From Chamaesiphon sp. (GTDB lineage: Bacteria > Cyanobacteriota > Cyanobacteriia > Cyanobacteriales > Chamaesiphonaceae), in contig CBDFFH010000005.1 in NCBI GenBank assembly GCA_965246715.1, forward strand, positions 160,001-224,000: a stretch of 64,000 bases of DNA, in the 5' to 3' direction. Below, piece after piece: positions 1-64,000 of this stretch (its first letter is position 1; every line of letters starts with the position of its first letter). Both the position numbers and the translations under genes were made by a program. The notes below the pieces were generated by a model. It saw nothing but the letters and a program-made list of their open reading frames with translations. It did no database searches and was not told the DNA's origin.

Positions 1-713
1 ATCCGGTGTTACCTCGTGACGATCTGGACTATGCTGCTAACTTCCTCTACATGTTGACGGAAAAGGAACCAGATCCGATCGTGGCGAAAGTTATGGATGT
101 CTGTTTGATCCTCCATGCCGAGCATACGATGAATGCGTCTACTTTTTCGGCACGCGTTACTGCTTCGACGTTGACAGATCCCTATGCCGTTATTGCTTCG
201 GCGGTAGGTACGCTGGCTGGGCCACTTCACGGTGGTGCGAATGAGGAAACGATCCTGATGTTGAAAAAGATCGGTTCTGTGGCAAACGTGCGCCCTTACG
301 TAGAGCAATGTCTGGAGTTAGACCCCAAGTATAAGTTCATGGGTTTCGGGCATCGCGTTTACAAGGGTGTCAAAGATCCTCGGGCGATCGTGTTGCAAGA
401 TTTAGCCGAGCAACTATTTGCCAAATTTGGCTACGATCCTTACTATGATATCGCACTCGAACTAGAGAGCGTGCTAGAAGAATACCTCGGAACACGCGGA
501 ATTTATCCCAATGTGGATTACTATTCGGGGCTGGTCTACCGTAAAATGGGTATTCCTGCAGATTTATTTACGCCTGTGTTTGCGATCGCGCGAGTAGCTG
601 GTTGGTTGGCTCATTGGAACGAACAACTCCAAGAAAATCGCATCTTCCGTCCGACGCAAATCTATACTGGCGGGCATCAGCAACCGTATACACACATTGG
701 CGAGCGAGTTTAG
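1..713 (+). CDS. gltA: citrate synthase (5' part outside window)
   Basis: Motifs LHAEHTMNASTF, GPLHGGANE, MGFGHRVYK and PNVDYYSG are typical of citrate synthase. Confidence 0.95.
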   Translation, partial: PVLPRDDLDYAANFLYMLTEKEPDPIVAKVMDVCLILHAEHTMNASTFSARVTASTLTDPYAVIASAVGTLAGPLHGGANEETILMLKKIGSVANVRPYVEQCLELDPKYKFMGFGHRVYKGVKDPRAIVLQDLAEQLFAKFGYDPYYDIALELESVLEEYLGTRGIYPNVDYYSGLVYRKMGIPADLFTPVFAIARVAGWLAHWNEQLQENRIFRPTQIYTGGHQQPYTHIGERV

Positions 714-811
714 CCACTCATCCGTGCGCTCTTACCTTAAACTAACTTCGATAAGGGGCACCTACGCAACAATATGTTATGCGTCTAATCCCTAATCCCT
801 AATCTCTCTTT

Positions 812-1354
812 ATGCTCGCGAATAATCCCGTTCTCACATCCACTCTCATCCTTACCCTACTCTTAGCAGTAGGGTTGTTTTTCTTCATCCGGGCTTCGAC
901 CAAAGAGCGGATCGAACAAATGGTGCTCGAAACTGGCGATGCTGAGGAAATATTATTACCAAGACTGCAACAGTATTTTACCGATCGAGCCTACAAAGTC
1001 ACAGCAGTCGATCGAGATACCGAGATCGTTACTTTTGAAGGCTTAGTAAGTCCGAGTGTGTTTTTGGCATCGCTGCTGACGGGTTTGGCCGCGATTGGGG
1101 CTATGTGTCTGGCGCTGGTGTTATCGATGCTCTTTCCCGATATCGGCAACCTATTCCTGTTATTGCTAGTTGTGGCACCTATCGCTGGGTGGTTTTACTG
1201 GCAAGGCTCATCGCGGATCGAACAAATTCGCCTCAAAGTAGAAGCGCCGTCGGGTGAGGGTGCGCCGACGGCCATTAAAATTAGCGGTCATCGGGATGAG
1301 TTGGCAGTATTTCAAGAAACACTGCAATTATGTGTCCGCGACGAGATAAAATGA
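812..1354 (+). CDS. ccb1: cofactor assembly of complex C subunit B (CCB1/DUF3529-like) membrane protein
   Basis: STLILTLLLAVGLFFFIRASTKER N-terminus, three TM segments and a C-terminal GHRDEL motif. Confidence 0.8.
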   Translation: MLANNPVLTSTLILTLLLAVGLFFFIRASTKERIEQMVLETGDAEEILLPRLQQYFTDRAYKVTAVDRDTEIVTFEGLVSPSVFLASLLTGLAAIGAMCLALVLSMLFPDIGNLFLLLLVVAPIAGWFYWQGSSRIEQIRLKVEAPSGEGAPTAIKISGHRDELAVFQETLQLCVRDEIK

Positions 1355-1360
1355 AAAAAC

Positions 1361-1384
1361 ACTCGAATACATCAGTATTCGAGT
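1361..1384. terminator. hairpin between convergent genes
   Basis: ACTCGAATAC-atca-GTATTCGAGT, a 10-bp stem lying between stops at 1354 (+) and 1430 (-). Confidence 0.5.
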
Positions 1385-1429
1385 GCATCTCTATGTAAAA
1401 TGTAGATTTTAGCCAGTAAATCGCTGAAA

Positions 1430-1753
1430 TTAGTAGGTACTGCTGCCAACAGCCGCTAATTGACTTTCTGATTCTGGTTCTAAAGATCGCAGACTGGGAA
1501 ACAGGAAATGGTTCTCTTCGACGTATTGTGCGCCGAATAGACCTTTCTCCGCCCAAAAATAGCGATCGGTTGTATGTTCGTTACGTTTCACTAGCAATAA
1601 GGCTGGTGGAGCGATGCCTTCAGACAAGATATATTTGCGCGCTGCCGTCACAGGTTTATCTTCGCCACTTTCGATGCTGAACTGGGGCACCTGCTCCAAA
1701 ATTCTCCGACCTTCTTGCCGTCTCCGACTTTTCCGTTTGCGTCTTCTAGCCAA
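1430..1753 (-). CDS. conserved cyanobacterial protein (DUF3155-like)
   Basis: ARRRKRKSRRRQEGRRILE...NEHTTDRYFWAEKGLFGAQY. Start moved to TTG at 1753, which follows a GAGGAGG RBS. Confidence 0.8.
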   Translation of the reverse strand: MARRRKRKSRRRQEGRRILEQVPQFSIESGEDKPVTAARKYILSEGIAPPALLLVKRNEHTTDRYFWAEKGLFGAQYVEENHFLFPSLRSLEPESESQLAAVGSSTY

Positions 1754-2088
1754 CCGCCTTACCTCCTCTCTGGTGCAGACAGATGTAATGTCTGTTACAA
1801 AAGCCGTCGCCATTCTATCCGCTTCGTTTCAAAAACTCAACCCCTCTCTAAATACCCTCCTCATCCGCTCAAACCCAATAATATAAAGAAAAACTAAATT
1901 TTCACTGGGTATTTTGCCCCAGATAATTTTACATATTTTTAATATTCGCAATAAAATTTAATATAATCTTCAGAACCACTTTCATGACTGCACTCGATCT
2001 CGCCAATTGATGTCGATCGTGCCAGAATGAGTTAACAGTGGACTGTTTACCGTCTACTGGCGATCGTGAAATTGTCACTGCTCAACTG

Positions 2089-3432
2089 ATGTCTACCGCT
2101 GCAAGTCCTGAATTCATAGATTTATGTCGCGCGCAGTTACGGCTGCTAGCCGAAGGTTTGGGTGCGAGCCGCAGCATTGTCTATCTGACAGAAGAACTAG
2201 AAGGGGGTGGCACGTCAAAATTATTACCAGCGATTGTCTACCCCGATACTGAGGTCACCCGCTCGAAGCCAACACCACAGATCGCTCCCCAGCCCATCGA
2301 GCTGATACCACAGCCTGCGGCCGAACCGATTCTCCTTAACGAGCAGCAGATCTCCACCCTAGCGCCCTCTACGCTGTCAGAGATGGATGAGCGCGATTTA
2401 CACCCAGAAGAGCACAACAGTCGCATTCAGATTGTCTTACCCTTGGTTTATGATGGGACGATCGTCGGCTTGCTAATGACGACACGAGAAGCCCATCCTT
2501 GGAATACTGTAGAACGGGCAGAAATCCAACATATCGCTCAAACTCTGGCTTTGGCAGGGATTTTGGATCTACGCCGCCAGTGGATGGCAACCGAACTCCA
2601 ACACCAGCAGCAACGGCAACTCCAGCAACGCGATTTATTGCATAATCTCCTCCATCAACTTCGCAATCCATTAACCGCGATTCGGACATTTGGCAAGCTC
2701 TTACTCAAGCGTCTCAATCCCGAAGATCGAGATCGATCGATCGCCAGTAGTATCGTCCGTGAAAGCGACAGATTGCAGGAACTATTACAACATTTAGAAA
2801 TTGCGATCGATCTCAATCTAGTGACTGATGGAGAAGACGATGCCACTAGCTTCAAAAAACTGCCCGCTACCCCTACCCCAGAAGGATCGCGAAATGCTAA
2901 TTTATTACTTCCCGATGCTGCTTTCCGGGTCGAATCTTGTCAATTAGCAGATGTTCTTAGTCCTCTAATTCTCTCGGCCGAAGCGATCTCCCAAGATCGA
3001 AATTTAAAATTTCACGCCCATATCCCGCCGAATTTACCATTAGTCCAAGCTCATCCAATCGCCTTACAAGAAGTATTGAGCAATTTAATCGACAATGCCT
3101 TGAAATACACTCCCGCTGGTGGCGATGTCGATGTCGATGTCGAACTGAGTGAAGTTCCCAATCGATCGCGCCGCAAACCTACACCAGCCACCATCCAAAT
3201 TAGCGTCAGAGACACAGGGATGGGAATTCCGCCGCAGGATTTAGAACAGCTATTTACCCGCCACTATCGTGGCGTTCAGGCGCAGGGGAATATTGTGGGG
3301 ACTGGATTGGGACTGGCGATCGCCAAGGAATTAGTGACGCATATGAATGGCAAAATCGAAGCGATCAGTCCACCACCTGGCAGCAAGCGAGGTACCGAAT
3401 TTATTCTGTCGCTACCATTAGTCAAGAGTTAG
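2089..3432 (+). CDS. GAF-domain sensor histidine kinase (Hik2/CSK-like)
   Basis: H-box LLHQLRNPLTAIRTFGKLL, N-box NLIDNALKYT, G boxes DTGMGI and GTGLGL, and an N-terminal GAF region (EFIDLCRAQL). ATG at 2089. Confidence 0.85.
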   Translation: MSTAASPEFIDLCRAQLRLLAEGLGASRSIVYLTEELEGGGTSKLLPAIVYPDTEVTRSKPTPQIAPQPIELIPQPAAEPILLNEQQISTLAPSTLSEMDERDLHPEEHNSRIQIVLPLVYDGTIVGLLMTTREAHPWNTVERAEIQHIAQTLALAGILDLRRQWMATELQHQQQRQLQQRDLLHNLLHQLRNPLTAIRTFGKLLLKRLNPEDRDRSIASSIVRESDRLQELLQHLEIAIDLNLVTDGEDDATSFKKLPATPTPEGSRNANLLLPDAAFRVESCQLADVLSPLILSAEAISQDRNLKFHAHIPPNLPLVQAHPIALQEVLSNLIDNALKYTPAGGDVDVDVELSEVPNRSRRKPTPATIQISVRDTGMGIPPQDLEQLFTRHYRGVQAQGNIVGTGLGLAIAKELVTHMNGKIEAISPPPGSKRGTEFILSLPLVKS

Positions 3433-3686
3433 CACATTCCCGTAAATATATATCCCGATCGATGAATGAAATCGCTAAATTCGGCTCGTCTTTGGCCGCT
3501 AATAGTTGACTGTTTTTGAGAAATACTGAAGGTCGAAGGGCAATAATTCAATTTATCTCAATACAAAAAATCACTGGCGATTGTTATTTAACAAATACTC
3601 ATTTAGATAGATGAAAAGTAGGTGCGATCTTTTTTATAACTAATGTATAGAACAGTGTAATTAGTTACAAATAAACAGAAAATAAT

Positions 3687-4622
3687 ATGTCTCTCCACAA
3701 AATTAAAGATTTCGATCCCGATTACGCAGACCATTTTGACGAAGATGTCATCGGACTAGATTTGTACAGCGGCAATGAAAAAGTCGGTTCTGTAGACGAT
3801 ATTCTCGTTGACGAGAATGGGAGCTTTCGTTATTTTGTCATTCACACTGGAGCCTGGATTTTAGGCAAGAAAACACTCTTACCGATCGGTCGCGCGCGGG
3901 TCGCTACCAACGAGCGGCGGGTTTATGTAGACGGACTGAGCAAATCGCAAATCGAAAGCTTGCCAGAATACAACGAGCATAGCACTGTGGATTACGATCG
4001 CGAGGAACTGACTCGGCAAGCCTACCGTTCGCCGTCAACTGCTGGCGTAGCAGCTGGAGCCGGAATGGGTGCGATGACTGGCTCGATGGCCACAGACGTG
4101 CCGCCTCCAGGCATGACAGCAGTAGATACTACCACCACGACTCATGGTGTGCCACAGGATCTACCTGCAATCGCTCGTCGCGATGATTATAGCTACGATC
4201 GGGAGCCGGATTTATACGATCTCAATCATAGCGATCGTCAAACCCTCAAATTGTATGAAGAGCGCTTAATCGCTAATAAGACCCGTCAGAAAACAGGTGA
4301 AGTGTCGATCGGCAAACGTGTCGAAACTGAGACGACAAACGTATCTGTGCCGATCGAAAAAGAACGTGTCACGATCGAGCGCACCCCAGGCAACGGTCAA
4401 GCAGTCACGCCTGGTGAAGCTAATTTCCAAGCGGGCGAAGTCGCACGGATGGAGATTTACGAAGAAACGCCAGATATCCACAAAGAAGCCTTCGTTCGGG
4501 AAGAGGTCAGCATTCGTAAAGAAGTCGATCGCGAGACCGTAGAAGCCCATGAGGAACTGCGCCGTGAAGAGCTAGATGTCAATAAAGAAGGCCGGACGAT
4601 CGACGAGCGGAACATTGCATAG
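3687..4622 (+). CDS. PRC-barrel + DUF2382 (YsnF/AvaK) protein
   Basis: KVGSVDDILVDENGSFRYFVI (PRC barrel) and LKLYEERLIANK...REEVSIRKE (DUF2382). Confidence 0.85.
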   Translation: MSLHKIKDFDPDYADHFDEDVIGLDLYSGNEKVGSVDDILVDENGSFRYFVIHTGAWILGKKTLLPIGRARVATNERRVYVDGLSKSQIESLPEYNEHSTVDYDREELTRQAYRSPSTAGVAAGAGMGAMTGSMATDVPPPGMTAVDTTTTTHGVPQDLPAIARRDDYSYDREPDLYDLNHSDRQTLKLYEERLIANKTRQKTGEVSIGKRVETETTNVSVPIEKERVTIERTPGNGQAVTPGEANFQAGEVARMEIYEETPDIHKEAFVREEVSIRKEVDRETVEAHEELRREELDVNKEGRTIDERNIA

Positions 4623-4752
4623 CATTCTGAGGCTAGAGCAACATAACTCGACTCAACCGTGCCAATTTTTACCCGAGCAACCGATCGGCAGAGTGCTGCG
4701 CCGCTCTGTCCGATCCATCATTTAAAATCGCTTGCAGATCGGGATCGATAAT

Positions 4753-5877
4753 GTGAAAAAATTTCCAAACATCGGCGGGTCGCTAGCCTATATCGTACTG
4801 ATACTAACTCTAAGTACGATTCCTCAACTAGTTACCATCCCAACTTGGGCGCAAGCTGCGCCTACTAATCCTAACGCTCCAACCGACACTCCCATGCCCG
4901 TTCGGAACGACACGCCAAATAATAATGCTCTTTGGTGGCTGCTATTGATTCCTGCGGGCGGACTGTTATGGGCGCTGTCGAGATCGTCGCGGCGGCAATC
5001 CACTGTCGAGCCAACCATTCCCGCTCCAAGTATCCCCAGCAGTCCGGTAAATTCAGTCGACCCAGTACTTTTAGATGGGAGAGCGCCTCAGAGCCTACAG
5101 CTGGATGCAGTGACGGTAATGGGGAGGAGTCCCCAAGTGGTTTCCGATGTTGTGCCGATCGCGCCGATAGAGCAGCCACTTCTGGACGAGGGCGCAACTC
5201 AGCCTGCAAGCGGTGAAGGACGCACGATCGGCAGCAATGGTCGAGAGCGAGTTTCCGAAGTACCATTCGCTCCGGTAGAGTCACTACCCGTGGCCGACAG
5301 CACACCTCGGTTGGCGAGCGTGACAGAACGCACGCTAGTCAGCCAGAGCCATCAACAACTGCCAGAACTACGACTCGACCAGCGCCTGAGTAATGACCTG
5401 GCAGAGCGGCAGCCAGCTGCACAGGTTCGGTTGCTGGAAGAACGGCTAGTCGTCGATCTGCACAAACGCAAAGTCGGCGAGGTCATCGTCCGCAAGGAAA
5501 TCGAGACTCGGATCGTCCAAGTCCCAATTCGCCGCGAGATCTTGATTGTGGAGCAGGTTAATCCAGAGTTCAAGCGACTGGCCGTTGTCGACCTGGGACA
5601 ACTGCCTGACGATGCAGTAACAGCGAGCGCTGAAGGCCTCGAACTAGCGCCTACCGTTGCGGCAAGTTTCACTTCTCCCCACGCTGCAATCGAGTTTCTG
5701 AAGTCGATCTCCGATCGGTCGAACGATGGTTCGCACGAGTTGCAAATGAACATCGTGCTAAAAGATGCTGATGCCCAGGCATTCTATCGGGAATGGCTAA
5801 AACATCATGCGGCAACTAACGATGCGATTGGTGGTGGCTCCACCAGATTTGAGGACGATATTCGATCGATCGACTAG
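4753..5877 (+). CDS. membrane-anchored DUF2382 protein
   Basis: Signal-like N-terminus, WWLLLIPAGGLLW TM segment, and VRLLEERLVVD...VGEVIVRKEIETR. Start uncertain (TTG 4732 or GTG 4753). Confidence 0.7.
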   Translation: MKKFPNIGGSLAYIVLILTLSTIPQLVTIPTWAQAAPTNPNAPTDTPMPVRNDTPNNNALWWLLLIPAGGLLWALSRSSRRQSTVEPTIPAPSIPSSPVNSVDPVLLDGRAPQSLQLDAVTVMGRSPQVVSDVVPIAPIEQPLLDEGATQPASGEGRTIGSNGRERVSEVPFAPVESLPVADSTPRLASVTERTLVSQSHQQLPELRLDQRLSNDLAERQPAAQVRLLEERLVVDLHKRKVGEVIVRKEIETRIVQVPIRREILIVEQVNPEFKRLAVVDLGQLPDDAVTASAEGLELAPTVAASFTSPHAAIEFLKSISDRSNDGSHELQMNIVLKDADAQAFYREWLKHHAATNDAIGGGSTRFEDDIRSID

Positions 5878-5920
5878 AGTTGCGCTCATATTCATTCACA
5901 TTTTATTAGGAGTGATTTCC

Positions 5921-6370
5921 ATGAATTTTTCTCGTCGCTTCCGGCAAAGTTTAGCCACGTTGCTGTTAATTTGCGTTTTAGTTTTTACAACTGCATGTGG
6001 TAGCAATACCGCGACTCGATCGCCCCAATCGAGCGCGCCCACCAAACTCGATCGCAGCATCGGTTACGGTCAACTATCGCGCGGTAACTCAGATGTCGGT
6101 CAAGACTTTGCAAACTGGGCAGTTGAAGCCAGTAAGGGCTTAATTAAAGATGCCTTTGTCCGCGATGATAACAAATTAGGTGCAGTCATCTCGCCACAGG
6201 TGCGCCCGACTGAAGTAAAAGATCTGGCCCAATCGTTGACTCAAGGCTTTCGGAAAAACTTCCCCGATCGCGATCTCACCGTGTTGATGTATGCGCCAGA
6301 TAAGCAACTGATTTTGACAGCGAAATATGATACTCAGTCAAAGCAAGTTGAGTATAAAGCAGCGACCTAA
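5921..6370 (+). CDS. conserved cyanobacterial lipoprotein
   Basis: AGGAG RBS before ATG 5921 and a lipobox-like TTAC/GS. Confidence 0.75.
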   Translation: MNFSRRFRQSLATLLLICVLVFTTACGSNTATRSPQSSAPTKLDRSIGYGQLSRGNSDVGQDFANWAVEASKGLIKDAFVRDDNKLGAVISPQVRPTEVKDLAQSLTQGFRKNFPDRDLTVLMYAPDKQLILTAKYDTQSKQVEYKAAT

Positions 6371-6429
6371 AAACGGTTGGCGATCGAGTAAATTTTCCAA
6401 TCAATTAATTTTAGTGAGGGATAACCGCA

Positions 6430-6942
6430 ATGTCTAGCAGTGATGACTACAAACGCCAAGCTCTGAAAGATTTAGCAGGTGGCGACAAAGAGATCTTACC
6501 CGACGATTCGAGTACCGACTATCAAAACTTTGATGATTTTGCCCAACGTTCTTCGCGGGAGGAGCGGCACGGACTATTTAGTAAATCGTTGACTCCAGAT
6601 CGGGTGCCGACGAGCCAAATGGAACCAGAACTCCAAAAAGCGATCGCTCAAATTAAACCTGACGAACGCGATGATGTCGCTCGCGACTTCTTTAGTCAGC
6701 TCAAAAAACGCGGATTGCACGATCGGGATTTAGAAAAACAATTGGGTTTGTCCAGTCACGATCCTAAACGAATGAGTGCCGATGATGTGAGTAAATTAGC
6801 GGCATTTACTTATCACAATCACCCCGATCTGTTCCATGAAGTCCTTGCAGATCGACCTGCTTTGGTTAATTTCCTCAGTAATCCAATGGTTGGAGCTGCT
6901 TTGGGCGCGATCGCTGCTAAGTGGATGGGCGGACATAAATAG
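6430..6942 (+). CDS. conserved hypothetical protein
   Basis: 170-aa ORF with a GAGG RBS, followed by a terminator. Confidence 0.7.
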   Translation: MSSSDDYKRQALKDLAGGDKEILPDDSSTDYQNFDDFAQRSSREERHGLFSKSLTPDRVPTSQMEPELQKAIAQIKPDERDDVARDFFSQLKKRGLHDRDLEKQLGLSSHDPKRMSADDVSKLAAFTYHNHPDLFHEVLADRPALVNFLSNPMVGAALGAIAAKWMGGHK

Positions 6943-6963
6943 ATTCGATCGAGTTCGATAACA

Positions 6964-7001
6964 AAAAATGGGTTGGAGCCAAAAGGTTCCAACCCATTTT
7001 T
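6964..7001. terminator. intrinsic terminator (possibly bidirectional)
   Basis: AAAAATGGGTTGGA...TCCAACCCATTTTT stem with T tails on both strands. Confidence 0.75.
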
Positions 7002-7107
7002 GGCTATCAAATAATAGATTTAATGCTTGAATACTAACGAATGAATTCGCGCCTAAGCGATCGAAGTCCACCTGTCTCGCTCTAGCCGCGATTTTAATCG
7101 CCGAGCT

Positions 7108-7842
7108 ATGATTAATTCAGACAGGAAAGCTACTAACAATTCCCATCTCGCTAATATGCCGATCGATCCCCTCAGCGATGCTAAAATTATCGACTCCTGG
7201 CACAAAAACGCTGCTCCCTGGATCGTAGCGATTCAGGAACATCAAATCGAAAGTCGCAACCTCGTAACCAATGGCGCGATCGTCGATGCTGTCGTTAGTT
7301 GTGGCGGTAGCAGAGTACTCGATATCGGCTGTGGAGAAGGTTGGCTGACGCGAGAATTAAGCTTGCAAGGAATGCAGGTATTAGGAGTAGATATCGTTCC
7401 CAAATTAATCGATCGAGCGCAGCTAAATGTTAGCGATGCTCGATTTAAAGTGCTTTCCTATGAAGAGATTGTGGCTGGTAAATTAGCCGAAAAATTTGAT
7501 GTAGCGGTTGCTAATTTTTCCTTATTAGGTGATAAGTCGGTGACGAGTTTATTTCAATCGATGCGATCGATTCTCAATCCTCAAGGTAGATTTATCGTTC
7601 AAACAATGCATCCCGCGATCGCCTGTGGATCTCCACCTTATCTAGATGGCTGGCGATCGGGTTCTTGGGCTGGTTTCAGTCCCGATTTTACCGATCCAGC
7701 CCCTTGGTATTTTCGGACATTAACAACCTGGATAAATTTGTATATCTCAAATGGATTCAGCTTAGTAGAATTTCGCGAACCACTTCATCCATACACGGGT
7801 AAACCTGCATCGGCGATATTTATTGGTATATTACAGAACTAA
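7108..7842 (+). CDS. class I SAM-dependent methyltransferase
   Basis: Motif I VLDIGCGEG and GVD motif II. Confidence 0.85.
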   Translation: MINSDRKATNNSHLANMPIDPLSDAKIIDSWHKNAAPWIVAIQEHQIESRNLVTNGAIVDAVVSCGGSRVLDIGCGEGWLTRELSLQGMQVLGVDIVPKLIDRAQLNVSDARFKVLSYEEIVAGKLAEKFDVAVANFSLLGDKSVTSLFQSMRSILNPQGRFIVQTMHPAIACGSPPYLDGWRSGSWAGFSPDFTDPAPWYFRTLTTWINLYISNGFSLVEFREPLHPYTGKPASAIFIGILQN

Positions 7843-7921
7843 TCGGATTTGTCCGGATCTTGGGGCTAAAGCAATGAATATAGTTTTATAAACTGCTTGA
7901 AACTAGATTGAGAAGTTCGCA

Positions 7922-8176
7922 ATGACTCGTAAAAATGACGTTAACAATCCTTCTAAGCGATATCAGAATCAGGCTAACTCTGAATATTTAGCATATCTCG
8001 ATAACTTACAAGAATTTTCAGTTCAGCTTAGCTATATTTCCTCGCTGACATCTGTCGGCAAGTTATCGGTAGATGAATCCTACACACAAGTTAAGCAATT
8101 ATGGAAAACATTATCGTTAAGTAGGCAACAGTTAGAATTTGGCTTACCACCAATCGATCCAACCGACTTCAACTAG
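7922..8176 (+). CDS. small conserved cyanobacterial protein
   Basis: NLQEFSVQLSYISSL..GKLS..ESY.QVKQLWK.L pattern. Confidence 0.65.
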   Translation: MTRKNDVNNPSKRYQNQANSEYLAYLDNLQEFSVQLSYISSLTSVGKLSVDESYTQVKQLWKTLSLSRQQLEFGLPPIDPTDFN

Positions 8177-8231
8177 CACCGATGTGCAAAATTTTTCCGC
8201 GTGCACTAACTCAACGCTCGAGCCAACAATG

Positions 8232-8259
8232 AAAGCCGTCAAATTACTTTGACGGCTTT
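8232..8259. terminator. bidirectional hairpin terminator
   Basis: AAAGCCGTCAAA-ttac-TTTGACGGCTTT between convergent genes. Confidence 0.7.
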
Positions 8260-8285
8260 GCCACATCTGATTCACATCCAATTTT

Positions 8286-8813
8286 TTACTCAGCAGTAGC
8301 GCGAACGCACCAGGATAGCAACATCGCGGTAATACCTAATTTACTTGCTTCCAATACCCAGTAAATCGAATGCATCCGATCCATTGCCGCCGGAATCGAT
8401 TTGACTGTGGCAAAGATATCGAGATCTACACCTAAGCCACTCATGTAAGGAGTGAGGAAGAAAGTGTAGCTCAAGGCGATCGCGATTAGCATCACTGTAC
8501 CTGCAAGCATTTCCCGTTTGGCGTAGACACCACGAGCGATCTTACTCAAAGCCCAAATACTACTCAGCGCCGCCGCCGCACAGACTAATTCTACCCGATT
8601 GAAAACCCAAAAAATACTATAACTAGCCGAAGCAAACCCACTGCTCTGCATCATCCCAGTCATCCACAACATCGGCATGACGAGGAGATCTAAAACCAAA
8701 CTACCACTCAACCAAAAACCCAGACTACCAATAGCGATATTTTGCCATTGTTTGGAAGGGGTATTGGCTACGGAGAATCTATTGCTGTCTCCACCATTAA
8801 ATGCCTGCGTCAT
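8286..8813 (-). CDS. DUF4149/TMEM205-like membrane protein
   Basis: Four TM helices, with F..FNRVEL and M..MH.IYW.LE motifs. Confidence 0.7.
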   Translation of the reverse strand: MTQAFNGGDSNRFSVANTPSKQWQNIAIGSLGFWLSGSLVLDLLVMPMLWMTGMMQSSGFASASYSIFWVFNRVELVCAAAALSSIWALSKIARGVYAKREMLAGTVMLIAIALSYTFFLTPYMSGLGVDLDIFATVKSIPAAMDRMHSIYWVLEASKLGITAMLLSWCVRATAE

Positions 8814-8922
8814 GTTGTTTGCCTCTTACAGTAGATCCTCAACTATTCAGGATAACTTATGGGACTAATAAGTAGTACTAATTTTTGTGTCATTTGGGAT
8901 TGCTATTTGGGGATAAATTAGT

Positions 8923-9052
8923 TAACCCAAGTTGCTACCCATAACCAAAGCGGTTAGAAACCGCTCCTCAGATTGCAAAGTCCGCCTTCGCGGACTTTGC
9001 ACCATTAGCCACGATTTCAATCGTAGGCATTTCTAGGTAGCAACTTAGGTTA
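8923..9052. mobile_element. MITE-like element, family A (copy 1)
   Basis: Terminal inverted repeat TAACCCAAGTTGCTACC...GGTAGCAACTTAGGTTA. Internal GTCCGCCTTCGCGGAC and CACGATTTCAATCGT hairpins. Inverted relative to the copies at 40036 and 41409. Confidence 0.8.
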
Positions 9053-9271
9053 GTTAACCACTGCCTCCAGATATCGCTCTTCCATCAGATACGAAGCCCG
9101 ATCGAATTTTACGACCCAATAATTACCCGGCTTGTGATCGGTAATCAGTCCCGTCTCGCCGACCGCAAGCAAGTTGGGTGGGCGCAACATGGGCATTGGC
9201 TCCGCTGTTTTGAGATAAGCAGGTAGTGCAACCAGCTTAATCGTGGTACCAATGTTAAATTCTTGAGACAT
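9050..9271 (-). CDS. sipA: NblS-interacting regulatory protein SipA (DUF3148)
   Basis: LPAYLKTAEPMPMLRPP signature in a 73-aa protein. Confidence 0.85.
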   Translation of the reverse strand: MSQEFNIGTTIKLVALPAYLKTAEPMPMLRPPNLLAVGETGLITDHKPGNYWVVKFDRASYLMEERYLEAVVN

Positions 9272-9294
9272 AACTTATATTTAGTTGTTATTTA

Positions 9295-11439
9295 TTATTT
9301 ATTTTTGGTAATTTGCGCGAATAAATCGTGAGATCGATCGATGACTTCGCCATGAAAGACTTTGACGACATTAGCTGTCGCCGCCTGGAGTAACGGATCG
9401 ATCTCCAGCTCATCTGGCTCTTCCACAGCCATACTTGCGATCCGCTCGCGATCGAATGATTCGGGCGGTGCGTCAAAGTTAGTTGGGGGTTCGAGTTCGC
9501 TGGAGGGCGTTACTGGCTGTGGTAAAGGACTTGGTGCGATCGACTGCGCTAGAATGCTGGAAATGCTAGTTGGCGGGGGGAACTGCAAAATATTACGGTC
9601 GATCTCCTCATCCTCATCTGCCGCTGGATCCGTCTCATCATCAGTCAGATACTCTACTGGTGCTAACATTGTTGGCGGTGTGATGCCAGGAGAGGGCGAT
9701 GGTGGCATCGGACTGGGTTCTGGTGGATATGTTGGCGGCGTGGGGATCGGATCGGGCGGATAAGCTGGTGGTTGTGGGGGGAGGGGATTAGGTTCTGGTG
9801 GCTGTACTGGTGGCTCTGGCGGCAAGACTGGCGGATCGAGGGGCGGTGGAACTTCGGGGGGTGCGGGAATCTCTGGAGTTAGCGCAGCAGGCGATGGCGA
9901 AGATAATTTAGCGGGAGCGACGCTAGGCTGGGTTTGGAGTTTGCCGAGAACTTCCAATTTCACCACCAGCGGTCGTCCGAACATGTGACTGAATACTTTG
10001 GTCAGTTCGGGCACTTTCCCTGAGGCGATCGACTGCATGGTGGTAGATTTCATTGCTACTACTGCTTGCTGGTCGGTGACGCTAATTAGCTTCCCAAAGG
10101 GTTTAAATAAGTCACGACTTGCAGGTAAAAGCTGCTGTAAGACCTGTTCCCAGGTGCTATCGATCTCTACAGTGTCAATGGAATGTTTTGGGGCTGCTAG
10201 GGGTGTTAATGTGGGCATAGTACTAGGTACCTCAGCTGGAATATTAGTGGGTATTGCGGTTGGGTGAGCGGTCTGCTGTGGGGAGGGGGTGGAAGTCGTT
10301 GGCAAGCTTGCCCTAAGTGGCTGCTGCTGTGCTTGAGGCTCAGCGGTACTAACGCGATCGAGCAAGCCTAACAGAATAATTTCTAGCCAGAGTCGGGGTT
10401 GGGTCGTTTGTTTGACTTGGATTTCGCTATCTTTAAGGTGTTTTTGTCCAGCGAGAATCCAGCTAATTTGCCATGTCTGGGCGATTTTACTGAGTTCTGC
10501 CCACGTTTCGCTGGTGAGAGCGACTAAATCCGGACGCTTGGGGGCGGTTTTGGCAATGAGGAGATCCCGATAGCAACCAGCGAGATTTTGTAAGACGGTG
10601 AGGGGTTCTTTCCCGCGTTCGAGGATTTCGCGGGTGCGATCGAGTAAACTTTCGGGATCGTTACTGGCGATCGATTGTAAAATACCTAATAAGTCACGTT
10701 CGGGGACGGAACCGATCGCATCCCATACTCGATCGGGTGTAATCTCGCCGACGAGCAAACTCAAGCGATCTAATAAGCTTTCCGCATCGCGCAAACCACC
10801 TTGAGCGATTTGGGCGATCAGCGTGACCGATGCTGGGGGAATCTGAATTTGTTCGATTTGCGCGATATAAATCAGATGTTTTACCATGGCATCAACGGGA
10901 ATGCGGCGATAGTCAAACCGTTGACAACGGGAAATAATCGTCGGTAAAACTCGTTGCGGATCGGTCGTCGCCAAGACGAAGACGACATGTGGCGGTGGCT
11001 CTTCGAGCGTTTTTAGCAGTGAGTTAAAAGCTGCGGTCGTGAGCATATGACACTCATCGATGATATAAACCTTATATCGACACTGCATGGGAGCATATCG
11101 AGCGCGCTCGATAATTTCTCGAATATTATCGACTCCAGTATTACTAGCTGCGTCGATTTCGATAATATCTAGAGCGGCACCTAAGGCGATCGAGTTACAG
11201 ACTTCACACTGACCGCAAGGTTGAGCTGTCGGTACCGGACTCAGCATACAATTTAGAGACTTGGCTAAAATTCGGGCACTCGATGTTTTACCCGTTCCGC
11301 GCGGCCCCGTAAACAGGTAAGCTGGAGCAATCTTTTGGAGCCGGAGTGCATTAGTCAAAGTTGTGGCGATCGCCTCTTGCCCGACCAGATCGGCAAAAGT
11401 TTGCGGTCTATATTTATGATGTAGAGGTATATATGCCAT
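9295..11439 (-). CDS. dnaX: DNA polymerase III subunit gamma/tau with long Pro-rich C-terminus
   Basis: KYRPQTF, GPRGTGKTS, a Zn-finger, EIDAASN, IIDECHML and SRCQ. Confidence 0.95.
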   Translation of the reverse strand: MAYIPLHHKYRPQTFADLVGQEAIATTLTNALRLQKIAPAYLFTGPRGTGKTSSARILAKSLNCMLSPVPTAQPCGQCEVCNSIALGAALDIIEIDAASNTGVDNIREIIERARYAPMQCRYKVYIIDECHMLTTAAFNSLLKTLEEPPPHVVFVLATTDPQRVLPTIISRCQRFDYRRIPVDAMVKHLIYIAQIEQIQIPPASVTLIAQIAQGGLRDAESLLDRLSLLVGEITPDRVWDAIGSVPERDLLGILQSIASNDPESLLDRTREILERGKEPLTVLQNLAGCYRDLLIAKTAPKRPDLVALTSETWAELSKIAQTWQISWILAGQKHLKDSEIQVKQTTQPRLWLEIILLGLLDRVSTAEPQAQQQPLRASLPTTSTPSPQQTAHPTAIPTNIPAEVPSTMPTLTPLAAPKHSIDTVEIDSTWEQVLQQLLPASRDLFKPFGKLISVTDQQAVVAMKSTTMQSIASGKVPELTKVFSHMFGRPLVVKLEVLGKLQTQPSVAPAKLSSPSPAALTPEIPAPPEVPPPLDPPVLPPEPPVQPPEPNPLPPQPPAYPPDPIPTPPTYPPEPSPMPPSPSPGITPPTMLAPVEYLTDDETDPAADEDEEIDRNILQFPPPTSISSILAQSIAPSPLPQPVTPSSELEPPTNFDAPPESFDRERIASMAVEEPDELEIDPLLQAATANVVKVFHGEVIDRSHDLFAQITKNK

Positions 11440-11565
11440 CTGCGGGTTAAATAAATAGAGACATCAGCCTCAGAAAAATAGAGTGTCGAGGCGATCTACC
11501 TAGCACTACTCTCTAGGATACCCTAGATCGAATGTACCAAAATCGTGCATCAAAGGAATCAGTAA

Positions 11566-12540
11566 ATGTTAAAAAAAATCTGGCAATCATTTATGAGGTG
11601 GGTTCGCAAAACGTTCGGCAAAGGGACTGTCAGATCGATAGATCGGCGCGTCGCCACTGTAGAATTACCGCCTCTCGATGATACCGATCGCGAGTACTTA
11701 TTCATGCAGTTGCTTGAAGGTGTGGCTCATGGCTGGCAACAACCCCGTGCGGTCGGCTTTTTTAACAAAATTAGGCAACGCGTCCGTAAATCAGAATGGT
11801 TGGAGTGGCTCGATCGTTTTGGTACTAATTTAGTCAACGCCCCTGTACCCAATTATGAACTAGCCGGACGGATGGTGCAATTGGCTCAACTCGACTGCGG
11901 CGAAATTGGCGACCGCGCCGGAGAATATGGTGTGAAACTACTCGAACGTCAAGCAGAAGAAGCTTCAGCTGGCATGTTACCGATTATTGAATTCGGTGGT
12001 GCAGATGAAGAAAACCCGTTTGGCATGAGTTATGGTGGCTCGATCGACAATAGTGGCACAGATTGGGATGAAATCCCACCAGAACTCCTCGCCGAGCGCG
12101 ACGATCCCTCCCAGTCAGAACTGCGATCTCAGCCCCCAGCCGAGCAAAATACCGAAACCCGAGAGATCACCTTAGAAGAATTTGCGGCAATGCTGCATCG
12201 AGATCCCAATCTGGTTGCTGAGTTAGCCGAACAATTTGGCATCGAGACTACCGACCCCCAAATAATTATCAATGCGGTGATCGCGCAAATGCAGCAGCAG
12301 GTGCAACCGATTAGTGGCGATCTCAACACCACACCTCACGAAACAACCGTCGTACCACCGTCACCCCAACCACCAGAAATCATCGAACATCAACCGACTG
12401 CTGCGACTCCCTCACCACCACCCCCACCACCGACACCCAAATTGGAGTATAAATCCGACGATCCGTGGAACAATAACCTGCCGCATACTAGCGAAGAAGC
12501 ATTATCTGAGACAGCCACGTCTCCCGATCGAGGAGCTTAA
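11566..12540 (+). CDS. hypothetical protein with Pro-rich C-terminus
   Basis: 324-aa ORF ending 6 bp upstream of rnhA. Confidence 0.7.
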   Translation: MLKKIWQSFMRWVRKTFGKGTVRSIDRRVATVELPPLDDTDREYLFMQLLEGVAHGWQQPRAVGFFNKIRQRVRKSEWLEWLDRFGTNLVNAPVPNYELAGRMVQLAQLDCGEIGDRAGEYGVKLLERQAEEASAGMLPIIEFGGADEENPFGMSYGGSIDNSGTDWDEIPPELLAERDDPSQSELRSQPPAEQNTETREITLEEFAAMLHRDPNLVAELAEQFGIETTDPQIIINAVIAQMQQQVQPISGDLNTTPHETTVVPPSPQPPEIIEHQPTAATPSPPPPPPTPKLEYKSDDPWNNNLPHTSEEALSETATSPDRGA

Positions 12541-12546
12541 TCAGGT

Positions 12547-13410
12547 ATGACCAGAATTAGTAAATTATATACAGATGGTGCTTGTTCGGGAAATCCCGGC
12601 CCTGGCGGTTGGGGGACGGTCGCCTATTTTGAGGATGGAAGCTGCCACGAACTCGGCGGTCGCGATGGCGCGACCACCAATAATCGGATGGAAATGCAAG
12701 CGGCGATTGCCGCGCTCAAATTTTTTGCGGACACTAATGGTACCCAACCCTGCGTCCTCTATACCGATAGCGAATATTTAATCAAAGGGATCACCCAATG
12801 GGTTAAAGGTTGGAAGAAAAAAGGGTGGAAAACTGCTGCTGGTAAACCCGTCCTCAATCAAGACCTCTGGGAAACACTCGATAATCTCGATCGGCAAGTT
12901 CGCGACCAAACTAAAGTTCCCGTGTCTTGGCAGCACGTCAGAGGGCACTCTGGGGATATTGGTAACGAACGGTGCGATACCATTGCCAGAGGCTTTTCTG
13001 GTGGAAAACCCCCACAATTGCGGCAACGCTCTACAATGGAGATGTCTAAAATTTCTCCCGCCGAACCGAACCCTACAGCACCTTCGGCACCTATTCCATC
13101 TCCCCCAGCGTTGCAGACTGCCACCATGTTAGAAGAACAGCTCATTCATCACGATAGTACCGAACACATCCCGCGTGAAGTTCGAGTCGCCGCTCTCCAC
13201 CACCTGATCGATACCCTTCGCATCGCCGATGAAGTTGCCAAAAATGGTTATCTGATTACCAGTTCCGAACTAGCAGATTTGATGGATATCAATGCTAGCG
13301 CCGTTACCAGTCGTGGAGACAGATGGGCGTGGCGCAATTGGATCGTCTCTAGAGTCCGGCGCGAGGGCAACCAAATTCTCTGGCAATTAGAACGGGTTGA
13401 TGGCGAATAG
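12547..13410 (+). CDS. rnhA: ribonuclease HI with cyanobacterial C-terminal extension
   Basis: YTDGACSGNPGPGGWG, TTNNRME, YTDSEY and HVRGHSG..GNERCD. Confidence 0.93.
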   Translation: MTRISKLYTDGACSGNPGPGGWGTVAYFEDGSCHELGGRDGATTNNRMEMQAAIAALKFFADTNGTQPCVLYTDSEYLIKGITQWVKGWKKKGWKTAAGKPVLNQDLWETLDNLDRQVRDQTKVPVSWQHVRGHSGDIGNERCDTIARGFSGGKPPQLRQRSTMEMSKISPAEPNPTAPSAPIPSPPALQTATMLEEQLIHHDSTEHIPREVRVAALHHLIDTLRIADEVAKNGYLITSSELADLMDINASAVTSRGDRWAWRNWIVSRVRREGNQILWQLERVDGE

Positions 13411-13423
13411 TTAGATAATGCCA

Positions 13424-13457
13424 AGATCCCCGACTTCTTTGGAGAAGTCGGGGATCT
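13424..13457. repeat. perfect 15-bp stem palindrome (dispersed repeat or terminator)
   Basis: AGATCCCCGACTTCT-ttgg-AGAAGTCGGGGATCT. Confidence 0.7.
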
Positions 13458-13535
13458 GTTGTTAATAGCGTAATTGCCGGCATTCAAGGTCATGAATAAT
13501 CTTTTCCCTGTACAGATGGTTTGACTGTCATTAGC

Positions 13536-14057
13536 ATGAAGCTTTATCTTGTCGATCGAAACCCAGACTTAGTTGCTGCTTGGCAAGAGCTTTTTGCTGG
13601 ACTTAACAATGTTTTTATTTGTGAAGGGGATATACTCTCGATTGCTGAAGATACCATTGTTTCACCTGCAAATAGTTACGGATTTATGGATGGAGGCATA
13701 GATCGTTTGTATATCGATCTTTTTGGCTTAGATCTACAACAAAAATTGCAAGAGACGATCGGTTCTAGACCTGAAGGCTATTTGCCGATTGGTAGTGCCG
13801 AGCTAATCAAAACCAATCATAGCCGTATCCCTTATTTAATTGCTGCACCAACAATGATATCTCCAGAAGCAGTTCCTGCTCGTAACTGTTTCTATGCAAC
13901 GATCGCCATCTTAAGCATTGCTTCGCGTCATCCATATATCAATAAGATATTTTGCCCAGGACTGGGTACGGGTATTGGTTGCGTTCCACCCCATCTCGCA
14001 GCACAAGAAATGGTAACGGCGTACCGTAAATGGTTATCTCGCTTAGTAGAACGATAA
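13536..14057 (+). CDS. macro domain (ADP-ribose processing) protein
   Basis: GDI...IVSPANSYGFMDGGID, APTM and PGLGTGIG. Confidence 0.88.
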   Translation: MKLYLVDRNPDLVAAWQELFAGLNNVFICEGDILSIAEDTIVSPANSYGFMDGGIDRLYIDLFGLDLQQKLQETIGSRPEGYLPIGSAELIKTNHSRIPYLIAAPTMISPEAVPARNCFYATIAILSIASRHPYINKIFCPGLGTGIGCVPPHLAAQEMVTAYRKWLSRLVER

Positions 14058-14231
14058 AGAATTGTGTATTTCCGCTAATTTGCTCGTGAGTATAAAATTT
14101 TTGCAAGTTTGCGGAATCGATCGATCTCCAGCTGTAGCTGTTAATAAGGCTCGATCTTTCCGCCTCAGGCAGATCCGAGCGGGTAGTCGCGACTCACACT
14201 CAAGTCCACTACCTATGACAGTTAAATTACC

Positions 14232-15905
14232 ATGTTCGATCGATCTAATTCATTATCTCGCCTCGCGATCGTTTGTTCGACTATTGCATTTTTACTCGGC
14301 AGTTTGACTGGTTGCAACAATAGTTCTGGGATGCGAAGTTCCAGTTCTAATTCGACAACCTCTCGATCGCAATCACCATCCACAACAACGAATGTCAATG
14401 AAGAGTCTGCTAAATCAGATACGATCGCATCGCCAGTACCATTATTGGATGGATTGACTGGCTCTGTAGACAAACAGGCAAACCAAGAAAGCTATAAATC
14501 AGTTCCTGAAAATCAATTTTTTGCTGCTACTAGCCAACCATTATCGACATTCTCGATCGATGTCGATACGGCAAGTTATAGTAACATCCGACGGTATATT
14601 AATGACGGCCAATTACCGCCTAAAGATGCTGTCAGAATCGAGGAAATGGTCAATTATTTCCCCTATGATTATCCCCAACCGACAGGCGATAAACCATTTT
14701 CAATTAATACCGAAGTAGCCAATGCCCCGTGGAATCCCCAACATAAACTCGTGCAAATCGGACTACAGGGTAAAAAAGTCAGTGTAGAGAAATTACCCCC
14801 GAATAATTTAGTTTTCCTGATCGATGTCTCTGGTTCGATGAACGAACCCAACAAACTCCCACTGCTCAAATCTTCACTCAAGTTGTTGGTGAACGAACTC
14901 AGACCGACCGATCGAGTCTCGATGGTGGTATATGCTGGTAGTGCTGGCTTAGTTTTACCCTCTACTTCTGGTAAGGAAAAAAGTAAGATTATCGCCGCAC
15001 TCGATAAATTGGAAGCAGGTGGTTCGACTGCTGGTGGTGAAGGCATCGTCCAAGCATATAAAGTCGCGCGTGAAAATTTCCTCAAGGATGGAAATAATCG
15101 GGTAATCTTAGCTACCGATGGCGATTTTAACGTCGGAGTTAGCAGCGACGAAGAGTTGGTCAAACTCATCGAAAAAGAACGTAAAAGTGGCGTATTTCTC
15201 TCAGTGCTGGGATTTGGGATGGGCAATCTCAAAGACTCCAAAATGGAACAGCTAGCCGATAAAGGTAATGGCAACTATGCCTATATCGATAGTATTAACG
15301 AGGCAAAAAAAGTCCTAGTTAAAGAAATGGGCGGCACGTTATTTACGATCGCCAAAGATGTCAAAATCCAAGTAGAATTCAATCCCAAACAAGTCCAAGG
15401 ATATCGGCTGATCGGCTACGAAAATCGCGTCCTTGCCAACCGCGACTTCAAAGATGATAAAAAAGATGCTGGCGAACTCGGCGCGGGACATGCGGTTACA
15501 GCCCTGTATGAGGTGATTCCTGTCGGCGTAAAAACCGATCTCACATTTTCCAAGCCAACTGCTGCACCGGATGCGGCAGATAAAGATACCAAGCTCGCGG
15601 CAAATAGTCAGGAATTGCTACAGGTAAGGTTGCGGTATAAAGCACCAAAATTGGACACTTCCCAACTCATTACTAGTAGTGTAGTCGATCCTAATTTGAC
15701 GATCGATAAAGCATCTGCCAATCTTAAGTTTGCATCTGCTGTAGCTGCTTTTGGGATGAATATTAGTAACTCGAAGTATAAAGGCAGTACTAACTTCAAT
15801 ACCATTGTCGAGTTAGCTACCCAATCTAAAGGTAGTGATTTAGATGGCTATCGAGCAGAGTTTATTCGCTTGGTGGAAAAGAGTAAACAAATTAAAAAAT
15901 CTTAG
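14232..15905 (+). CDS. vWA-domain lipoprotein (YfbK/DUF3520 type)
   Basis: Lipobox LTGC, STFSIDVDTASY, MIDAS DVSGSM, ILATDGDFNVG and YRLIGYENR. Confidence 0.9.
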   Translation: MFDRSNSLSRLAIVCSTIAFLLGSLTGCNNSSGMRSSSSNSTTSRSQSPSTTTNVNEESAKSDTIASPVPLLDGLTGSVDKQANQESYKSVPENQFFAATSQPLSTFSIDVDTASYSNIRRYINDGQLPPKDAVRIEEMVNYFPYDYPQPTGDKPFSINTEVANAPWNPQHKLVQIGLQGKKVSVEKLPPNNLVFLIDVSGSMNEPNKLPLLKSSLKLLVNELRPTDRVSMVVYAGSAGLVLPSTSGKEKSKIIAALDKLEAGGSTAGGEGIVQAYKVARENFLKDGNNRVILATDGDFNVGVSSDEELVKLIEKERKSGVFLSVLGFGMGNLKDSKMEQLADKGNGNYAYIDSINEAKKVLVKEMGGTLFTIAKDVKIQVEFNPKQVQGYRLIGYENRVLANRDFKDDKKDAGELGAGHAVTALYEVIPVGVKTDLTFSKPTAAPDAADKDTKLAANSQELLQVRLRYKAPKLDTSQLITSSVVDPNLTIDKASANLKFASAVAAFGMNISNSKYKGSTNFNTIVELATQSKGSDLDGYRAEFIRLVEKSKQIKKS

Positions 15906-15907
15906 GA

Positions 15908-16081
15908 ACCTGAGTTCGGGAGAAGAAATGCCTGGAGACTGGAAGTCTCGGCTCACGATCGAAGTAAGCGCCTACGCGGACTAGTTAATCAGTCCGCGCA
16001 GGCGGACTTCGTAATGCTAGCCCCGATTTCAATCGGCGGTGGTGCTGGGACGAAGCTAATATCTTTATCCCGAACTCAGGT
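15908..16081. mobile_element. MITE-like element, family B (copy 1)
   Basis: TIR ACCTGAGTTCGGGA...TCCCGAACTCAGGT. Internal CGCGGACT...AGTCCGCG and CCGATTTCAATCGG hairpins. Confidence 0.8.
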
Positions 16082-16146
16082 CAATCTAGTAGCGCTGAAA
16101 ATCGACATAAATCGTACCTTTTATTGCCGCACTATAAATTGAGAAA

Positions 16147-17361
16147 TTGGAGATAACTATGAACGAACTAAATCGCGATCGACTCGATTTAAGCCATCAA
16201 GGTTATCAGATCGATCGAGTATTGGGACAAAATGTTAATGGTGGTCGGGTAACATATTTAGCCACAGATTTAGATGTAGATCGATCGGTAGTTATCAAAC
16301 AGTTTCAATTTGCGACGATCGGCAATCGCTGGAGCGACTACGATAGTTATCAACGTGAAGTCGAAATCCTGCAACAACTAGAACATCCGAACATTCCTAA
16401 ATATCTTGCTTCGTGGGAGACACCCACCGGATTTTGTTTGGTACAAGAATACAAATCTGGTCGTACTCTAGCCAATTCTGGACGTGATTTTAGTCTAGAA
16501 ACCGTCAAGCAAATCGCGATCGAGCTGTTAGAGATATTAATTTATTTACAGGCACAAAATCCCTCTATCATCCATCGCGATATCAAACCCGAAAACATCT
16601 TAATCGACGAACAGAATCGCGTTTATCTCATCGACTTTGGTTTCGCCCGAAATGCACATACCGAGCAAAATGCAAGTAGTACGATTAAAGGGACGCTGGG
16701 ATTTATGCCAACCGAACAATTATTCAACCGTCCCTTAACTAAAGCAGCAGATTTGTATGGTATGGGTGTCACATTGGTTTGCTTATTAACCGGACGCAAA
16801 TCCATGGAAATAAGTCAGCTCATCGATGCTAATTATCGGCTGGATCTGCGATCGCATTTAGGACATTTACCGCCGAGATTTCTCGATTGGTTGATTCAGA
16901 TGACCGATCCCAATCCCGAACAGCGTTATCCCGATGCTCGAACTGCTTTAACAGCGCTGCAATCGCGCGACGATTCTCCAACTTTCCAACCGCTACCGCA
17001 AAAGCCTGCGATCGTGGTGGGTATACTAATAATGCTAGAATTACTTTTGTTTAGCAAACATCTGTTAACGGTTGTCAGACCAGCTACCTCAAATACGACG
17101 ATCGCCCAATTACGTACGAATCGGGGTTGTCCTGGCTGTAATCTAGCTGGGATCGACCTGCGGGGGATGAATCTCCAAAGCTACGATTTTAGCGGTGCAA
17201 ATCTTACTGGTGCGGATTTACGCAGTGCCGATTTGCGGGGTGCGAGTTTGCGCGGTGCCAATTTGACAAATGTGCTGAGTTATAATGCCAACTTCGCCAG
17301 CGCCGATGTCACTGATGCAACGATTTCTGACACGCTAGCACGGCAAATAAATCGGCGGTAG
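16147..17361 (+). CDS. Ser/Thr protein kinase with TM segment and pentapeptide repeats
   Basis: VVIK, HRDIKPEN, DFG and GTLGFM motifs, plus C-terminal A(D/N)L pentapeptides. Alternative ATG at 16159. Confidence 0.9.
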   Translation: MEITMNELNRDRLDLSHQGYQIDRVLGQNVNGGRVTYLATDLDVDRSVVIKQFQFATIGNRWSDYDSYQREVEILQQLEHPNIPKYLASWETPTGFCLVQEYKSGRTLANSGRDFSLETVKQIAIELLEILIYLQAQNPSIIHRDIKPENILIDEQNRVYLIDFGFARNAHTEQNASSTIKGTLGFMPTEQLFNRPLTKAADLYGMGVTLVCLLTGRKSMEISQLIDANYRLDLRSHLGHLPPRFLDWLIQMTDPNPEQRYPDARTALTALQSRDDSPTFQPLPQKPAIVVGILIMLELLLFSKHLLTVVRPATSNTTIAQLRTNRGCPGCNLAGIDLRGMNLQSYDFSGANLTGADLRSADLRGASLRGANLTNVLSYNANFASADVTDATISDTLARQINRR

Positions 17362-17443
17362 CGCTGCAATTAAAATTGCTGCTAGGGAAACTTAGTTCTC
17401 GATCGCTACAGATTGCCTTATTTTGTTATCGATTTCTACTGGG

Positions 17444-18655
17444 CTACTGCAATATTTTCAGATACTTGGTCGCCTTTTGGTAATATTGAGTGTTACCCTG
17501 TTGTTGAAATAGTCTGGCGGCTTGTTTCATGTCATTAATCGCACCAGCTCGATCGTTCAGCCTGAAATACTTCAGAAAACCGCGATCTTTGTAAGCCTCA
17601 GCAAAATTGGGGTTGAGTTGAATCGCCCGATCGTAATCAGCTAATGCGCCTTGGGTATCTTTGAGTTCGTCCTGCTTCAGAATACCGCGATTGTTGTAAG
17701 CCTCAGCAAAATTGGGATCGAGTTGAATCGCCCGATTGAAATCGGCTAATGCGCCTTGGGTGTCGTTTCGCCCAGATTTAGCAACACCACGGATCGAATA
17801 AAGTCTCGCTTTTTGAGAATCGATCGCGATCGCTCGATCCATGTCGTCTAACATTCCCCGATAGTCACCCTTACTTTCCTTTGATAGCGCACTAGCAATC
17901 AGATCGTCTAAAGGTTTTGGTTTCGCGGTTACTACCACAGGAGTATAGCCACCAATTCCTGCTGTGGTTGCCAACTTGACGAACGTATTGACCGTAATCC
18001 CCAGGTTGAAGCCAGTTTTCACCCGCACTTCATCATTCATGGTCTTTTCGAGCTTCGTATCCACATCCCCTTGTCCGTGGATGGCAATTACTTCACCCTT
18101 ATCGTTCCATACGGGGCCACCACTGTGTCCTGGCAACGTATTGTTACTGTAAATCAGCGAATAACCCTTCCCCTGCTGCTTGGTACTACTATTACTAACC
18201 ACATCGCCTTTGACAAAAGCAAAAATCGAATTGCTGATGGTAGACGAAAGTGGGTAGCCAGAGACATAGACAGTCTCACCTGCATCGACTGTATCGGAGT
18301 TAGCGATTAACTTGGCAACTGGGTAATTTTTGCTACTGGTAAAGGTGAAGACAGCAAGATCGACATTATTGGGAAAGGTTTTGACATTTGTAACCGGATA
18401 TTTTGTATCGTCAGGTGTCGTTACTTGACAGCCACTTTTCTTCACCGCATGAGCCACAGTTAGTACGGTATAAGTACTACCTTCTTTGCGAAGAATCGCC
18501 CCACAACCAAAGCCACAGTCAGTAATCTGCACCGTTACCTGTTTGGCAATCTTCTGCACCTCAACTGGTGATAGAGCTACCGCCGCAGTTTGTACCAAAG
18601 GAATTGTCGCGGCTGCGCCAATTAGTCCGACCCACAGCGAGATTGTAGAAGACAT
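17444..18655 (-). CDS. trypsin-like serine protease with C-terminal TPRs
   Basis: Triad TVAH / DLA / GHSGGP and AEAYNNRG-type TPR repeats. Confidence 0.88.
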   Translation of the reverse strand: MSSTISLWVGLIGAAATIPLVQTAAVALSPVEVQKIAKQVTVQITDCGFGCGAILRKEGSTYTVLTVAHAVKKSGCQVTTPDDTKYPVTNVKTFPNNVDLAVFTFTSSKNYPVAKLIANSDTVDAGETVYVSGYPLSSTISNSIFAFVKGDVVSNSSTKQQGKGYSLIYSNNTLPGHSGGPVWNDKGEVIAIHGQGDVDTKLEKTMNDEVRVKTGFNLGITVNTFVKLATTAGIGGYTPVVVTAKPKPLDDLIASALSKESKGDYRGMLDDMDRAIAIDSQKARLYSIRGVAKSGRNDTQGALADFNRAIQLDPNFAEAYNNRGILKQDELKDTQGALADYDRAIQLNPNFAEAYKDRGFLKYFRLNDRAGAINDMKQAARLFQQQGNTQYYQKATKYLKILQ

Positions 18656-18760
18656 GGATGTGTATTTATTTTGTGACAGTATCGATATTAATCCATTTCA
18701 TTCCAATCTGTGCGCTTGCTACTCCTGTCATTGCGTAAAGACTATAAAATCTACCTCTAT

Positions 18761-18877
18761 GTATAGCAATAGCCAAGATCTTTAGGACGTTTTTTGATTA
18801 GTCCGCGTAGGCGGACTTCGCATCATCAGCGGCGATTTCAATCGCTGTTGTCCTAATAACCTTGGCGGTGGCTATAC
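18761..18877. mobile_element. MITE-like element, family C
   Basis: Imperfect TIR GTATAGC..GCCAAG..TTAGGAC / GTCCTAA..CTTGGC..GCTATAC around the core AGTCCGCGTAGGCGGACTT + GCGATTTCAATCGC. Confidence 0.7.
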
Positions 18878-18909
18878 CTCTGTCGTTCAATAACGTTCGA
18901 TTAATTTAG

Positions 18910-21000
<2,091 letters not shown>

Positions 21001-21195
21001 GTAAACCATCAATATGATACACGATCGATATTGACAATATAACTAGCGATTTGTCTATTCTTTATGGGTTAAATAAGATATGAGATTAGATTGTTATCTG
21101 TAAACTATCGAAATCATCTAGACATCGATATAGAGTGCTACAAATGGCGATTGCATTAACAAGTTAAAATATTAGGTACAGGGAGGTAATATAAG

Positions 21196-21942
21196 ATGAG
21201 TGATGAATGGAATTTCTACTTTTGCAGTATCGAAGATAAGTTAGCTTCGATCTATGTCGATCTTGGTATTATGGACTTGACCCCAATAAAAGAGATTCCA
21301 TTCATGACATATGTCCGACTGAAAATGAATTCACCGGATGATAATGGTATGTCTAGTCAAGAGGAACATGAGGCACTCAATCGCATCGAACAAGCTTTGG
21401 AGAAAACACTTGTCGTCGATTTATCCCATTATGTTGGTCGCTGTACGACAGATTCCTATCGAGATTTTTTCTTTTACGTCGCTCAACCAAAAAATTGGAT
21501 ACAATCTGTCAACAATCTCATGCAGACTTTTCCGGATTATCAATATACTCTAAACATTAGAGAAGAAAAGGACTGGTCAACTTATAGATCGTTCTTATAT
21601 CCAGATAGAGCTGCACTACAGTCGATCGATAATCGTCGAATCTGCTTACTTCTGGAAGAGAATGGCGATCGCATGAATGAGGCTAGAGAGATCGAACACT
21701 GGGCTTATTTTACTGATAAGCATAGTCGTAGTGAATTTGTCAAAGAGGCGATTCAACTCGGTTTTTCACTTGGCTCGTTAGATGAATTGAATACAACAGG
21801 ACAAAAGCAATATTCAGCTCGGATTTGTAGAGATGATATTCCTAGTTTTGCAAGTATTGACAACGTCACACTTCCTCTTTTTTATCTTGCAATTGAGAAT
21901 AATGGTTATTACGATGGGTGGGGAACAGCAGTTATCAAATAA
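21196..21942 (+). CDS. DUF695 protein with RraB-like C-terminal domain
   Basis: W.FY N-terminus, REIEHWAYF and GYYDGWG C-terminus. GGAGG RBS. Confidence 0.7.
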   Translation: MSDEWNFYFCSIEDKLASIYVDLGIMDLTPIKEIPFMTYVRLKMNSPDDNGMSSQEEHEALNRIEQALEKTLVVDLSHYVGRCTTDSYRDFFFYVAQPKNWIQSVNNLMQTFPDYQYTLNIREEKDWSTYRSFLYPDRAALQSIDNRRICLLLEENGDRMNEAREIEHWAYFTDKHSRSEFVKEAIQLGFSLGSLDELNTTGQKQYSARICRDDIPSFASIDNVTLPLFYLAIENNGYYDGWGTAVIK

Positions 21943-21968
21943 ACCAACAATATACTGGTAGCCAGCCA

Positions 21969-21997
21969 GTAGGGAGGGCAATGCGGCAATGCCCTCC
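21969..21997. repeat. GTAG-type REP-like hairpin
   Basis: GTAG followed by GGAGGGCA-ATGCGGCAA-TGCCCTCC. Confidence 0.45.
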
Positions 21998-22129
21998 ATC
22001 TAAATTTCAGGCATTTTACTAGCCATAAATACTTGTATTGCTTTATTCAACTCGATAGATTCGATACAGAAGTGCCAATGATATAATTAAATTATCAACA
22101 CACAATGCCTAAGAGCAGTTAGAGACGAG

Positions 22130-22729
22130 ATGACGATCGCTACTAGAACAGCATCGATCGAAGTTGCGATCGGGAAAGGAGATGTCCGCACGATCCAGCG
22201 AGGAAAAACCTGGGCGCAGTTTGAGTATCTGCAAAAGGGTTTCGAGGATACGCGAGGGGTGAAATTATTTTATTACGATGGGACGATCGAGATTCTCATG
22301 CCAGGTGCAGCCCACGAATTATTTAAAAAGATTATTGCTATTTTGATTGAAGTATTTTTACTAGATCGCAAAATTGAGTTTGAACCGACTGGATCGATGA
22401 CTCAAAAGCGAGAAGGCAATGCGGCAGCTGAAGCAGATGAATCCTATGAGATTCAAGGAGCTAAACTTTGTATTGAAGTTAATTTCACCAGTGGCAATGA
22501 ATCAAAATTGGATTGCTACCAGATGTTGGGTGTTGATGAAGTTTGGTTTTGGGAAGATGGTGTTTTAGCAGTTTACCACCTGCAATCTGAGGGATATCGA
22601 CGAGTAAATCGCAGTCAGATTCCAGTACTCACAAACATCGATCTAGCAATAATGGCAGAATGTATTCTTGTTGGTGAAACTTCACGGATCGAAGCTGTCG
22701 AGAGATTTAGAGCTGGTCACCCAATCTAA
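22130..22729 (+). CDS. Uma2 family PD-(D/E)xK-like protein
   Basis: Y.DG.IEI.MP...HE, GSMT, EADESY and IEV...Y..LGV.EVWFW. Confidence 0.88.
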   Translation: MTIATRTASIEVAIGKGDVRTIQRGKTWAQFEYLQKGFEDTRGVKLFYYDGTIEILMPGAAHELFKKIIAILIEVFLLDRKIEFEPTGSMTQKREGNAAAEADESYEIQGAKLCIEVNFTSGNESKLDCYQMLGVDEVWFWEDGVLAVYHLQSEGYRRVNRSQIPVLTNIDLAIMAECILVGETSRIEAVERFRAGHPI

Positions 22730-22791
22730 ATTACCCATCGATCGATAGAATAAAGATGTTGAGACACAAAAATTAGCTTTGACATAAAACA

Positions 22792-24900
22792 TTAATTATC
22801 AGTAGTAAATATTTTACAGATGCCATCGATATCTAATAGATAATTTCGGACTATTTCTAGAGCGTATCGATCGGGTAACACCTGTTGGAATTTACTAAAC
22901 CGATAATTGGGTAACTTCTCCAATAGATAAGCCTGAGTTGTTTTTGCCGCCCAAAATTCGGGCTGTTGAATTTCGCCGATCGCGGTGGCAAATGTTGCGG
23001 GAGTGAGGTGTTCGCCAGTAATACTAACTTGAAAATTATCGGCACGGACTTCCCATGCCCACAGATGTTCTAAGCCATATTTAATCGCACGGTTGACCTT
23101 ACCACCTGCAAACGTCCACCATTGTACCCGCTTATTATCTTCCTCCCAGATAACTCTTTCTACTACCTGTTGACGGCGTTCGCTGCGACAGTTGGCGAGC
23201 ATGAGTTTGGCATCGCGATCGAGATAGGGAATATCGTCATTCGATCGTAATAATGCGGCAATTTCCTGACAGACATCCCAATCGAGAAATTGCGGGATAA
23301 ATCCGCCCCAAGTTGGTTTTCTGCCCTGCGGCGAGGGTAAGACGACGACCGATCGCTTATCATGATCGATGCGATCGGCAATCCACGCTCGCCCACCGAG
23401 GAGAAAACAGCTAATTTCGGGTGTCAATGTATCGACAAATTTCTGTTCTAAAGAACCGATCGATTGTTCTTCTGGCGTGCAGACTTCATATTGCTGAGGG
23501 GAGGAAAACACGGCATATAGCGCCATGAAATTCTTCTTGCCAAAGGCACGTTCGGATTCTGCGCCGATCGATAATAATCCCCCAGTCAGATAGAGAAATT
23601 TAGTTTTCACCATATGGCGAATCAATCGATCGAATTCTTTCCGAGTAATTCCCTGAAAATCCATCACCTTTGATAATTGCTGCCAACAATCTTCTGGTGA
23701 AATCGCACCAAATTGCATCGTTAGCGCTAATAATTGCTGGACTAATACCGACCAATTGCGCTGACACACGGAGATCGATTCTACCCAACCCCGCCGCGCT
23801 AATTCGATTAAGGCGATCGATTGTAGTAACGCTGCCGAGTTATCGATCAGAAATGTCGTATTTGCCTTGCCACCACGCCGTCCCGTGCGCCCCAATCGTT
23901 GCAAAAAGGCGGAAACCGTATCGGGTGCATTTGCTTGCAACACGGCATCCAAATCGCCGACATCGATGCCCAATTCGAGGGTGGAAGTACAGACGATGCA
24001 ATTATTCCGACCGTTAGCAAACCGTTCTTCCGCGATCGTCCGTTCTTCAACTGCTACCGAACTATGATGGATGAACACATCGATGCCGCGATCCTGCATT
24101 CGATCGGCAATTTCTTCAGACAGGGCACGACTCTGACAAAAGAGCAGACTTTTTTTCTGTTGGGCTAACATGCTCGCGCGATCGGCAATCTCAAATTTTG
24201 ACTCGTGCATTAAGATCCGAATCTCGCGGGGGCTGGGATTGGGTGGCGGATCGATCTTCGATTTCGGGCGGTGGGATGTCCCCTGCAACCAATCAAGAAT
24301 TGCGTCGGGATTGCCCACCGTGGCACTCAAACCCACCCTTTGGACATCATTGGCACCCACGGCAATTACGCGCTCTAAAACAGACATGAGATGCGCGCCG
24401 CGATCGCTCCCCGCAATGGCATGTACTTCATCAATGACGATCGCCCGGAGATCGCCAAAGATTTCTGCATGGGCGAAACTCGCGGACATCAACATCACTT
24501 CCAAGGATTCGGGAGTTGTCATCAACAGCGTCGCAGGTTGCTGGCGAAAGGCTTTTTTAGCAGCGGGTTTGACATCGCCATGCCACAGGAAGCGGCTCAA
24601 GCCGAGCATTTCGGTATACATGCCCAAGCGTTCGGCTTGATTGTTTAATAAAGCTTTAATCGGGGCGATGTAGATAATCCCGACTCCTTTGGGTTCTTTT
24701 TCCACCATCTGCGCCAGCAGGGGAAACATACTTGCTTCGGTTTTACCTCCAGCAGTGGGGGCGAGGATGACGGCATTGTGTCCGTCGAGCAGCGCGTGTC
24801 CGGCAAGTTCTTGCACCGGACGCAGGGATGTCCACCCCAATCGGGCGGTAATGGCAGCTTGTAATCGATCGGGAAATCGGGAAAAGGCAGAGTTCATCAA
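22792..24900 (-). CDS. Lhr-like DEAD/DEAH-box SF2 helicase
   Basis: APTAGGKTE, TTPESLE, DEVH, LSAT, TSTLELGID.G and QRLGRTGRR. Confidence 0.9.
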   Translation of the reverse strand: MMNSAFSRFPDRLQAAITARLGWTSLRPVQELAGHALLDGHNAVILAPTAGGKTEASMFPLLAQMVEKEPKGVGIIYIAPIKALLNNQAERLGMYTEMLGLSRFLWHGDVKPAAKKAFRQQPATLLMTTPESLEVMLMSASFAHAEIFGDLRAIVIDEVHAIAGSDRGAHLMSVLERVIAVGANDVQRVGLSATVGNPDAILDWLQGTSHRPKSKIDPPPNPSPREIRILMHESKFEIADRASMLAQQKKSLLFCQSRALSEEIADRMQDRGIDVFIHHSSVAVEERTIAEERFANGRNNCIVCTSTLELGIDVGDLDAVLQANAPDTVSAFLQRLGRTGRRGGKANTTFLIDNSAALLQSIALIELARRGWVESISVCQRNWSVLVQQLLALTMQFGAISPEDCWQQLSKVMDFQGITRKEFDRLIRHMVKTKFLYLTGGLLSIGAESERAFGKKNFMALYAVFSSPQQYEVCTPEEQSIGSLEQKFVDTLTPEISCFLLGGRAWIADRIDHDKRSVVVLPSPQGRKPTWGGFIPQFLDWDVCQEIAALLRSNDDIPYLDRDAKLMLANCRSERRQQVVERVIWEEDNKRVQWWTFAGGKVNRAIKYGLEHLWAWEVRADNFQVSITGEHLTPATFATAIGEIQQPEFWAAKTTQAYLLEKLPNYRFSKFQQVLPDRYALEIVRNYLLDIDGICKIFTTDN

Positions 24901-24948
24901 GTCAACTTGAGTAAGTGCTACACATTATTAAAGCTGATTTTGGATTTT

Positions 24949-24996
24949 GCGGCTTGCGCCCGTCGGGTTTCCCGACGCGAAAAGCGAGACAAGACA
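24949..24996. repeat. 48-nt hairpin insertion inside a GATTTT(G/A) heptamer tandem repeat
   Basis: GCG...CGTCGGGTTTCCCGACG...CAAGACA. Removing it restores GATTTTG-GATTTTG-GATTTTA. Sister copy at 45151. Confidence 0.65.
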
Positions 24997-25036
24997 GGAT
25001 TTTAGATTTTTCGGTTCGCTACCGCAAGATTTAGTA

Positions 25037-25104
25037 GGCGTTGCTAAATTAAGGGTTTTAGTGATTTCCTATTTGGTGAATCATACTATAGATCCAGCAA
25101 CACC
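25037..25104. repeat. short degenerate MITE-like element
   Basis: Imperfect TIR GGCGTTGCT...AGCAACACC. Confidence 0.45.
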
Positions 25105-25233
25105 AAAAAATTAGTGAGATCGCCATTTACTGAAACGAACTCACCTGCTTCTAAACTCTGTAATGTTTCCTTATGCTATGCCTGTTAGTGATATAGATTT
25201 TTGGAGATCGACACATAAACGTAACTCAATCGC

Positions 25234-25869
25234 TCAGTTATGATGTGCTTTGTGAAACTTTATCGATTCTAAAATTATAGGTTTTTTGGCAATTTTTGAT
25301 AAATCACCCAACAGACCGATCTTTTCAGATTTATGAACCAACATAGCAAATAAGATTACTAAAGCACACATTACAACAATTATTCCCACAAGATATATAG
25401 ACATCATCTGGGGTTGTGCGAACATTGCCATTAGCGTGAATATGACCAGAATCAAGCTAATAATCATTAGAGTAGTCAGAATTCCTTGTAACGTCTTTGA
25501 CAATAATCGCCAAAGCTTAATTCTTGTGGAGCAAGAAGGACAAGTAACATGAATAGTTGAAAAATATAGCTTGTTCATCTTTATAAACACTGAGACAAAC
25601 ATTGCGCCTGCAAAGGAGGTCAGTATCAATACCAATAATGAAGATGTTCTATCCAAATATTCAAACCGCCAAGATGCCTTAAAAGTATTTGACTGAAGAG
25701 TTTTTTGATTACAACATTCACAGATATCGCCAGCACCAGCAAATCTTTTTGTTACGTAATCTAGATAGTCTTGATAACAATCAGAACGACTCTTGTATGA
25801 AGGCAGAAAATCTGACAAAGATTTACTTTTCTCGAAGCGGCGATCGAATACTGACTTTTGTATTTGCAT
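25234..25869 (-). CDS. hypothetical membrane protein (AT-rich)
   Basis: 211 aa with three hydrophobic segments and CxxC-like pairs (CECC, CPSC). Confidence 0.55.
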   Translation of the reverse strand: MQIQKSVFDRRFEKSKSLSDFLPSYKSRSDCYQDYLDYVTKRFAGAGDICECCNQKTLQSNTFKASWRFEYLDRTSSLLVLILTSFAGAMFVSVFIKMNKLYFSTIHVTCPSCSTRIKLWRLLSKTLQGILTTLMIISLILVIFTLMAMFAQPQMMSIYLVGIIVVMCALVILFAMLVHKSEKIGLLGDLSKIAKKPIILESIKFHKAHHN

Positions 25870-26246
25870 TGTTTTGTCTGATTAATAATTGTTGAAATTA
25901 GGAATGGCTTATTTACTAAACTTTTAAAATTAAGTGATAACTTAAAATACCCAATTATCGATCGACTTCCAACATCTATACACCACAAGTCATGAGGATG
26001 TGTTTGTTGCCGACCACCCGCTCCTCACTAAAATCTCTCGAACTGACACTTCCAGCAAAAATCTCAATGTAAGCAACAGAACGGATAAAGCCATATATTC
26101 TAATGCGATCGTCGATCGGAGTTCCGATCGATCGGATCGACGAGGAATATTCACGTTGGTAAGATGTAGCGGCAATTTGGGTAATCTAAGTGCTAGTAGA
26201 GATATAGCTTCAGATCTCCAACCCAGCCAACTTATCCTCACCCCGC

Positions 26247-28730
26247 ATGACCCTTCAGCATAGTCCCAATACCCTTCCGCAGTGCCAAAATCTCCAAGCA
26301 CAGGTAGATTCAGTCCTCAACCTGCTCAAACAAGAACCAACTCTTCGCGCGCAAGTAGACACTAGTGCAGTGCGTTCATCACTCAAAAAAGCGATCGCAC
26401 CCACTTTTGAGATTGTTTTTGCTGGGGCGTTTAGTGCGGGTAAATCGATGCTAATTAATGCTCTCCTAGAACGAGAGTTGCTCTACAGTGCCGAAGGTCA
26501 TGCTACGGGGACAGAATGCCAAATTGCTTATGCAGAGCCAGAACAGGAACGGGTAGTTCTAACCTTTTTGTCTGAAGCGGAAGTATTGAGCCAAGTACAA
26601 TTACTAGGCAAGAAACTAGGCATAAATTTACAGGATCCGCAACAGGCTAACTTGATTTTACAAGAACAGGAATTGATGGATACGCTTCGCGATTCTTGTA
26701 TGGCAATTATCCAACAAGAAGGGGGCGAAAGTAAGTCAGAACGAGCCAAACAAGCTTCAGCATTTAAACTGCTGATTCAAGGTTTTATCGATAATAAAAA
26801 ATACATCGATAAAACAACCAATCGCACCCTATCGATGGAGCAATTTGATTTTAAAAACCTCCAAGAAGCAGCGAGTTATGCGCGGCGGGGTAGCAATAGC
26901 GCGGTACTACGACGGGTAGAGTATTATTGCCATCACCCCTTACTGAGAGATGGTAACGTCCTCGTCGATACTCCTGGCATCGATGCGCCAGTCAAACGGG
27001 ATGCAGAACTTACCTATACCAAAATTGAAAATCCCGATACATCTGCGGTAGTCTGCGTACTGAAACCTGCTGCGGCTGGGGATATGAGTACCGAAGAAAC
27101 CGAAATGCTCGAACGCATTCGTCAAAATCCTGGCGTTCGCGATCGCGTCTTCTATATCTTCAATCGTATCGATGAAACTTGGTACAATGCCCAATTGCGC
27201 CAGCGACTAGACAATCTCATTGGCGAACAATTCCGCGATTCCCACCGTGTCTACAAAACTAGCGGCTTGTTAGGGTTTTGGGGGAGTCAATTGCGCCAGA
27301 CAAGTGCAAACGATCGATATGGACTAAATTCCTTTTTTGCGGCTAGCGTCACCCCAGATGGCGAACAGACACCCCAGTTTGTGAATGAGTTCAATCGCTA
27401 TTGTTCGATCTCTGGCAAATTGCCTGGAGATCGATTTCGAGTCGATGTCCGCAGCTATGAATCAGCAACTGAAAACTACGTACGGATTCTCAATGAGCAG
27501 GGTAGTGGATTAGTCGAACAACTCATCAAAGATAGTGGCATCGAAGAATTTCGCACTGCTATTACCCGCTATCTGATGGAAGAAAAACGACCATTATTAT
27601 TAGTAAATCTCGCAGACGATCTACAACCCATTTGTATCAATCTCCGCCGTACTTATCTAGAAAGCTGGCACTATCTCAAAGCTCAACCGCAAGATGTTAA
27701 TGCTATTAAAGAGCAAGAAATTCAACTGCTCAGCAAGCAGCTCAAAGATGTCGGCGACGAGTATACCCAGCATATTCACGCGATCGTTAATGAAGTAGTT
27801 GCTAGCAATACTAATGTCGCTTTCGAGGCAGATTTTACTAAACTCAAAGCCAAAATGGTCAGCCGTCTGGATGAATTACTGACTACCTTCTCTGTCAGCC
27901 ATGTTCACCAACAAGCCCAAGCCAGCCATCGCCGTAATTCCGTCGTCCCACTAATTGGAATTTTGAGTGAAGCCTTCTACTATTTAGCCAATGGTTTAGA
28001 AGAGGTTTTGGTTGCCGCAGTCGCCGAATTAGTTGCTAACTTCTTCCAACAATTAACTACTCAAATTCAGAAGCAAGAATATTATCGCAATCTGTATCGA
28101 TTATTAGGTAACGATAGCGGTATCGAACAAAACCTCAAACAGTTAGAAGCGATCGTCTCTAGTGCATTAATTAATGCGGCGCGGGTAGAATGCGATCGAT
28201 ATGTCCGCGAACGTCCCGAATTTTTTACCGAAGGCACGTCTTCACTATTCCAACTCCGTCAAACCTTGCAACAAGCTTGCCGAGGTTACGATCACTACAA
28301 TATGATCGAAGCTGAGCCAGCAATTCGCCAATTACTCAAGATTGATTTTGAAGAAAAAGTCCGCGATACCGTCATGCGATCGTTCCGCCAAGTTATCAAT
28401 CAATCTCTCAATAATCAACTCTTACCTGGAGCTAATTATCAAGCCGAACAAATCCTCTCTCAATACGATCGCGCTCGTGAATATTTAGCAAAAGCACTTG
28501 AAAAAGAAGCCGAAGAAAAGATCCGCCAAAATCAACGTCAACTTGCGGAAGTGGAGCAGCGCATTGGAGTCTTTAACGAGGCTGTAGAGGGAATTAATAG
28601 CTGCTTGGAAGCAATGCAACTCGATCGGCATCGGCTGCCGACTTTGAATCAATCAGATTTGCTATTATTACCTGTTAACGATCCTATGGAATCTTCTGTA
28701 GAGTTAGTTGTGGCTGCTGATAGTAATTAA
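26247..28730 (+). CDS. dynamin-like GTPase (cyanobacterial SynDLP/KGK-associated type)
   Basis: G1 GAFSAGKS, G2 T, G3 DTPG, G4 NRID and a long helical stalk. Confidence 0.9.
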   Translation: MTLQHSPNTLPQCQNLQAQVDSVLNLLKQEPTLRAQVDTSAVRSSLKKAIAPTFEIVFAGAFSAGKSMLINALLERELLYSAEGHATGTECQIAYAEPEQERVVLTFLSEAEVLSQVQLLGKKLGINLQDPQQANLILQEQELMDTLRDSCMAIIQQEGGESKSERAKQASAFKLLIQGFIDNKKYIDKTTNRTLSMEQFDFKNLQEAASYARRGSNSAVLRRVEYYCHHPLLRDGNVLVDTPGIDAPVKRDAELTYTKIENPDTSAVVCVLKPAAAGDMSTEETEMLERIRQNPGVRDRVFYIFNRIDETWYNAQLRQRLDNLIGEQFRDSHRVYKTSGLLGFWGSQLRQTSANDRYGLNSFFAASVTPDGEQTPQFVNEFNRYCSISGKLPGDRFRVDVRSYESATENYVRILNEQGSGLVEQLIKDSGIEEFRTAITRYLMEEKRPLLLVNLADDLQPICINLRRTYLESWHYLKAQPQDVNAIKEQEIQLLSKQLKDVGDEYTQHIHAIVNEVVASNTNVAFEADFTKLKAKMVSRLDELLTTFSVSHVHQQAQASHRRNSVVPLIGILSEAFYYLANGLEEVLVAAVAELVANFFQQLTTQIQKQEYYRNLYRLLGNDSGIEQNLKQLEAIVSSALINAARVECDRYVRERPEFFTEGTSSLFQLRQTLQQACRGYDHYNMIEAEPAIRQLLKIDFEEKVRDTVMRSFRQVINQSLNNQLLPGANYQAEQILSQYDRAREYLAKALEKEAEEKIRQNQRQLAEVEQRIGVFNEAVEGINSCLEAMQLDRHRLPTLNQSDLLLLPVNDPMESSVELVVAADSN

Positions 28731-28794
28731 TTGATAAGATGTTCGATCGATCTTTTGTTGTGAGGATCGATATGTACTATTCCAGATTGAACTG

Positions 28795-28866
28795 TGGGTT
28801 GGGTGGGTTAGATTGCAGATTTTTAGTAAAACCGATATCGATCGCATAAACCCACCCCTACAGATC
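28795..28866 (+). repeat. REP-like hairpin repeat copy 1 (IS110 target family)
   Basis: GGGTGGGTT...CGCATAAACCCACCCCTACAGATC. The spacer resembles those of copies 2 and 3. Confidence 0.8.
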
Positions 28867-28930
28867 TAAAAATATATTTTATATGATTGTAAAGCTAGAT
28901 TCATGGGAATACTATTGATGTAGTAATTTA

Positions 28931-29338
28931 ATGTTTTTAATCATGAGCTTTAATTTATCTGAAGTCATTCACATCATCAGCACCATTGACGATCTACTAT
29001 CGATGAGTGAACATCCTTACACTATCAATACTTCAACTGGCTATGATATTGAAGAAGAGGAAGAAGTAGAATTTATCAAATTATCATTCCCACTTAAAAA
29101 TGGTATGTCACATATCAAAATGTATGATTCTGTTGGGTCTATCGAATATAGTAATCAAAATGGAGATGCTCTAAAAAATATAGAATTTGATGATATGTCC
29201 GTCGTAGAATTAAATGGATCTTTTAAAAAAGCATTCAAGCAAATACGAGAATTCGATCGGCAGCATTCTTCTAGCCAAACAAAACGTGCAGAAACATCAA
29301 TCGATCGAGCCTCATTCGGATTAGCTGAAATAAATTAA
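28931..29338 (+). CDS. hypothetical protein (AT-rich)
   Basis: 135-aa ORF between REP-like repeats. Confidence 0.55.
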   Translation: MFLIMSFNLSEVIHIISTIDDLLSMSEHPYTINTSTGYDIEEEEEVEFIKLSFPLKNGMSHIKMYDSVGSIEYSNQNGDALKNIEFDDMSVVELNGSFKKAFKQIREFDRQHSSSQTKRAETSIDRASFGLAEIN

Positions 29339-29342
29339 TTGT

Positions 29343-29410
29343 ATCTGTAGGGGCGGGTTTATGTAATTAATTCCGGTTGCACTAAAAATTCATGCCAAAC
29401 CCGCCCGCCC
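29343..29410 (-). repeat. REP-like hairpin repeat copy 2, with a perfect empty IS110 target
   Basis: TCTGTAGGGGCGGGTTTATG...AAACCCGCCCGCCC. The minus strand reads CCCGCCCCTACAGA. Confidence 0.85.
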
Positions 29411-29470
29411 TGTCAATCAAATAATAAACGTTCTATATTTACGTCTAATATATTTAACCAGTACTGAATT

Positions 29471-29962
29471 ATGACCGATCGATCGAAACAAATAATTCCC
29501 GATTCTCAAGCTGTTGCTCGGTTCCTAGATAAAGACACTATAACAACTTTAGATTGTCATGCTACGTTGACAATTGAAGAATTACTAGAAAAGACTAAAA
29601 ATTCAGTCTTACCAGAGCTTTCCCTTTCAAAAGTTAGCGCTATCTATGCAAAGGCTAGAAGCAATGGGGGGTACAGTGATAACGATTGCTTTAATGATTT
29701 AAAGAATGCTGTTAACAGGACTGATACAAATAAATTAACAATCATCAATAAATTAATAGAAGGTGCTATCTGTAATCTATTACAGCCTGATGGTAAAGGA
29801 TGGCAAAAAGGAAAATTAAAACTATGCTTTCAATTTATACCTGAAGAAACTGAGATTATAGAAATTCAAGAAAAACGGTTAGGAACTAATTCTTCGCCAC
29901 TAGATGAAATTCGACAGTTAGCAAACGAATTGACATCAATGGTATCGATCGAACAAAATTAG
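29471..29962 (+). CDS. KGK domain protein
   Basis: C.LLQPDGKGWQKGKLKLCFQFIPEE and SPLDEIRQ signatures. Confidence 0.88.
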   Translation: MTDRSKQIIPDSQAVARFLDKDTITTLDCHATLTIEELLEKTKNSVLPELSLSKVSAIYAKARSNGGYSDNDCFNDLKNAVNRTDTNKLTIINKLIEGAICNLLQPDGKGWQKGKLKLCFQFIPEETEIIEIQEKRLGTNSSPLDEIRQLANELTSMVSIEQN

Positions 29963-29964
29963 TG

Positions 29965-30028
29965 GGTTAGGGCGGGTTCGGACGTAAATTTTTAGTACGA
30001 TCGAAATTAATCGCATAAACCCGCCCCT
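29965..30028 (+). repeat. REP-like repeat copy 3, split by the IS110 insertion (remainder ACAGATCT at 31392-31399)
   Basis: GGGCGGGTT...CGCATAAACCCGCCCCT, then the IS, then ACAGATCT. Confidence 0.85.
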
Positions 30029-30194
30029 TGTATCTTAAAGAGAGGTAGGTAATCGATCGATATAGACAATGCTTAGAACAAACGTAGTTCAAAGAGATCG
30101 ACACAAACCAAGGGAGTCAGAGGAATAAATCGATCGGCGTAAAGAAACCATAACAGTTTCAGAGCGCGATCGCCAGATGCGAGAAAGTGAGAGT

Positions 30195-30365
30195 GAGGAC
30201 ATCAGTAATCGGTGAAGCTGGCCCGCCCCTTAGACAACATTGTTAGTCTGCTGCGTAGATAAGCTCCCACAACTGATGACAGACACACCTAAAGCTGGAC
30301 AGTATCTTAGGCAATCGATTTACCGAAAAGCCTGCAATCACAAGGTTAGTTAAACAGTCTGTCAA
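30195..30365 (+). ncRNA. predicted bridge RNA (target-binding loop + donor-binding loop); 5' end unknown, may begin near 30045
   Basis: Stem CATCAGT/ACTGATG encloses CCCGCCCCT (30222-30230), a hairpin and GTAG (30255-30258). Stem GACAGAC/GTCTGTC encloses ACAGTATCT (30299-30307), a hairpin and ACAAG (30340-30344). Confidence 0.88.
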
Positions 30366-30402
30366 GTTCTTTGAGCATAGTTAGGAGTGGAGTAAGCAGT
30401 TA

Positions 30403-31374
30403 ATGACAGTTAATTTTTTAGGGATAGACATCAGCAAAAAAGACTTTCATGTAGTACTAATCATGGGAGAGACGAGAACAAAATCCAAAAAATTCACCAA
30501 CGATCTGCAAGGGTTTGAGAGTTTGCAGCAGTGGCTCAAACAAAAAGGGATCGACCAAATGCACGCCTGTCTGGAAGCGACCAGCATCTATGGAGACGCT
30601 TTAGCCGAATTCCTCTACTCAGCCAGCTTTGCCGTTAGTGTCGTCAATCCAGCCCGAATTCAAGGGTTTGCCAAGGGCGAACTATTACGGACGAAAACTG
30701 ATTCAGTTGATGCAGCATTGATTGCCCGTTTTTGTGCAGCAATTAAACCAGAACTGTGGAAACCAACAGCCCCTGAAATCAAAGAACTACAAGCCCTGGT
30801 CCGGCGATTAGATTCTCTTCAGGAAATGGTCACAGCCGAACACAATCGCTTGGAAACAGCCACCACCAAAGTAGCTGAACTCACTCAATCTCATCTGACC
30901 TATCTCCAGGAACAGCAAGCCCTAATTAAACAATTAATTAGCGACCATTTCGACAAACATCCAGAGTTAAAACAACAGCGAGATCTGTTGGTCTCAATTC
31001 CTGGAATTGGCGCACAAACTGCGGCTGTCTTGTTGGCAGAAATCGGTCGGATCGAAGATTACCAGAATGCTCGTCAATTAGCTGCCCATGCGGGTTTAAC
31101 TCCATCTGAGCGATCTAGTGGCACCAGCGTTCATGGCAAAACTCGGTTGTCTTGTACTGGTAATTCTCGACTCCGCAAAGCTCTTTATATGCCTGCGGTA
31201 GTCTCGATGCGTCATAATCCTCTGCTCAAAACTTTCAGCGAACGATTACTCGATCGTGGCAAGGCTAAAATGCAGGCGATTGGTGCCATCATGCGTAAAT
31301 TAGTCCATTTGGCTTTTGGCATTTTAAAGTCTCAACAGCCCTTTGACCCTAATTATTCGCTCGCCACCCCTTGA
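30403..31374 (+). CDS. IS110 family DEDD recombinase/transposase
   Basis: GIDISK (D), CLEAT (E) and KTDSVDA (DD); SIPGIG; SSGTS serine motif; GNSRLRKAL. Confidence 0.96.
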   Translation: MTVNFLGIDISKKDFHVVLIMGETRTKSKKFTNDLQGFESLQQWLKQKGIDQMHACLEATSIYGDALAEFLYSASFAVSVVNPARIQGFAKGELLRTKTDSVDAALIARFCAAIKPELWKPTAPEIKELQALVRRLDSLQEMVTAEHNRLETATTKVAELTQSHLTYLQEQQALIKQLISDHFDKHPELKQQRDLLVSIPGIGAQTAAVLLAEIGRIEDYQNARQLAAHAGLTPSERSSGTSVHGKTRLSCTGNSRLRKALYMPAVVSMRHNPLLKTFSERLLDRGKAKMQAIGAIMRKLVHLAFGILKSQQPFDPNYSLATP

Positions 31375-31376
31375 CA
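31371..31376 (+). promoter_or_regulatory. -35 box at the IS110 right end, completing a promoter on circularisation
   Basis: TTGACA overlaps the stop codon. In the circle junction it lies 17 nt before TATCTT (30031-30036). Confidence 0.7.
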
Positions 31377-31408
31377 TTCAAGACAGTATCTACAGATCTG
31401 TGAATAAC

Positions 31409-31645
31409 ATGTCAGAAAAATCTAAACGAATTAGCTTCCCCAAAGAAGTGCGGGAGTATGTATTCAACCGCGACAACCATCAGTGTCAAAGCTGCGGACA
31501 AACTACCAAATTATCGATCGACCACATTATACCGCTCGCTTCAGGCGGCAGCAACGATATCAGTAACCTGCAAACCTTGTGCGGCTCGTGCAATAGTCAG
31601 AAAAAACATTATTTCGATCCGAGATTCGATCGACGCTATAGTTAA
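31409..31645 (+). CDS. small HNH endonuclease
   Basis: RD...CQSCG...IDHIIPLASGGSNDISNLQTLC..CN. ATG at 31409. Confidence 0.9.
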   Translation: MSEKSKRISFPKEVREYVFNRDNHQCQSCGQTTKLSIDHIIPLASGGSNDISNLQTLCGSCNSQKKHYFDPRFDRRYS

Positions 31646-31775
31646 TCCCCAAAATTTGACAATTAAAATTAACGATCGAGTGAGACTAACAAAAGTTGAA
31701 GATTTGACGACCGCCCACTATCTATGTTCATCTGTTACCATCAATTGAACCCTGTCAAATCAGCCCTCACACTCC

Positions 31776-33059
31776 ATGCAATCTTTACAGGAACTCCTCG
31801 ATTTCGATCGCCTGCATGTTTGGCACCCTTATGCAGCCATACCCAATCTGTTACCAGTGTTTCCAGTAGAGTCAGCCCAGGGCGTACATATTCAGTTGAT
31901 GGATGGTCGATCGCTCATTGATGGCATCTCTTCTTGGTGGACTTGTATTCATGGTTATAACCATCCCCGCCTAAATCAAGCTGCTCACGCCCAAATCGAT
32001 CGGATGTCACATATCATGTTTGGTGGTTTGACTCATCAACCAGCTGTGGATTTGGCGCAAAAATTGATTGCGATTACGCCCAAGGAACTCCAGCAGGTCT
32101 TTTTTTGTGACTCTGGCTCAGTCGCTGTAGAGATAGCCATGAAAATGGCGGTGCAGTATTGGTACAATCGCGGTTTGCCTCAGAAGCAGCGTTTTCTCAC
32201 CATTCGGCATGGCTATCATGGGGACACCTTTGCCGCAATGTCAGCCTGCGATCCGGTAAACGGGATGCACCATCTGTTTCGCAATATTTTGACCCAACAA
32301 TATTTTGCTGAGGCACCGCAGATTGCGTTCGATCGAGATTGGCACGAGCGAGATATTGCTAGTTTTGAGGCTTTGATAGCAGATAGCCACGATCGAATCG
32401 CCGCAGCCATTTTTGAGCCTGTGGTGCAAAATGCTGGGGGGATGCGCTTTTATCATCCAGAATACGTGCGACAAGCCAAGGCATTATGTGAAAAGTACAA
32501 TGTACTGCTGATTTTAGATGAGATTGCTACTGGTTTTGGTCGCACTGGCAAAATGTTTGCTTGCGAACATCCGATGGTATGTCCAGATATTCTGTGTGTC
32601 GGCAAGGCACTCACTGGGGGGTTCATGTCCCTAGCAGCCACGTTGACAACACAAGAGATTAGTGCGAGTTTTGCAGCGGGAGAAGCAGGTGTATTTATGC
32701 ATGGACCAACGTTTATGGCGAATCCTCTAGCCTGTGCGGTGTCTTTAGCAAATTTGGTCTTGCTCGAAAGTTATGACTGGCAATCTACGATCGGAGCGAT
32801 TGAAGCCCAGCTTAAAGCAGAGTTAGAACCTTGCCGCAGTTTAGCAGCAGTTAAGGATGTGCGGGTGTTAGGGGCAATCGGGGTAGTAGAGTTGCACGCT
32901 CCGGTGGATATGCACGCGATCCAGCCGCGCTTTGTAGAAGAGGGAATATGGTTGCGTCCATTTGGGCGACTGATTTATACGATGCCACCCTATATTATTC
33001 AACCCTCAGAACTAACAGCAATTACTAGTGCTATTTATAAAATCGTTGCTCAGATTTAG
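31776..33059 (+). CDS. bioA: adenosylmethionine-8-amino-7-oxononanoate transaminase
   Basis: WHPY, SSWW..IHGY, SGSVAVE.AMK, YHGDT, DEIATGFGRTG, GKALTGG and HGPTFMANP. Confidence 0.93.
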   Translation: MQSLQELLDFDRLHVWHPYAAIPNLLPVFPVESAQGVHIQLMDGRSLIDGISSWWTCIHGYNHPRLNQAAHAQIDRMSHIMFGGLTHQPAVDLAQKLIAITPKELQQVFFCDSGSVAVEIAMKMAVQYWYNRGLPQKQRFLTIRHGYHGDTFAAMSACDPVNGMHHLFRNILTQQYFAEAPQIAFDRDWHERDIASFEALIADSHDRIAAAIFEPVVQNAGGMRFYHPEYVRQAKALCEKYNVLLILDEIATGFGRTGKMFACEHPMVCPDILCVGKALTGGFMSLAATLTTQEISASFAAGEAGVFMHGPTFMANPLACAVSLANLVLLESYDWQSTIGAIEAQLKAELEPCRSLAAVKDVRVLGAIGVVELHAPVDMHAIQPRFVEEGIWLRPFGRLIYTMPPYIIQPSELTAITSAIYKIVAQI

Positions 33060-33090
33060 CCTGAGAGGTGAATTTGATTTAATGAGCATG

Positions 33091-33127
33091 TTTGGACTAG
33101 AGCTTGACTTTCAAGCTCTAGTCCAAA
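33091..33127. terminator. 17-bp perfect stem between convergent bioA and rpsU
   Basis: TTTGGACTAGAGCTTGA-ctt-TCAAGCTCTAGTCCAAA. Confidence 0.7.
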
Positions 33128-33220
33128 TTTACAGAGCGGGTACATAGCAAAAATCTGCTCGATCGAATCAAACTAGACTCAACGAACAGATTGGTGATAT
33201 TCAAAATTTCAGACTGGAAA

Positions 33221-33409
33221 TTACGTGCGGAAGCGACGTTTGTTCTGTCTGTGTCTGGCAATCGCTTTGCGCTTGCGCTTTTCAATTGGGGTTTCAAAGT
33301 GTCGGTGTTTCCGCATATCTGGAAAAATCCCCGCTTTGGAGACTTCGCGCTTGAATCGGCGCAACACTGACTCAATGCCTTCACTTTCGCCGGGAATTAC
33401 TTGAGACAT
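33221..33409 (-). CDS. rpsU: 30S ribosomal protein S21
   Basis: [22 protein letters not shown]...[12 protein letters not shown]. Confidence 0.95.
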
Positions 33410-33543
33410 CCTAACCTATCCACAAACTTACTTGAATTAATACTAAAGGGATGATTCCCTTCCACTTATCTATAATAAGCAAAAAAGGACAAACTGAGTG
33501 TCTGTCCTTACGACATTAGGGTTTTGAACTCGAAGGTTCGAGT

Positions 33544-33846
33544 CTAGTAACGACGACCGCCGCCACCGCCACCGCCACCGCCACCGCCGAACGAGCCTTT
33601 CTCTTCACGAGGTTTAGCTTTGTTCACTTTGAGATCGCGACCCATCCATTCAGCACCATCGAGAGCTTCGATAGCTGCAGATTCTTCTGCATCTGTTTCC
33701 ATTTCGACAAAAGCGAAACCGCGTAAACGACCAGTTTCCCGATCGGTGGGAACTTGAACCCGTTTAACTTTACCGTACTCGGCAAAAGTCTGAGTCAGGT
33801 CGTCCTGAGTAACTTCATAAGATAAGTTGCCGACGTAAATTGACAT
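33544..33846 (-). CDS. rbpA: RRM RNA-binding protein (Rbp family) with Gly-rich tail
   Basis: RNP2 IYVGNLS and RNP1 RGFAFVEM. The rbp-rpsU tandem is the known cyanobacterial arrangement. Confidence 0.9.
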   Translation of the reverse strand: MSIYVGNLSYEVTQDDLTQTFAEYGKVKRVQVPTDRETGRLRGFAFVEMETDAEESAAIEALDGAEWMGRDLKVNKAKPREEKGSFGGGGGGGGGGGRRY

Positions 33847-33851
33847 GTGCT

Positions 33852-33925
33852 GTCTCCAGAATCCTGTAGGTGTAGAGAGTTAGATTCGGAGAAAAGCTTG
33901 TAAAAAGAACCATACAGCCGAAAAT
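33852..33925 (-). promoter_or_regulatory. rbp 5' leader with anti-RBS box
   Basis: On the minus strand, TCTCCGAATC (33892-33883) is complementary to the RBS region GATTCTGGAGA. An upstream TTCGGC box is also present. Confidence 0.55.
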
Positions 33926-34238
33926 AATCTTCATACTAAGATGGTAGCACATAGATCGGCTGAATGGATCGTTCGCTAAAAAATCAGCGGAGTTTTTTAC
34001 CGCGATCGGATCGATCGGCTGTGATGTGGCTCTGTATTTACGCGCCTTCGACAACAATAAATAAATGTTGATTATCTTTAAGATTTTGCCGAGGAATGTA
34101 TTCAAATTAGCATAATTAATTCACTCGACATCCGATCGGTAGATGTATATTAATCAAACATCAACTCTTGGGAAAATCTGCGGCGAGGATCGATTGTCGG
34201 CCTTGTGTAGGATTGATGATTCTAGGGTGGAGTGCCGT

Positions 34239-37200
34239 TTACCAATCTGGATGAGTCAAACTCCGTGCTTGGTGATAGCAATTTTCGGCCTCTTCCCATT
34301 GTTGCAAGCTACTGTGAACGCGACCTTTATTGAACCAGTATTCGGGATTTTGGGGATCTAGTCCGGTAGCGTGCTCGAAACTGAACAGGGCGTTATCGAG
34401 CCGATTGAGTTCGAGCAAACAAATCCCCCGACTATTCCATGCTGGCGCACGATCGGGATCGAGCTTGAGGGTAGTCTCATAGCCGACCAAAGCGGTTTCA
34501 AAGTCGCGGCGCAGCAGGTAAATATTGCCGCGACGGTACCAGCCGAGGGCATATTCTGGAGCTAAGGTAATGACGCGATCGAGGCTGACAATGGCATCAT
34601 CGAGTTTGTCGAGTGCTTGTTGGGCGATCGCTTGTTTGTACCAGGTCATCCCGTCATCATCATGGAGTTGGAGGCTGGTTTGATAGCATTGGAGCGCTTG
34701 GGAATATTGCTGGAGATTGAGATGGATCGTGCCTTGATTGTTCCAGCCATAAGGATCTTGCGGGGCAACTTCGGTAGCGCAGCGATAGCTGTAGAGCGCG
34801 CCCTCATAGTTACCCAATTGAAACAGGGCATTGCCGCGACTATTCCAGACGCGACCGATCGCGGGATCGAGGGTACCATCGTCGGATTTGGGCGATAACA
34901 ATATCGCCCGATCGAAACTGGCGATCGCTGCTTCCCACTTGCCGAGTTCGAGGAGGGCATTGCCGCGTTGGTGATAGGCTTGGCTATCATCGGGATTGAG
35001 AATCGCGCAGTTGTCATAACACGCGATCGCATCTGCATATTTATTGAGGTTAAACAGGGCGATACCGCGATTGAACCAGACGAGCGGATCTTGGCTGTCG
35101 ATCTCGATACTTTGCTCGTAGCAAGCGAGCGCTTCTTGCCAGCGTTCGAGCTGTTGGAGCGCGATGCCGCGACTATTCCAGGTATTGGCATCGTGCGGGT
35201 GAATTTCGAGACTGCGCTCGTGGGCGCTGGCGGCTTCGGCGTAGCGTTTGAGATGGAATAAGGCTTTACCCCGATTGTTCCAGCTGTGGTAAAACTGCGG
35301 TTGGAGCGCCAAGGCGCGATCGTAACTAACCAGCGCGTCTGCGTAGCGTTTGAGCGCGCCGAGCACGTTACCATGATTGTTCCAAATGGAATAGTCTTCG
35401 GCATTGAGTTGGAGCGCGCGAGCATAGCTCTCCAATGCTAATTCCAACTTGCCCGACTGAAACAGCATATTCCCCTGTTGATACCAAGCAGCAGTATAGC
35501 TAGAATCTAATTCCAGACAGCGTTGATAGTTCTCGAGCGCACCCACTGCGTCGCCACGAAACTTAAACAGGACTTGGCCGCGTTGGTACCAAGCTAAGGC
35601 AAATTTAGAGTCGGATGCGATCGCGCGATCGTAACTAGCGATTGCCTCTGCCCACCGCTCCAGAGTGCCTAGCAGATAACCGCGCTGATACCAAGTTTGG
35701 GCACGCTCTGGTTCTAGCTCTAAGGCCTTGCGATAGGCACTCAACGCCTCGATCGGTTCGCCCTGATGAAAATAGCTCTGACCCAATAAGTGCCAGCTTG
35801 CCGCCCGCTCTGCGTCGAGTCCGGTGGCTGTTTGCAGGCTGGTAACGGCGGTTTCATAGTCGCCGAGTTCGAGCGAGATCTGCCCGTGTTGTTCCCAAAC
35901 TTCGGGATTATCGGGATTGAGGACTAGGGCTTGCGAACAAGTCTCCATTGCATTCGTCCATTCGCCCCGCGCCGCGTAAACGCGACCGCGATCGACCAGA
36001 ATTGCCTGCCGATTTTCGGGTTCTAGAGTCAGCGCGCGTTCGTAGCAACTATTTGCCTCTTCCCACCGTTGCAAGGCGGCGAGGGCATAGCCTTTGGCAT
36101 ACCAAGCTTCATGCGTATTGGCATCGAGGTCGATCGCGGTGTTATAGCAGGCTAGCGCGGCTTCCCAGCGGGCTAATTTCGATAAAACCAGTCCGTGACT
36201 GTAGCTCAGGTCGTAGGTGACGGGAGTTAGACTAGCGACTCGCGCGTAGCACCGATCGGCTGCGGCCCATTCTGCCAATTGTTGCAAGGCTTTACCTTGA
36301 CGATACCAAGCCCGATGGCGATCGGGTTGGAGATTGGTAACCTGTTCGTAAGCATAGACGGCATCGGGCAATTTTTCCAATTGCCAGAGCAGATTGCCCA
36401 ATCCGTACCAAGTATCGGGATCTTGGGCTTGAAAGTCGATCGCTTGATAATATGCCGCTAGTGCGCCCTCGGTATCGCCAATGCGGGTCGATTCCTTACC
36501 CAAATTATGCCAAGCCGGATGATAGTCGGGTCGCACGACGATCGCTTGTCGATAACTTTTAATCGCCGCTTCCGGTTGCTCCAGATGTGCGAGCGTCAAC
36601 CCCCGATCGTTCCAACTGTGGCAATCTTGCGGATCGATTTTTAACGCCCGATCGTAAGCTTGCAGCGCTTCGGGATATCGTTGGAGCTTGAGCAGGGTTT
36701 TACCCTGAAAGTACCAAGCCGTACTAGATGCAATATCGATTTTTAGTGCTTGTTGATAGCTATAGAGCGCTTCTTGCCAGCGTTCGAGGTGCGATAGTGC
36801 GTAGCCGCGCTGACACCAGCACTCGAAGCTATTGGACTCGATCGCTAGTGCGAGATCGTAGCTGACGACCGCTTCAGCGTAGCGCTGGAGTTTGAATAAG
36901 GCTTGACCTTTCCCCTGACTGGCCGCAAAGAAATTGGGCGCGATCGCTAGCGCCCGATCGTAGTTGGTAATCGCATATTCGTTGCGTCCCAACTCGAACA
37001 GGGCATTGCCGCGCTCGTACCAGGCTAAGTAGTAATTAGCATCGATCGCTAGCGCCCGATCGTAGCTCTCTAGCGCTGCGGTATATTCTTGCTGCAACCC
37101 TTGGACGACTCCATAGCCATGCCAGATCGCTGCATCTTTAGGATTGAGTGCCAATGCCCGCTCGAAACTCAATCTTGCCTCCGGATACTGCCCGAGGGCG

Positions 37201-39251
37201 ACACAGACTTTGCCGCGATCGTCCCAAACTTCGTAATTGTCGGGTTGGATCGAGATCGCCCGATCGTAACAATTTAAGGCTTCATCGCAACGGCCTAATT
37301 CGACAAATGCCTTGCCCCGACTGTACCAAATATATGGGTCTTCTGACTGATAGCCAAGCGCTGTATCGTAGTTATCGATCGCTTCGGCATACTTACCCTG
37401 ATGGGCTAGCGCCATGCCCCGATTGTACCAGGCGGCATGAAATTTGGGATTGAGCTTGATGGTATGCGTGTAGCTGCTAATGGCCTCGTCATAGCGACCG
37501 AGATGAAACAACACGAACCCGAGATTATTCCACGCCCGATCGTAATCCGGTCGCAACTTGAGCGTGCGATCGTAACTTTCTAGGGCCAGATCGTATTTAC
37601 CGACATGAAACAGCGCCATCCCCTTGTTGTACCAAGCCTGATGGAATTGGGGCTGAATTTTGAGACAGCATTCGTAACTCTCGATCGCCAAATTGTAGCG
37701 CTGGAGTTGAAATTGAGCGACACCGAGATTATTCCACGCTGTATAAAAGTCTGGGGAGAGCCGTGTCGCTCGCTCGTAGCAATCGATCGCCGCATCGAAT
37801 TTACCCAGTCGAAATAGGGTCTTGCCTTGATTGTTCCAGGCATCACTATGATTGGCTGCAAATTGGGTGGCTTTGCGATAGCAATCGAGCGCATGTTCGT
37901 AGCGCCCCAGTTGAAACAGTGCTTTGCCGCGCTCGTTCCACGTATCGGCATCTTTGGGCAAGAGATTGGTCGCTTGGGTATAACAGTTGAGTGCCTCGGT
38001 GGGACGTTCGAGTTGGAGCAGGATTTGACCCCGATTCATCCAGCCTTCGGCAAATTCCGGCGCTAATTTAGTGACAACGTCATATTTACTCAGTGCTGAC
38101 TCTAATTCACCCAAGTGGAAGAGAATATTGCCACAATGATTCCAGGCTTGATAAAAGTCTGGTTGCAGTTCGGTAACTTTGGTATAAGCCGCTAGTGCCG
38201 CAGATCGATCGCCTAAGAAAAATAATACTTTGCCTTGGTTGAACCAGGCAGCTTGAAAATCTGGCGCGATCTCGATCGCCTGGCGATAGCATTGCAAGGC
38301 TTCTTGAAAACTTTTTTGCTCGAAGTGCGCCACACCCAAATTATTCCACGCCCGATCGAATTGCGGATCGAGTTGGGTGGCTTGTTGGTAGCAATGAATG
38401 GCTGGCTCGAGTTGGCCTAATTGAAATAATGCCAGTCCTTGATTGTTCCAGGCAAATTTGTCCTCAGGATCGATTTGCAAACTGCGCTCGTAACAAGCAC
38501 AGGCTTCTTGGACGCGATCGGTTTGAAATAACAGCCACCCTTTTTGCGTCCAAGTTAACGAATCGGCTGGGGCGATTTCTAGTGCCCGATCGTAAGCAAC
38601 TAGCGCTGATTCGTAATCTTGTAGCTCGAACAGCGCACGACCTTTTTGATACCAAGCAAAATGGTCTTGGGGATTGAGTTCGTTGGCGGAGCTTTCCTGA
38701 AGGGAAATCGCGCGATCGCAACTGGCGATCGTTTCGGGATACAGCCCTAATTGAAACAGTACCCAACCGCGATCTGCCCAAGCGCGAGCATCTTGTGGTT
38801 GGAGATCGATCGCCTGCTGATATGCCGCCAGCGCTTCCTCCAATCGCCCCAATCCGACTAAAATCCACCCTAAATTTGTCCACGCTTCCTGCTTGTGCGG
38901 CTGTAACTCGATCGTCTTGTTGTAGCAAGCCAAGGCAACATCGAGTTTCCCAGCATTTCGATACAAGTTGCCTTGCTCGTACCAAGCTGTTGGATCGTCT
39001 GTAGCAGAAGTAGTATTTAGCAATTCGGCATCCCTGAAAAAATCTTGTCTTCCGATTTCGGGTTCGGCAATAGTCAGTGCTAATGGTACAGCTGGTAAGG
39101 AAATTGGTTGCTCGGCTGAATTTTGGAGCAAGATCGCAGTCTGTCGCTCTTGACGATCGCGCATAGTGGCTTCAGCCGCTCTCACTGAAACCTGCTGTTC
39201 GATCGACGAGTCGCTACTTTTATTTTTGCTCCAAAATCTATTTAAGATCAT
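34239..39251 (-). CDS. giant tetratricopeptide repeat protein (1670 aa)
   Basis: Continuous ~34-aa W..(R/Q)G..L..L..Y..A...Y..A units from about aa 85 to the end. Confidence 0.92.
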   Translation of the reverse strand: MILNRFWSKNKSSDSSIEQQVSVRAAEATMRDRQERQTAILLQNSAEQPISLPAVPLALTIAEPEIGRQDFFRDAELLNTTSATDDPTAWYEQGNLYRNAGKLDVALACYNKTIELQPHKQEAWTNLGWILVGLGRLEEALAAYQQAIDLQPQDARAWADRGWVLFQLGLYPETIASCDRAISLQESSANELNPQDHFAWYQKGRALFELQDYESALVAYDRALEIAPADSLTWTQKGWLLFQTDRVQEACACYERSLQIDPEDKFAWNNQGLALFQLGQLEPAIHCYQQATQLDPQFDRAWNNLGVAHFEQKSFQEALQCYRQAIEIAPDFQAAWFNQGKVLFFLGDRSAALAAYTKVTELQPDFYQAWNHCGNILFHLGELESALSKYDVVTKLAPEFAEGWMNRGQILLQLERPTEALNCYTQATNLLPKDADTWNERGKALFQLGRYEHALDCYRKATQFAANHSDAWNNQGKTLFRLGKFDAAIDCYERATRLSPDFYTAWNNLGVAQFQLQRYNLAIESYECCLKIQPQFHQAWYNKGMALFHVGKYDLALESYDRTLKLRPDYDRAWNNLGFVLFHLGRYDEAISSYTHTIKLNPKFHAAWYNRGMALAHQGKYAEAIDNYDTALGYQSEDPYIWYSRGKAFVELGRCDEALNCYDRAISIQPDNYEVWDDRGKVCVALGQYPEARLSFERALALNPKDAAIWHGYGVVQGLQQEYTAALESYDRALAIDANYYLAWYERGNALFELGRNEYAITNYDRALAIAPNFFAASQGKGQALFKLQRYAEAVVSYDLALAIESNSFECWCQRGYALSHLERWQEALYSYQQALKIDIASSTAWYFQGKTLLKLQRYPEALQAYDRALKIDPQDCHSWNDRGLTLAHLEQPEAAIKSYRQAIVVRPDYHPAWHNLGKESTRIGDTEGALAAYYQAIDFQAQDPDTWYGLGNLLWQLEKLPDAVYAYEQVTNLQPDRHRAWYRQGKALQQLAEWAAADRCYARVASLTPVTYDLSYSHGLVLSKLARWEAALACYNTAIDLDANTHEAWYAKGYALAALQRWEEANSCYERALTLEPENRQAILVDRGRVYAARGEWTNAMETCSQALVLNPDNPEVWEQHGQISLELGDYETAVTSLQTATGLDAERAASWHLLGQSYFHQGEPIEALSAYRKALELEPERAQTWYQRGYLLGTLERWAEAIASYDRAIASDSKFALAWYQRGQVLFKFRGDAVGALENYQRCLELDSSYTAAWYQQGNMLFQSGKLELALESYARALQLNAEDYSIWNNHGNVLGALKRYADALVSYDRALALQPQFYHSWNNRGKALFHLKRYAEAASAHERSLEIHPHDANTWNSRGIALQQLERWQEALACYEQSIEIDSQDPLVWFNRGIALFNLNKYADAIACYDNCAILNPDDSQAYHQRGNALLELGKWEAAIASFDRAILLSPKSDDGTLDPAIGRVWNSRGNALFQLGNYEGALYSYRCATEVAPQDPYGWNNQGTIHLNLQQYSQALQCYQTSLQLHDDDGMTWYKQAIAQQALDKLDDAIVSLDRVITLAPEYALGWYRRGNIYLLRRDFETALVGYETTLKLDPDRAPAWNSRGICLLELNRLDNALFSFEHATGLDPQNPEYWFNKGRVHSSLQQWEEAENCYHQARSLTHPDW

Positions 39252-39660
39252 TTTTTTTACAGATATTCAGAAATTTCGATGAGCGCAATTGAGTGACTTA
39301 TGGAGATCTAGTTGTTTTAGCTAAAATCGTAAGCCAAATAAAATAGGTCGGATCGATCGATTTCGATGTCACTATTAGCTGGATAAATGTCTGCTTTGAG
39401 ACAATGGTGCCAAGTGATATTACAGTCTAACTGGTCTGAACTCGATAGTGTGCCAATTTGACAACTCAATCGAACGGTATAAAAGGTATATATAACGATC
39501 GGTAGCAAGTCGAGCCTCCGGCCGAAATTAGCTCGCAGCTGAAGCTTAGAGAGATTATATTACACATATTATCGATCGCGAGCGGACTGAGCATTAAATC
39601 ATACGAACCGCGCAATTTTACAAATCTGCCACCACTGGGGTAATCTCAATCGCCAACCAA

Positions 39661-39909
39661 TTAGCCATCGATTTCCCAGGGTTGGTAGCGATCGGCATAA
39701 TAGCTCAAAATATGCTGAAAATTAGTCAGATCTAATGCGGTCAGTCGATCGATTCCGTTAATTTCTAACCCACCTAATTGACTTTCTGTATAGCTAAAAG
39801 ATCTCGCAGTTGGCACCAAATACTCGACGGTAATTCCCTCGATTTGTTGCAGGTGTGCCGCGACCTCACGATATACGGCTAGCGGGAGTTGATGGTTGTA
39901 GATTTTCAT
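39661..39909 (-). CDS. conserved cyanobacterial hypothetical protein
   Basis: LPLAVYREVAAHLQQIEG...F.Y.ESQLGGL...IL.YY..RY. ATG at 39909. Confidence 0.7.
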   Translation of the reverse strand: MKIYNHQLPLAVYREVAAHLQQIEGITVEYLVPTARSFSYTESQLGGLEINGIDRLTALDLTNFQHILSYYADRYQPWEIDG

Positions 39910-40035
39910 GAATTGTTGTTGGTGGCTGGTGGCTAGCCACTGTTCGCTAGCCACTAATATTTTGAGAGGAATATCATCGGAACGCACTTGCGCGTGAAAC
40001 TTTATTTACTAGCCACTAGCCACTATTTCACTACT

Positions 40036-40194
40036 TAACCCAAGTTGCTACCTAGAAACGCCTACGATTGAAATCGTGGCTACTGTCACAAAGCCCGCCT
40101 TCGCGGACTAATAAACTAGTAGTCCGCGAAGGCGGACTTTGCGTCACGAGCAGCGGTTTCTAACCGCTGAGATTATAGGTAGCAACTTAGGTTA
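40036..40194. mobile_element. MITE-like element, family A (copy 2)
   Basis: Same TIRs as the copy at 8923, with a double GTCCGC hairpin core. Confidence 0.85.
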
Positions 40195-41340
40195 CTTAAC
40201 CAAAATCTTCGCCGCAGCAGCCACCCCAGCACCTGGAGTAAACTCAGTATGACCGAGTTCGATCAGAGTAGCTTCGATCGCGGCTACCGCAGTAAGGATA
40301 TCCCGATCGCAGACAAACCCCAAATGACCGATCCGGAAGATTTTACCGCTGAGATCGTCTTGCCCCCCAGCCAGGACGATATCGAATTTCTTCTTCATCA
40401 CGCTGCGAATTTTTTCGGCTTCGACTGTAGTGGGAGCGACTGAGGTAATCGCTGGACTGCCATAGCCTTCAGGGGCATAGAGCGGCAAACCGATCGCTGT
40501 CATTGCCGCACGAGTGGCGTGCATGTGTCGCTGATGACGAGCAAAGATATTTTCTAAGCCTTCGGCTCTCATCATCTTGAGTGCGGCTTGGAGGGCGACA
40601 ATCAGGTTGACAGGTGGGGTGAAAGGCGTAGTATTTTTGGCAGCACTTTTGCTGTATTTACGTAAATCCAGGTAGTAGCGGGGTAGTTTAGCCGTTTTAT
40701 AGGCTTCCCAAGCTTTGGGGCTGACGGTCACAAAACCCATCCCTGGCGGAATCATAAACCCTTTCTGAGAGCCAGAGCAAACGACATCTAGCCCCCAAGC
40801 ATCGATCGGCACATTCACCGCACTGAGACTGGTAACAGCATCGACAATAATTAACGCGCCGTGTGCTTTAACGTGCTTGCTGATGGTTTCCAGGTCGTTG
40901 AGAACGCCAGTGGAAGTTTCGCTATGCGTGACGATGACTCCTTTGATTGCTTTGGCAGTATCGGCAGCTAATACAGCCTCGATCGCCGCAGGATCGAGCG
41001 GTTTTCCCCAAGGTGCGGTTACTTCCTGTACGTCGAGCGCGTATGCTTGGGCGACTTCTGCCCACCGCTCACCAAATTTACCATTGTGGGCGACTAAAAC
41101 CCGATCGCCAGGACTGAAGAAGTTAATAATTCCGGCTTCTACCGCTCCTGTCCCAGAAACTGTCAGCATCAAAACATCATTTTCGGTTTGGTGCAACCAC
41201 TTCAAATTAGCAGTTACATCTGCCATAATTTGACTGAACTCGCCGCTACGGTGCCCGATCGGATGCTTGGCTAGCGCTAACAATACATTCTCGGGTACTG
41301 GCGTAGGCCCAGGAATCATTAACATTAACTTATTTTCCAT
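40192..41340 (-). CDS. class V PLP aminotransferase (alanine/serine-glyoxylate type)
   Basis: MIPGPTPV, SGTGA, HSETSTG, VDAVTS and SGSQKG (PLP lysine). ATG at 41340; the longer ORF extends into the MITE. Confidence 0.92.
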   Translation of the reverse strand: MENKLMLMIPGPTPVPENVLLALAKHPIGHRSGEFSQIMADVTANLKWLHQTENDVLMLTVSGTGAVEAGIINFFSPGDRVLVAHNGKFGERWAEVAQAYALDVQEVTAPWGKPLDPAAIEAVLAADTAKAIKGVIVTHSETSTGVLNDLETISKHVKAHGALIIVDAVTSLSAVNVPIDAWGLDVVCSGSQKGFMIPPGMGFVTVSPKAWEAYKTAKLPRYYLDLRKYSKSAAKNTTPFTPPVNLIVALQAALKMMRAEGLENIFARHQRHMHATRAAMTAIGLPLYAPEGYGSPAITSVAPTTVEAEKIRSVMKKKFDIVLAGGQDDLSGKIFRIGHLGFVCDRDILTAVAAIEATLIELGHTEFTPGAGVAAAAKILVK

Positions 41341-41408
41341 AATCTTTATCCCGTTTAAATAATAGTTAAATCTATTGGCAGAATTCACACTGCTGCCCGA
41401 TCGATATC

Positions 41409-41566
41409 CAACCCAAGTTGCTACCCAGAAACGCCGACGATTGAAATCGTGGCTACCGTCACAAAGTCCGCCTTCGCGGACTAATAAACTAGTCCGCGAA
41501 GGCGGACTTTGCGGCACGAGCAGCGGTTTCTAACCGCTGAGATTATAGGTAGAGCAACATGGGTTA
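41409..41566. mobile_element. MITE-like element, family A (copy 3)
   Basis: Near-identical to 40036-40194 and in the same orientation. Confidence 0.85.
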
Positions 41567-41720
41567 CCTAGATCGATATGCAGAATGTCAATTTTAGCTC
41601 AAGATCGGATACGGGGGATAGGGGCGAGTCGATGCGACACCCGTGGTCTCAGCAGAATTACGTTAGGATAATTGCCATAGAGATCGATCGCGATCCACCA
41701 TTAACGAGCTACTATTCACT

Positions 41721-42608
41721 ATGACCTCCACCGCTGCGCAGACTAAAAACTCGACCTGGATGTGGCGTGGCTACGCGATTAATTACCGCTGCGAAGGGGA
41801 CACTGGGACACCCGTATTGTTAATTCATGGCTTTGGCGCTTCTGTAGGACATTGGCGCAAAAATATTCCCGTACTGGCTCAAAGTTGTCGCTGCTATGCG
41901 ATCGATCTGATCGGGTTTGGTGGCTCGGCAAAACCGACACCTGGTGCGGAGATTGCCTATACGTTTGAAACTTGGGGCGACTTAGTAGCTGATTTTTGTC
42001 AAGAAGTCATCGGGAGTCCGACGATTTTAGTCGGCAATTCGATCGGTTGTATCGTTGCCCTCCAAGCTGCGGTGACGCATCCAGAACTGGTTAAAAGTGT
42101 CGCATTACTCAATTGTTCGCTGCGGTTGTTGCACGATCGCAAGCGGGCGACGATGCCTTGGTATCGGCAATGGGGTACGCCAATTTTGCAAGGTATATTG
42201 GGGATTAAAGCGATCGGTAATTTCTTTTTTACGCAACTCGCCCAACCCAAAGTCGTTAAGAAAATTCTCCTCCAAGCTTATCATCGACCCGAAGCCGTCA
42301 CGGATGAATTAATCGAGATTTTGATGGCTCCAGCTAAAGATCCCGGTGCGGCAGATGTATTTGTGGCATTTACTGCCTATTCCTGGGGGCCACTTCCTGA
42401 GGATTTATTACCCCAACTTGCTTGCCCCGCGATCGCGATTTGGGGTGCTGCCGATCCGTGGGAACCGATCGATCTCGGACGCGAATTGATGGCTGTATCT
42501 ACAGTACGGGAATTTGTCGCGCTACCTGATATCGGGCACTGTCCTCAAGATGAAGCCCCGGAATTGGTAAATCCAGTCCTCCAAAAGTGGATCGCTACCT
42601 CGATTTAG
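41721..42608 (+). CDS. alpha/beta fold hydrolase
   Basis: HGFGAS, GNSIG nucleophile elbow, D-PW and GHCPQDE. Confidence 0.9.
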   Translation: MTSTAAQTKNSTWMWRGYAINYRCEGDTGTPVLLIHGFGASVGHWRKNIPVLAQSCRCYAIDLIGFGGSAKPTPGAEIAYTFETWGDLVADFCQEVIGSPTILVGNSIGCIVALQAAVTHPELVKSVALLNCSLRLLHDRKRATMPWYRQWGTPILQGILGIKAIGNFFFTQLAQPKVVKKILLQAYHRPEAVTDELIEILMAPAKDPGAADVFVAFTAYSWGPLPEDLLPQLACPAIAIWGAADPWEPIDLGRELMAVSTVREFVALPDIGHCPQDEAPELVNPVLQKWIATSI

Positions 42609-42612
42609 TAAT

Positions 42613-42818
42613 TAACGTCAGTTCGGGATAAGAATAGCCTCCCCCAGATCCGGGTTCCTCCGCACCAATAACTTAGAACCAAGCACTAGTCCAAGAATGG
42701 TCTAAAAGGGAAATCCTTAACCCGAGCTGACGTTAACTAGTCCGCGTAGGCGGACTTCGTATCGTTAGCCCCGATTTCAATCGGCGGCGTTACTGGAACG
42801 AAGCCAATATGACGTTAA
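42613..42818. mobile_element. MITE-like element, family B (rearranged copy)
   Basis: TIRs TAACGTCAGTTCGGG...CCCGAGCTGACGTTA (42613-42735) surround unrelated filler. The family core AGTCCGCGTAGGCGGACTTCG...CCGATTTCAATCGG follows. Confidence 0.7.
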
Positions 42819-42832
42819 TTAGCAACAGCTTT

Positions 42833-43156
42833 TTATGACTCACACAGCCACTCTGACTTCATTTGATTATTTGCTAGCATTTCACTGATAACTACTTCGA
42901 TGGTAGCTCGATCGAGTCGTTCGACAAATAAGTCTGGGGGTAGAACATATTTAGCTGGCGCATGCTCTACTCCCAGCTCATAAGGCCAAGGGTAACGCGC
43001 CAATAGGAGAAAATCAAAAGTCCACACATTTAGTGCATACCGCCGCCGATCTGGAAGTGTCACCGAAATATTACAAAAGTTCTCAGGAGGTCTATTTGCC
43101 TGTTGACTCGGATCGCCAAGTTCTATTTCCAACCACAGTTCAAATTTTGGGTTCAT
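42833..43156 (-). CDS. hypothetical protein
   Basis: 107 aa with F.NI.V.L.D.RRYALNVWT and PPDLFVERLDR. Confidence 0.6.
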   Translation of the reverse strand: MNPKFELWLEIELGDPSQQANRPPENFCNISVTLPDRRRYALNVWTFDFLLLARYPWPYELGVEHAPAKYVLPPDLFVERLDRATIEVVISEMLANNQMKSEWLCES

Positions 43157-43329
43157 GTGTCACGAAACTACGATCGACGATCGGTAGATCGAGCAAATCT
43201 TAGATCGATCGCTCGACTAAAATAAGGATATCTCAATTTCCTTTTAGTTGGAGCGATTTTTACGATCGATAGCCTCGAAAGACACCTAGAGATCCAGGGT
43301 ACCGAGTGGTAAATTTAGGAGGATATTAG

Positions 43330-44397
43330 ATGAAACGATTGATTGTGTGTAGCGATGGTACGTGGCAAAAAATCACCAGTCCGTATCCAACTAATGTAGT
43401 AAAGATTACCCAAGCGATCGCATCCGATCCCGATAATTTAGTTTTCTATGGTGAAGGTATTGGCGTAGGTAATTTTATCGATCGGATTATGGGTGGTGCT
43501 TTTGGTTGGGGCATCGATAAAAATATTCAAGATGCCTACCGTTTTCTATGTTTGAATTATCGTCAAGGTGATGAAATTTATCTATTTGGGTTTAGTCGGG
43601 GAGCTTATACCATCCGCAGTTTAGTGGATTTGATTCGATCGGTTGGGATCCTCCCGCGTCAAGGCGTACGCAAGATTCCGCTCGCCTATAAAACCTATCA
43701 AGATGCCAAAGGTAAGTATGTCGATAAAGGTGAAGCGACTCGCGAAAGTATTAAGTTGCGAGAACTCGATGAAGTTGCCAGATTTCGACTGACGATCGCT
43801 AAAGAATTTGGTAGTGATTATCAAGAAATAGTGCCAATTACCTTATTAAGTTGTTGGGATACCGTCGGTTCGTTAGGTATTCCGCGGATACCCTGGTTGC
43901 CATTCGATCGCTTATTTAATAAAAAATATCAATTTCACAATACCAAACTCAGCAGTACGATCGCTCATGCGCTCCACGCTGTCGCCATTGACGAAAACCG
44001 CAAAGTATTTTTACAAACCCCGATGCAGCCAGCTCAACCAGGACAAGTAACGGAAGTTTGGTTCCCTGGCGGACATGGTTGTGTCGGTGGTGGTACGCAA
44101 GCCAATAGTCCACTGTCTAATGCCGCACTTTTATGGACGATCGAGTCAGTCGAAAATTTGGGTTTGGGTTTAAAATTCGATCGTAGTAAGATCGAAGATG
44201 GGATTGCGACAGATCCACTCGCTCCCTTTGCTAATGAATTAAAGTTTCCCTTTTCCGCAGGCATTAGGGTTATTCCATCAGGGGCAAGCTTTCATGCTAG
44301 TGTGTATCAGCGGTGGCAACTCGATCGCAGCTACCATCCTAAAAATCTCGCAAGTTATCAGGATGTACTAGATGGATCGATCGATAAGATTGCATAA
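43330..44397 (+). CDS. DUF2235 (Tle1-like alpha/beta hydrolase) protein
   Basis: KRLIVCSDGTW, TNV, FGFSRGA, WDTV, HAVAIDE and WFPG.H. AGGAGG RBS. Confidence 0.9.
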   Translation: MKRLIVCSDGTWQKITSPYPTNVVKITQAIASDPDNLVFYGEGIGVGNFIDRIMGGAFGWGIDKNIQDAYRFLCLNYRQGDEIYLFGFSRGAYTIRSLVDLIRSVGILPRQGVRKIPLAYKTYQDAKGKYVDKGEATRESIKLRELDEVARFRLTIAKEFGSDYQEIVPITLLSCWDTVGSLGIPRIPWLPFDRLFNKKYQFHNTKLSSTIAHALHAVAIDENRKVFLQTPMQPAQPGQVTEVWFPGGHGCVGGGTQANSPLSNAALLWTIESVENLGLGLKFDRSKIEDGIATDPLAPFANELKFPFSAGIRVIPSGASFHASVYQRWQLDRSYHPKNLASYQDVLDGSIDKIA

Positions 44398-44470
44398 ACC
44401 GATCGAGCTAATTATCCGTAAGTTAGCGAATAATTAACCGTCGATAAAAACGTTACCATTAACAGTGGCT

Positions 44471-44962
44471 ATGTGTAGCTGGCTTCGAGTCAACGGAATT
44501 GTCAAACAGGGTCATGGTGTCGCATCTGGCCGCTCGGGCGATCCGCGTTTCCCTAATGGGACGATCGCCATGCAGAAGCCTTTTTTCAAGGAAAGAGGAC
44601 TAGATCTCGATCGCTATTTTCCTGGTACGATTAATGTCTCGATCGACCCTTACAAATACGCGATCGTTCGCGCTAAATATACATTTAGAGATGTCAAGTG
44701 GGCTTCAGCAGCACCAAGTGAGGATTTTTCATTTTTCGACTGTCGGCTGTTACTAAATAACGGTACAAAGCTAGCAGGATTAATTTACTATCCACATCCC
44801 GATACCAAACCAGAACACTTTCAAGATCCTGATATTCTTGAGATTATGACTGAGTTGATTCAAGGTTTAGAATATGGAGACAAGTTAATTGTCGAAATGG
44901 ATGAGCTGCAGATCGACATTTCATGCATTAATATGGCTCTCGATCGACAAGTTAAGGATTGA
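44471..44962 (+). CDS. hypothetical protein, possibly a riboflavin-kinase-like barrel
   Basis: G.V..GHGVASG, GTI.MQ.P.F and GTINVSI motifs. Confidence 0.55.
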   Translation: MCSWLRVNGIVKQGHGVASGRSGDPRFPNGTIAMQKPFFKERGLDLDRYFPGTINVSIDPYKYAIVRAKYTFRDVKWASAAPSEDFSFFDCRLLLNNGTKLAGLIYYPHPDTKPEHFQDPDILEIMTELIQGLEYGDKLIVEMDELQIDISCINMALDRQVKD

Positions 44963-45002
44963 ATAGATCGATAACGATCGACATAGCCGATCGACTAATA
45001 TT

Positions 45003-45255
45003 TAACCTGAGTTCGGGATAATAGAGCCTGAAGACTGAAGTCTCGGCTCATGATGCAAAGTCCGGTTGTTGCCGCGAGCGGCAAAAGCCTGCCTTCGCGG
45101 ACTATTCTCTGAGTCCGCGAAGGCGGACTTTGCAACACTAGCACCGATTTGCGAAAAGTGCGGTCTTGGGGTTTCCCCAAGTAGAGCACCTTTTCAAGAC
45201 ACAATCGAGTGCGGTGTGAGAACGTAGCAAATATCTTTAACCCGAACTGATGTTA
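45003..45255. mobile_element. MITE-like element, family B, with two nested mini-insertions
   Basis: TIR TAACCTGAGTTCGGG...CCCGAACTGATGTTA. Extra segments at ~45064-45090 and 45151-45201 relative to the copy at 15908. Confidence 0.8.
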
Positions 45256-45293
45256 TCTATCATTACTTACCTTCGCCTTACACACATAGCACC

Positions 45294-46424
45294 TTGGACA
45301 TTTATCAACTCGCAGTCCGTCCCCTGTTATTCTCCGCACTCAAAGCCGATCCGGAAGTAGTCCACAAGCAGTCTTTAGCGTTATTACACGCGATCGATTC
45401 GACTCCTAAGTCTCCACTATCCAAACTCTTTAAAGCAAGCGTTCAGCAGTATTTTTGTCGGTCTGACGATCGATTGTCACAGTCATTATTCGGGCTAAAT
45501 TTCCCCAATCCTGTCGGGTTGGCGGCTGGTTTCGATAAGGATGGAATCGCGGCGGGAATGTGGCAATATTTAGGCTTTGGCTTTGCCGAATTGGGGACGG
45601 TGACTTACCATGCGCAACCTGGAAATCCGCAGCCGAGATTGTTCCGACTCCCCCAAGATCGCGCGGCGTTAAATCGGATGGGATTTAATAATCTGGGCAG
45701 CGAGGCAATGGCGATAGCCCTCAATCAGCGTCAACGTAGCGATTTTGGCATTCCGATCGGGATTAATTTAGGTAAGTCCAAGATAACCCCATTAGAAGCT
45801 GCGGCGGCGGATTATTTAGGGAGTTTTCAACGGCTGCAAGATCTGGGTGACTACTTCGTTATCAATGTCAGTTCGCCAAATACACCGAACTTACGCGACT
45901 TACAGGCGATCGAACCGTTGCGGATAATTTTTGATACTTTACAACAGGAAAATCAATGTCGCAAACCAATTTTAGTCAAAATTGCGCCCGATCTGGCGTG
46001 GGAAGATATCGCCGCTGTCGTCGAACTATCTCAAGCTTATCAACTAGCTGGAATTATCGCCACGAATACCACGATCGATCGATCGCAATTAACCACTCAA
46101 ATAATTGCCGCGACAGGTAAAAAAGTTACCGAAGAAGCCGGCGGCATCAGCGGCGCACCAGTGCGCGAAAAGTCTACCGCAGTCATCCGCTTTATCCATC
46201 AGCAGACGGGTGGTAAACTGCCGATTATCGGTGTCGGTGGGATCTTTACCGCTGAGGATGCGTGGGAGAAAATTACCGCAGGAGCGAGTCTGATTCAAGT
46301 TTACACGGGTTGGACTTATAATGGCCCGTGGATGGTCGATCGGATCTTAACTGGATTATCGGCAAAATTAGAATCGTGTGGTTTATTATCGATCTCCGCA
46401 GCCATTGGCAATGAATCGGTGTAG
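45294..46424 (+). CDS. pyrD: quinone-dependent dihydroorotate dehydrogenase
   Basis: NPVGLAAGFDK, GNPQPRLFRL, NRMGFNN, NVSSPNTP, KIAPD and GGISG. Confidence 0.96.
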   Translation: MDIYQLAVRPLLFSALKADPEVVHKQSLALLHAIDSTPKSPLSKLFKASVQQYFCRSDDRLSQSLFGLNFPNPVGLAAGFDKDGIAAGMWQYLGFGFAELGTVTYHAQPGNPQPRLFRLPQDRAALNRMGFNNLGSEAMAIALNQRQRSDFGIPIGINLGKSKITPLEAAAADYLGSFQRLQDLGDYFVINVSSPNTPNLRDLQAIEPLRIIFDTLQQENQCRKPILVKIAPDLAWEDIAAVVELSQAYQLAGIIATNTTIDRSQLTTQIIAATGKKVTEEAGGISGAPVREKSTAVIRFIHQQTGGKLPIIGVGGIFTAEDAWEKITAGASLIQVYTGWTYNGPWMVDRILTGLSAKLESCGLLSISAAIGNESV

Positions 46425-46439
46425 CTCCAGATAAATAAA

Positions 46440-46471
46440 AAGGGCTGGTAAATAATTATTTACCAGCCCTT
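46440..46471. terminator. perfect palindrome downstream of pyrD
   Basis: AAGGGCTGGTAAATAATTATTTACCAGCCCTT. Confidence 0.65.
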
Positions 46472-46903
46472 CAAAGCTTAAACCCCGATTTCCCTTAATA
46501 ATGGTGAATTTAAAATAAGACCAACATTACTAAAAAAGAATTATTAGATTCGGATGACTAGTTTGAAAAGATTTAAATTAGCGTCTCGAACCTATGTGTA
46601 AAATATAACTTTATCGATCTGGAGATGGCATCAGCCATTTGATGTAAGCCAGATCGTCAGCCAATTTACCGAAGTGAGAACTAGTTAGCTCCAATTGCAT
46701 CGCGACGCTCGAAAATCGATCGATCGGCATCAAGATCGCTCTCCTAGCAATCGGCTTAACCCCATCTGATAGTGGATTTTCAGCAGTCAAAATTTGGCAA
46801 ATCTCCGAGCGCTACATATTGGTAGAAAATGCCGATCGAGGCGAATTCACACTGAATGTCTCAATTTGCGGAATAATCGTATTACTACCGATCGATAAAT
46901 GAT

Positions 46904-47674
46904 ATGAGTTTGTGGTTTAAACGGTTAATCGCAGCCATCTTTCTAGGCGGACAAGCGATCGTTCATATTCTTAAGGGTAGATTTAACTATCCGAATATTG
47001 TCGAGCAAATGGCGCTAGTGGGGCCTGAGTCGCTGTTAATCGCCCTTGTAACATCAACGACGATCGGGATGGTATTTACAATCCAGGTGGCACGAGAATT
47101 TATTAATATCGGTGCGGGACAAGTCGTTGGCGGAGTCCTCTCACTCGCACTCACTCGCGAACTCGCTCCCGTACTCACAGCAGTAGTATTAGCTGGGAGA
47201 GTCGGTTCTGCGTTTGCAGCAGAACTCGGTACGATGAAAGTCAGCGAACAAATCGATGCACTGTATATTCTCAAAACCGATCCTGTCGATTATTTAGTGA
47301 TTCCGCGTTTGGTAGCTTGTTGTGTGATGTTGCCATTGCTGACGATTTTAGCGATCGTCACTGGAATGCTCGGTGGATTAATCATTGCAACTACGCTCTT
47401 TGGGATCTCGGGACGCGTATTTTTAGACTCGGCTCGCAATTTTTTAGATGCTTGGGATATCTGTAGCGCACCGATTAAGGCCGTTTGTTTCGGCGCGTTG
47501 ATTGCGATTATCGGTTGTAGTTGGGGAATGACGACGACAGGTGGTGCAAAGGGGGTGGGTCAATCGACGACTACGGCTGTCGTGACATCGTTATTAGCGA
47601 TTTTTGTCTCCAACTTTTTTCTGTCTTGGATTATGTTTCAAGGCTCTGGTAGTGCGGGATCTAAAGCTTTATAG
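46904..47674 (+). CDS. mlaE: MlaE/TGD1-family lipid ABC transporter permease
   Basis: RELAPVLTAVVLAGRVGSAFAAELGTMKVSEQIDAL and GAKGVGQSTTTAVV. Confidence 0.92.
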   Translation: MSLWFKRLIAAIFLGGQAIVHILKGRFNYPNIVEQMALVGPESLLIALVTSTTIGMVFTIQVAREFINIGAGQVVGGVLSLALTRELAPVLTAVVLAGRVGSAFAAELGTMKVSEQIDALYILKTDPVDYLVIPRLVACCVMLPLLTILAIVTGMLGGLIIATTLFGISGRVFLDSARNFLDAWDICSAPIKAVCFGALIAIIGCSWGMTTTGGAKGVGQSTTTAVVTSLLAIFVSNFFLSWIMFQGSGSAGSKAL

Positions 47675-47689
47675 GTAGGGGATAGTAGT

Positions 47690-47779
47690 TAACGTCGGTT
47701 CGGGATAAGAAGAGCCTAGAGACTTCAATCGAGGGCGGTACTCGAACGAAGCAAATATCCTTAACCCGAACTGATGCTA
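47690..47779. mobile_element. MITE-like element, family B (internally deleted copy)
   Basis: TAACGTCGGTTCGGGATAAG...CTTAACCCGAACTGATGCTA, lacking the GTCCGC core. Confidence 0.7.
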
Positions 47780-47781
47780 GT

Positions 47782-48657
47782 TTAGTAGTCGAGCAAGAGA
47801 TCGATCGAGTTATTTGCCTGACTTTGATAACTGCCACCGAAGAGGTTGTAGTGATTGAGGATATGGTAAAGGTTGTATAAATGCTTGCGACGCTCGTAGC
47901 CTGGAGCTAATGGATATACCGACGAGTAACCATGGTAAAAAGCCGCCGGAAAGCCCCCAAATAGCTCCGTCATCGCCAAGTCTACCTCTCGATCGCCCCA
48001 ATAGGTAGCAGGGTCGAAGATGACGGGTTCTGTGGCTGTAAAACTGGCATTCCCACCCCACAGATCGCCATGTACTAAAGATGGTTGTGGGTAACGCTCG
48101 GCTAAAATAGCAGGAATCGCCGCCAGTAATCGATCGGCTTGCGGAAAATGACCGCCCTTGCGCTGGGCGAGTTGGAGCTGATAACCGATCCGATGGTTTT
48201 TAAAAAAAGTCGTCCAATCGGTTTCCCAAGTATTAATTTGGGGAGTCGATCCGATCGTGTTATTTACATGCCAGCCAAACTTAGGAGTACTGCTAATCCG
48301 ATAATCGTGCATTGCTGCGAGATTGCGTCCCAGTTGTATCCAGTCTTTGGGATTTGCTCGACTCGTTAAATCCAGACATTCTAAAACTAAATAACTATTA
48401 CTCGCTGTAATCCCCCAACAAATCGGAACGGGGACTTTAATCGTTGCGGTCACCGCTAGCTCCTGTAATCCCTTGGCTTCAGCCACAAACATGTCGATGA
48501 GAGTTGGCTGATTGAGTTTGATAAAATAGCGATGTTGGCCATCGTCACTAATAACATATGTCTGATTGATACAGCCACCACCGACAGATTTGCGATCGAG
48601 ATTCTCGAATGTTTTCCCTATAGCTTGACCGAGTTGACTTGCAATTTTACTCCACAT
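47782..48657 (-). CDS. fructosamine kinase family protein
   Basis: GGGCIN, N.IGSTPQ.N, LVHGDLWGGN, FDPA.Y.GDREVDLAM and LYHILNH. Confidence 0.92.
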   Translation of the reverse strand: MWSKIASQLGQAIGKTFENLDRKSVGGGCINQTYVISDDGQHRYFIKLNQPTLIDMFVAEAKGLQELAVTATIKVPVPICWGITASNSYLVLECLDLTSRANPKDWIQLGRNLAAMHDYRISSTPKFGWHVNNTIGSTPQINTWETDWTTFFKNHRIGYQLQLAQRKGGHFPQADRLLAAIPAILAERYPQPSLVHGDLWGGNASFTATEPVIFDPATYWGDREVDLAMTELFGGFPAAFYHGYSSVYPLAPGYERRKHLYNLYHILNHYNLFGGSYQSQANNSIDLLLDY

Positions 48658-48691
48658 CTGATGCTCTTCCCCTTGCAGTACGTTCTCAATT

Positions 48692-49070
48692 TTAAGTAAC
48701 TGGCGGGAGGATGGATGTTAGATCGATCGAGATATTTGGAAATGCTAATGGCGAATATCTATTCGGTTCGGATAAAATGAGTCGATCTGTATAGCCTGTC
48801 GCAGTCGGGTTACGGAAGATATTTAACTGACGATTTTTGAGATCTACCACCCAGTATTCCATAATTCCAGCATGGGCATAGAATTTATCTTTAACCTCAC
48901 AATCCTGCTTGAGCGTCGAGTCTGCTACCTCTACTACTAAATATATATCTTCAGGATAAGGGTGATGCTCGGTATAATCGAGGACCGTTCCTTTCACAAT
49001 AGCTAAATCTGGTTCTGGTTCGGAGAAATTATCTAATTGAATCGGATCTTGAGTCCGAATCAAATCACTA
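48692..49070 (-). pseudogene. Uma2 family gene, 5' part removed at the IS end
   Basis: QDPIQLDNFSEPEPD, VEVADS and EYWVVD are present. The N-terminal part is not found beyond the IS. Confidence 0.8.
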
Positions 49071-49071
49071 G

Positions 49072-50209
49072 GGGAGCATCCCACTTTTTATTTAGCGATC
49101 GCAAATTAACCCGTTGAGGTAGGCGCAGCGATGCGCTAATACTTGAGGAACATTTTCAGATTTCCACTGCGCTCCAGAAATTTTAGTCCGGCGATCGATC
49201 TGTTTAATTGTAGACTCAATGGAACCAGAACCAATAGAGCAGATTTGTTCGGCTTGAAAATAATAATAATTAATTATCCGATGACGATGTTTCTCTAAAT
49301 AAGCACAAAAGTTTTCAGCTTGCTTGAGATTACAATCACCAAACAACTTAATCGTCTCATCAACTTTTCCGTACCAGAGTAATTCTCTGGCTGCAAATAA
49401 TCTTTGGTTGGAACCGCCAATTTTATGGAGATTTTCCATCAAATGAAACCAGTCGAGAATTTCTCTTCTTTCACCAATAGGTACAAATTCCTTGATGATA
49501 TTCCATACCCCGTCATGGCCATCACCTAAGCAAGTAACAACTGGAGCTAATTCTTGACTATTTACCCAATTAACGATCGTCTCATTTTCTTGAAATGATG
49601 ATGCAATTTTTTGCTGTTGATGTAGTACTGTTGCTTTGTATCCTTTCCAGCTACACACCTCTCCCTTTGGGGTTCTCACTCGAATATTCCCCCCATCTAC
49701 ACTCAATTCTGCCACGGGTGTCTCAGCTTGAGGCAATTCAAATTCTTGTCTGTGAATTAACCTCTGTTGGGCACTTTTTGATATCTCCACTCCAGTTAAA
49801 TATTTGACTTCCTCTGTTGTCCTTTCGTAAGAAATTGATGCACTTATACGCAAGCAACAAGCTTCCAAATACGGACTGATTTGGGTATGACTTTTGATAT
49901 TTAGCTTGGCTGCCTGTTTGCTTGTGATTGCTAATTCTCCAATTATGCTTTGGATCTGTCTTTTATATCCTCCAGTTTCGACTGTGACATTTTCGATAAA
50001 AAAATTCCGACGGATGGCATCACATACTCTTGCATTCTCGCTCTCACCGCTTCTTCGATTTTTCCTAAGCTTGTTAGTTCTTCTTTTGGTGTATTTTTAT
50101 ACAATATTTTGGCAATAGCTTTTGTGTGTCGATCGAGTTCTTTTTGCTCTTCTGGACTCATTACACTACCTTAGTTTACTTGACCCCATTATCTCAAGAT
50201 TATGCTCCC
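49072..50209 (-). mobile_element. ISKra4-type insertion sequence
   Basis: Terminal GGGAGCAT...ATGCTCCC, a two-frame transposase and no visible target duplication. Confidence 0.8.
49092..50161 (-). CDS. ISKra4-type DDE transposase split over two frames (probable -1 frameshift at the T7 run)
   Basis: ORF1 50161-49943 overlaps ORF2 (SVDGG, LGDGHDG, ILDWFHL, IGSG.IES..KQ). Slippery ATTTTTTT at 50005-49998. Confidence 0.8.
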
Positions 50210-50264
50210 TCTGCTGCTATTTTCACCAGATTTCTCGATCGCCATACTAGTACATACGCTTTAT

Positions 50265-52154
50265 CTACATAAAACTCACTAACCCCTTACCATCAGCATC
50301 TTTACATCCATCCTCACACTTGAGAAAATAGCCCTTCTTCACTTTCTTTGTAGGTACTTTAGACATGGGTTTGCTACAAGTCGGACATTTAGAGCGCGAT
50401 TTCTCCAGTTCCTTACCCTGGAACGATCCATAATCCTGCTCCGGTAGATTCTTAGTAGCCCTACTTAATGCTGGCGCAAAATAGCTTCGGTTCCACTCAA
50501 TTAGGTAACTTTGCCATTCCTGCTGACCCTTGGAGATTGCATCGAGTTGAGTTTCCATCCCAGCCGTGAATTCCGATTGAATCAGCTCCGGTAAAGCTTG
50601 CATCAGAAAATCATCCACTTGCAAACCCACAGTCGTCGGTTGCACTTTGCTCTTGACTAACTCGACATAATTACGCTGCTTGAGCGTGGCAATCGTCGGC
50701 GCGTAAGTCGAAGGACGACCGATGCCCTTACGTTCCATCAATTGAACGAGTTTTGGCTCGGAGTATCGCGGTGGTGGCTGGGTCTGTTTCTGCTCGTGAC
50801 TGACATTTGCTGCGGTAAGTGGTTGTTTTGGTTGCAAGCTGGGTAGGACAGCATCACCGCTAATGTCCTTCCAATACTTGGCATAGCCCGCAAATTCGAG
50901 CATTTGACCTCTAGCTTGCCATTGGATCTCGCCAGATTGGGTAACGATCGTGGTTTTACGAATCTGTGCGGGTTTACATTGAGAGGCGATCGATCTCATC
51001 CAAATCATCACGTACAGGGCGAATTCATCCTCTGAAAGCTGCTGTTTGAGTTCGCTTGATGCTTTGGTGATATCCGTCGGTCTGACCGCTTCATGGGCTT
51101 CTTGAGCGTCTTTAGCACTGCGCTGTTTAGAAACTTTTGTCGGTACATTATCTTTGTCATGGGACATCAGCCATTCCCGTGCCGCTTTACAGAAATCCTG
51201 ACTGAGTTCGACTGAATCAGTCCGCATATAGGTAATCAGTCCAGCTTCATAGAGCTTCTGAGCGACTGACATCGTATGTTCGGGGCTGAACTTCAGCCGC
51301 GCTCCTGCGGCTTGTTGGAGCGAGGAAGTGATAAATGGGGCAGGTGGCTTTTTAGGGGCGAGTTTACCTTCGATCGATTTAACTTGATGGGGATGAGATT
51401 TGCCGATCTCGACTAACCTTTCGGCTTCAGCTTGACTCAGTACCCGCGTCGATTCGGCGACTTTTTCGATTGCTCCGGCATCGTCGTTAGTTTCCTCGTC
51501 TGGGGCTGGTGAAATAGCTTGAGCTGTACCGTTGTAGAAGGCACGGAAACCTTCGGCATAGTCTACAAATACCGACCAGTAATCTTGAGGTATGAAGGCT
51601 TGAATTTCTCGCTCTCGTTGACAGACTAAATGGAGAGTTGCAGATTGCACCCGCCCGACGCTTTTCGCACCGTTATTGAGTCGCCAGATTAGGGGCGATC
51701 CTTTGTAACCTACGAGCTTATCCAAACAATCCCGACACCTACCTGCTTCTACTAGAGCCATGTCTAGGGAGCGGGGAGAAGCAATTGCTTTCCTAACAGC
51801 GGACTCGGTAATTTCCTGATAGACAACCCGCTGAGGCTGTTTGAGCTTCAACACCTGGGCAATGTGCCAGCCAATTACTTCACCTTCCCGATCGGGATCT
51901 GAGGCGATGAATACTTTGTCGGCTCGTTCGGCTGCGGAAATTAGTCCGGCGATCGTCTGTTTAGCGCGATCGTCGCGGGGAATGTAGCGACAGTCGATCG
52001 TATTTGAACCCAATTCAAACCCTAACGCACCATCTCCATCATTGGCGAGTTGGCGAATATGTCCGATCGATGCCTTTACATCCCAGTCGGAGCCGAGGAT
52101 ACTCCTCAGCTTTTTGATTTTGCCAGCAGATTCAACAATCAGCAGATTTCGCAT
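50265..52154 (-). CDS. type IA DNA topoisomerase (accessory/plasmid-like copy)
   Basis: LLIVES, ASDPDREGE, GRVQS, catalytic ITYMRTDS, AHEA and GIGRPSTYA. Single C-terminal Zn ribbon. Confidence 0.92.
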   Translation of the reverse strand: MRNLLIVESAGKIKKLRSILGSDWDVKASIGHIRQLANDGDGALGFELGSNTIDCRYIPRDDRAKQTIAGLISAAERADKVFIASDPDREGEVIGWHIAQVLKLKQPQRVVYQEITESAVRKAIASPRSLDMALVEAGRCRDCLDKLVGYKGSPLIWRLNNGAKSVGRVQSATLHLVCQREREIQAFIPQDYWSVFVDYAEGFRAFYNGTAQAISPAPDEETNDDAGAIEKVAESTRVLSQAEAERLVEIGKSHPHQVKSIEGKLAPKKPPAPFITSSLQQAAGARLKFSPEHTMSVAQKLYEAGLITYMRTDSVELSQDFCKAAREWLMSHDKDNVPTKVSKQRSAKDAQEAHEAVRPTDITKASSELKQQLSEDEFALYVMIWMRSIASQCKPAQIRKTTIVTQSGEIQWQARGQMLEFAGYAKYWKDISGDAVLPSLQPKQPLTAANVSHEQKQTQPPPRYSEPKLVQLMERKGIGRPSTYAPTIATLKQRNYVELVKSKVQPTTVGLQVDDFLMQALPELIQSEFTAGMETQLDAISKGQQEWQSYLIEWNRSYFAPALSRATKNLPEQDYGSFQGKELEKSRSKCPTCSKPMSKVPTKKVKKGYFLKCEDGCKDADGKGLVSFM

Positions 52155-52187
52155 AAATTTAGGTGAACTGAGATTTGGCTAGACGAT

Positions 52188-52209
52188 TACCTACGGTAGG
52201 CTTCGCCAA
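52188..52209 (+). repeat. 22-nt mini-element inserted in CGAT^CG
   Basis: CGAT|TACCTACGGTAGGCTTCGCCAA|CG, identical to the reverse complement of 62661-62682. Confidence 0.85.
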
Positions 52210-52322
52210 CGAGTGAAGATCGTTCGATCCACAATAATATAATTATTGCTAATAAATAAGGGCAAGTGCTTACCACTTACAGAACCAAAAAAGGTCGATC
52301 GCCAATCTCAATATAGGAAAAA

Positions 52323-52859
52323 CTAGGCATTAACTTCTCGATTAGGAACGAAAGTACAGAGAATTCCTTCTCTATCCTTAAAAAAGTCAGTTTCAGATAT
52401 CCGATCTAATAAAGTATTTTCACTGAAATCGGCATCGATTACCCTTCCATCTTCAAATACGATAAATTGTCCACCGTATCGATTGATTAATTCGGGAAGA
52501 TGAACGTTGAAGGATTTTTCTTGTTCTTTGAGATAATCATAAGCATCCTGACTCCAAAATAAGTCTCGGACGGTATAGGTGAAAGGATTGCCATCTCGAT
52601 CGACAGCATGAATGATATCTTCCGCCTGAGTGTCTTCTAAATCTGATTTTAAATCTTCTACATTTTCAGAGCTTTGGGCTGTGCTCAGTTTTGTGGTGTG
52701 ACAAACTCGTTCGCCATTAGCAGCAATTTCATTCCGTTGTTGCTCGATTGGTTGTTGGAGTTGTTCGAGTAGACTATCCCGATCTTCAAGGGGAAGACTC
52801 GCGTTGGCGCAGCCTAGCCTCTGGCTAATCGCTTGAACGATTTCTCTATAATTCGTCAT
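52323..52859 (-). CDS. hypothetical protein (C-terminus DUF5678-like)
   Basis: GGAGG RBS and F...LPELI.RY.GQFI....GRVID.D. Confidence 0.6.
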   Translation of the reverse strand: MTNYREIVQAISQRLGCANASLPLEDRDSLLEQLQQPIEQQRNEIAANGERVCHTTKLSTAQSSENVEDLKSDLEDTQAEDIIHAVDRDGNPFTYTVRDLFWSQDAYDYLKEQEKSFNVHLPELINRYGGQFIVFEDGRVIDADFSENTLLDRISETDFFKDREGILCTFVPNREVNA

Positions 52860-53191
52860 GTTGCAATACCTCCAAAGACCGCTCTGGATTAATTTTTAGC
52901 TCCTTTGATGATACTACCTCCTATCCTCTCGTAGGATCGAACAGTTGTTTAGGGCTGATACTGACAGTCTAAATTTACCGATGGCAATCGACCTCTAGGA
53001 TCTTCGCGATCGCCGATAAACATTGCACTTAGTTTGTTACTTAGTAACATATCTAGAACGTTAAGTAATAAACCTAATCTAGGATTAACCAGAAATGAGG
53101 TATTAAATTTAATTGCAAAGTCTAATACAAGTAATGGACTAAGCGATCGCTCCCCCGATCCGATGGATGAATGATTCCATACTTATGCTCA

Positions 53192-54625
53192 TCATATTGC
53201 AATATCCATCGGGACAGAGATACTAACTAAATTTGCCACCGGAGTATATATATCAACGTCAACTCCTGGAACTCTAATTGATACAATCAATGAATAATGA
53301 GAAACTTCGTTGTATCGTTCCAGATATTTCTTTTCTTTCCACCATCCACCCACTGGGTAAACTGCGATCGCATCCTTACTCGCTAATTCAATTGCGGCTG
53401 ACCAAGATGATGGCGTTCCGCAATCGTTAGAACCAACGTTACTGGTAACTGCCATACAGAACACTCGGCGGCGATGAGGGGCTTGGATCTCCGGTAAAAA
53501 TACTCCTTGTTCTGTGATTGCACCGTAAAGTTCAGGATCGTTTTCCCCAATAGTTGGAAGTATTTTGACTGACTCAATGCGGTGTAACAGTTTTACAGGT
53601 TCATCTGTTGCTAGATTGTCTAACATGTAGTCAGCATATAAAGCTATTCCCGCCATCGCAGTCCCATGACCCCGCCGATAAGGACTGTCATTAGTACCCC
53701 AGGATGGCTCAACAGTGTGCATATCATCTGAAGCCAAACCTAGTGCCAGCAGTGGATGAGTTCGTGTTGCACCGCTATCTAGCAAACTGATTGCTACTGC
53801 GTGTTTCCCTGGTTCAATCAGTCGCCTTGCTAAATCTTCAACCCAGTCAAGTTGCTCTCTCGATCCCATCTCCAGAAATATTGATGGGATGTCCTTGGCA
53901 ATGCGTAGTTCCGCTACCGCATCAGAGTTTGCGATAATTCTCGCCATTGCTTCAATGTTAGACATTACTAGAACAATCTCACGCTCTGGGAAAGTAATGG
54001 CATGGTGCTTCGTCCGAATGTTTAGAAATTGAACAACCTGGTCAAAGACACTGCGTCGATCTTTCCGCAGCCAGACCTCCCACCAAACATCTAGTCCATT
54101 TGCTGGAAATAGAGATGGATCGTCTGTAAATAACGATGTGACTTTTCCAACGTGAACTGATTCTATCCGTGATACCAGTCTCTCATTTTTTGGTTTTCCG
54201 CTTTTTTTATCATTTTCATTGCGATACTTTCGTACTTTATTCAAGAAGTAGTCAGCAGCGATCTCTGGGACAAAAACAGTAGCTGAAACCATACCCTCTT
54301 GCTCAGGGATCTTTTTGACAGCGACAAGCTCAATGTTCTTTCTACGATCTCCTAGCTGCTGAAAAGCGTTAGCTTTATCAGCTAAAATTTGAAATTCCAG
54401 GTAAAAGCCAGGTATTCCAGCCGCAATATCTGGTTGGCGAGAGTCTAACTGTTTACGAGCATCCTGAATTGCTAACCCAATGGTCTGTTCTAGAAATTGA
54501 GCGTGTTCTATCCTATTTCGTTCGGGTGGTGGGGGCGATTTACCACCACCTCGACCAGTATAGTTCTCGCTTTTGCCATTATCAGGTAGATAGATATGAG
54601 GAAATTTGCGTGACCGATCGGACAT
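53192..54625 (-). pseudogene. S8 family serine peptidase (IetS-like) with in-frame internal deletion
   Basis: Catalytic D (LLDSG) and H (HGTAMAG) are present but there is no GTS serine motif. PSSWSAAI joins directly to the C-terminal AVYPVGGWW. Confidence 0.75.
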
Positions 54626-54628
54626 ACT

Positions 54629-55627
54629 CTACGCTTTTGTCAGTTGTTGGAAATTAACACCTTGCCGCTCCAAGATAGCGGAAATTAGTGTTTTCTCAAC
54701 GATCTTTTCTGTATTTGATAGCACGGCTTTCTTGGCTGCTTCATCCGCAGCGCGAGCAATCTCCGCTAAACTCAATCCTTGGGCAGCTTTCAGTACTTTT
54801 GACCAATCACGCCATTGGGGATCGAAGATCGAGAGCCGTGTTTCGAGAAGGCGATGAATCATTTCTGCTGTTGGCAGGGTATATTCAATTACGTCATCAA
54901 ATCTTCGGAACAGAGCTTCATCGAGTAGGTTGGGGTGATTGGTTGCCGCAACAATCAAACTCTCACTCTCATCATTCTCGATGAATAGTAAAAAAGAATT
55001 CAGGACACGCCGAATTTCGCCTGTATCGTTGGTGCTGTTACGCTGTGTGCCGATCGCGTCAAACTCATCAAAAAAGTAGACACCTCGCGTCAGTGACATG
55101 GCATCAAAAATTAACTTGAGGCGGCTGGCAGTTTCTCCCATAAACTTACCGATGAGGCTGCTATACATTGCGGTTAGAAGCGGCAGATGCAGTTCTCCAG
55201 CCAAGGCTGATGCCGTCATTGTTTTGCCAGAACCAGGGGGGCCTACCAGTAAGATTTTACGACGCGGAGATAAGTTATAGGATTGAAGGCGATTCCGCTG
55301 TGTTTGTTCTGTCAGAATGCGCTCTAGTCGCAACTCTAGATCGGGCGATAGCACCATGTCCGAGAGTCTTATATCTGGATAGCGAGCGGACAGCAGGCTA
55401 GATAATTCGCCTTTGGGTTGAACTATCGCAACTGGGCTGGTTTTGCGCTCGATCGCGGAGCCACGTTCTTTAGCTTGTTCGATTAATGCTCGAATTTCTT
55501 GAGCGAGTTTCCCATGCCCTTGTCTGGCTTCATTCGCAGCAATTTGAAGGGCAGCAGAATGAAACTGCTGCTCTTCACCTTCTACATAACTTTTTAGAAG
55601 TGCCACGATCTGGCGAGCGTTAGCCAT
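54629..55627 (-). CDS. AAA+ ATPase (IetA-like)
   Basis: GPPGSGKT, FFDEFDAIG, AATNH and LDEALFRRFD. Ends 3 bp upstream of the S8 peptidase. Confidence 0.9.
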   Translation of the reverse strand: MANARQIVALLKSYVEGEEQQFHSAALQIAANEARQGHGKLAQEIRALIEQAKERGSAIERKTSPVAIVQPKGELSSLLSARYPDIRLSDMVLSPDLELRLERILTEQTQRNRLQSYNLSPRRKILLVGPPGSGKTMTASALAGELHLPLLTAMYSSLIGKFMGETASRLKLIFDAMSLTRGVYFFDEFDAIGTQRNSTNDTGEIRRVLNSFLLFIENDESESLIVAATNHPNLLDEALFRRFDDVIEYTLPTAEMIHRLLETRLSIFDPQWRDWSKVLKAAQGLSLAEIARAADEAAKKAVLSNTEKIVEKTLISAILERQGVNFQQLTKA

Positions 55628-55893
55628 GACCTTACTGCCCTCGATTCGGAGCTGTTTATTTTTATTAAGTACTTTGATTCAGTTTACTTTGTTTAACAGA
55701 CCTTTTGTACTGTCAAAAGACGTTACTTTACACAACCCGTCAGGAATGCAACGCCGATTGGCATGAAGTCTCAGTCAACTCAGTGTTTTAGCCTGAATTT
55801 AGGCTGAAATAGTCTCTTAGTAAGGATTTGAGGAAATACTCAACTGGTTGCGATCGAAATGATAGTTGGATACGCAACAATGTGTTGAGAGAT

Positions 55894-56238
55894 TCATTGC
55901 TCTACCTGCTGACAACTTTCAGTAGGAAACAATAAATATGTTCCAGGTCGGATCGCCCATGCTGCATTCTCCCGCCACCAGTTTGCTGCCGCTGGTGAAT
56001 GTGTCGCGAGGATCTCAATGGATCGAGCGGCTTCGACTGTATAACCTTGCTCTTTTTTGGTTCTGCCAGCAAGATGGGCAAAGAACGATCCGAACCCTTT
56101 TTTTGGTCGTGACAGAACGCCGACTGTATCTACATCATGTACTCCAGGAACGGCAAGTGGCAAAACAAGTCCGACCCAATCGGCTCTAACGCTTTCGGGT
56201 GCGTCCCCTGGAGGAGTGCTGATGATGCGGATGTACAT
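55894..56238 (-). CDS. hypothetical protein
   Basis: IRI..TPPGDAPE.VR..WVGL.LPL...AA.WW, 114 aa. Confidence 0.6.
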   Translation of the reverse strand: MYIRIISTPPGDAPESVRADWVGLVLPLAVPGVHDVDTVGVLSRPKKGFGSFFAHLAGRTKKEQGYTVEAARSIEILATHSPAAANWWRENAAWAIRPGTYLLFPTESCQQVEQ

Positions 56239-56329
56239 AACGATCGGTAATATTACTGCTCATACTTATATTTCCCCGCGATCGGAAAGTATGTAACTCT
56301 TGCAAAGATTCGATCGGAGTTAACAGCCC

Positions 56330-56770
56330 TGTATCACCTCAAACTAGGCGGTATCTTGGCGCGAATCTAGTTCTTGATTCAACATCCGCTCGTTGGCGTA
56401 GCCGCGCCGAGAGGTAATCGTCACATCAAAGGCGCGTTGAAATTCTAGGTCTGAGGTTGTAGCGCATTGAAGAGAGCGATAATCTCGTCTAAGGGGTCTT
56501 GCTGGCTCTCCTGGCAGTGACAACCGCGTGGGCTAGTTCTGGGGTGCGAGTTCGGATGCGGTGGAATCTAGGTCAATCGAGTGGTTGAGTCTGACTCGCT
56601 CTAAACTGTAGGTGGAGAGGTCGATACTATTGAGGAGTTGGTCATATTTTGACGAATTGTTTAGCTTTAATTTTGAAGTCTATCTTGCCTGCTTCGGCTA
56701 ATTCTAACTCGGTGGTAAATCTCTGGGCGGCGATATTCATAATCGGGCTGAGTTCGTGGGCAGCGTGACG
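56330..56770 (-). pseudogene. remnant of a type I restriction enzyme R subunit C-terminus
   Basis: Manual translation gives DFKIKAKQFVKI, LLNSIDLSTYSLERVRLNHSIDLD and DPLDEII across stops and frameshifts. Family assignment is from recall. Confidence 0.55.
56393..56416 (-). repeat. 24-nt variant mini-element inserted in CGAT^CG
   Basis: The minus strand reads CGAT|TACCTCTCGGCGCGGCTACGCCAA|CG. Confidence 0.75.
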
Positions 56771-56884
56771 ATAACTTGACAAACCAGTCATAACAGGCTA
56801 AAAGTAGTACAAGCCCATAAAATAGCCCACGTAGTTATTTTTAATGGCTGTAAGCTTTGCATTATAAGGCTTGTGACTCTATTT

Positions 56885-56934
56885 GCACTACTTTGGGGTA
56901 GTAGGGGTCGGAGGTTCAAATCCTCTCGTTCCGA
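56885..56934 (+). other. 3' two-thirds of tRNA-Pro(GGG): attachment-site core
   Basis: Anticodon arm CTACT-TTGGGGT-AGTAG, T arm GGAGG-TTCAAAT-CCTCT and acceptor 3' strand CGTTCCGA. No 5' acceptor strand or full D arm. Confidence 0.85.
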
Positions 56935-57079
56935 TTTGACTGAAACATACGGCACGGCAAGGCTTTTAGGAAACAAACCATTTCTTAACAGCCGTTTTTT
57001 CGTGTCTATGCACTCAAAATAATGTGCTGTTTTGCGTGGTTTGGCTGGTCGATCGCCCACCATTTCACCCACTGTTTTT

Positions 57080-58010
57080 ATGCACATTGAAAAACGCGGC
57101 AATAGCCTCCTCATCAGGTTTTCGCACGATGGCAAGCCCTATAGCTTCAGTTTACCCAAACACAATAATCCGGTGGGGATGTCTGCCGCCAAGATGAAGA
57201 TGGCACAGATCGAGAAAGACATCAACTACGGGAACTTTGATACTACTCTACTCAGATACAAACCTCGCAAGCTTGGGAACGATCCCACAGCGATTAGCGC
57301 AGTCGAACTATTTGAGAAATATATTCCCCACCATCAACAAGAGCGGGGGCTAACTCACGGATCGGGGCTAAGACTTAAAGCGATCCTGTCCAAACTCGAT
57401 CGGTTACTTGGTGATAAACCTGCCGAGAAAGTGACTGAGCCTGTAGCAAAGGATATGGTCGCTAAATGGTTGGAATCGGCATCGAGCAAGACAGTCAAAT
57501 CATATCTGTACTATTTAAAAGCTTGCTGGGATTGGGCAGAGGGCAAGTACCACGTTGCAGAATATAATCCCTGGGAGTGTTGTTTAACCACTGCGATTAC
57601 CAGGGGTCACAAAGCCCCAAATCGGCAACAGAAGAAACCCTTCACTATTGCCGAACTCCAGGCGATTATCTCAGCGTTCGCGACCAATCCATATTACTCT
57701 CACTACACTGAGTTCATCATCTTTCTCGCCTCTACTGCTTGCAGATTTGGGGAAGTTGCAGGGTTGCGATGGCAGCATCTAGGTTCGGACTACACTACCG
57801 TATGGATCGGGGAATCCATCTCTCGCGGCCATCAAAACCAAAAGGGCACCAAAACGGGAAAGCATCGCACTATCCAGTTACCGCCGAATGTGAGAGCGAT
57901 GTTGGTATCCAGATTCAATCGACTATCGCCACAGCCGGACGATCTGGTATTTCCCAGTCCCAAAGGTTTGCCCATCAATGACCATACGTTCAGAAGAAGA
58001 GCATGGAAAA
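57080..58010 (+). pseudogene. tyrosine recombinase/integrase with arm-binding domain, C-terminally truncated
   Basis: TACRFGE..GLRW (catalytic R) and GTKT (K) are present. The sequence diverges after FRRRAWKT, with no HxxR or catalytic Tyr. Confidence 0.82.
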
Positions 58011-58220
58011 CATGCCTTTGTGCCGATCCCGCAACCCTTGACAATTGGCGAAGATTTTGCGGTTGTTCCGTTAGATGTGATGCCCATTTTAACCGATCGG
58101 ATTCGGACGATGGCCGATCGCATCCAGCCCTTTGTACTAGAACCATCGATCCATTTAGTGGAGCAATTAAACTTATCACCAAACGATCGCGCTGATTTAG
58201 ATAATAATTTTTTTGGGTAA
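58011..58220 (+). pseudogene. orphan 3' gene fragment fused at the integrase breakpoint
   Basis: Open frame HAFVPIPQ...NNFFG* ends 3 bp before the DUF389 start, which is operon-like spacing. Confidence 0.45.
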
Positions 58221-58223
58221 GCG

Positions 58224-60038
58224 ATGAAAAAGTTAAGGATCTTACCAAGGCTCAATTGGTTGAGCGATCGGTTTGCCAAAAATCTGGGCGTAAATAACGC
58301 TCGGAAGGAGCAAGTATATTTAGATATCGCCGAGTCAGTCAGCCTCACTGATACCAGCTATTGGATTCAGGTGCTATTTTCGGCGGGGATTGCTACGCTC
58401 GGTTTAGTGTTGAATAGTCCAGCGGTAATCATCGGTGCGATGCTAATTTCGCCCCTGATGGGCAGCATTTTGGCAAATGGACTTGCCCTAGCCACGGGCG
58501 ACATTATCTTAGCTCTGAGGGCAATTTTGAACTTGCTCTTGAGTTGCGGATTGGCGATCGCCTTTGCCATGTTATTGGTGCTAGCTCTGCCATTTAAGGA
58601 AATGACATCGGAAATTATCGCCCGGACTCAACCCAACTTACTAGATCTAGTCATTGCGCTATTTTCTGGGGCAGTGGGGGCGGTGGCTATTTGTAAAGAG
58701 CCAAAAGGGATAGCCACCTCGATTCCAGGTGTATCGATCGCCGTGGCACTGATGCCACCATTATGTGTCGTTGGCTATGGGCTGGGCATGGCGATAACTG
58801 TCAATTCGGCTAATGGACTGGGGGTAGCCCGTGGCGGCGGATTGTTATTTTTAACTAACTTAGTCGCGATTACCTTTATGGCGATGGTGGTGTTTTTGGC
58901 TTTGCACATCGATCCCGATCCAGTGCTAGCCAAAGTGCGAAGCTGGCGAGAAAGCGATCCTGAAAGTATGCGGCTCCAGTCGCTTGTCGATAAATTGCCT
59001 GCCTCCGAGCGAGTGAAGAAAATTGGTGGTTTACCGAGTCGCATAATATTAATCGTGATGACGATCTTACTGGTTTCGTTACCTTTAAATCAGTCTTATA
59101 ATCAGCTTCGCAGTGAAGTCGAGCGCAAACAGCAACAAAATCGCCTGCGGAATGTCGCCACCGAGATCTGGCAAAAAAACTTTGCCGAATTTACCGATGG
59201 CAAAGCCCGATCGTATATCAGCCAACTCTCATTACAAGAGCGAGAGCGAAAATTGACCGCCCAACTTCAGGTGGTGACTAGCAAAATATATACTGAAGCC
59301 GAGCGCGCTCGATATAAAAAACTCTTAGCGGTAAAACTGCTCCGCCCAGTCGAATCGATCGCCCTAAATCTAATTCAGATTCCCACCGCGTCTAGCGACT
59401 TGTTGCAGCAAGTTCCCGTCGCCACTATCCCGTCGCCACCCCCAACAGTTGCCGAATTACAATCGAGTTTTTTGGGGGGGATAGAATCTGTAGCTGAATC
59501 ACTGGTTTTACCAGCTCCGGCTCAATTGGTAAATTATGAAGTTAGTACCAGTCCAGTTGCACCGCTGAAAATTCAGGTGGTTTATTTGAGCGATCGGGAG
59601 ATCGATCGCGATGGAATAGTCTTACTAGCCGCAGAGATCCGCAAGCAATTAAATTATCCGACGGCTGAAGTCAACTTCCAACGCATTGCACCGTTGAACA
59701 TCGCGCTACCGTTCGGGTTGAATCAAGCTAAAATTACGCCCGATCTCACCAGATCGCTCGCTCGAATCGGTTTGCTCCTTCAGCAACAGCCGCGATTGCA
59801 GGTTGAAATAACTGCTAGTCAAACACCTGCGGAAACTGGATCGATCGCCCAGGATCGATCGATGGCTGTGAGCGATTATCTTCAGACTAAATGGCAAATT
59901 CCCGCAGATCGCTATGTAATTAAAACTGAGGCAGGAGCCAAGGCGATCGTCCAACTCAAGACAATTGTCGGATTGTCTCCCAATTCTTCACTGCCCAATC
60001 CAGTCGATCGGGTTGACGAAAAATCGAACCCACAATAA
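58224..60038 (+). CDS. DUF389 (TIGR00341-like) membrane protein with OmpA-like C-terminal region
   Basis: IATLGLVLNSPAVIIGAMLISPLM, EI.ART.PNLLDL and GVSIAVALMPPL. Confidence 0.88.
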   Translation: MKKLRILPRLNWLSDRFAKNLGVNNARKEQVYLDIAESVSLTDTSYWIQVLFSAGIATLGLVLNSPAVIIGAMLISPLMGSILANGLALATGDIILALRAILNLLLSCGLAIAFAMLLVLALPFKEMTSEIIARTQPNLLDLVIALFSGAVGAVAICKEPKGIATSIPGVSIAVALMPPLCVVGYGLGMAITVNSANGLGVARGGGLLFLTNLVAITFMAMVVFLALHIDPDPVLAKVRSWRESDPESMRLQSLVDKLPASERVKKIGGLPSRIILIVMTILLVSLPLNQSYNQLRSEVERKQQQNRLRNVATEIWQKNFAEFTDGKARSYISQLSLQERERKLTAQLQVVTSKIYTEAERARYKKLLAVKLLRPVESIALNLIQIPTASSDLLQQVPVATIPSPPPTVAELQSSFLGGIESVAESLVLPAPAQLVNYEVSTSPVAPLKIQVVYLSDREIDRDGIVLLAAEIRKQLNYPTAEVNFQRIAPLNIALPFGLNQAKITPDLTRSLARIGLLLQQQPRLQVEITASQTPAETGSIAQDRSMAVSDYLQTKWQIPADRYVIKTEAGAKAIVQLKTIVGLSPNSSLPNPVDRVDEKSNPQ

Positions 60039-60125
60039 CGTAAATTGTCTAGTTATGGTTGTACCAAAGATCTAAAAACCCAATTCTCTGCATTATCAAT
60101 TATTAATTATCAATTAATTTAACAA

Positions 60126-61682
60126 ATGATGGAATCGAAGTTACAAGAAGTCGCGATCGCAGGTAATCTCAAGCAGTTTTTGCTGGTACTCGCCGTTTCT
60201 TTGAGCGTGGCGACGCTACCGGAGGCTGTGAGTTGGTTTCGCAAAATCCCTTATACATTATTGCTAGTAATTGTGGGGTTGGGGTTGGCATTTGTCGATG
60301 TGCGACTGGTAAAACTTTCGCCGGAATTAATTTTGTCGATCTTTTTACCACCGCTACTATTTGAAGCAGCTTGGAATTTAAAATGGTCGCGCCTCAAGCA
60401 AGATCTGATTCCAATTTGCTTGTATGCCGTTTTGGGCGTGGTGATTTCGATCGCTGGGGTAGCGGTGGGACTCGATCGACTGGCTGGTTTGCCATTGACT
60501 ACAGCTTTACTGATTGGCGCGAGTTTGTCAGCGACAGATCCGGTATCGGTGACGGCATTATTTCGCGAGTTGGGTGTGGGTAAACGGCTGACAGTCTTGA
60601 TGGAAGGGGAAAGCTTATTTAACGACGGCATGGCAGTGGTGGCTTTTGGCTTTCTGCTGGCATTCGCTCAAGGTACTGCCGATTTATCGGTGCAGCGGAT
60701 TTTAGCTCAGCTAGTGATAGTCGTCGGGATTGGGCTAGGAACTGGCTGCATCATTGGCTTTGCGATTTCTTATCTGACGCAACGGTTCGATCTGCCCTTG
60801 GTAGAGCAGTCGCTTACCTTAGTTTCTGCTTATGGGGCTTACTTAATCGCTGAGGATTTAGGCGGCTCGGGGGTGATGGCGGTGGTAGCCACTGGCTTGA
60901 TTTTGGGCAACTTCGGCTCGCAGATCGGGATGAATCCTCGGACGCGGATTATTGTGACGGAATTTTGGGAATTTTTAGCCTTTTTTGTCAATTCGATCGT
61001 CTTTTTATTAATTGGCGACCAGATTCGGTTTGAGGTTTTGGGTAAAAATTGGATCTCGATCGCCGTGACGATTGGCGCGATGATTGTGATGCGGGCGATC
61101 TCCATCTACGGACTAGGCGGATTGAGCAACCGATTTGCTAAGTCCGATATTCCCTTGCCAGACCAAACGATCCTCTGGTGGGGCGGGTTGCGGGGTGCAG
61201 TGTCGATCGCCCTTGCTTTGAGCGTACCGGAGAGCTTGCCAGGGCGGGAGACGGTGATTGCGACGGTATTTGGCACAGTATTATTTACTTTGCTCGTCCA
61301 AGGACTGACGATTCAGCCGCTGTTGTCCAAACTCGACCTACTAGGCGACCAGCCATTACAGCAACGGTACTTAGAAGCGACCGCGCGGGAAGCGGCTCTC
61401 AATCGGGTGCTAGAGCATTTGGGCGATATCGACAAACATCCAGGCATCGATCCGGAGTTTTATAACTATCAAGTGGCATTGGTCGAGGGTGAAATATCCA
61501 ATCTCGAAATCGAAATCGATCGGCTCAAAGATGAGTATCCGAACTTACAAACATTTATCTCCGAGCAGCTAAGGGAAGAACTACTCGCGATCGAAGCTGA
61601 TACTTATGCTGAGTTGGTAAGGGCGGGTCGCTTGAATCGAGAACTACCACTGTTTCTGGGGATCGATCGCCGTGGACACTAG
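60126..61682 (+). CDS. CPA1/NhaP-type Na+/H+ antiporter
   Basis: FLPPLLFEAA, SATDPVSV, EGESLFNDG and GGLRGAVSIAL. Confidence 0.93.
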   Translation: MMESKLQEVAIAGNLKQFLLVLAVSLSVATLPEAVSWFRKIPYTLLLVIVGLGLAFVDVRLVKLSPELILSIFLPPLLFEAAWNLKWSRLKQDLIPICLYAVLGVVISIAGVAVGLDRLAGLPLTTALLIGASLSATDPVSVTALFRELGVGKRLTVLMEGESLFNDGMAVVAFGFLLAFAQGTADLSVQRILAQLVIVVGIGLGTGCIIGFAISYLTQRFDLPLVEQSLTLVSAYGAYLIAEDLGGSGVMAVVATGLILGNFGSQIGMNPRTRIIVTEFWEFLAFFVNSIVFLLIGDQIRFEVLGKNWISIAVTIGAMIVMRAISIYGLGGLSNRFAKSDIPLPDQTILWWGGLRGAVSIALALSVPESLPGRETVIATVFGTVLFTLLVQGLTIQPLLSKLDLLGDQPLQQRYLEATAREAALNRVLEHLGDIDKHPGIDPEFYNYQVALVEGEISNLEIEIDRLKDEYPNLQTFISEQLREELLAIEADTYAELVRAGRLNRELPLFLGIDRRGH

Positions 61683-61846
61683 CCAAAAAAGACCAGCTAT
61701 TTACCCGCATCCTCGATGAATTTCTCGATACAGATGGGCGAGTGGAGTTTGCTTCGGCTACCTTCCACTTGGTGGAAGCTCCGGTATTTAATGTGAGATT
61801 GACCGATGGTGGTGACAAAGATCTTCTGCCTCGATCGGCTGATTGA
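61682..61846 (+). pseudogene. orphan C-terminal fragment, probably of an MscS-family channel
   Basis: Open frame KDQLFTRILDEF..TDGRVEFASATFHLVEAPVFNVRL with no start. Family assignment is from recall. Confidence 0.4.
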
Positions 61847-61879
61847 AATAAATATTATTTACAGATATCTTCTGACAAT

Positions 61880-63233
61880 TCAATGTTGTTCGATCGCTTT
61901 CACAGCAGCTAGATATCGTTCCTTAATGTCGTTGCGATCGAACTCTTCGGTAATTCCTTTGTGACTACCACACTCAATCATATTGGCGTGGCGCAATAGT
62001 GCGGCTCGGTCTGCTCTAGTATGGGTAAAAGGGGCAATGACGGCGATCGCTTCGAGCAACCGCATCGTGACTGCTACACTTGTTTGCCCATACTGCCGAA
62101 TCTGATTAAAAGCAGCATCAGTCACATCTACAAAAGTCACGGGTTCGGCAATGACGCGCAGCTTATCTTTGTTATCATAACGATAGGCAGAAGGAATCTC
62201 TTTTTGTGCCAAGTGACAAAGTGCGGCACTGAGTCGATCGATACAGCCAATGGCGGTAAAGGGATCGTTAATTCCTGGTGATAGGGCGCGGACGGCAATC
62301 TCAACCAGTTGGTTAATCGAAAACTCGACATCTTGCTGCTCGGTGCGCTGCGAACCTAAGACAAAGGCATCATTAATTTGTTTAACCAGCTTTTTGCCAC
62401 CCGATGCTGCGGGATAAACAACTGCCAAAGGACTTCCTTTAACCACAAAGTCTCCAGGACGACGCTGAAGCTGAATCAGGGTATTGCTCTCCGTGGCAAT
62501 TTGCATCAACTGGTCTGTATCGATCGCTTGCACATAGCGACTACCATTCGCTGGAATGGGGGATGCCTCGCGATCGAAATTGGCTGGAACATCTGAGGTG
62601 AGTGGTTCTGCTCGATGCTTCGAGGCACCCCGTCCGATCTGTTTGGGAAAGAGGCGATCGTTGGCGAAGCCTACCGTAGGTAATCGCTTCATCTAGCTCA
62701 CATCCCACCTGATGAATGACACGATCGACTTGAATGGACGTGGCTGAATGGTGAATAAAGTAGATTAAAACGCCAACACTGGCGATCGCTAGTCCAATCC
62801 CACAGGTGACGGCAATATGAGGCACAAACTCATTTTTGGCAACGCCATTAATGGTTCGCAGCACCATCAGGCTATACACAAAGGTGGAGATAAAAGTCCC
62901 TAAGACAATCTGGTTGCCAGTATCTCGCATAAAGTTACGCAGCAGACGCGGGCCAAATTGCGAGGAAGCAAGCTGAAGGGCAACGATCGTAATGGAAAAT
63001 GCCGTCGTAGCCACACTCACCATCGAACCTGCAATAGCAGAAAGAATCGCGCGCGAACCGCTGGGGCCGAGCGAATATGCCCACCCCACCTGCCCAATTA
63101 TGTCTGTTTTTGAGCTTTGGTCGAGATGAATGGTAAAAAACGAAAGCACGATCGCCAACACCACCATCAAGCTTGGAATGAACCAAAAGCTAGAGTGCAG
63201 CGAATCCAACAGCTTGCTAAATTTGGTTCCCAT
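61880..63233 (-). pseudogene. DUF2254 membrane protein frameshifted by a 22-nt insertion
   Basis: N-part (LQLASSQFGPRLLRNF) and C-part (RALSPGINDPFTA) lie in different frames. Removing 62661-62682 restores EAIDRLFP. Confidence 0.88.
62661..62682 (-). repeat. 22-nt mini-element inserted in CGAT^CG
   Basis: The minus strand reads GCGAT|TACCTACGGTAGGCTTCGCCAA|CGATCGC. Confidence 0.88.
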
Positions 63234-63236
63234 TCG

Positions 63237-64000
63237 CTATTTCTCTACTGCGGCATCATGTGCTGCGCTACCTGCTGAATCACCGTTTCGTTGAGCCAGT
63301 TGCTTTAGCGAACTGCTGATGCTGCGTGACTGCGGCACATCGCCCTTGCCAGCGGGCCAGCCTTCACGTTGATGAGCGCGATCGCCATCCGTAGCTTCGG
63401 TCTGGTCGTGAAACAGAATTTGCTGGGTGGGGAAGGGAAGGTCGATGCCGTGTGCCGTTAACGTGTTTTTAATGTTCGTCAATACGCGATCTTGCAGGTC
63501 TAGCACATCAGCACGACGCGGCGGTGAAACCCACCAGCGGGCGCGAATGTTGACAGTACTGCCCGCTAAATCGACCACGATCGCATCTGGGGCAGGATTT
63601 TCTAACACGCCATCCGTTTGATATATTGCCTCTAGAATTAACTGCCGCGTTGTGTTGATATCATCCCCGTAGCCAATACCGATGTCATACTGCAAACGAC
63701 GATGTTCAAAGGCAGTATTAACTGTAACAGAGTTAGTAAAAAGCTCAGAGTTGGGAATTACAATCCGCCGACCGTCATAGGTTCTAATGGTTGTGGCGCG
63801 GGTTTGAATATTTTCTACAGTCCCCTCGAAATTCTTAAAAACAATTTGATCGTCAATCTGAAAGGGTTCGGTCAACAGAATTAAAATACCCGCTAAAAAG
63901 TTCTGTAAGATATCTCGAAACGCAAAACCGATCGCCACGCTACTAACTCCTAGTAGCTGTACCAGATCGCCAGCTTTGAGCGAGGGAATCACGATCGACA
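63237..64000 (-). CDS. MscS-family mechanosensitive channel (5' part outside window)
   Basis: AIGFAFRDILQNFLAGI, PF.IDD.I, T.IRTYDGRR..IPNS and GIDLPFP. Confidence 0.92.
   Translation of the reverse strand, partial: SIVIPSLKAGDLVQLLGVSSVAIGFAFRDILQNFLAGILILLTEPFQIDDQIVFKNFEGTVENIQTRATTIRTYDGRRIVIPNSELFTNSVTVNTAFEHRRLQYDIGIGYGDDINTTRQLILEAIYQTDGVLENPAPDAIVVDLAGSTVNIRARWWVSPPRRADVLDLQDRVLTNIKNTLTAHGIDLPFPTQQILFHDQTEATDGDRAHQREGWPAGKGDVPQSRSISSSLKQLAQRNGDSAGSAAHDAAVEK

Follow-up and report, generated by a model that had tools for sequence, protein, structure and literature searches.

A mobile family of twin-hairpin micro-inserts at CGATCG sites in a Chamaesiphon-like cyanobacterium

A 22-25-base insert made of two small hairpins constitutes a genome-wide family of about 200-280 copies in this Chamaesiphon sp., mostly located exactly within the palindrome CGATCG, and filled and empty alleles establish that it is mobile. 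The strict pattern recovered 171 copies and the relaxed one about 280. The 6.12-Mb genome contains the motif CGTTGGCGNAGCC 226 times, whereas 3 Mb of order-5 Markov sequence contained none, and a reversed control of the full pattern gave 0 matches against 171, thus the family cannot be explained by chance. Among 186 copies, the lengths were 22 nt (49), 23 nt (8), 24 nt (111), 25 nt (17) and 29 nt (1).

Three copies had been proposed in the window (the whole 64-kb stretch of DNA analysed), between CGAT and CG and with no duplication, and the sequence confirmed all of them. One, at 62661-62682 on the + strand, reads TT-GGC-GAA-GCC-T-ACC-GTA-GGT-A at CG^ATCG and frameshifts a DUF2254 gene. An identical 22-nt copy lies on the - strand at 52188-52209, in an intergenic region upstream of a topoisomerase IA gene. 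The third, at 56393-56416 (+), is an intergenic 24-nt variant with an imperfect second hairpin and related variants elsewhere in the genome; a search for the corresponding empty site returned none. Two more copies had escaped the original prediction: a 24-nt copy at 52804-52827 (+; second hairpin TAGCC-TCT-GGCTA), in frame inside the ORF 52323-52859, and a worn 24-nt copy at 38683-38706 (+), outside the island, within the span of a 1670-aa ORF (34239-39251) and shared with a relative (G011). The target core CG^ATCG plus insert spans 62659-62686 (+), with the same register at 52184-52211, 52802-52831 and 56391-56420.

As predicted, the 62661 copy disrupts a gene encoding a DUF2254 membrane protein (61880-63233, - strand), which is split into two frames corresponding to Pfam positions 2-180 and 181-367. 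Near-identical empty alleles (98-99.8% identity), lacking exactly 22 bases at 62661, were found in four runs from three studies, runs with small shares being left out. Restoration of the frame had been taken to fix the boundaries by itself, which it cannot do because many deletions of 19, 22, 25 or 28 bases also reopen the frame; the boundaries are set by DUF2254 homologues of equal length together with the empty alleles. Both also exclude a 2-bp CG or a 4-bp CGAT duplication at DUF2254. The site at 52188-52209 is likewise empty in L032 and L033, both of which have a different 24-nt copy about 10 bases off. The proposal of a mobile, duplication-free micro-insert of SDR type is borne out. A MITE of a DDE transposon was considered and rejected, since the empty and filled alleles reveal neither terminal inverted repeats nor a target duplication.

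Read on the opposite strand, the element has the form CG|TT-(GGC or CGC)-GNA-(GCC or GCG)-T-hairpin-A|ATCG with GCGNAGC as invariant core, and the same strand is always joined after CG, in agreement with the oriented insertion initially suggested. The flanks are fixed genome-wide: in 58 22-mer copies retrieved without any flank constraint, C occupies position -2 in 58 and G position -1 in 55, followed at +1 to +4 by A, T, C and G in 56, 56, 55 and 52 copies, with -3 and +5 variable. Other targets are CG^AACT, CG^AGCG and the GNA loops of other copies. The CG|TT junction is exact and the pairing of both hairpins is conserved. The first loop reads GNA in 168 of 192 copies, N being any of the four bases (74/56/22/16), and its outer pair covaries (G-C in 125 and C-G in 35 of 167). 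Out of 72 distinct sequences, 56-64 have Watson-Crick matches at pairs 2-5 of the second hairpin, versus maxima of 39-54 after shuffling, and sequence comparison thus indicates conservation in pairing, not in sequence. The middle had been described as variable, which holds for the sequence of this hairpin but not for its pairing, and the supposedly conserved end TACCT is merely one hairpin variant.

The 3' side of the insert is looser. We compared 45 filled/empty contexts. An AT tail is present in 33, and in 30 of these 33 the empty site has a central AT; in all 8 contexts with a non-AT tail, position +1 or +2 is not the same as in the empty site (Fisher p 2e-6). The 4 remaining contexts were omitted because net and hairpin lengths disagree, 2 being one base shorter and 2 misaligned. 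In a repeat of about 200 bp, the empty copies read CG^AA in 45 of 45 cases and 23 filled copies show CA. At host-element starts, on the other strand, unfilled sites read AA in 69 of 88 cases and TA in none, and 25 filled sites (18 contexts, several genera) read TA in a scan that demanded a TA tail. The TA- and CA-tailed sister forms consequently overwrite 1-2 target bases, hence the unit seems to be copied with a short tail rather than cleanly excised. Overwriting by the AT-tailed majority was not borne out, an early 4 of 15 (p 0.001) becoming 3 of 33 (p 0.09) with more pairs and another comparison giving 0 of 15.

The family was present in all 27 genomes searched of the source genus, which is a family of its own. 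A sister form occurs in named Chamaesiphon records, and named Scytonema and Brasilonema records often carry the first hairpin; with the loose class-wide pattern, which counts overlapping lengths on one strand and whose control often rings, only high counts are meaningful. The three original copies had been placed in the island. A bias towards accessory DNA does exist: against the portion of a close relative that was fetched, 17 of 196 copies lie in shared DNA, compared with 985 of 3000 CGATCG sites. The family is nevertheless not confined to the island. Inside ORFs lie 63 of 163 24-nt copies versus 6 of 65 22-nt ones.

SDR5, a little-studied repeat and the nearest one described in target register, was reportedly described by Elhai et al. 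2008, Genome Res 18:1484. Its target is the octamer GCGATCGC and it is not known to use others, whereas that of the twin-hairpin element is the hexamer core, with only 4 of 58 strict copies in GCG^ATCGC. The SDR1, SDR4 and SDR6 repeats of Nostoc were, in 2008, said to display a shared secondary structure with compensatory changes, self-nesting and insertion into mini-transposons, all of which we observe in the twin-hairpin family, and the latter might be related in sequence to one of these repeats yet have the target of SDR5. According to the available descriptions, SDR5 is a 21-nt repeat of Nostocaceae of unknown function and mobiliser (PMC4390886, PMC5861425, PMC13756078) that inserts precisely between HIP1 bases 3 and 4 (PMC4390886). 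The CG^ATCG register of our element corresponds to that position, also with no duplication, but at 22-25 nt it is longer, and in its sister forms other targets are hit and bases overwritten. One of these reports states that no SDR-like repeat was found outside Nostocaceae (PMC5861425), whereas the element is abundant in a Chamaesiphon-like genus. By size (20-27 nt), dispersal, structure and demonstrable mobility the family fits a broad definition of SDRs; with its hexamer target and non-Nostocaceae hosts, it is a variant of the SDR type and not SDR5 as described. Elements of this kind are already known, and our search for the enzyme yielded none.

The explanation that we tentatively put first, rating it somewhat short of probable, is a non-coding, non-autonomous micro-element inserting at CG^ATCG and copied as folded single-stranded DNA by a trans-acting enzyme, probably of HUH type. 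GCGNAGC is reported to form a DNA mini-hairpin of extraordinary stability that resists nucleases and whose RNA counterparts are considerably less stable (PMC13037366), and its invariance therefore points to a single-stranded DNA stage. A filled site would serve as donor, from which the element would be copied as a folded single strand; a nicking and strand-transfer enzyme would join this strand after CG, and the 3' junction would be resolved by short pairing between donor tail and target, an AT tail leaving no trace where it matches CGATCG. Selection might then retain 24-nt in-frame genic copies and remove most 22-nt ones, to which the DUF2254 copy would be a recent exception. HUH enzymes such as TnpAREP are reported to cut single-stranded hairpins at a dinucleotide and join the 3'-OH with no duplication (PMC8266576). 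The element resembles REP/REPIN-RAYT (TnpAREP) systems and IS200/IS605 ends in its short, strand-specific, duplication-free and non-autonomous hairpins. It differs in its fixed target, its many in-frame genic copies and the absence of a conserved GTAG at the hairpin foot (5' of the stem), GTAG being present only if loop N is T (74 of 192) or within one hairpin variant.

Enrichment beside RAYT genes or REPs is also lacking, although copies do adjoin a RAYT gene in a few cases. In this genome, a twin-hairpin copy is present in the REP spacers of two RAYT genes, and coordinates hinted at more, but copies occur at 3 of 20 further RAYT-like loci versus 94 of 1335 (7%) control windows (p 0.16), and this link was abandoned. 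Among 91 element-centred loci, a RAYT gene was found in 0 and an IS200-type gene in 2. A scan for nearby GTAG REPs, short-loop REPs included, gave no enrichment of copies (5 of 119 versus 346 of 7204). An IS91-type Y2 scan of 5 genomes produced no match, and its control likewise rang nowhere. Phage carriage was set aside, as 14 viral matches were GC-rich or CGATCG-poor with no proper second hairpin and were judged chance. No replichore strand bias was detected (permutation p 0.71 and 0.25) in these genomes, which have a weak skew and no clear dnaA. In the 13-nt second hairpin, only 38 of 115 copies have a GNA loop, and the ViennaRNA minimum fold of a 22-nt copy, TT-first strand, is not the twin hairpin. 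These two observations, with the RAYT/REP, replichore and AT-tail results, count against the ssDNA/HUH model, as does the fact that reverse transcription would yield a cDNA of this same strand.

It is possible, if doubtful, that no dedicated enzyme exists and that the element hitch-hikes on CGATCG-directed recombination or repair of the host, whereby incoming filled-site single-stranded DNA would use CG and ATCG to pair with a site that is nicked or methylated, the folded element would be looped out, and repair would fix it. The bias towards accessory DNA is consistent with this, as are a bias in one relative towards its two small contigs (24 of 79 copies) and the lack of a partner gene among flanked genes and element-centred loci, the only gene families flanked by copies being duplicated genes. 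Methylated HIP1 is reported to raise integration in PCC 7002, also where homology is absent (10.1101/2024.09.10.611283), HIP1 to track competence genes, a GIY-YIG nuclease, a recombinase-family protein and RadC (PMC13756078), and for SDR5 a cut directed to HIP1 has been put forward (PMC4390886). However, targets other than CGATCG are used, a homology of six bases is very short, and the invariant first hairpin suggests specific recognition.

Target-primed copying gives one precise and one variable junction, as seen here, and a reverse transcriptase, of which the genome has 22 RVT_1 matches, could copy an opposite-strand transcript primed at a nick after CG, with the precise end as priming end and the tailed end loose. 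We regard this as unlikely: neither element nor first hairpin occurs within 1.5 kb of four fetched loci of these 22 matches, intergenic codirectional copies show no orientation bias relative to genes (47 same versus 53 opposite), Rfam has no match in window positions 50000-64000, and the conserved motif is a DNA-type hairpin.

The original prediction favoured a site-specific or RNA-guided recombinase acting in trans; such an enzyme, of IS110/bridge type or a serine recombinase cutting a central dinucleotide, would insert a small circle. Precise, duplication-free insertion into a palindrome, changes centred on the middle two bases of CG-NN-CG and 11 IS110 matches in the genome speak for it. Nevertheless, it appears quite unlikely, as the left core (TT), the right core (AT, TA or CA) and the target core are mutually mismatched, and the overwriting of target bases by TA- and CA-tailed forms is hard to square with a conservative exchange between matched cores. 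Guidance by RNA found no support. The IS110 family of the window has neither terminus nor hairpin in common with the element, its insertion sites being REP-like ends, and the first hairpin is absent near four fetched loci of a second family; an IS110 non-autonomous derivative was rejected, no ends or core being shared in the window family, whose ends were read, or at those four scanned loci. That the copies are immobile, arising by local template switching or kept as host signals such as terminators, is scarcely conceivable in spite of their very small size and palindromic content, given identical 22-mers in unrelated flanks (two sequences, 14 copies each), nested copies, gene disruption and clean empty alleles without precursor, which refute it.

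The ssDNA reading could be extended, somewhat improbably, to a phylum-wide cyanobacterial superfamily of 24-27-nt GCGNAGC-led ssDNA cassettes, swapped between two CG anchors by an undescribed enzyme, with their own tail replacing the central bases. Were this so, SDR5-like repeats would themselves generate part of their apparent HIP1 specificity, and the enzyme would act as a seamless writer of micro-insertions, perhaps through the very activity by which HIP1 sites arise. How repeats of about 22 bases move is a question dating from 2008, and that of what HIP1 does is older still. As a substrate the family is minimal, its free and fixed positions are known, filled and empty alleles occur naturally and the tail can be marked; strand, chemistry and methylation dependence are thus testable with short oligonucleotides. 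In its hosts, the element has also lengthened dozens of accessory proteins by 8-residue peptides and is able to inactivate genes.

The three sequences that the original prediction placed between CGAT and CG are indeed present in the window at 52188, 56393 and 62661, and two further copies of this micro-element were found at 52804 and 38683. The copy at 62661 lies in a DUF2254 gene whose halves are encoded by an ORF at 62541-63233 (Pfam positions 2-180) and an ORF at 61880-62692 (positions 181-367). Restoration of the DUF2254 frame upon removal of this copy, previously taken to fix its boundaries, is not diagnostic by itself. The comparison of orthologous empty sites, also proposed previously, was more informative. 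Contigs from four public runs of three studies span the DUF2254 site and lack 22 bases; they differ at 1-8 further positions across 349-604 bases, and the gap falls at 62661 in three of the four. As contigs from two other runs pass from the DUF2254 gene into the micro-element, both filled and empty alleles appear to exist. Two relatives have no copy at 52188 but hold another one, of 24 nt, about 10 bases away. In the neighboring MscS-family gene (63291), alleles of two runs carry a 12-base insertion.

The genome (6.12 Mb) contains 27,619 CGATCG and 2,789 GCGATCGC sites, rates in agreement with those listed for Chamaesiphon, the probable host genus, in PMC4390886 (Table 2), and the commonest extension of CGATCG is TCGATCGA. 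Searching it for TACC...CGCCAA, as the original prediction had suggested, returned matches flanked by CGAT and CG as the biggest class (55/671). When the flanks were left unconstrained, the 22-mer was found in 58 copies; nearly all are bordered by CG and ATCG, and the bases farther out vary. The leading 13-mer occurs 226 times, vs none in 3 Mb generated by an order-5 Markov model. Strict copies number 171 and relaxed copies 281; all 27 genus genomes hold strict copies (16-235 per genome). Across the phylum, 39 of 301 genomes have matches, mostly 1-12 copies, and none lies beyond the class. A sister form with a TA tail, structured in 85/117 of the matches listed and among these chiefly in Scytonema, Brasilonema, Chamaesiphon and Oscillatoria, is also present in named Chamaesiphon records.

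Only 17 of 196 copies, vs 985 of 3000 CGATCG sites, fall in DNA shared with the fetched part of a close relative, revealing a bias toward accessory DNA; by simple ORF calling, 63/163 of the 24-nt copies and 6/65 of the 22-nt copies are in ORFs. Relative to 2.8 of the 4.75 Mb chromosome of the genus relative G011 (compared core genes 94-97% identical), 30 of 59 located copies are empty there, about half of those being repeat paralogues; the reverse comparison gave 11 of 36. Micro-elements nest in one another and in a palindromic repeat of ~200 bp. In G000, the genome compared with G011, this repeat (67 motif matches, e.g. C15:381294 and C29:120716) has internal hairpin loops and a central segment often inverted between copies, ~25 of which hold a micro-element. 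A GCAG-ending sub-family uses the GNA loops of other hairpins as insertion sites, those of further micro-element copies among them, producing nested mosaics (G000 C20:17513, C37:31339, C2:238139, C5:244992).

On the other strand, the micro-element opens after CG with TT and a hairpin of three pairs closed by a GNA loop; a single T leads to the second, variable hairpin, and a final A borders the ATCG flank. The length is mostly 22 or 24 nt; TACCT, previously taken for a conserved end, is only the 22-nt variant. The first stem is GGC/GCC in 175 and CGC/GCG in 46 of 257 copies, with a covarying outer pair, and its loop is GNA in 168/192, all four middle bases occurring. The heptamer GCGNAGC, which is invariant, corresponds to the DNA mini-hairpin described in PMC13037366. 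The second hairpin has 82 variants, and pairing at its pairs 2-5 in 72 distinct 13-nt versions, picked without a fold filter, was above every shuffle, which is support rather than a p-value, the related sequences being non-independent. Nearest-neighbour folding of a 22-nt copy (TT strand) did not favour the twin hairpin, and positions 50000-64000 of the window gave no Rfam match.

The insertion register is identical to that of the Nostoc repeat SDR5, as far as described in PMC4390886; SDR5 is 21 nt long and of unknown function according to the available text of PMC13756078, and that of PMC5861425 reports no SDR-like repeats beyond Nostocaceae. Our literature search, mostly outside subscription papers, found no article dealing with repeats of this kind in Chamaesiphon or with the enzyme that moves them. 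We conclude that the micro-element is real and mobile and, judged by descriptions of SDRs in later papers, a novel variant of the SDR type; its sequences, tails or structures may have appeared in the 2008 SDR paper already.

Filled and empty sites were compared in 45 contexts after de-duplication. The 33 AT-tailed contexts are mostly precise, the central dinucleotide being changed in 3, vs 298 of 9,251 orthologous CGATCG sites (p 0.09); an overwriting signal of the AT tail, stronger in an earlier, smaller tally, was not sustained with further pairs. All 8 non-AT contexts differ from the empty site at +1 or +2 after CG. In the ~200-bp repeat, all 45 empty copies have CG^AA, and 23 filled copies have CA, probably through amplification of a single event. 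Host-element starts have AA in 69/88 unfilled and TA in no unfilled cases, TA being found in 25 filled ones; CG-TA-CG is the rarest hexamer of its kind in the genome (n=346). Since filled sites differ from empty ones at +1/+2, TA- and CA-tailed forms carry in 1-2 bases and take out equally many target bases, single contexts possibly reflecting later mutation. AT-tailed copies favour matching targets (30/33 vs 58%), and we infer that the AT tail is donor-borne as well. Between G000 and G011, the top alternative at orthologous CGATCG sites is CGAGCG/CGCTCG (165/9,251, transversion class), which outnumbers CGATCT/AGATCG and CGATTG/CAATCG; these alternatives bear on how HIP sites are gained.

In the favoured model, a single DNA strand would be copied in while folded; it would be joined precisely after CG and loosely, bringing a tail along, on the 3' side. 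We tentatively rank a trans-acting HUH-like enzyme first, because HUH enzymes perform such chemistry on hairpin DNA (PMC8266576, PMC6006769, in their available parts). The genome has 6 Y1, 11 IS110 and 22 RT matches. Two RAYT genes have a micro-element copy in their REP spacers; 3 of 20 further RAYT-like loci, picked from 92 genus matches, hold one (7% expected), 0/91 element-centred loci have a RAYT gene, and no enrichment was seen near REPs. No replichore bias, gene family flanked by micro-elements or structured phage copy was found. Host CGATCG-directed recombination, a close second to the HUH-like enzyme, is possible if doubtful. Reverse transcription seems improbable, and a site-specific or RNA-guided recombinase, originally favoured, the least probable of these four, the ends of the window's IS110 family having nothing in common with those of the micro-element. 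That IS110-family element (30003-31393; four near-full-length copies and one interrupted) ends within GTAG-type REP repeats, as does a second IS110 family.

At the genome level, no full-length dnaA was found in G000, G011 and G323 (another genus relative): PF00308 gave weak partial matches in all three and strong ones in two other-family control genomes, PF08299 had no match in G011 and G323, and we found no relevant paper on Chamaesiphon and dnaA. In the window, a multi-copy 1.2-kb insertion sequence (49070-50276; at least 8 further near-identical copies) lies against the 3' terminus of the topoisomerase IA gene at 50265-52154, the G011 homologue of which is on a small contig. An AAA ATPase beside a subtilase-family peptidase (53192-55627), possibly resembling the IetAS pair, accompanies a tyrosine integrase (57032-58195).
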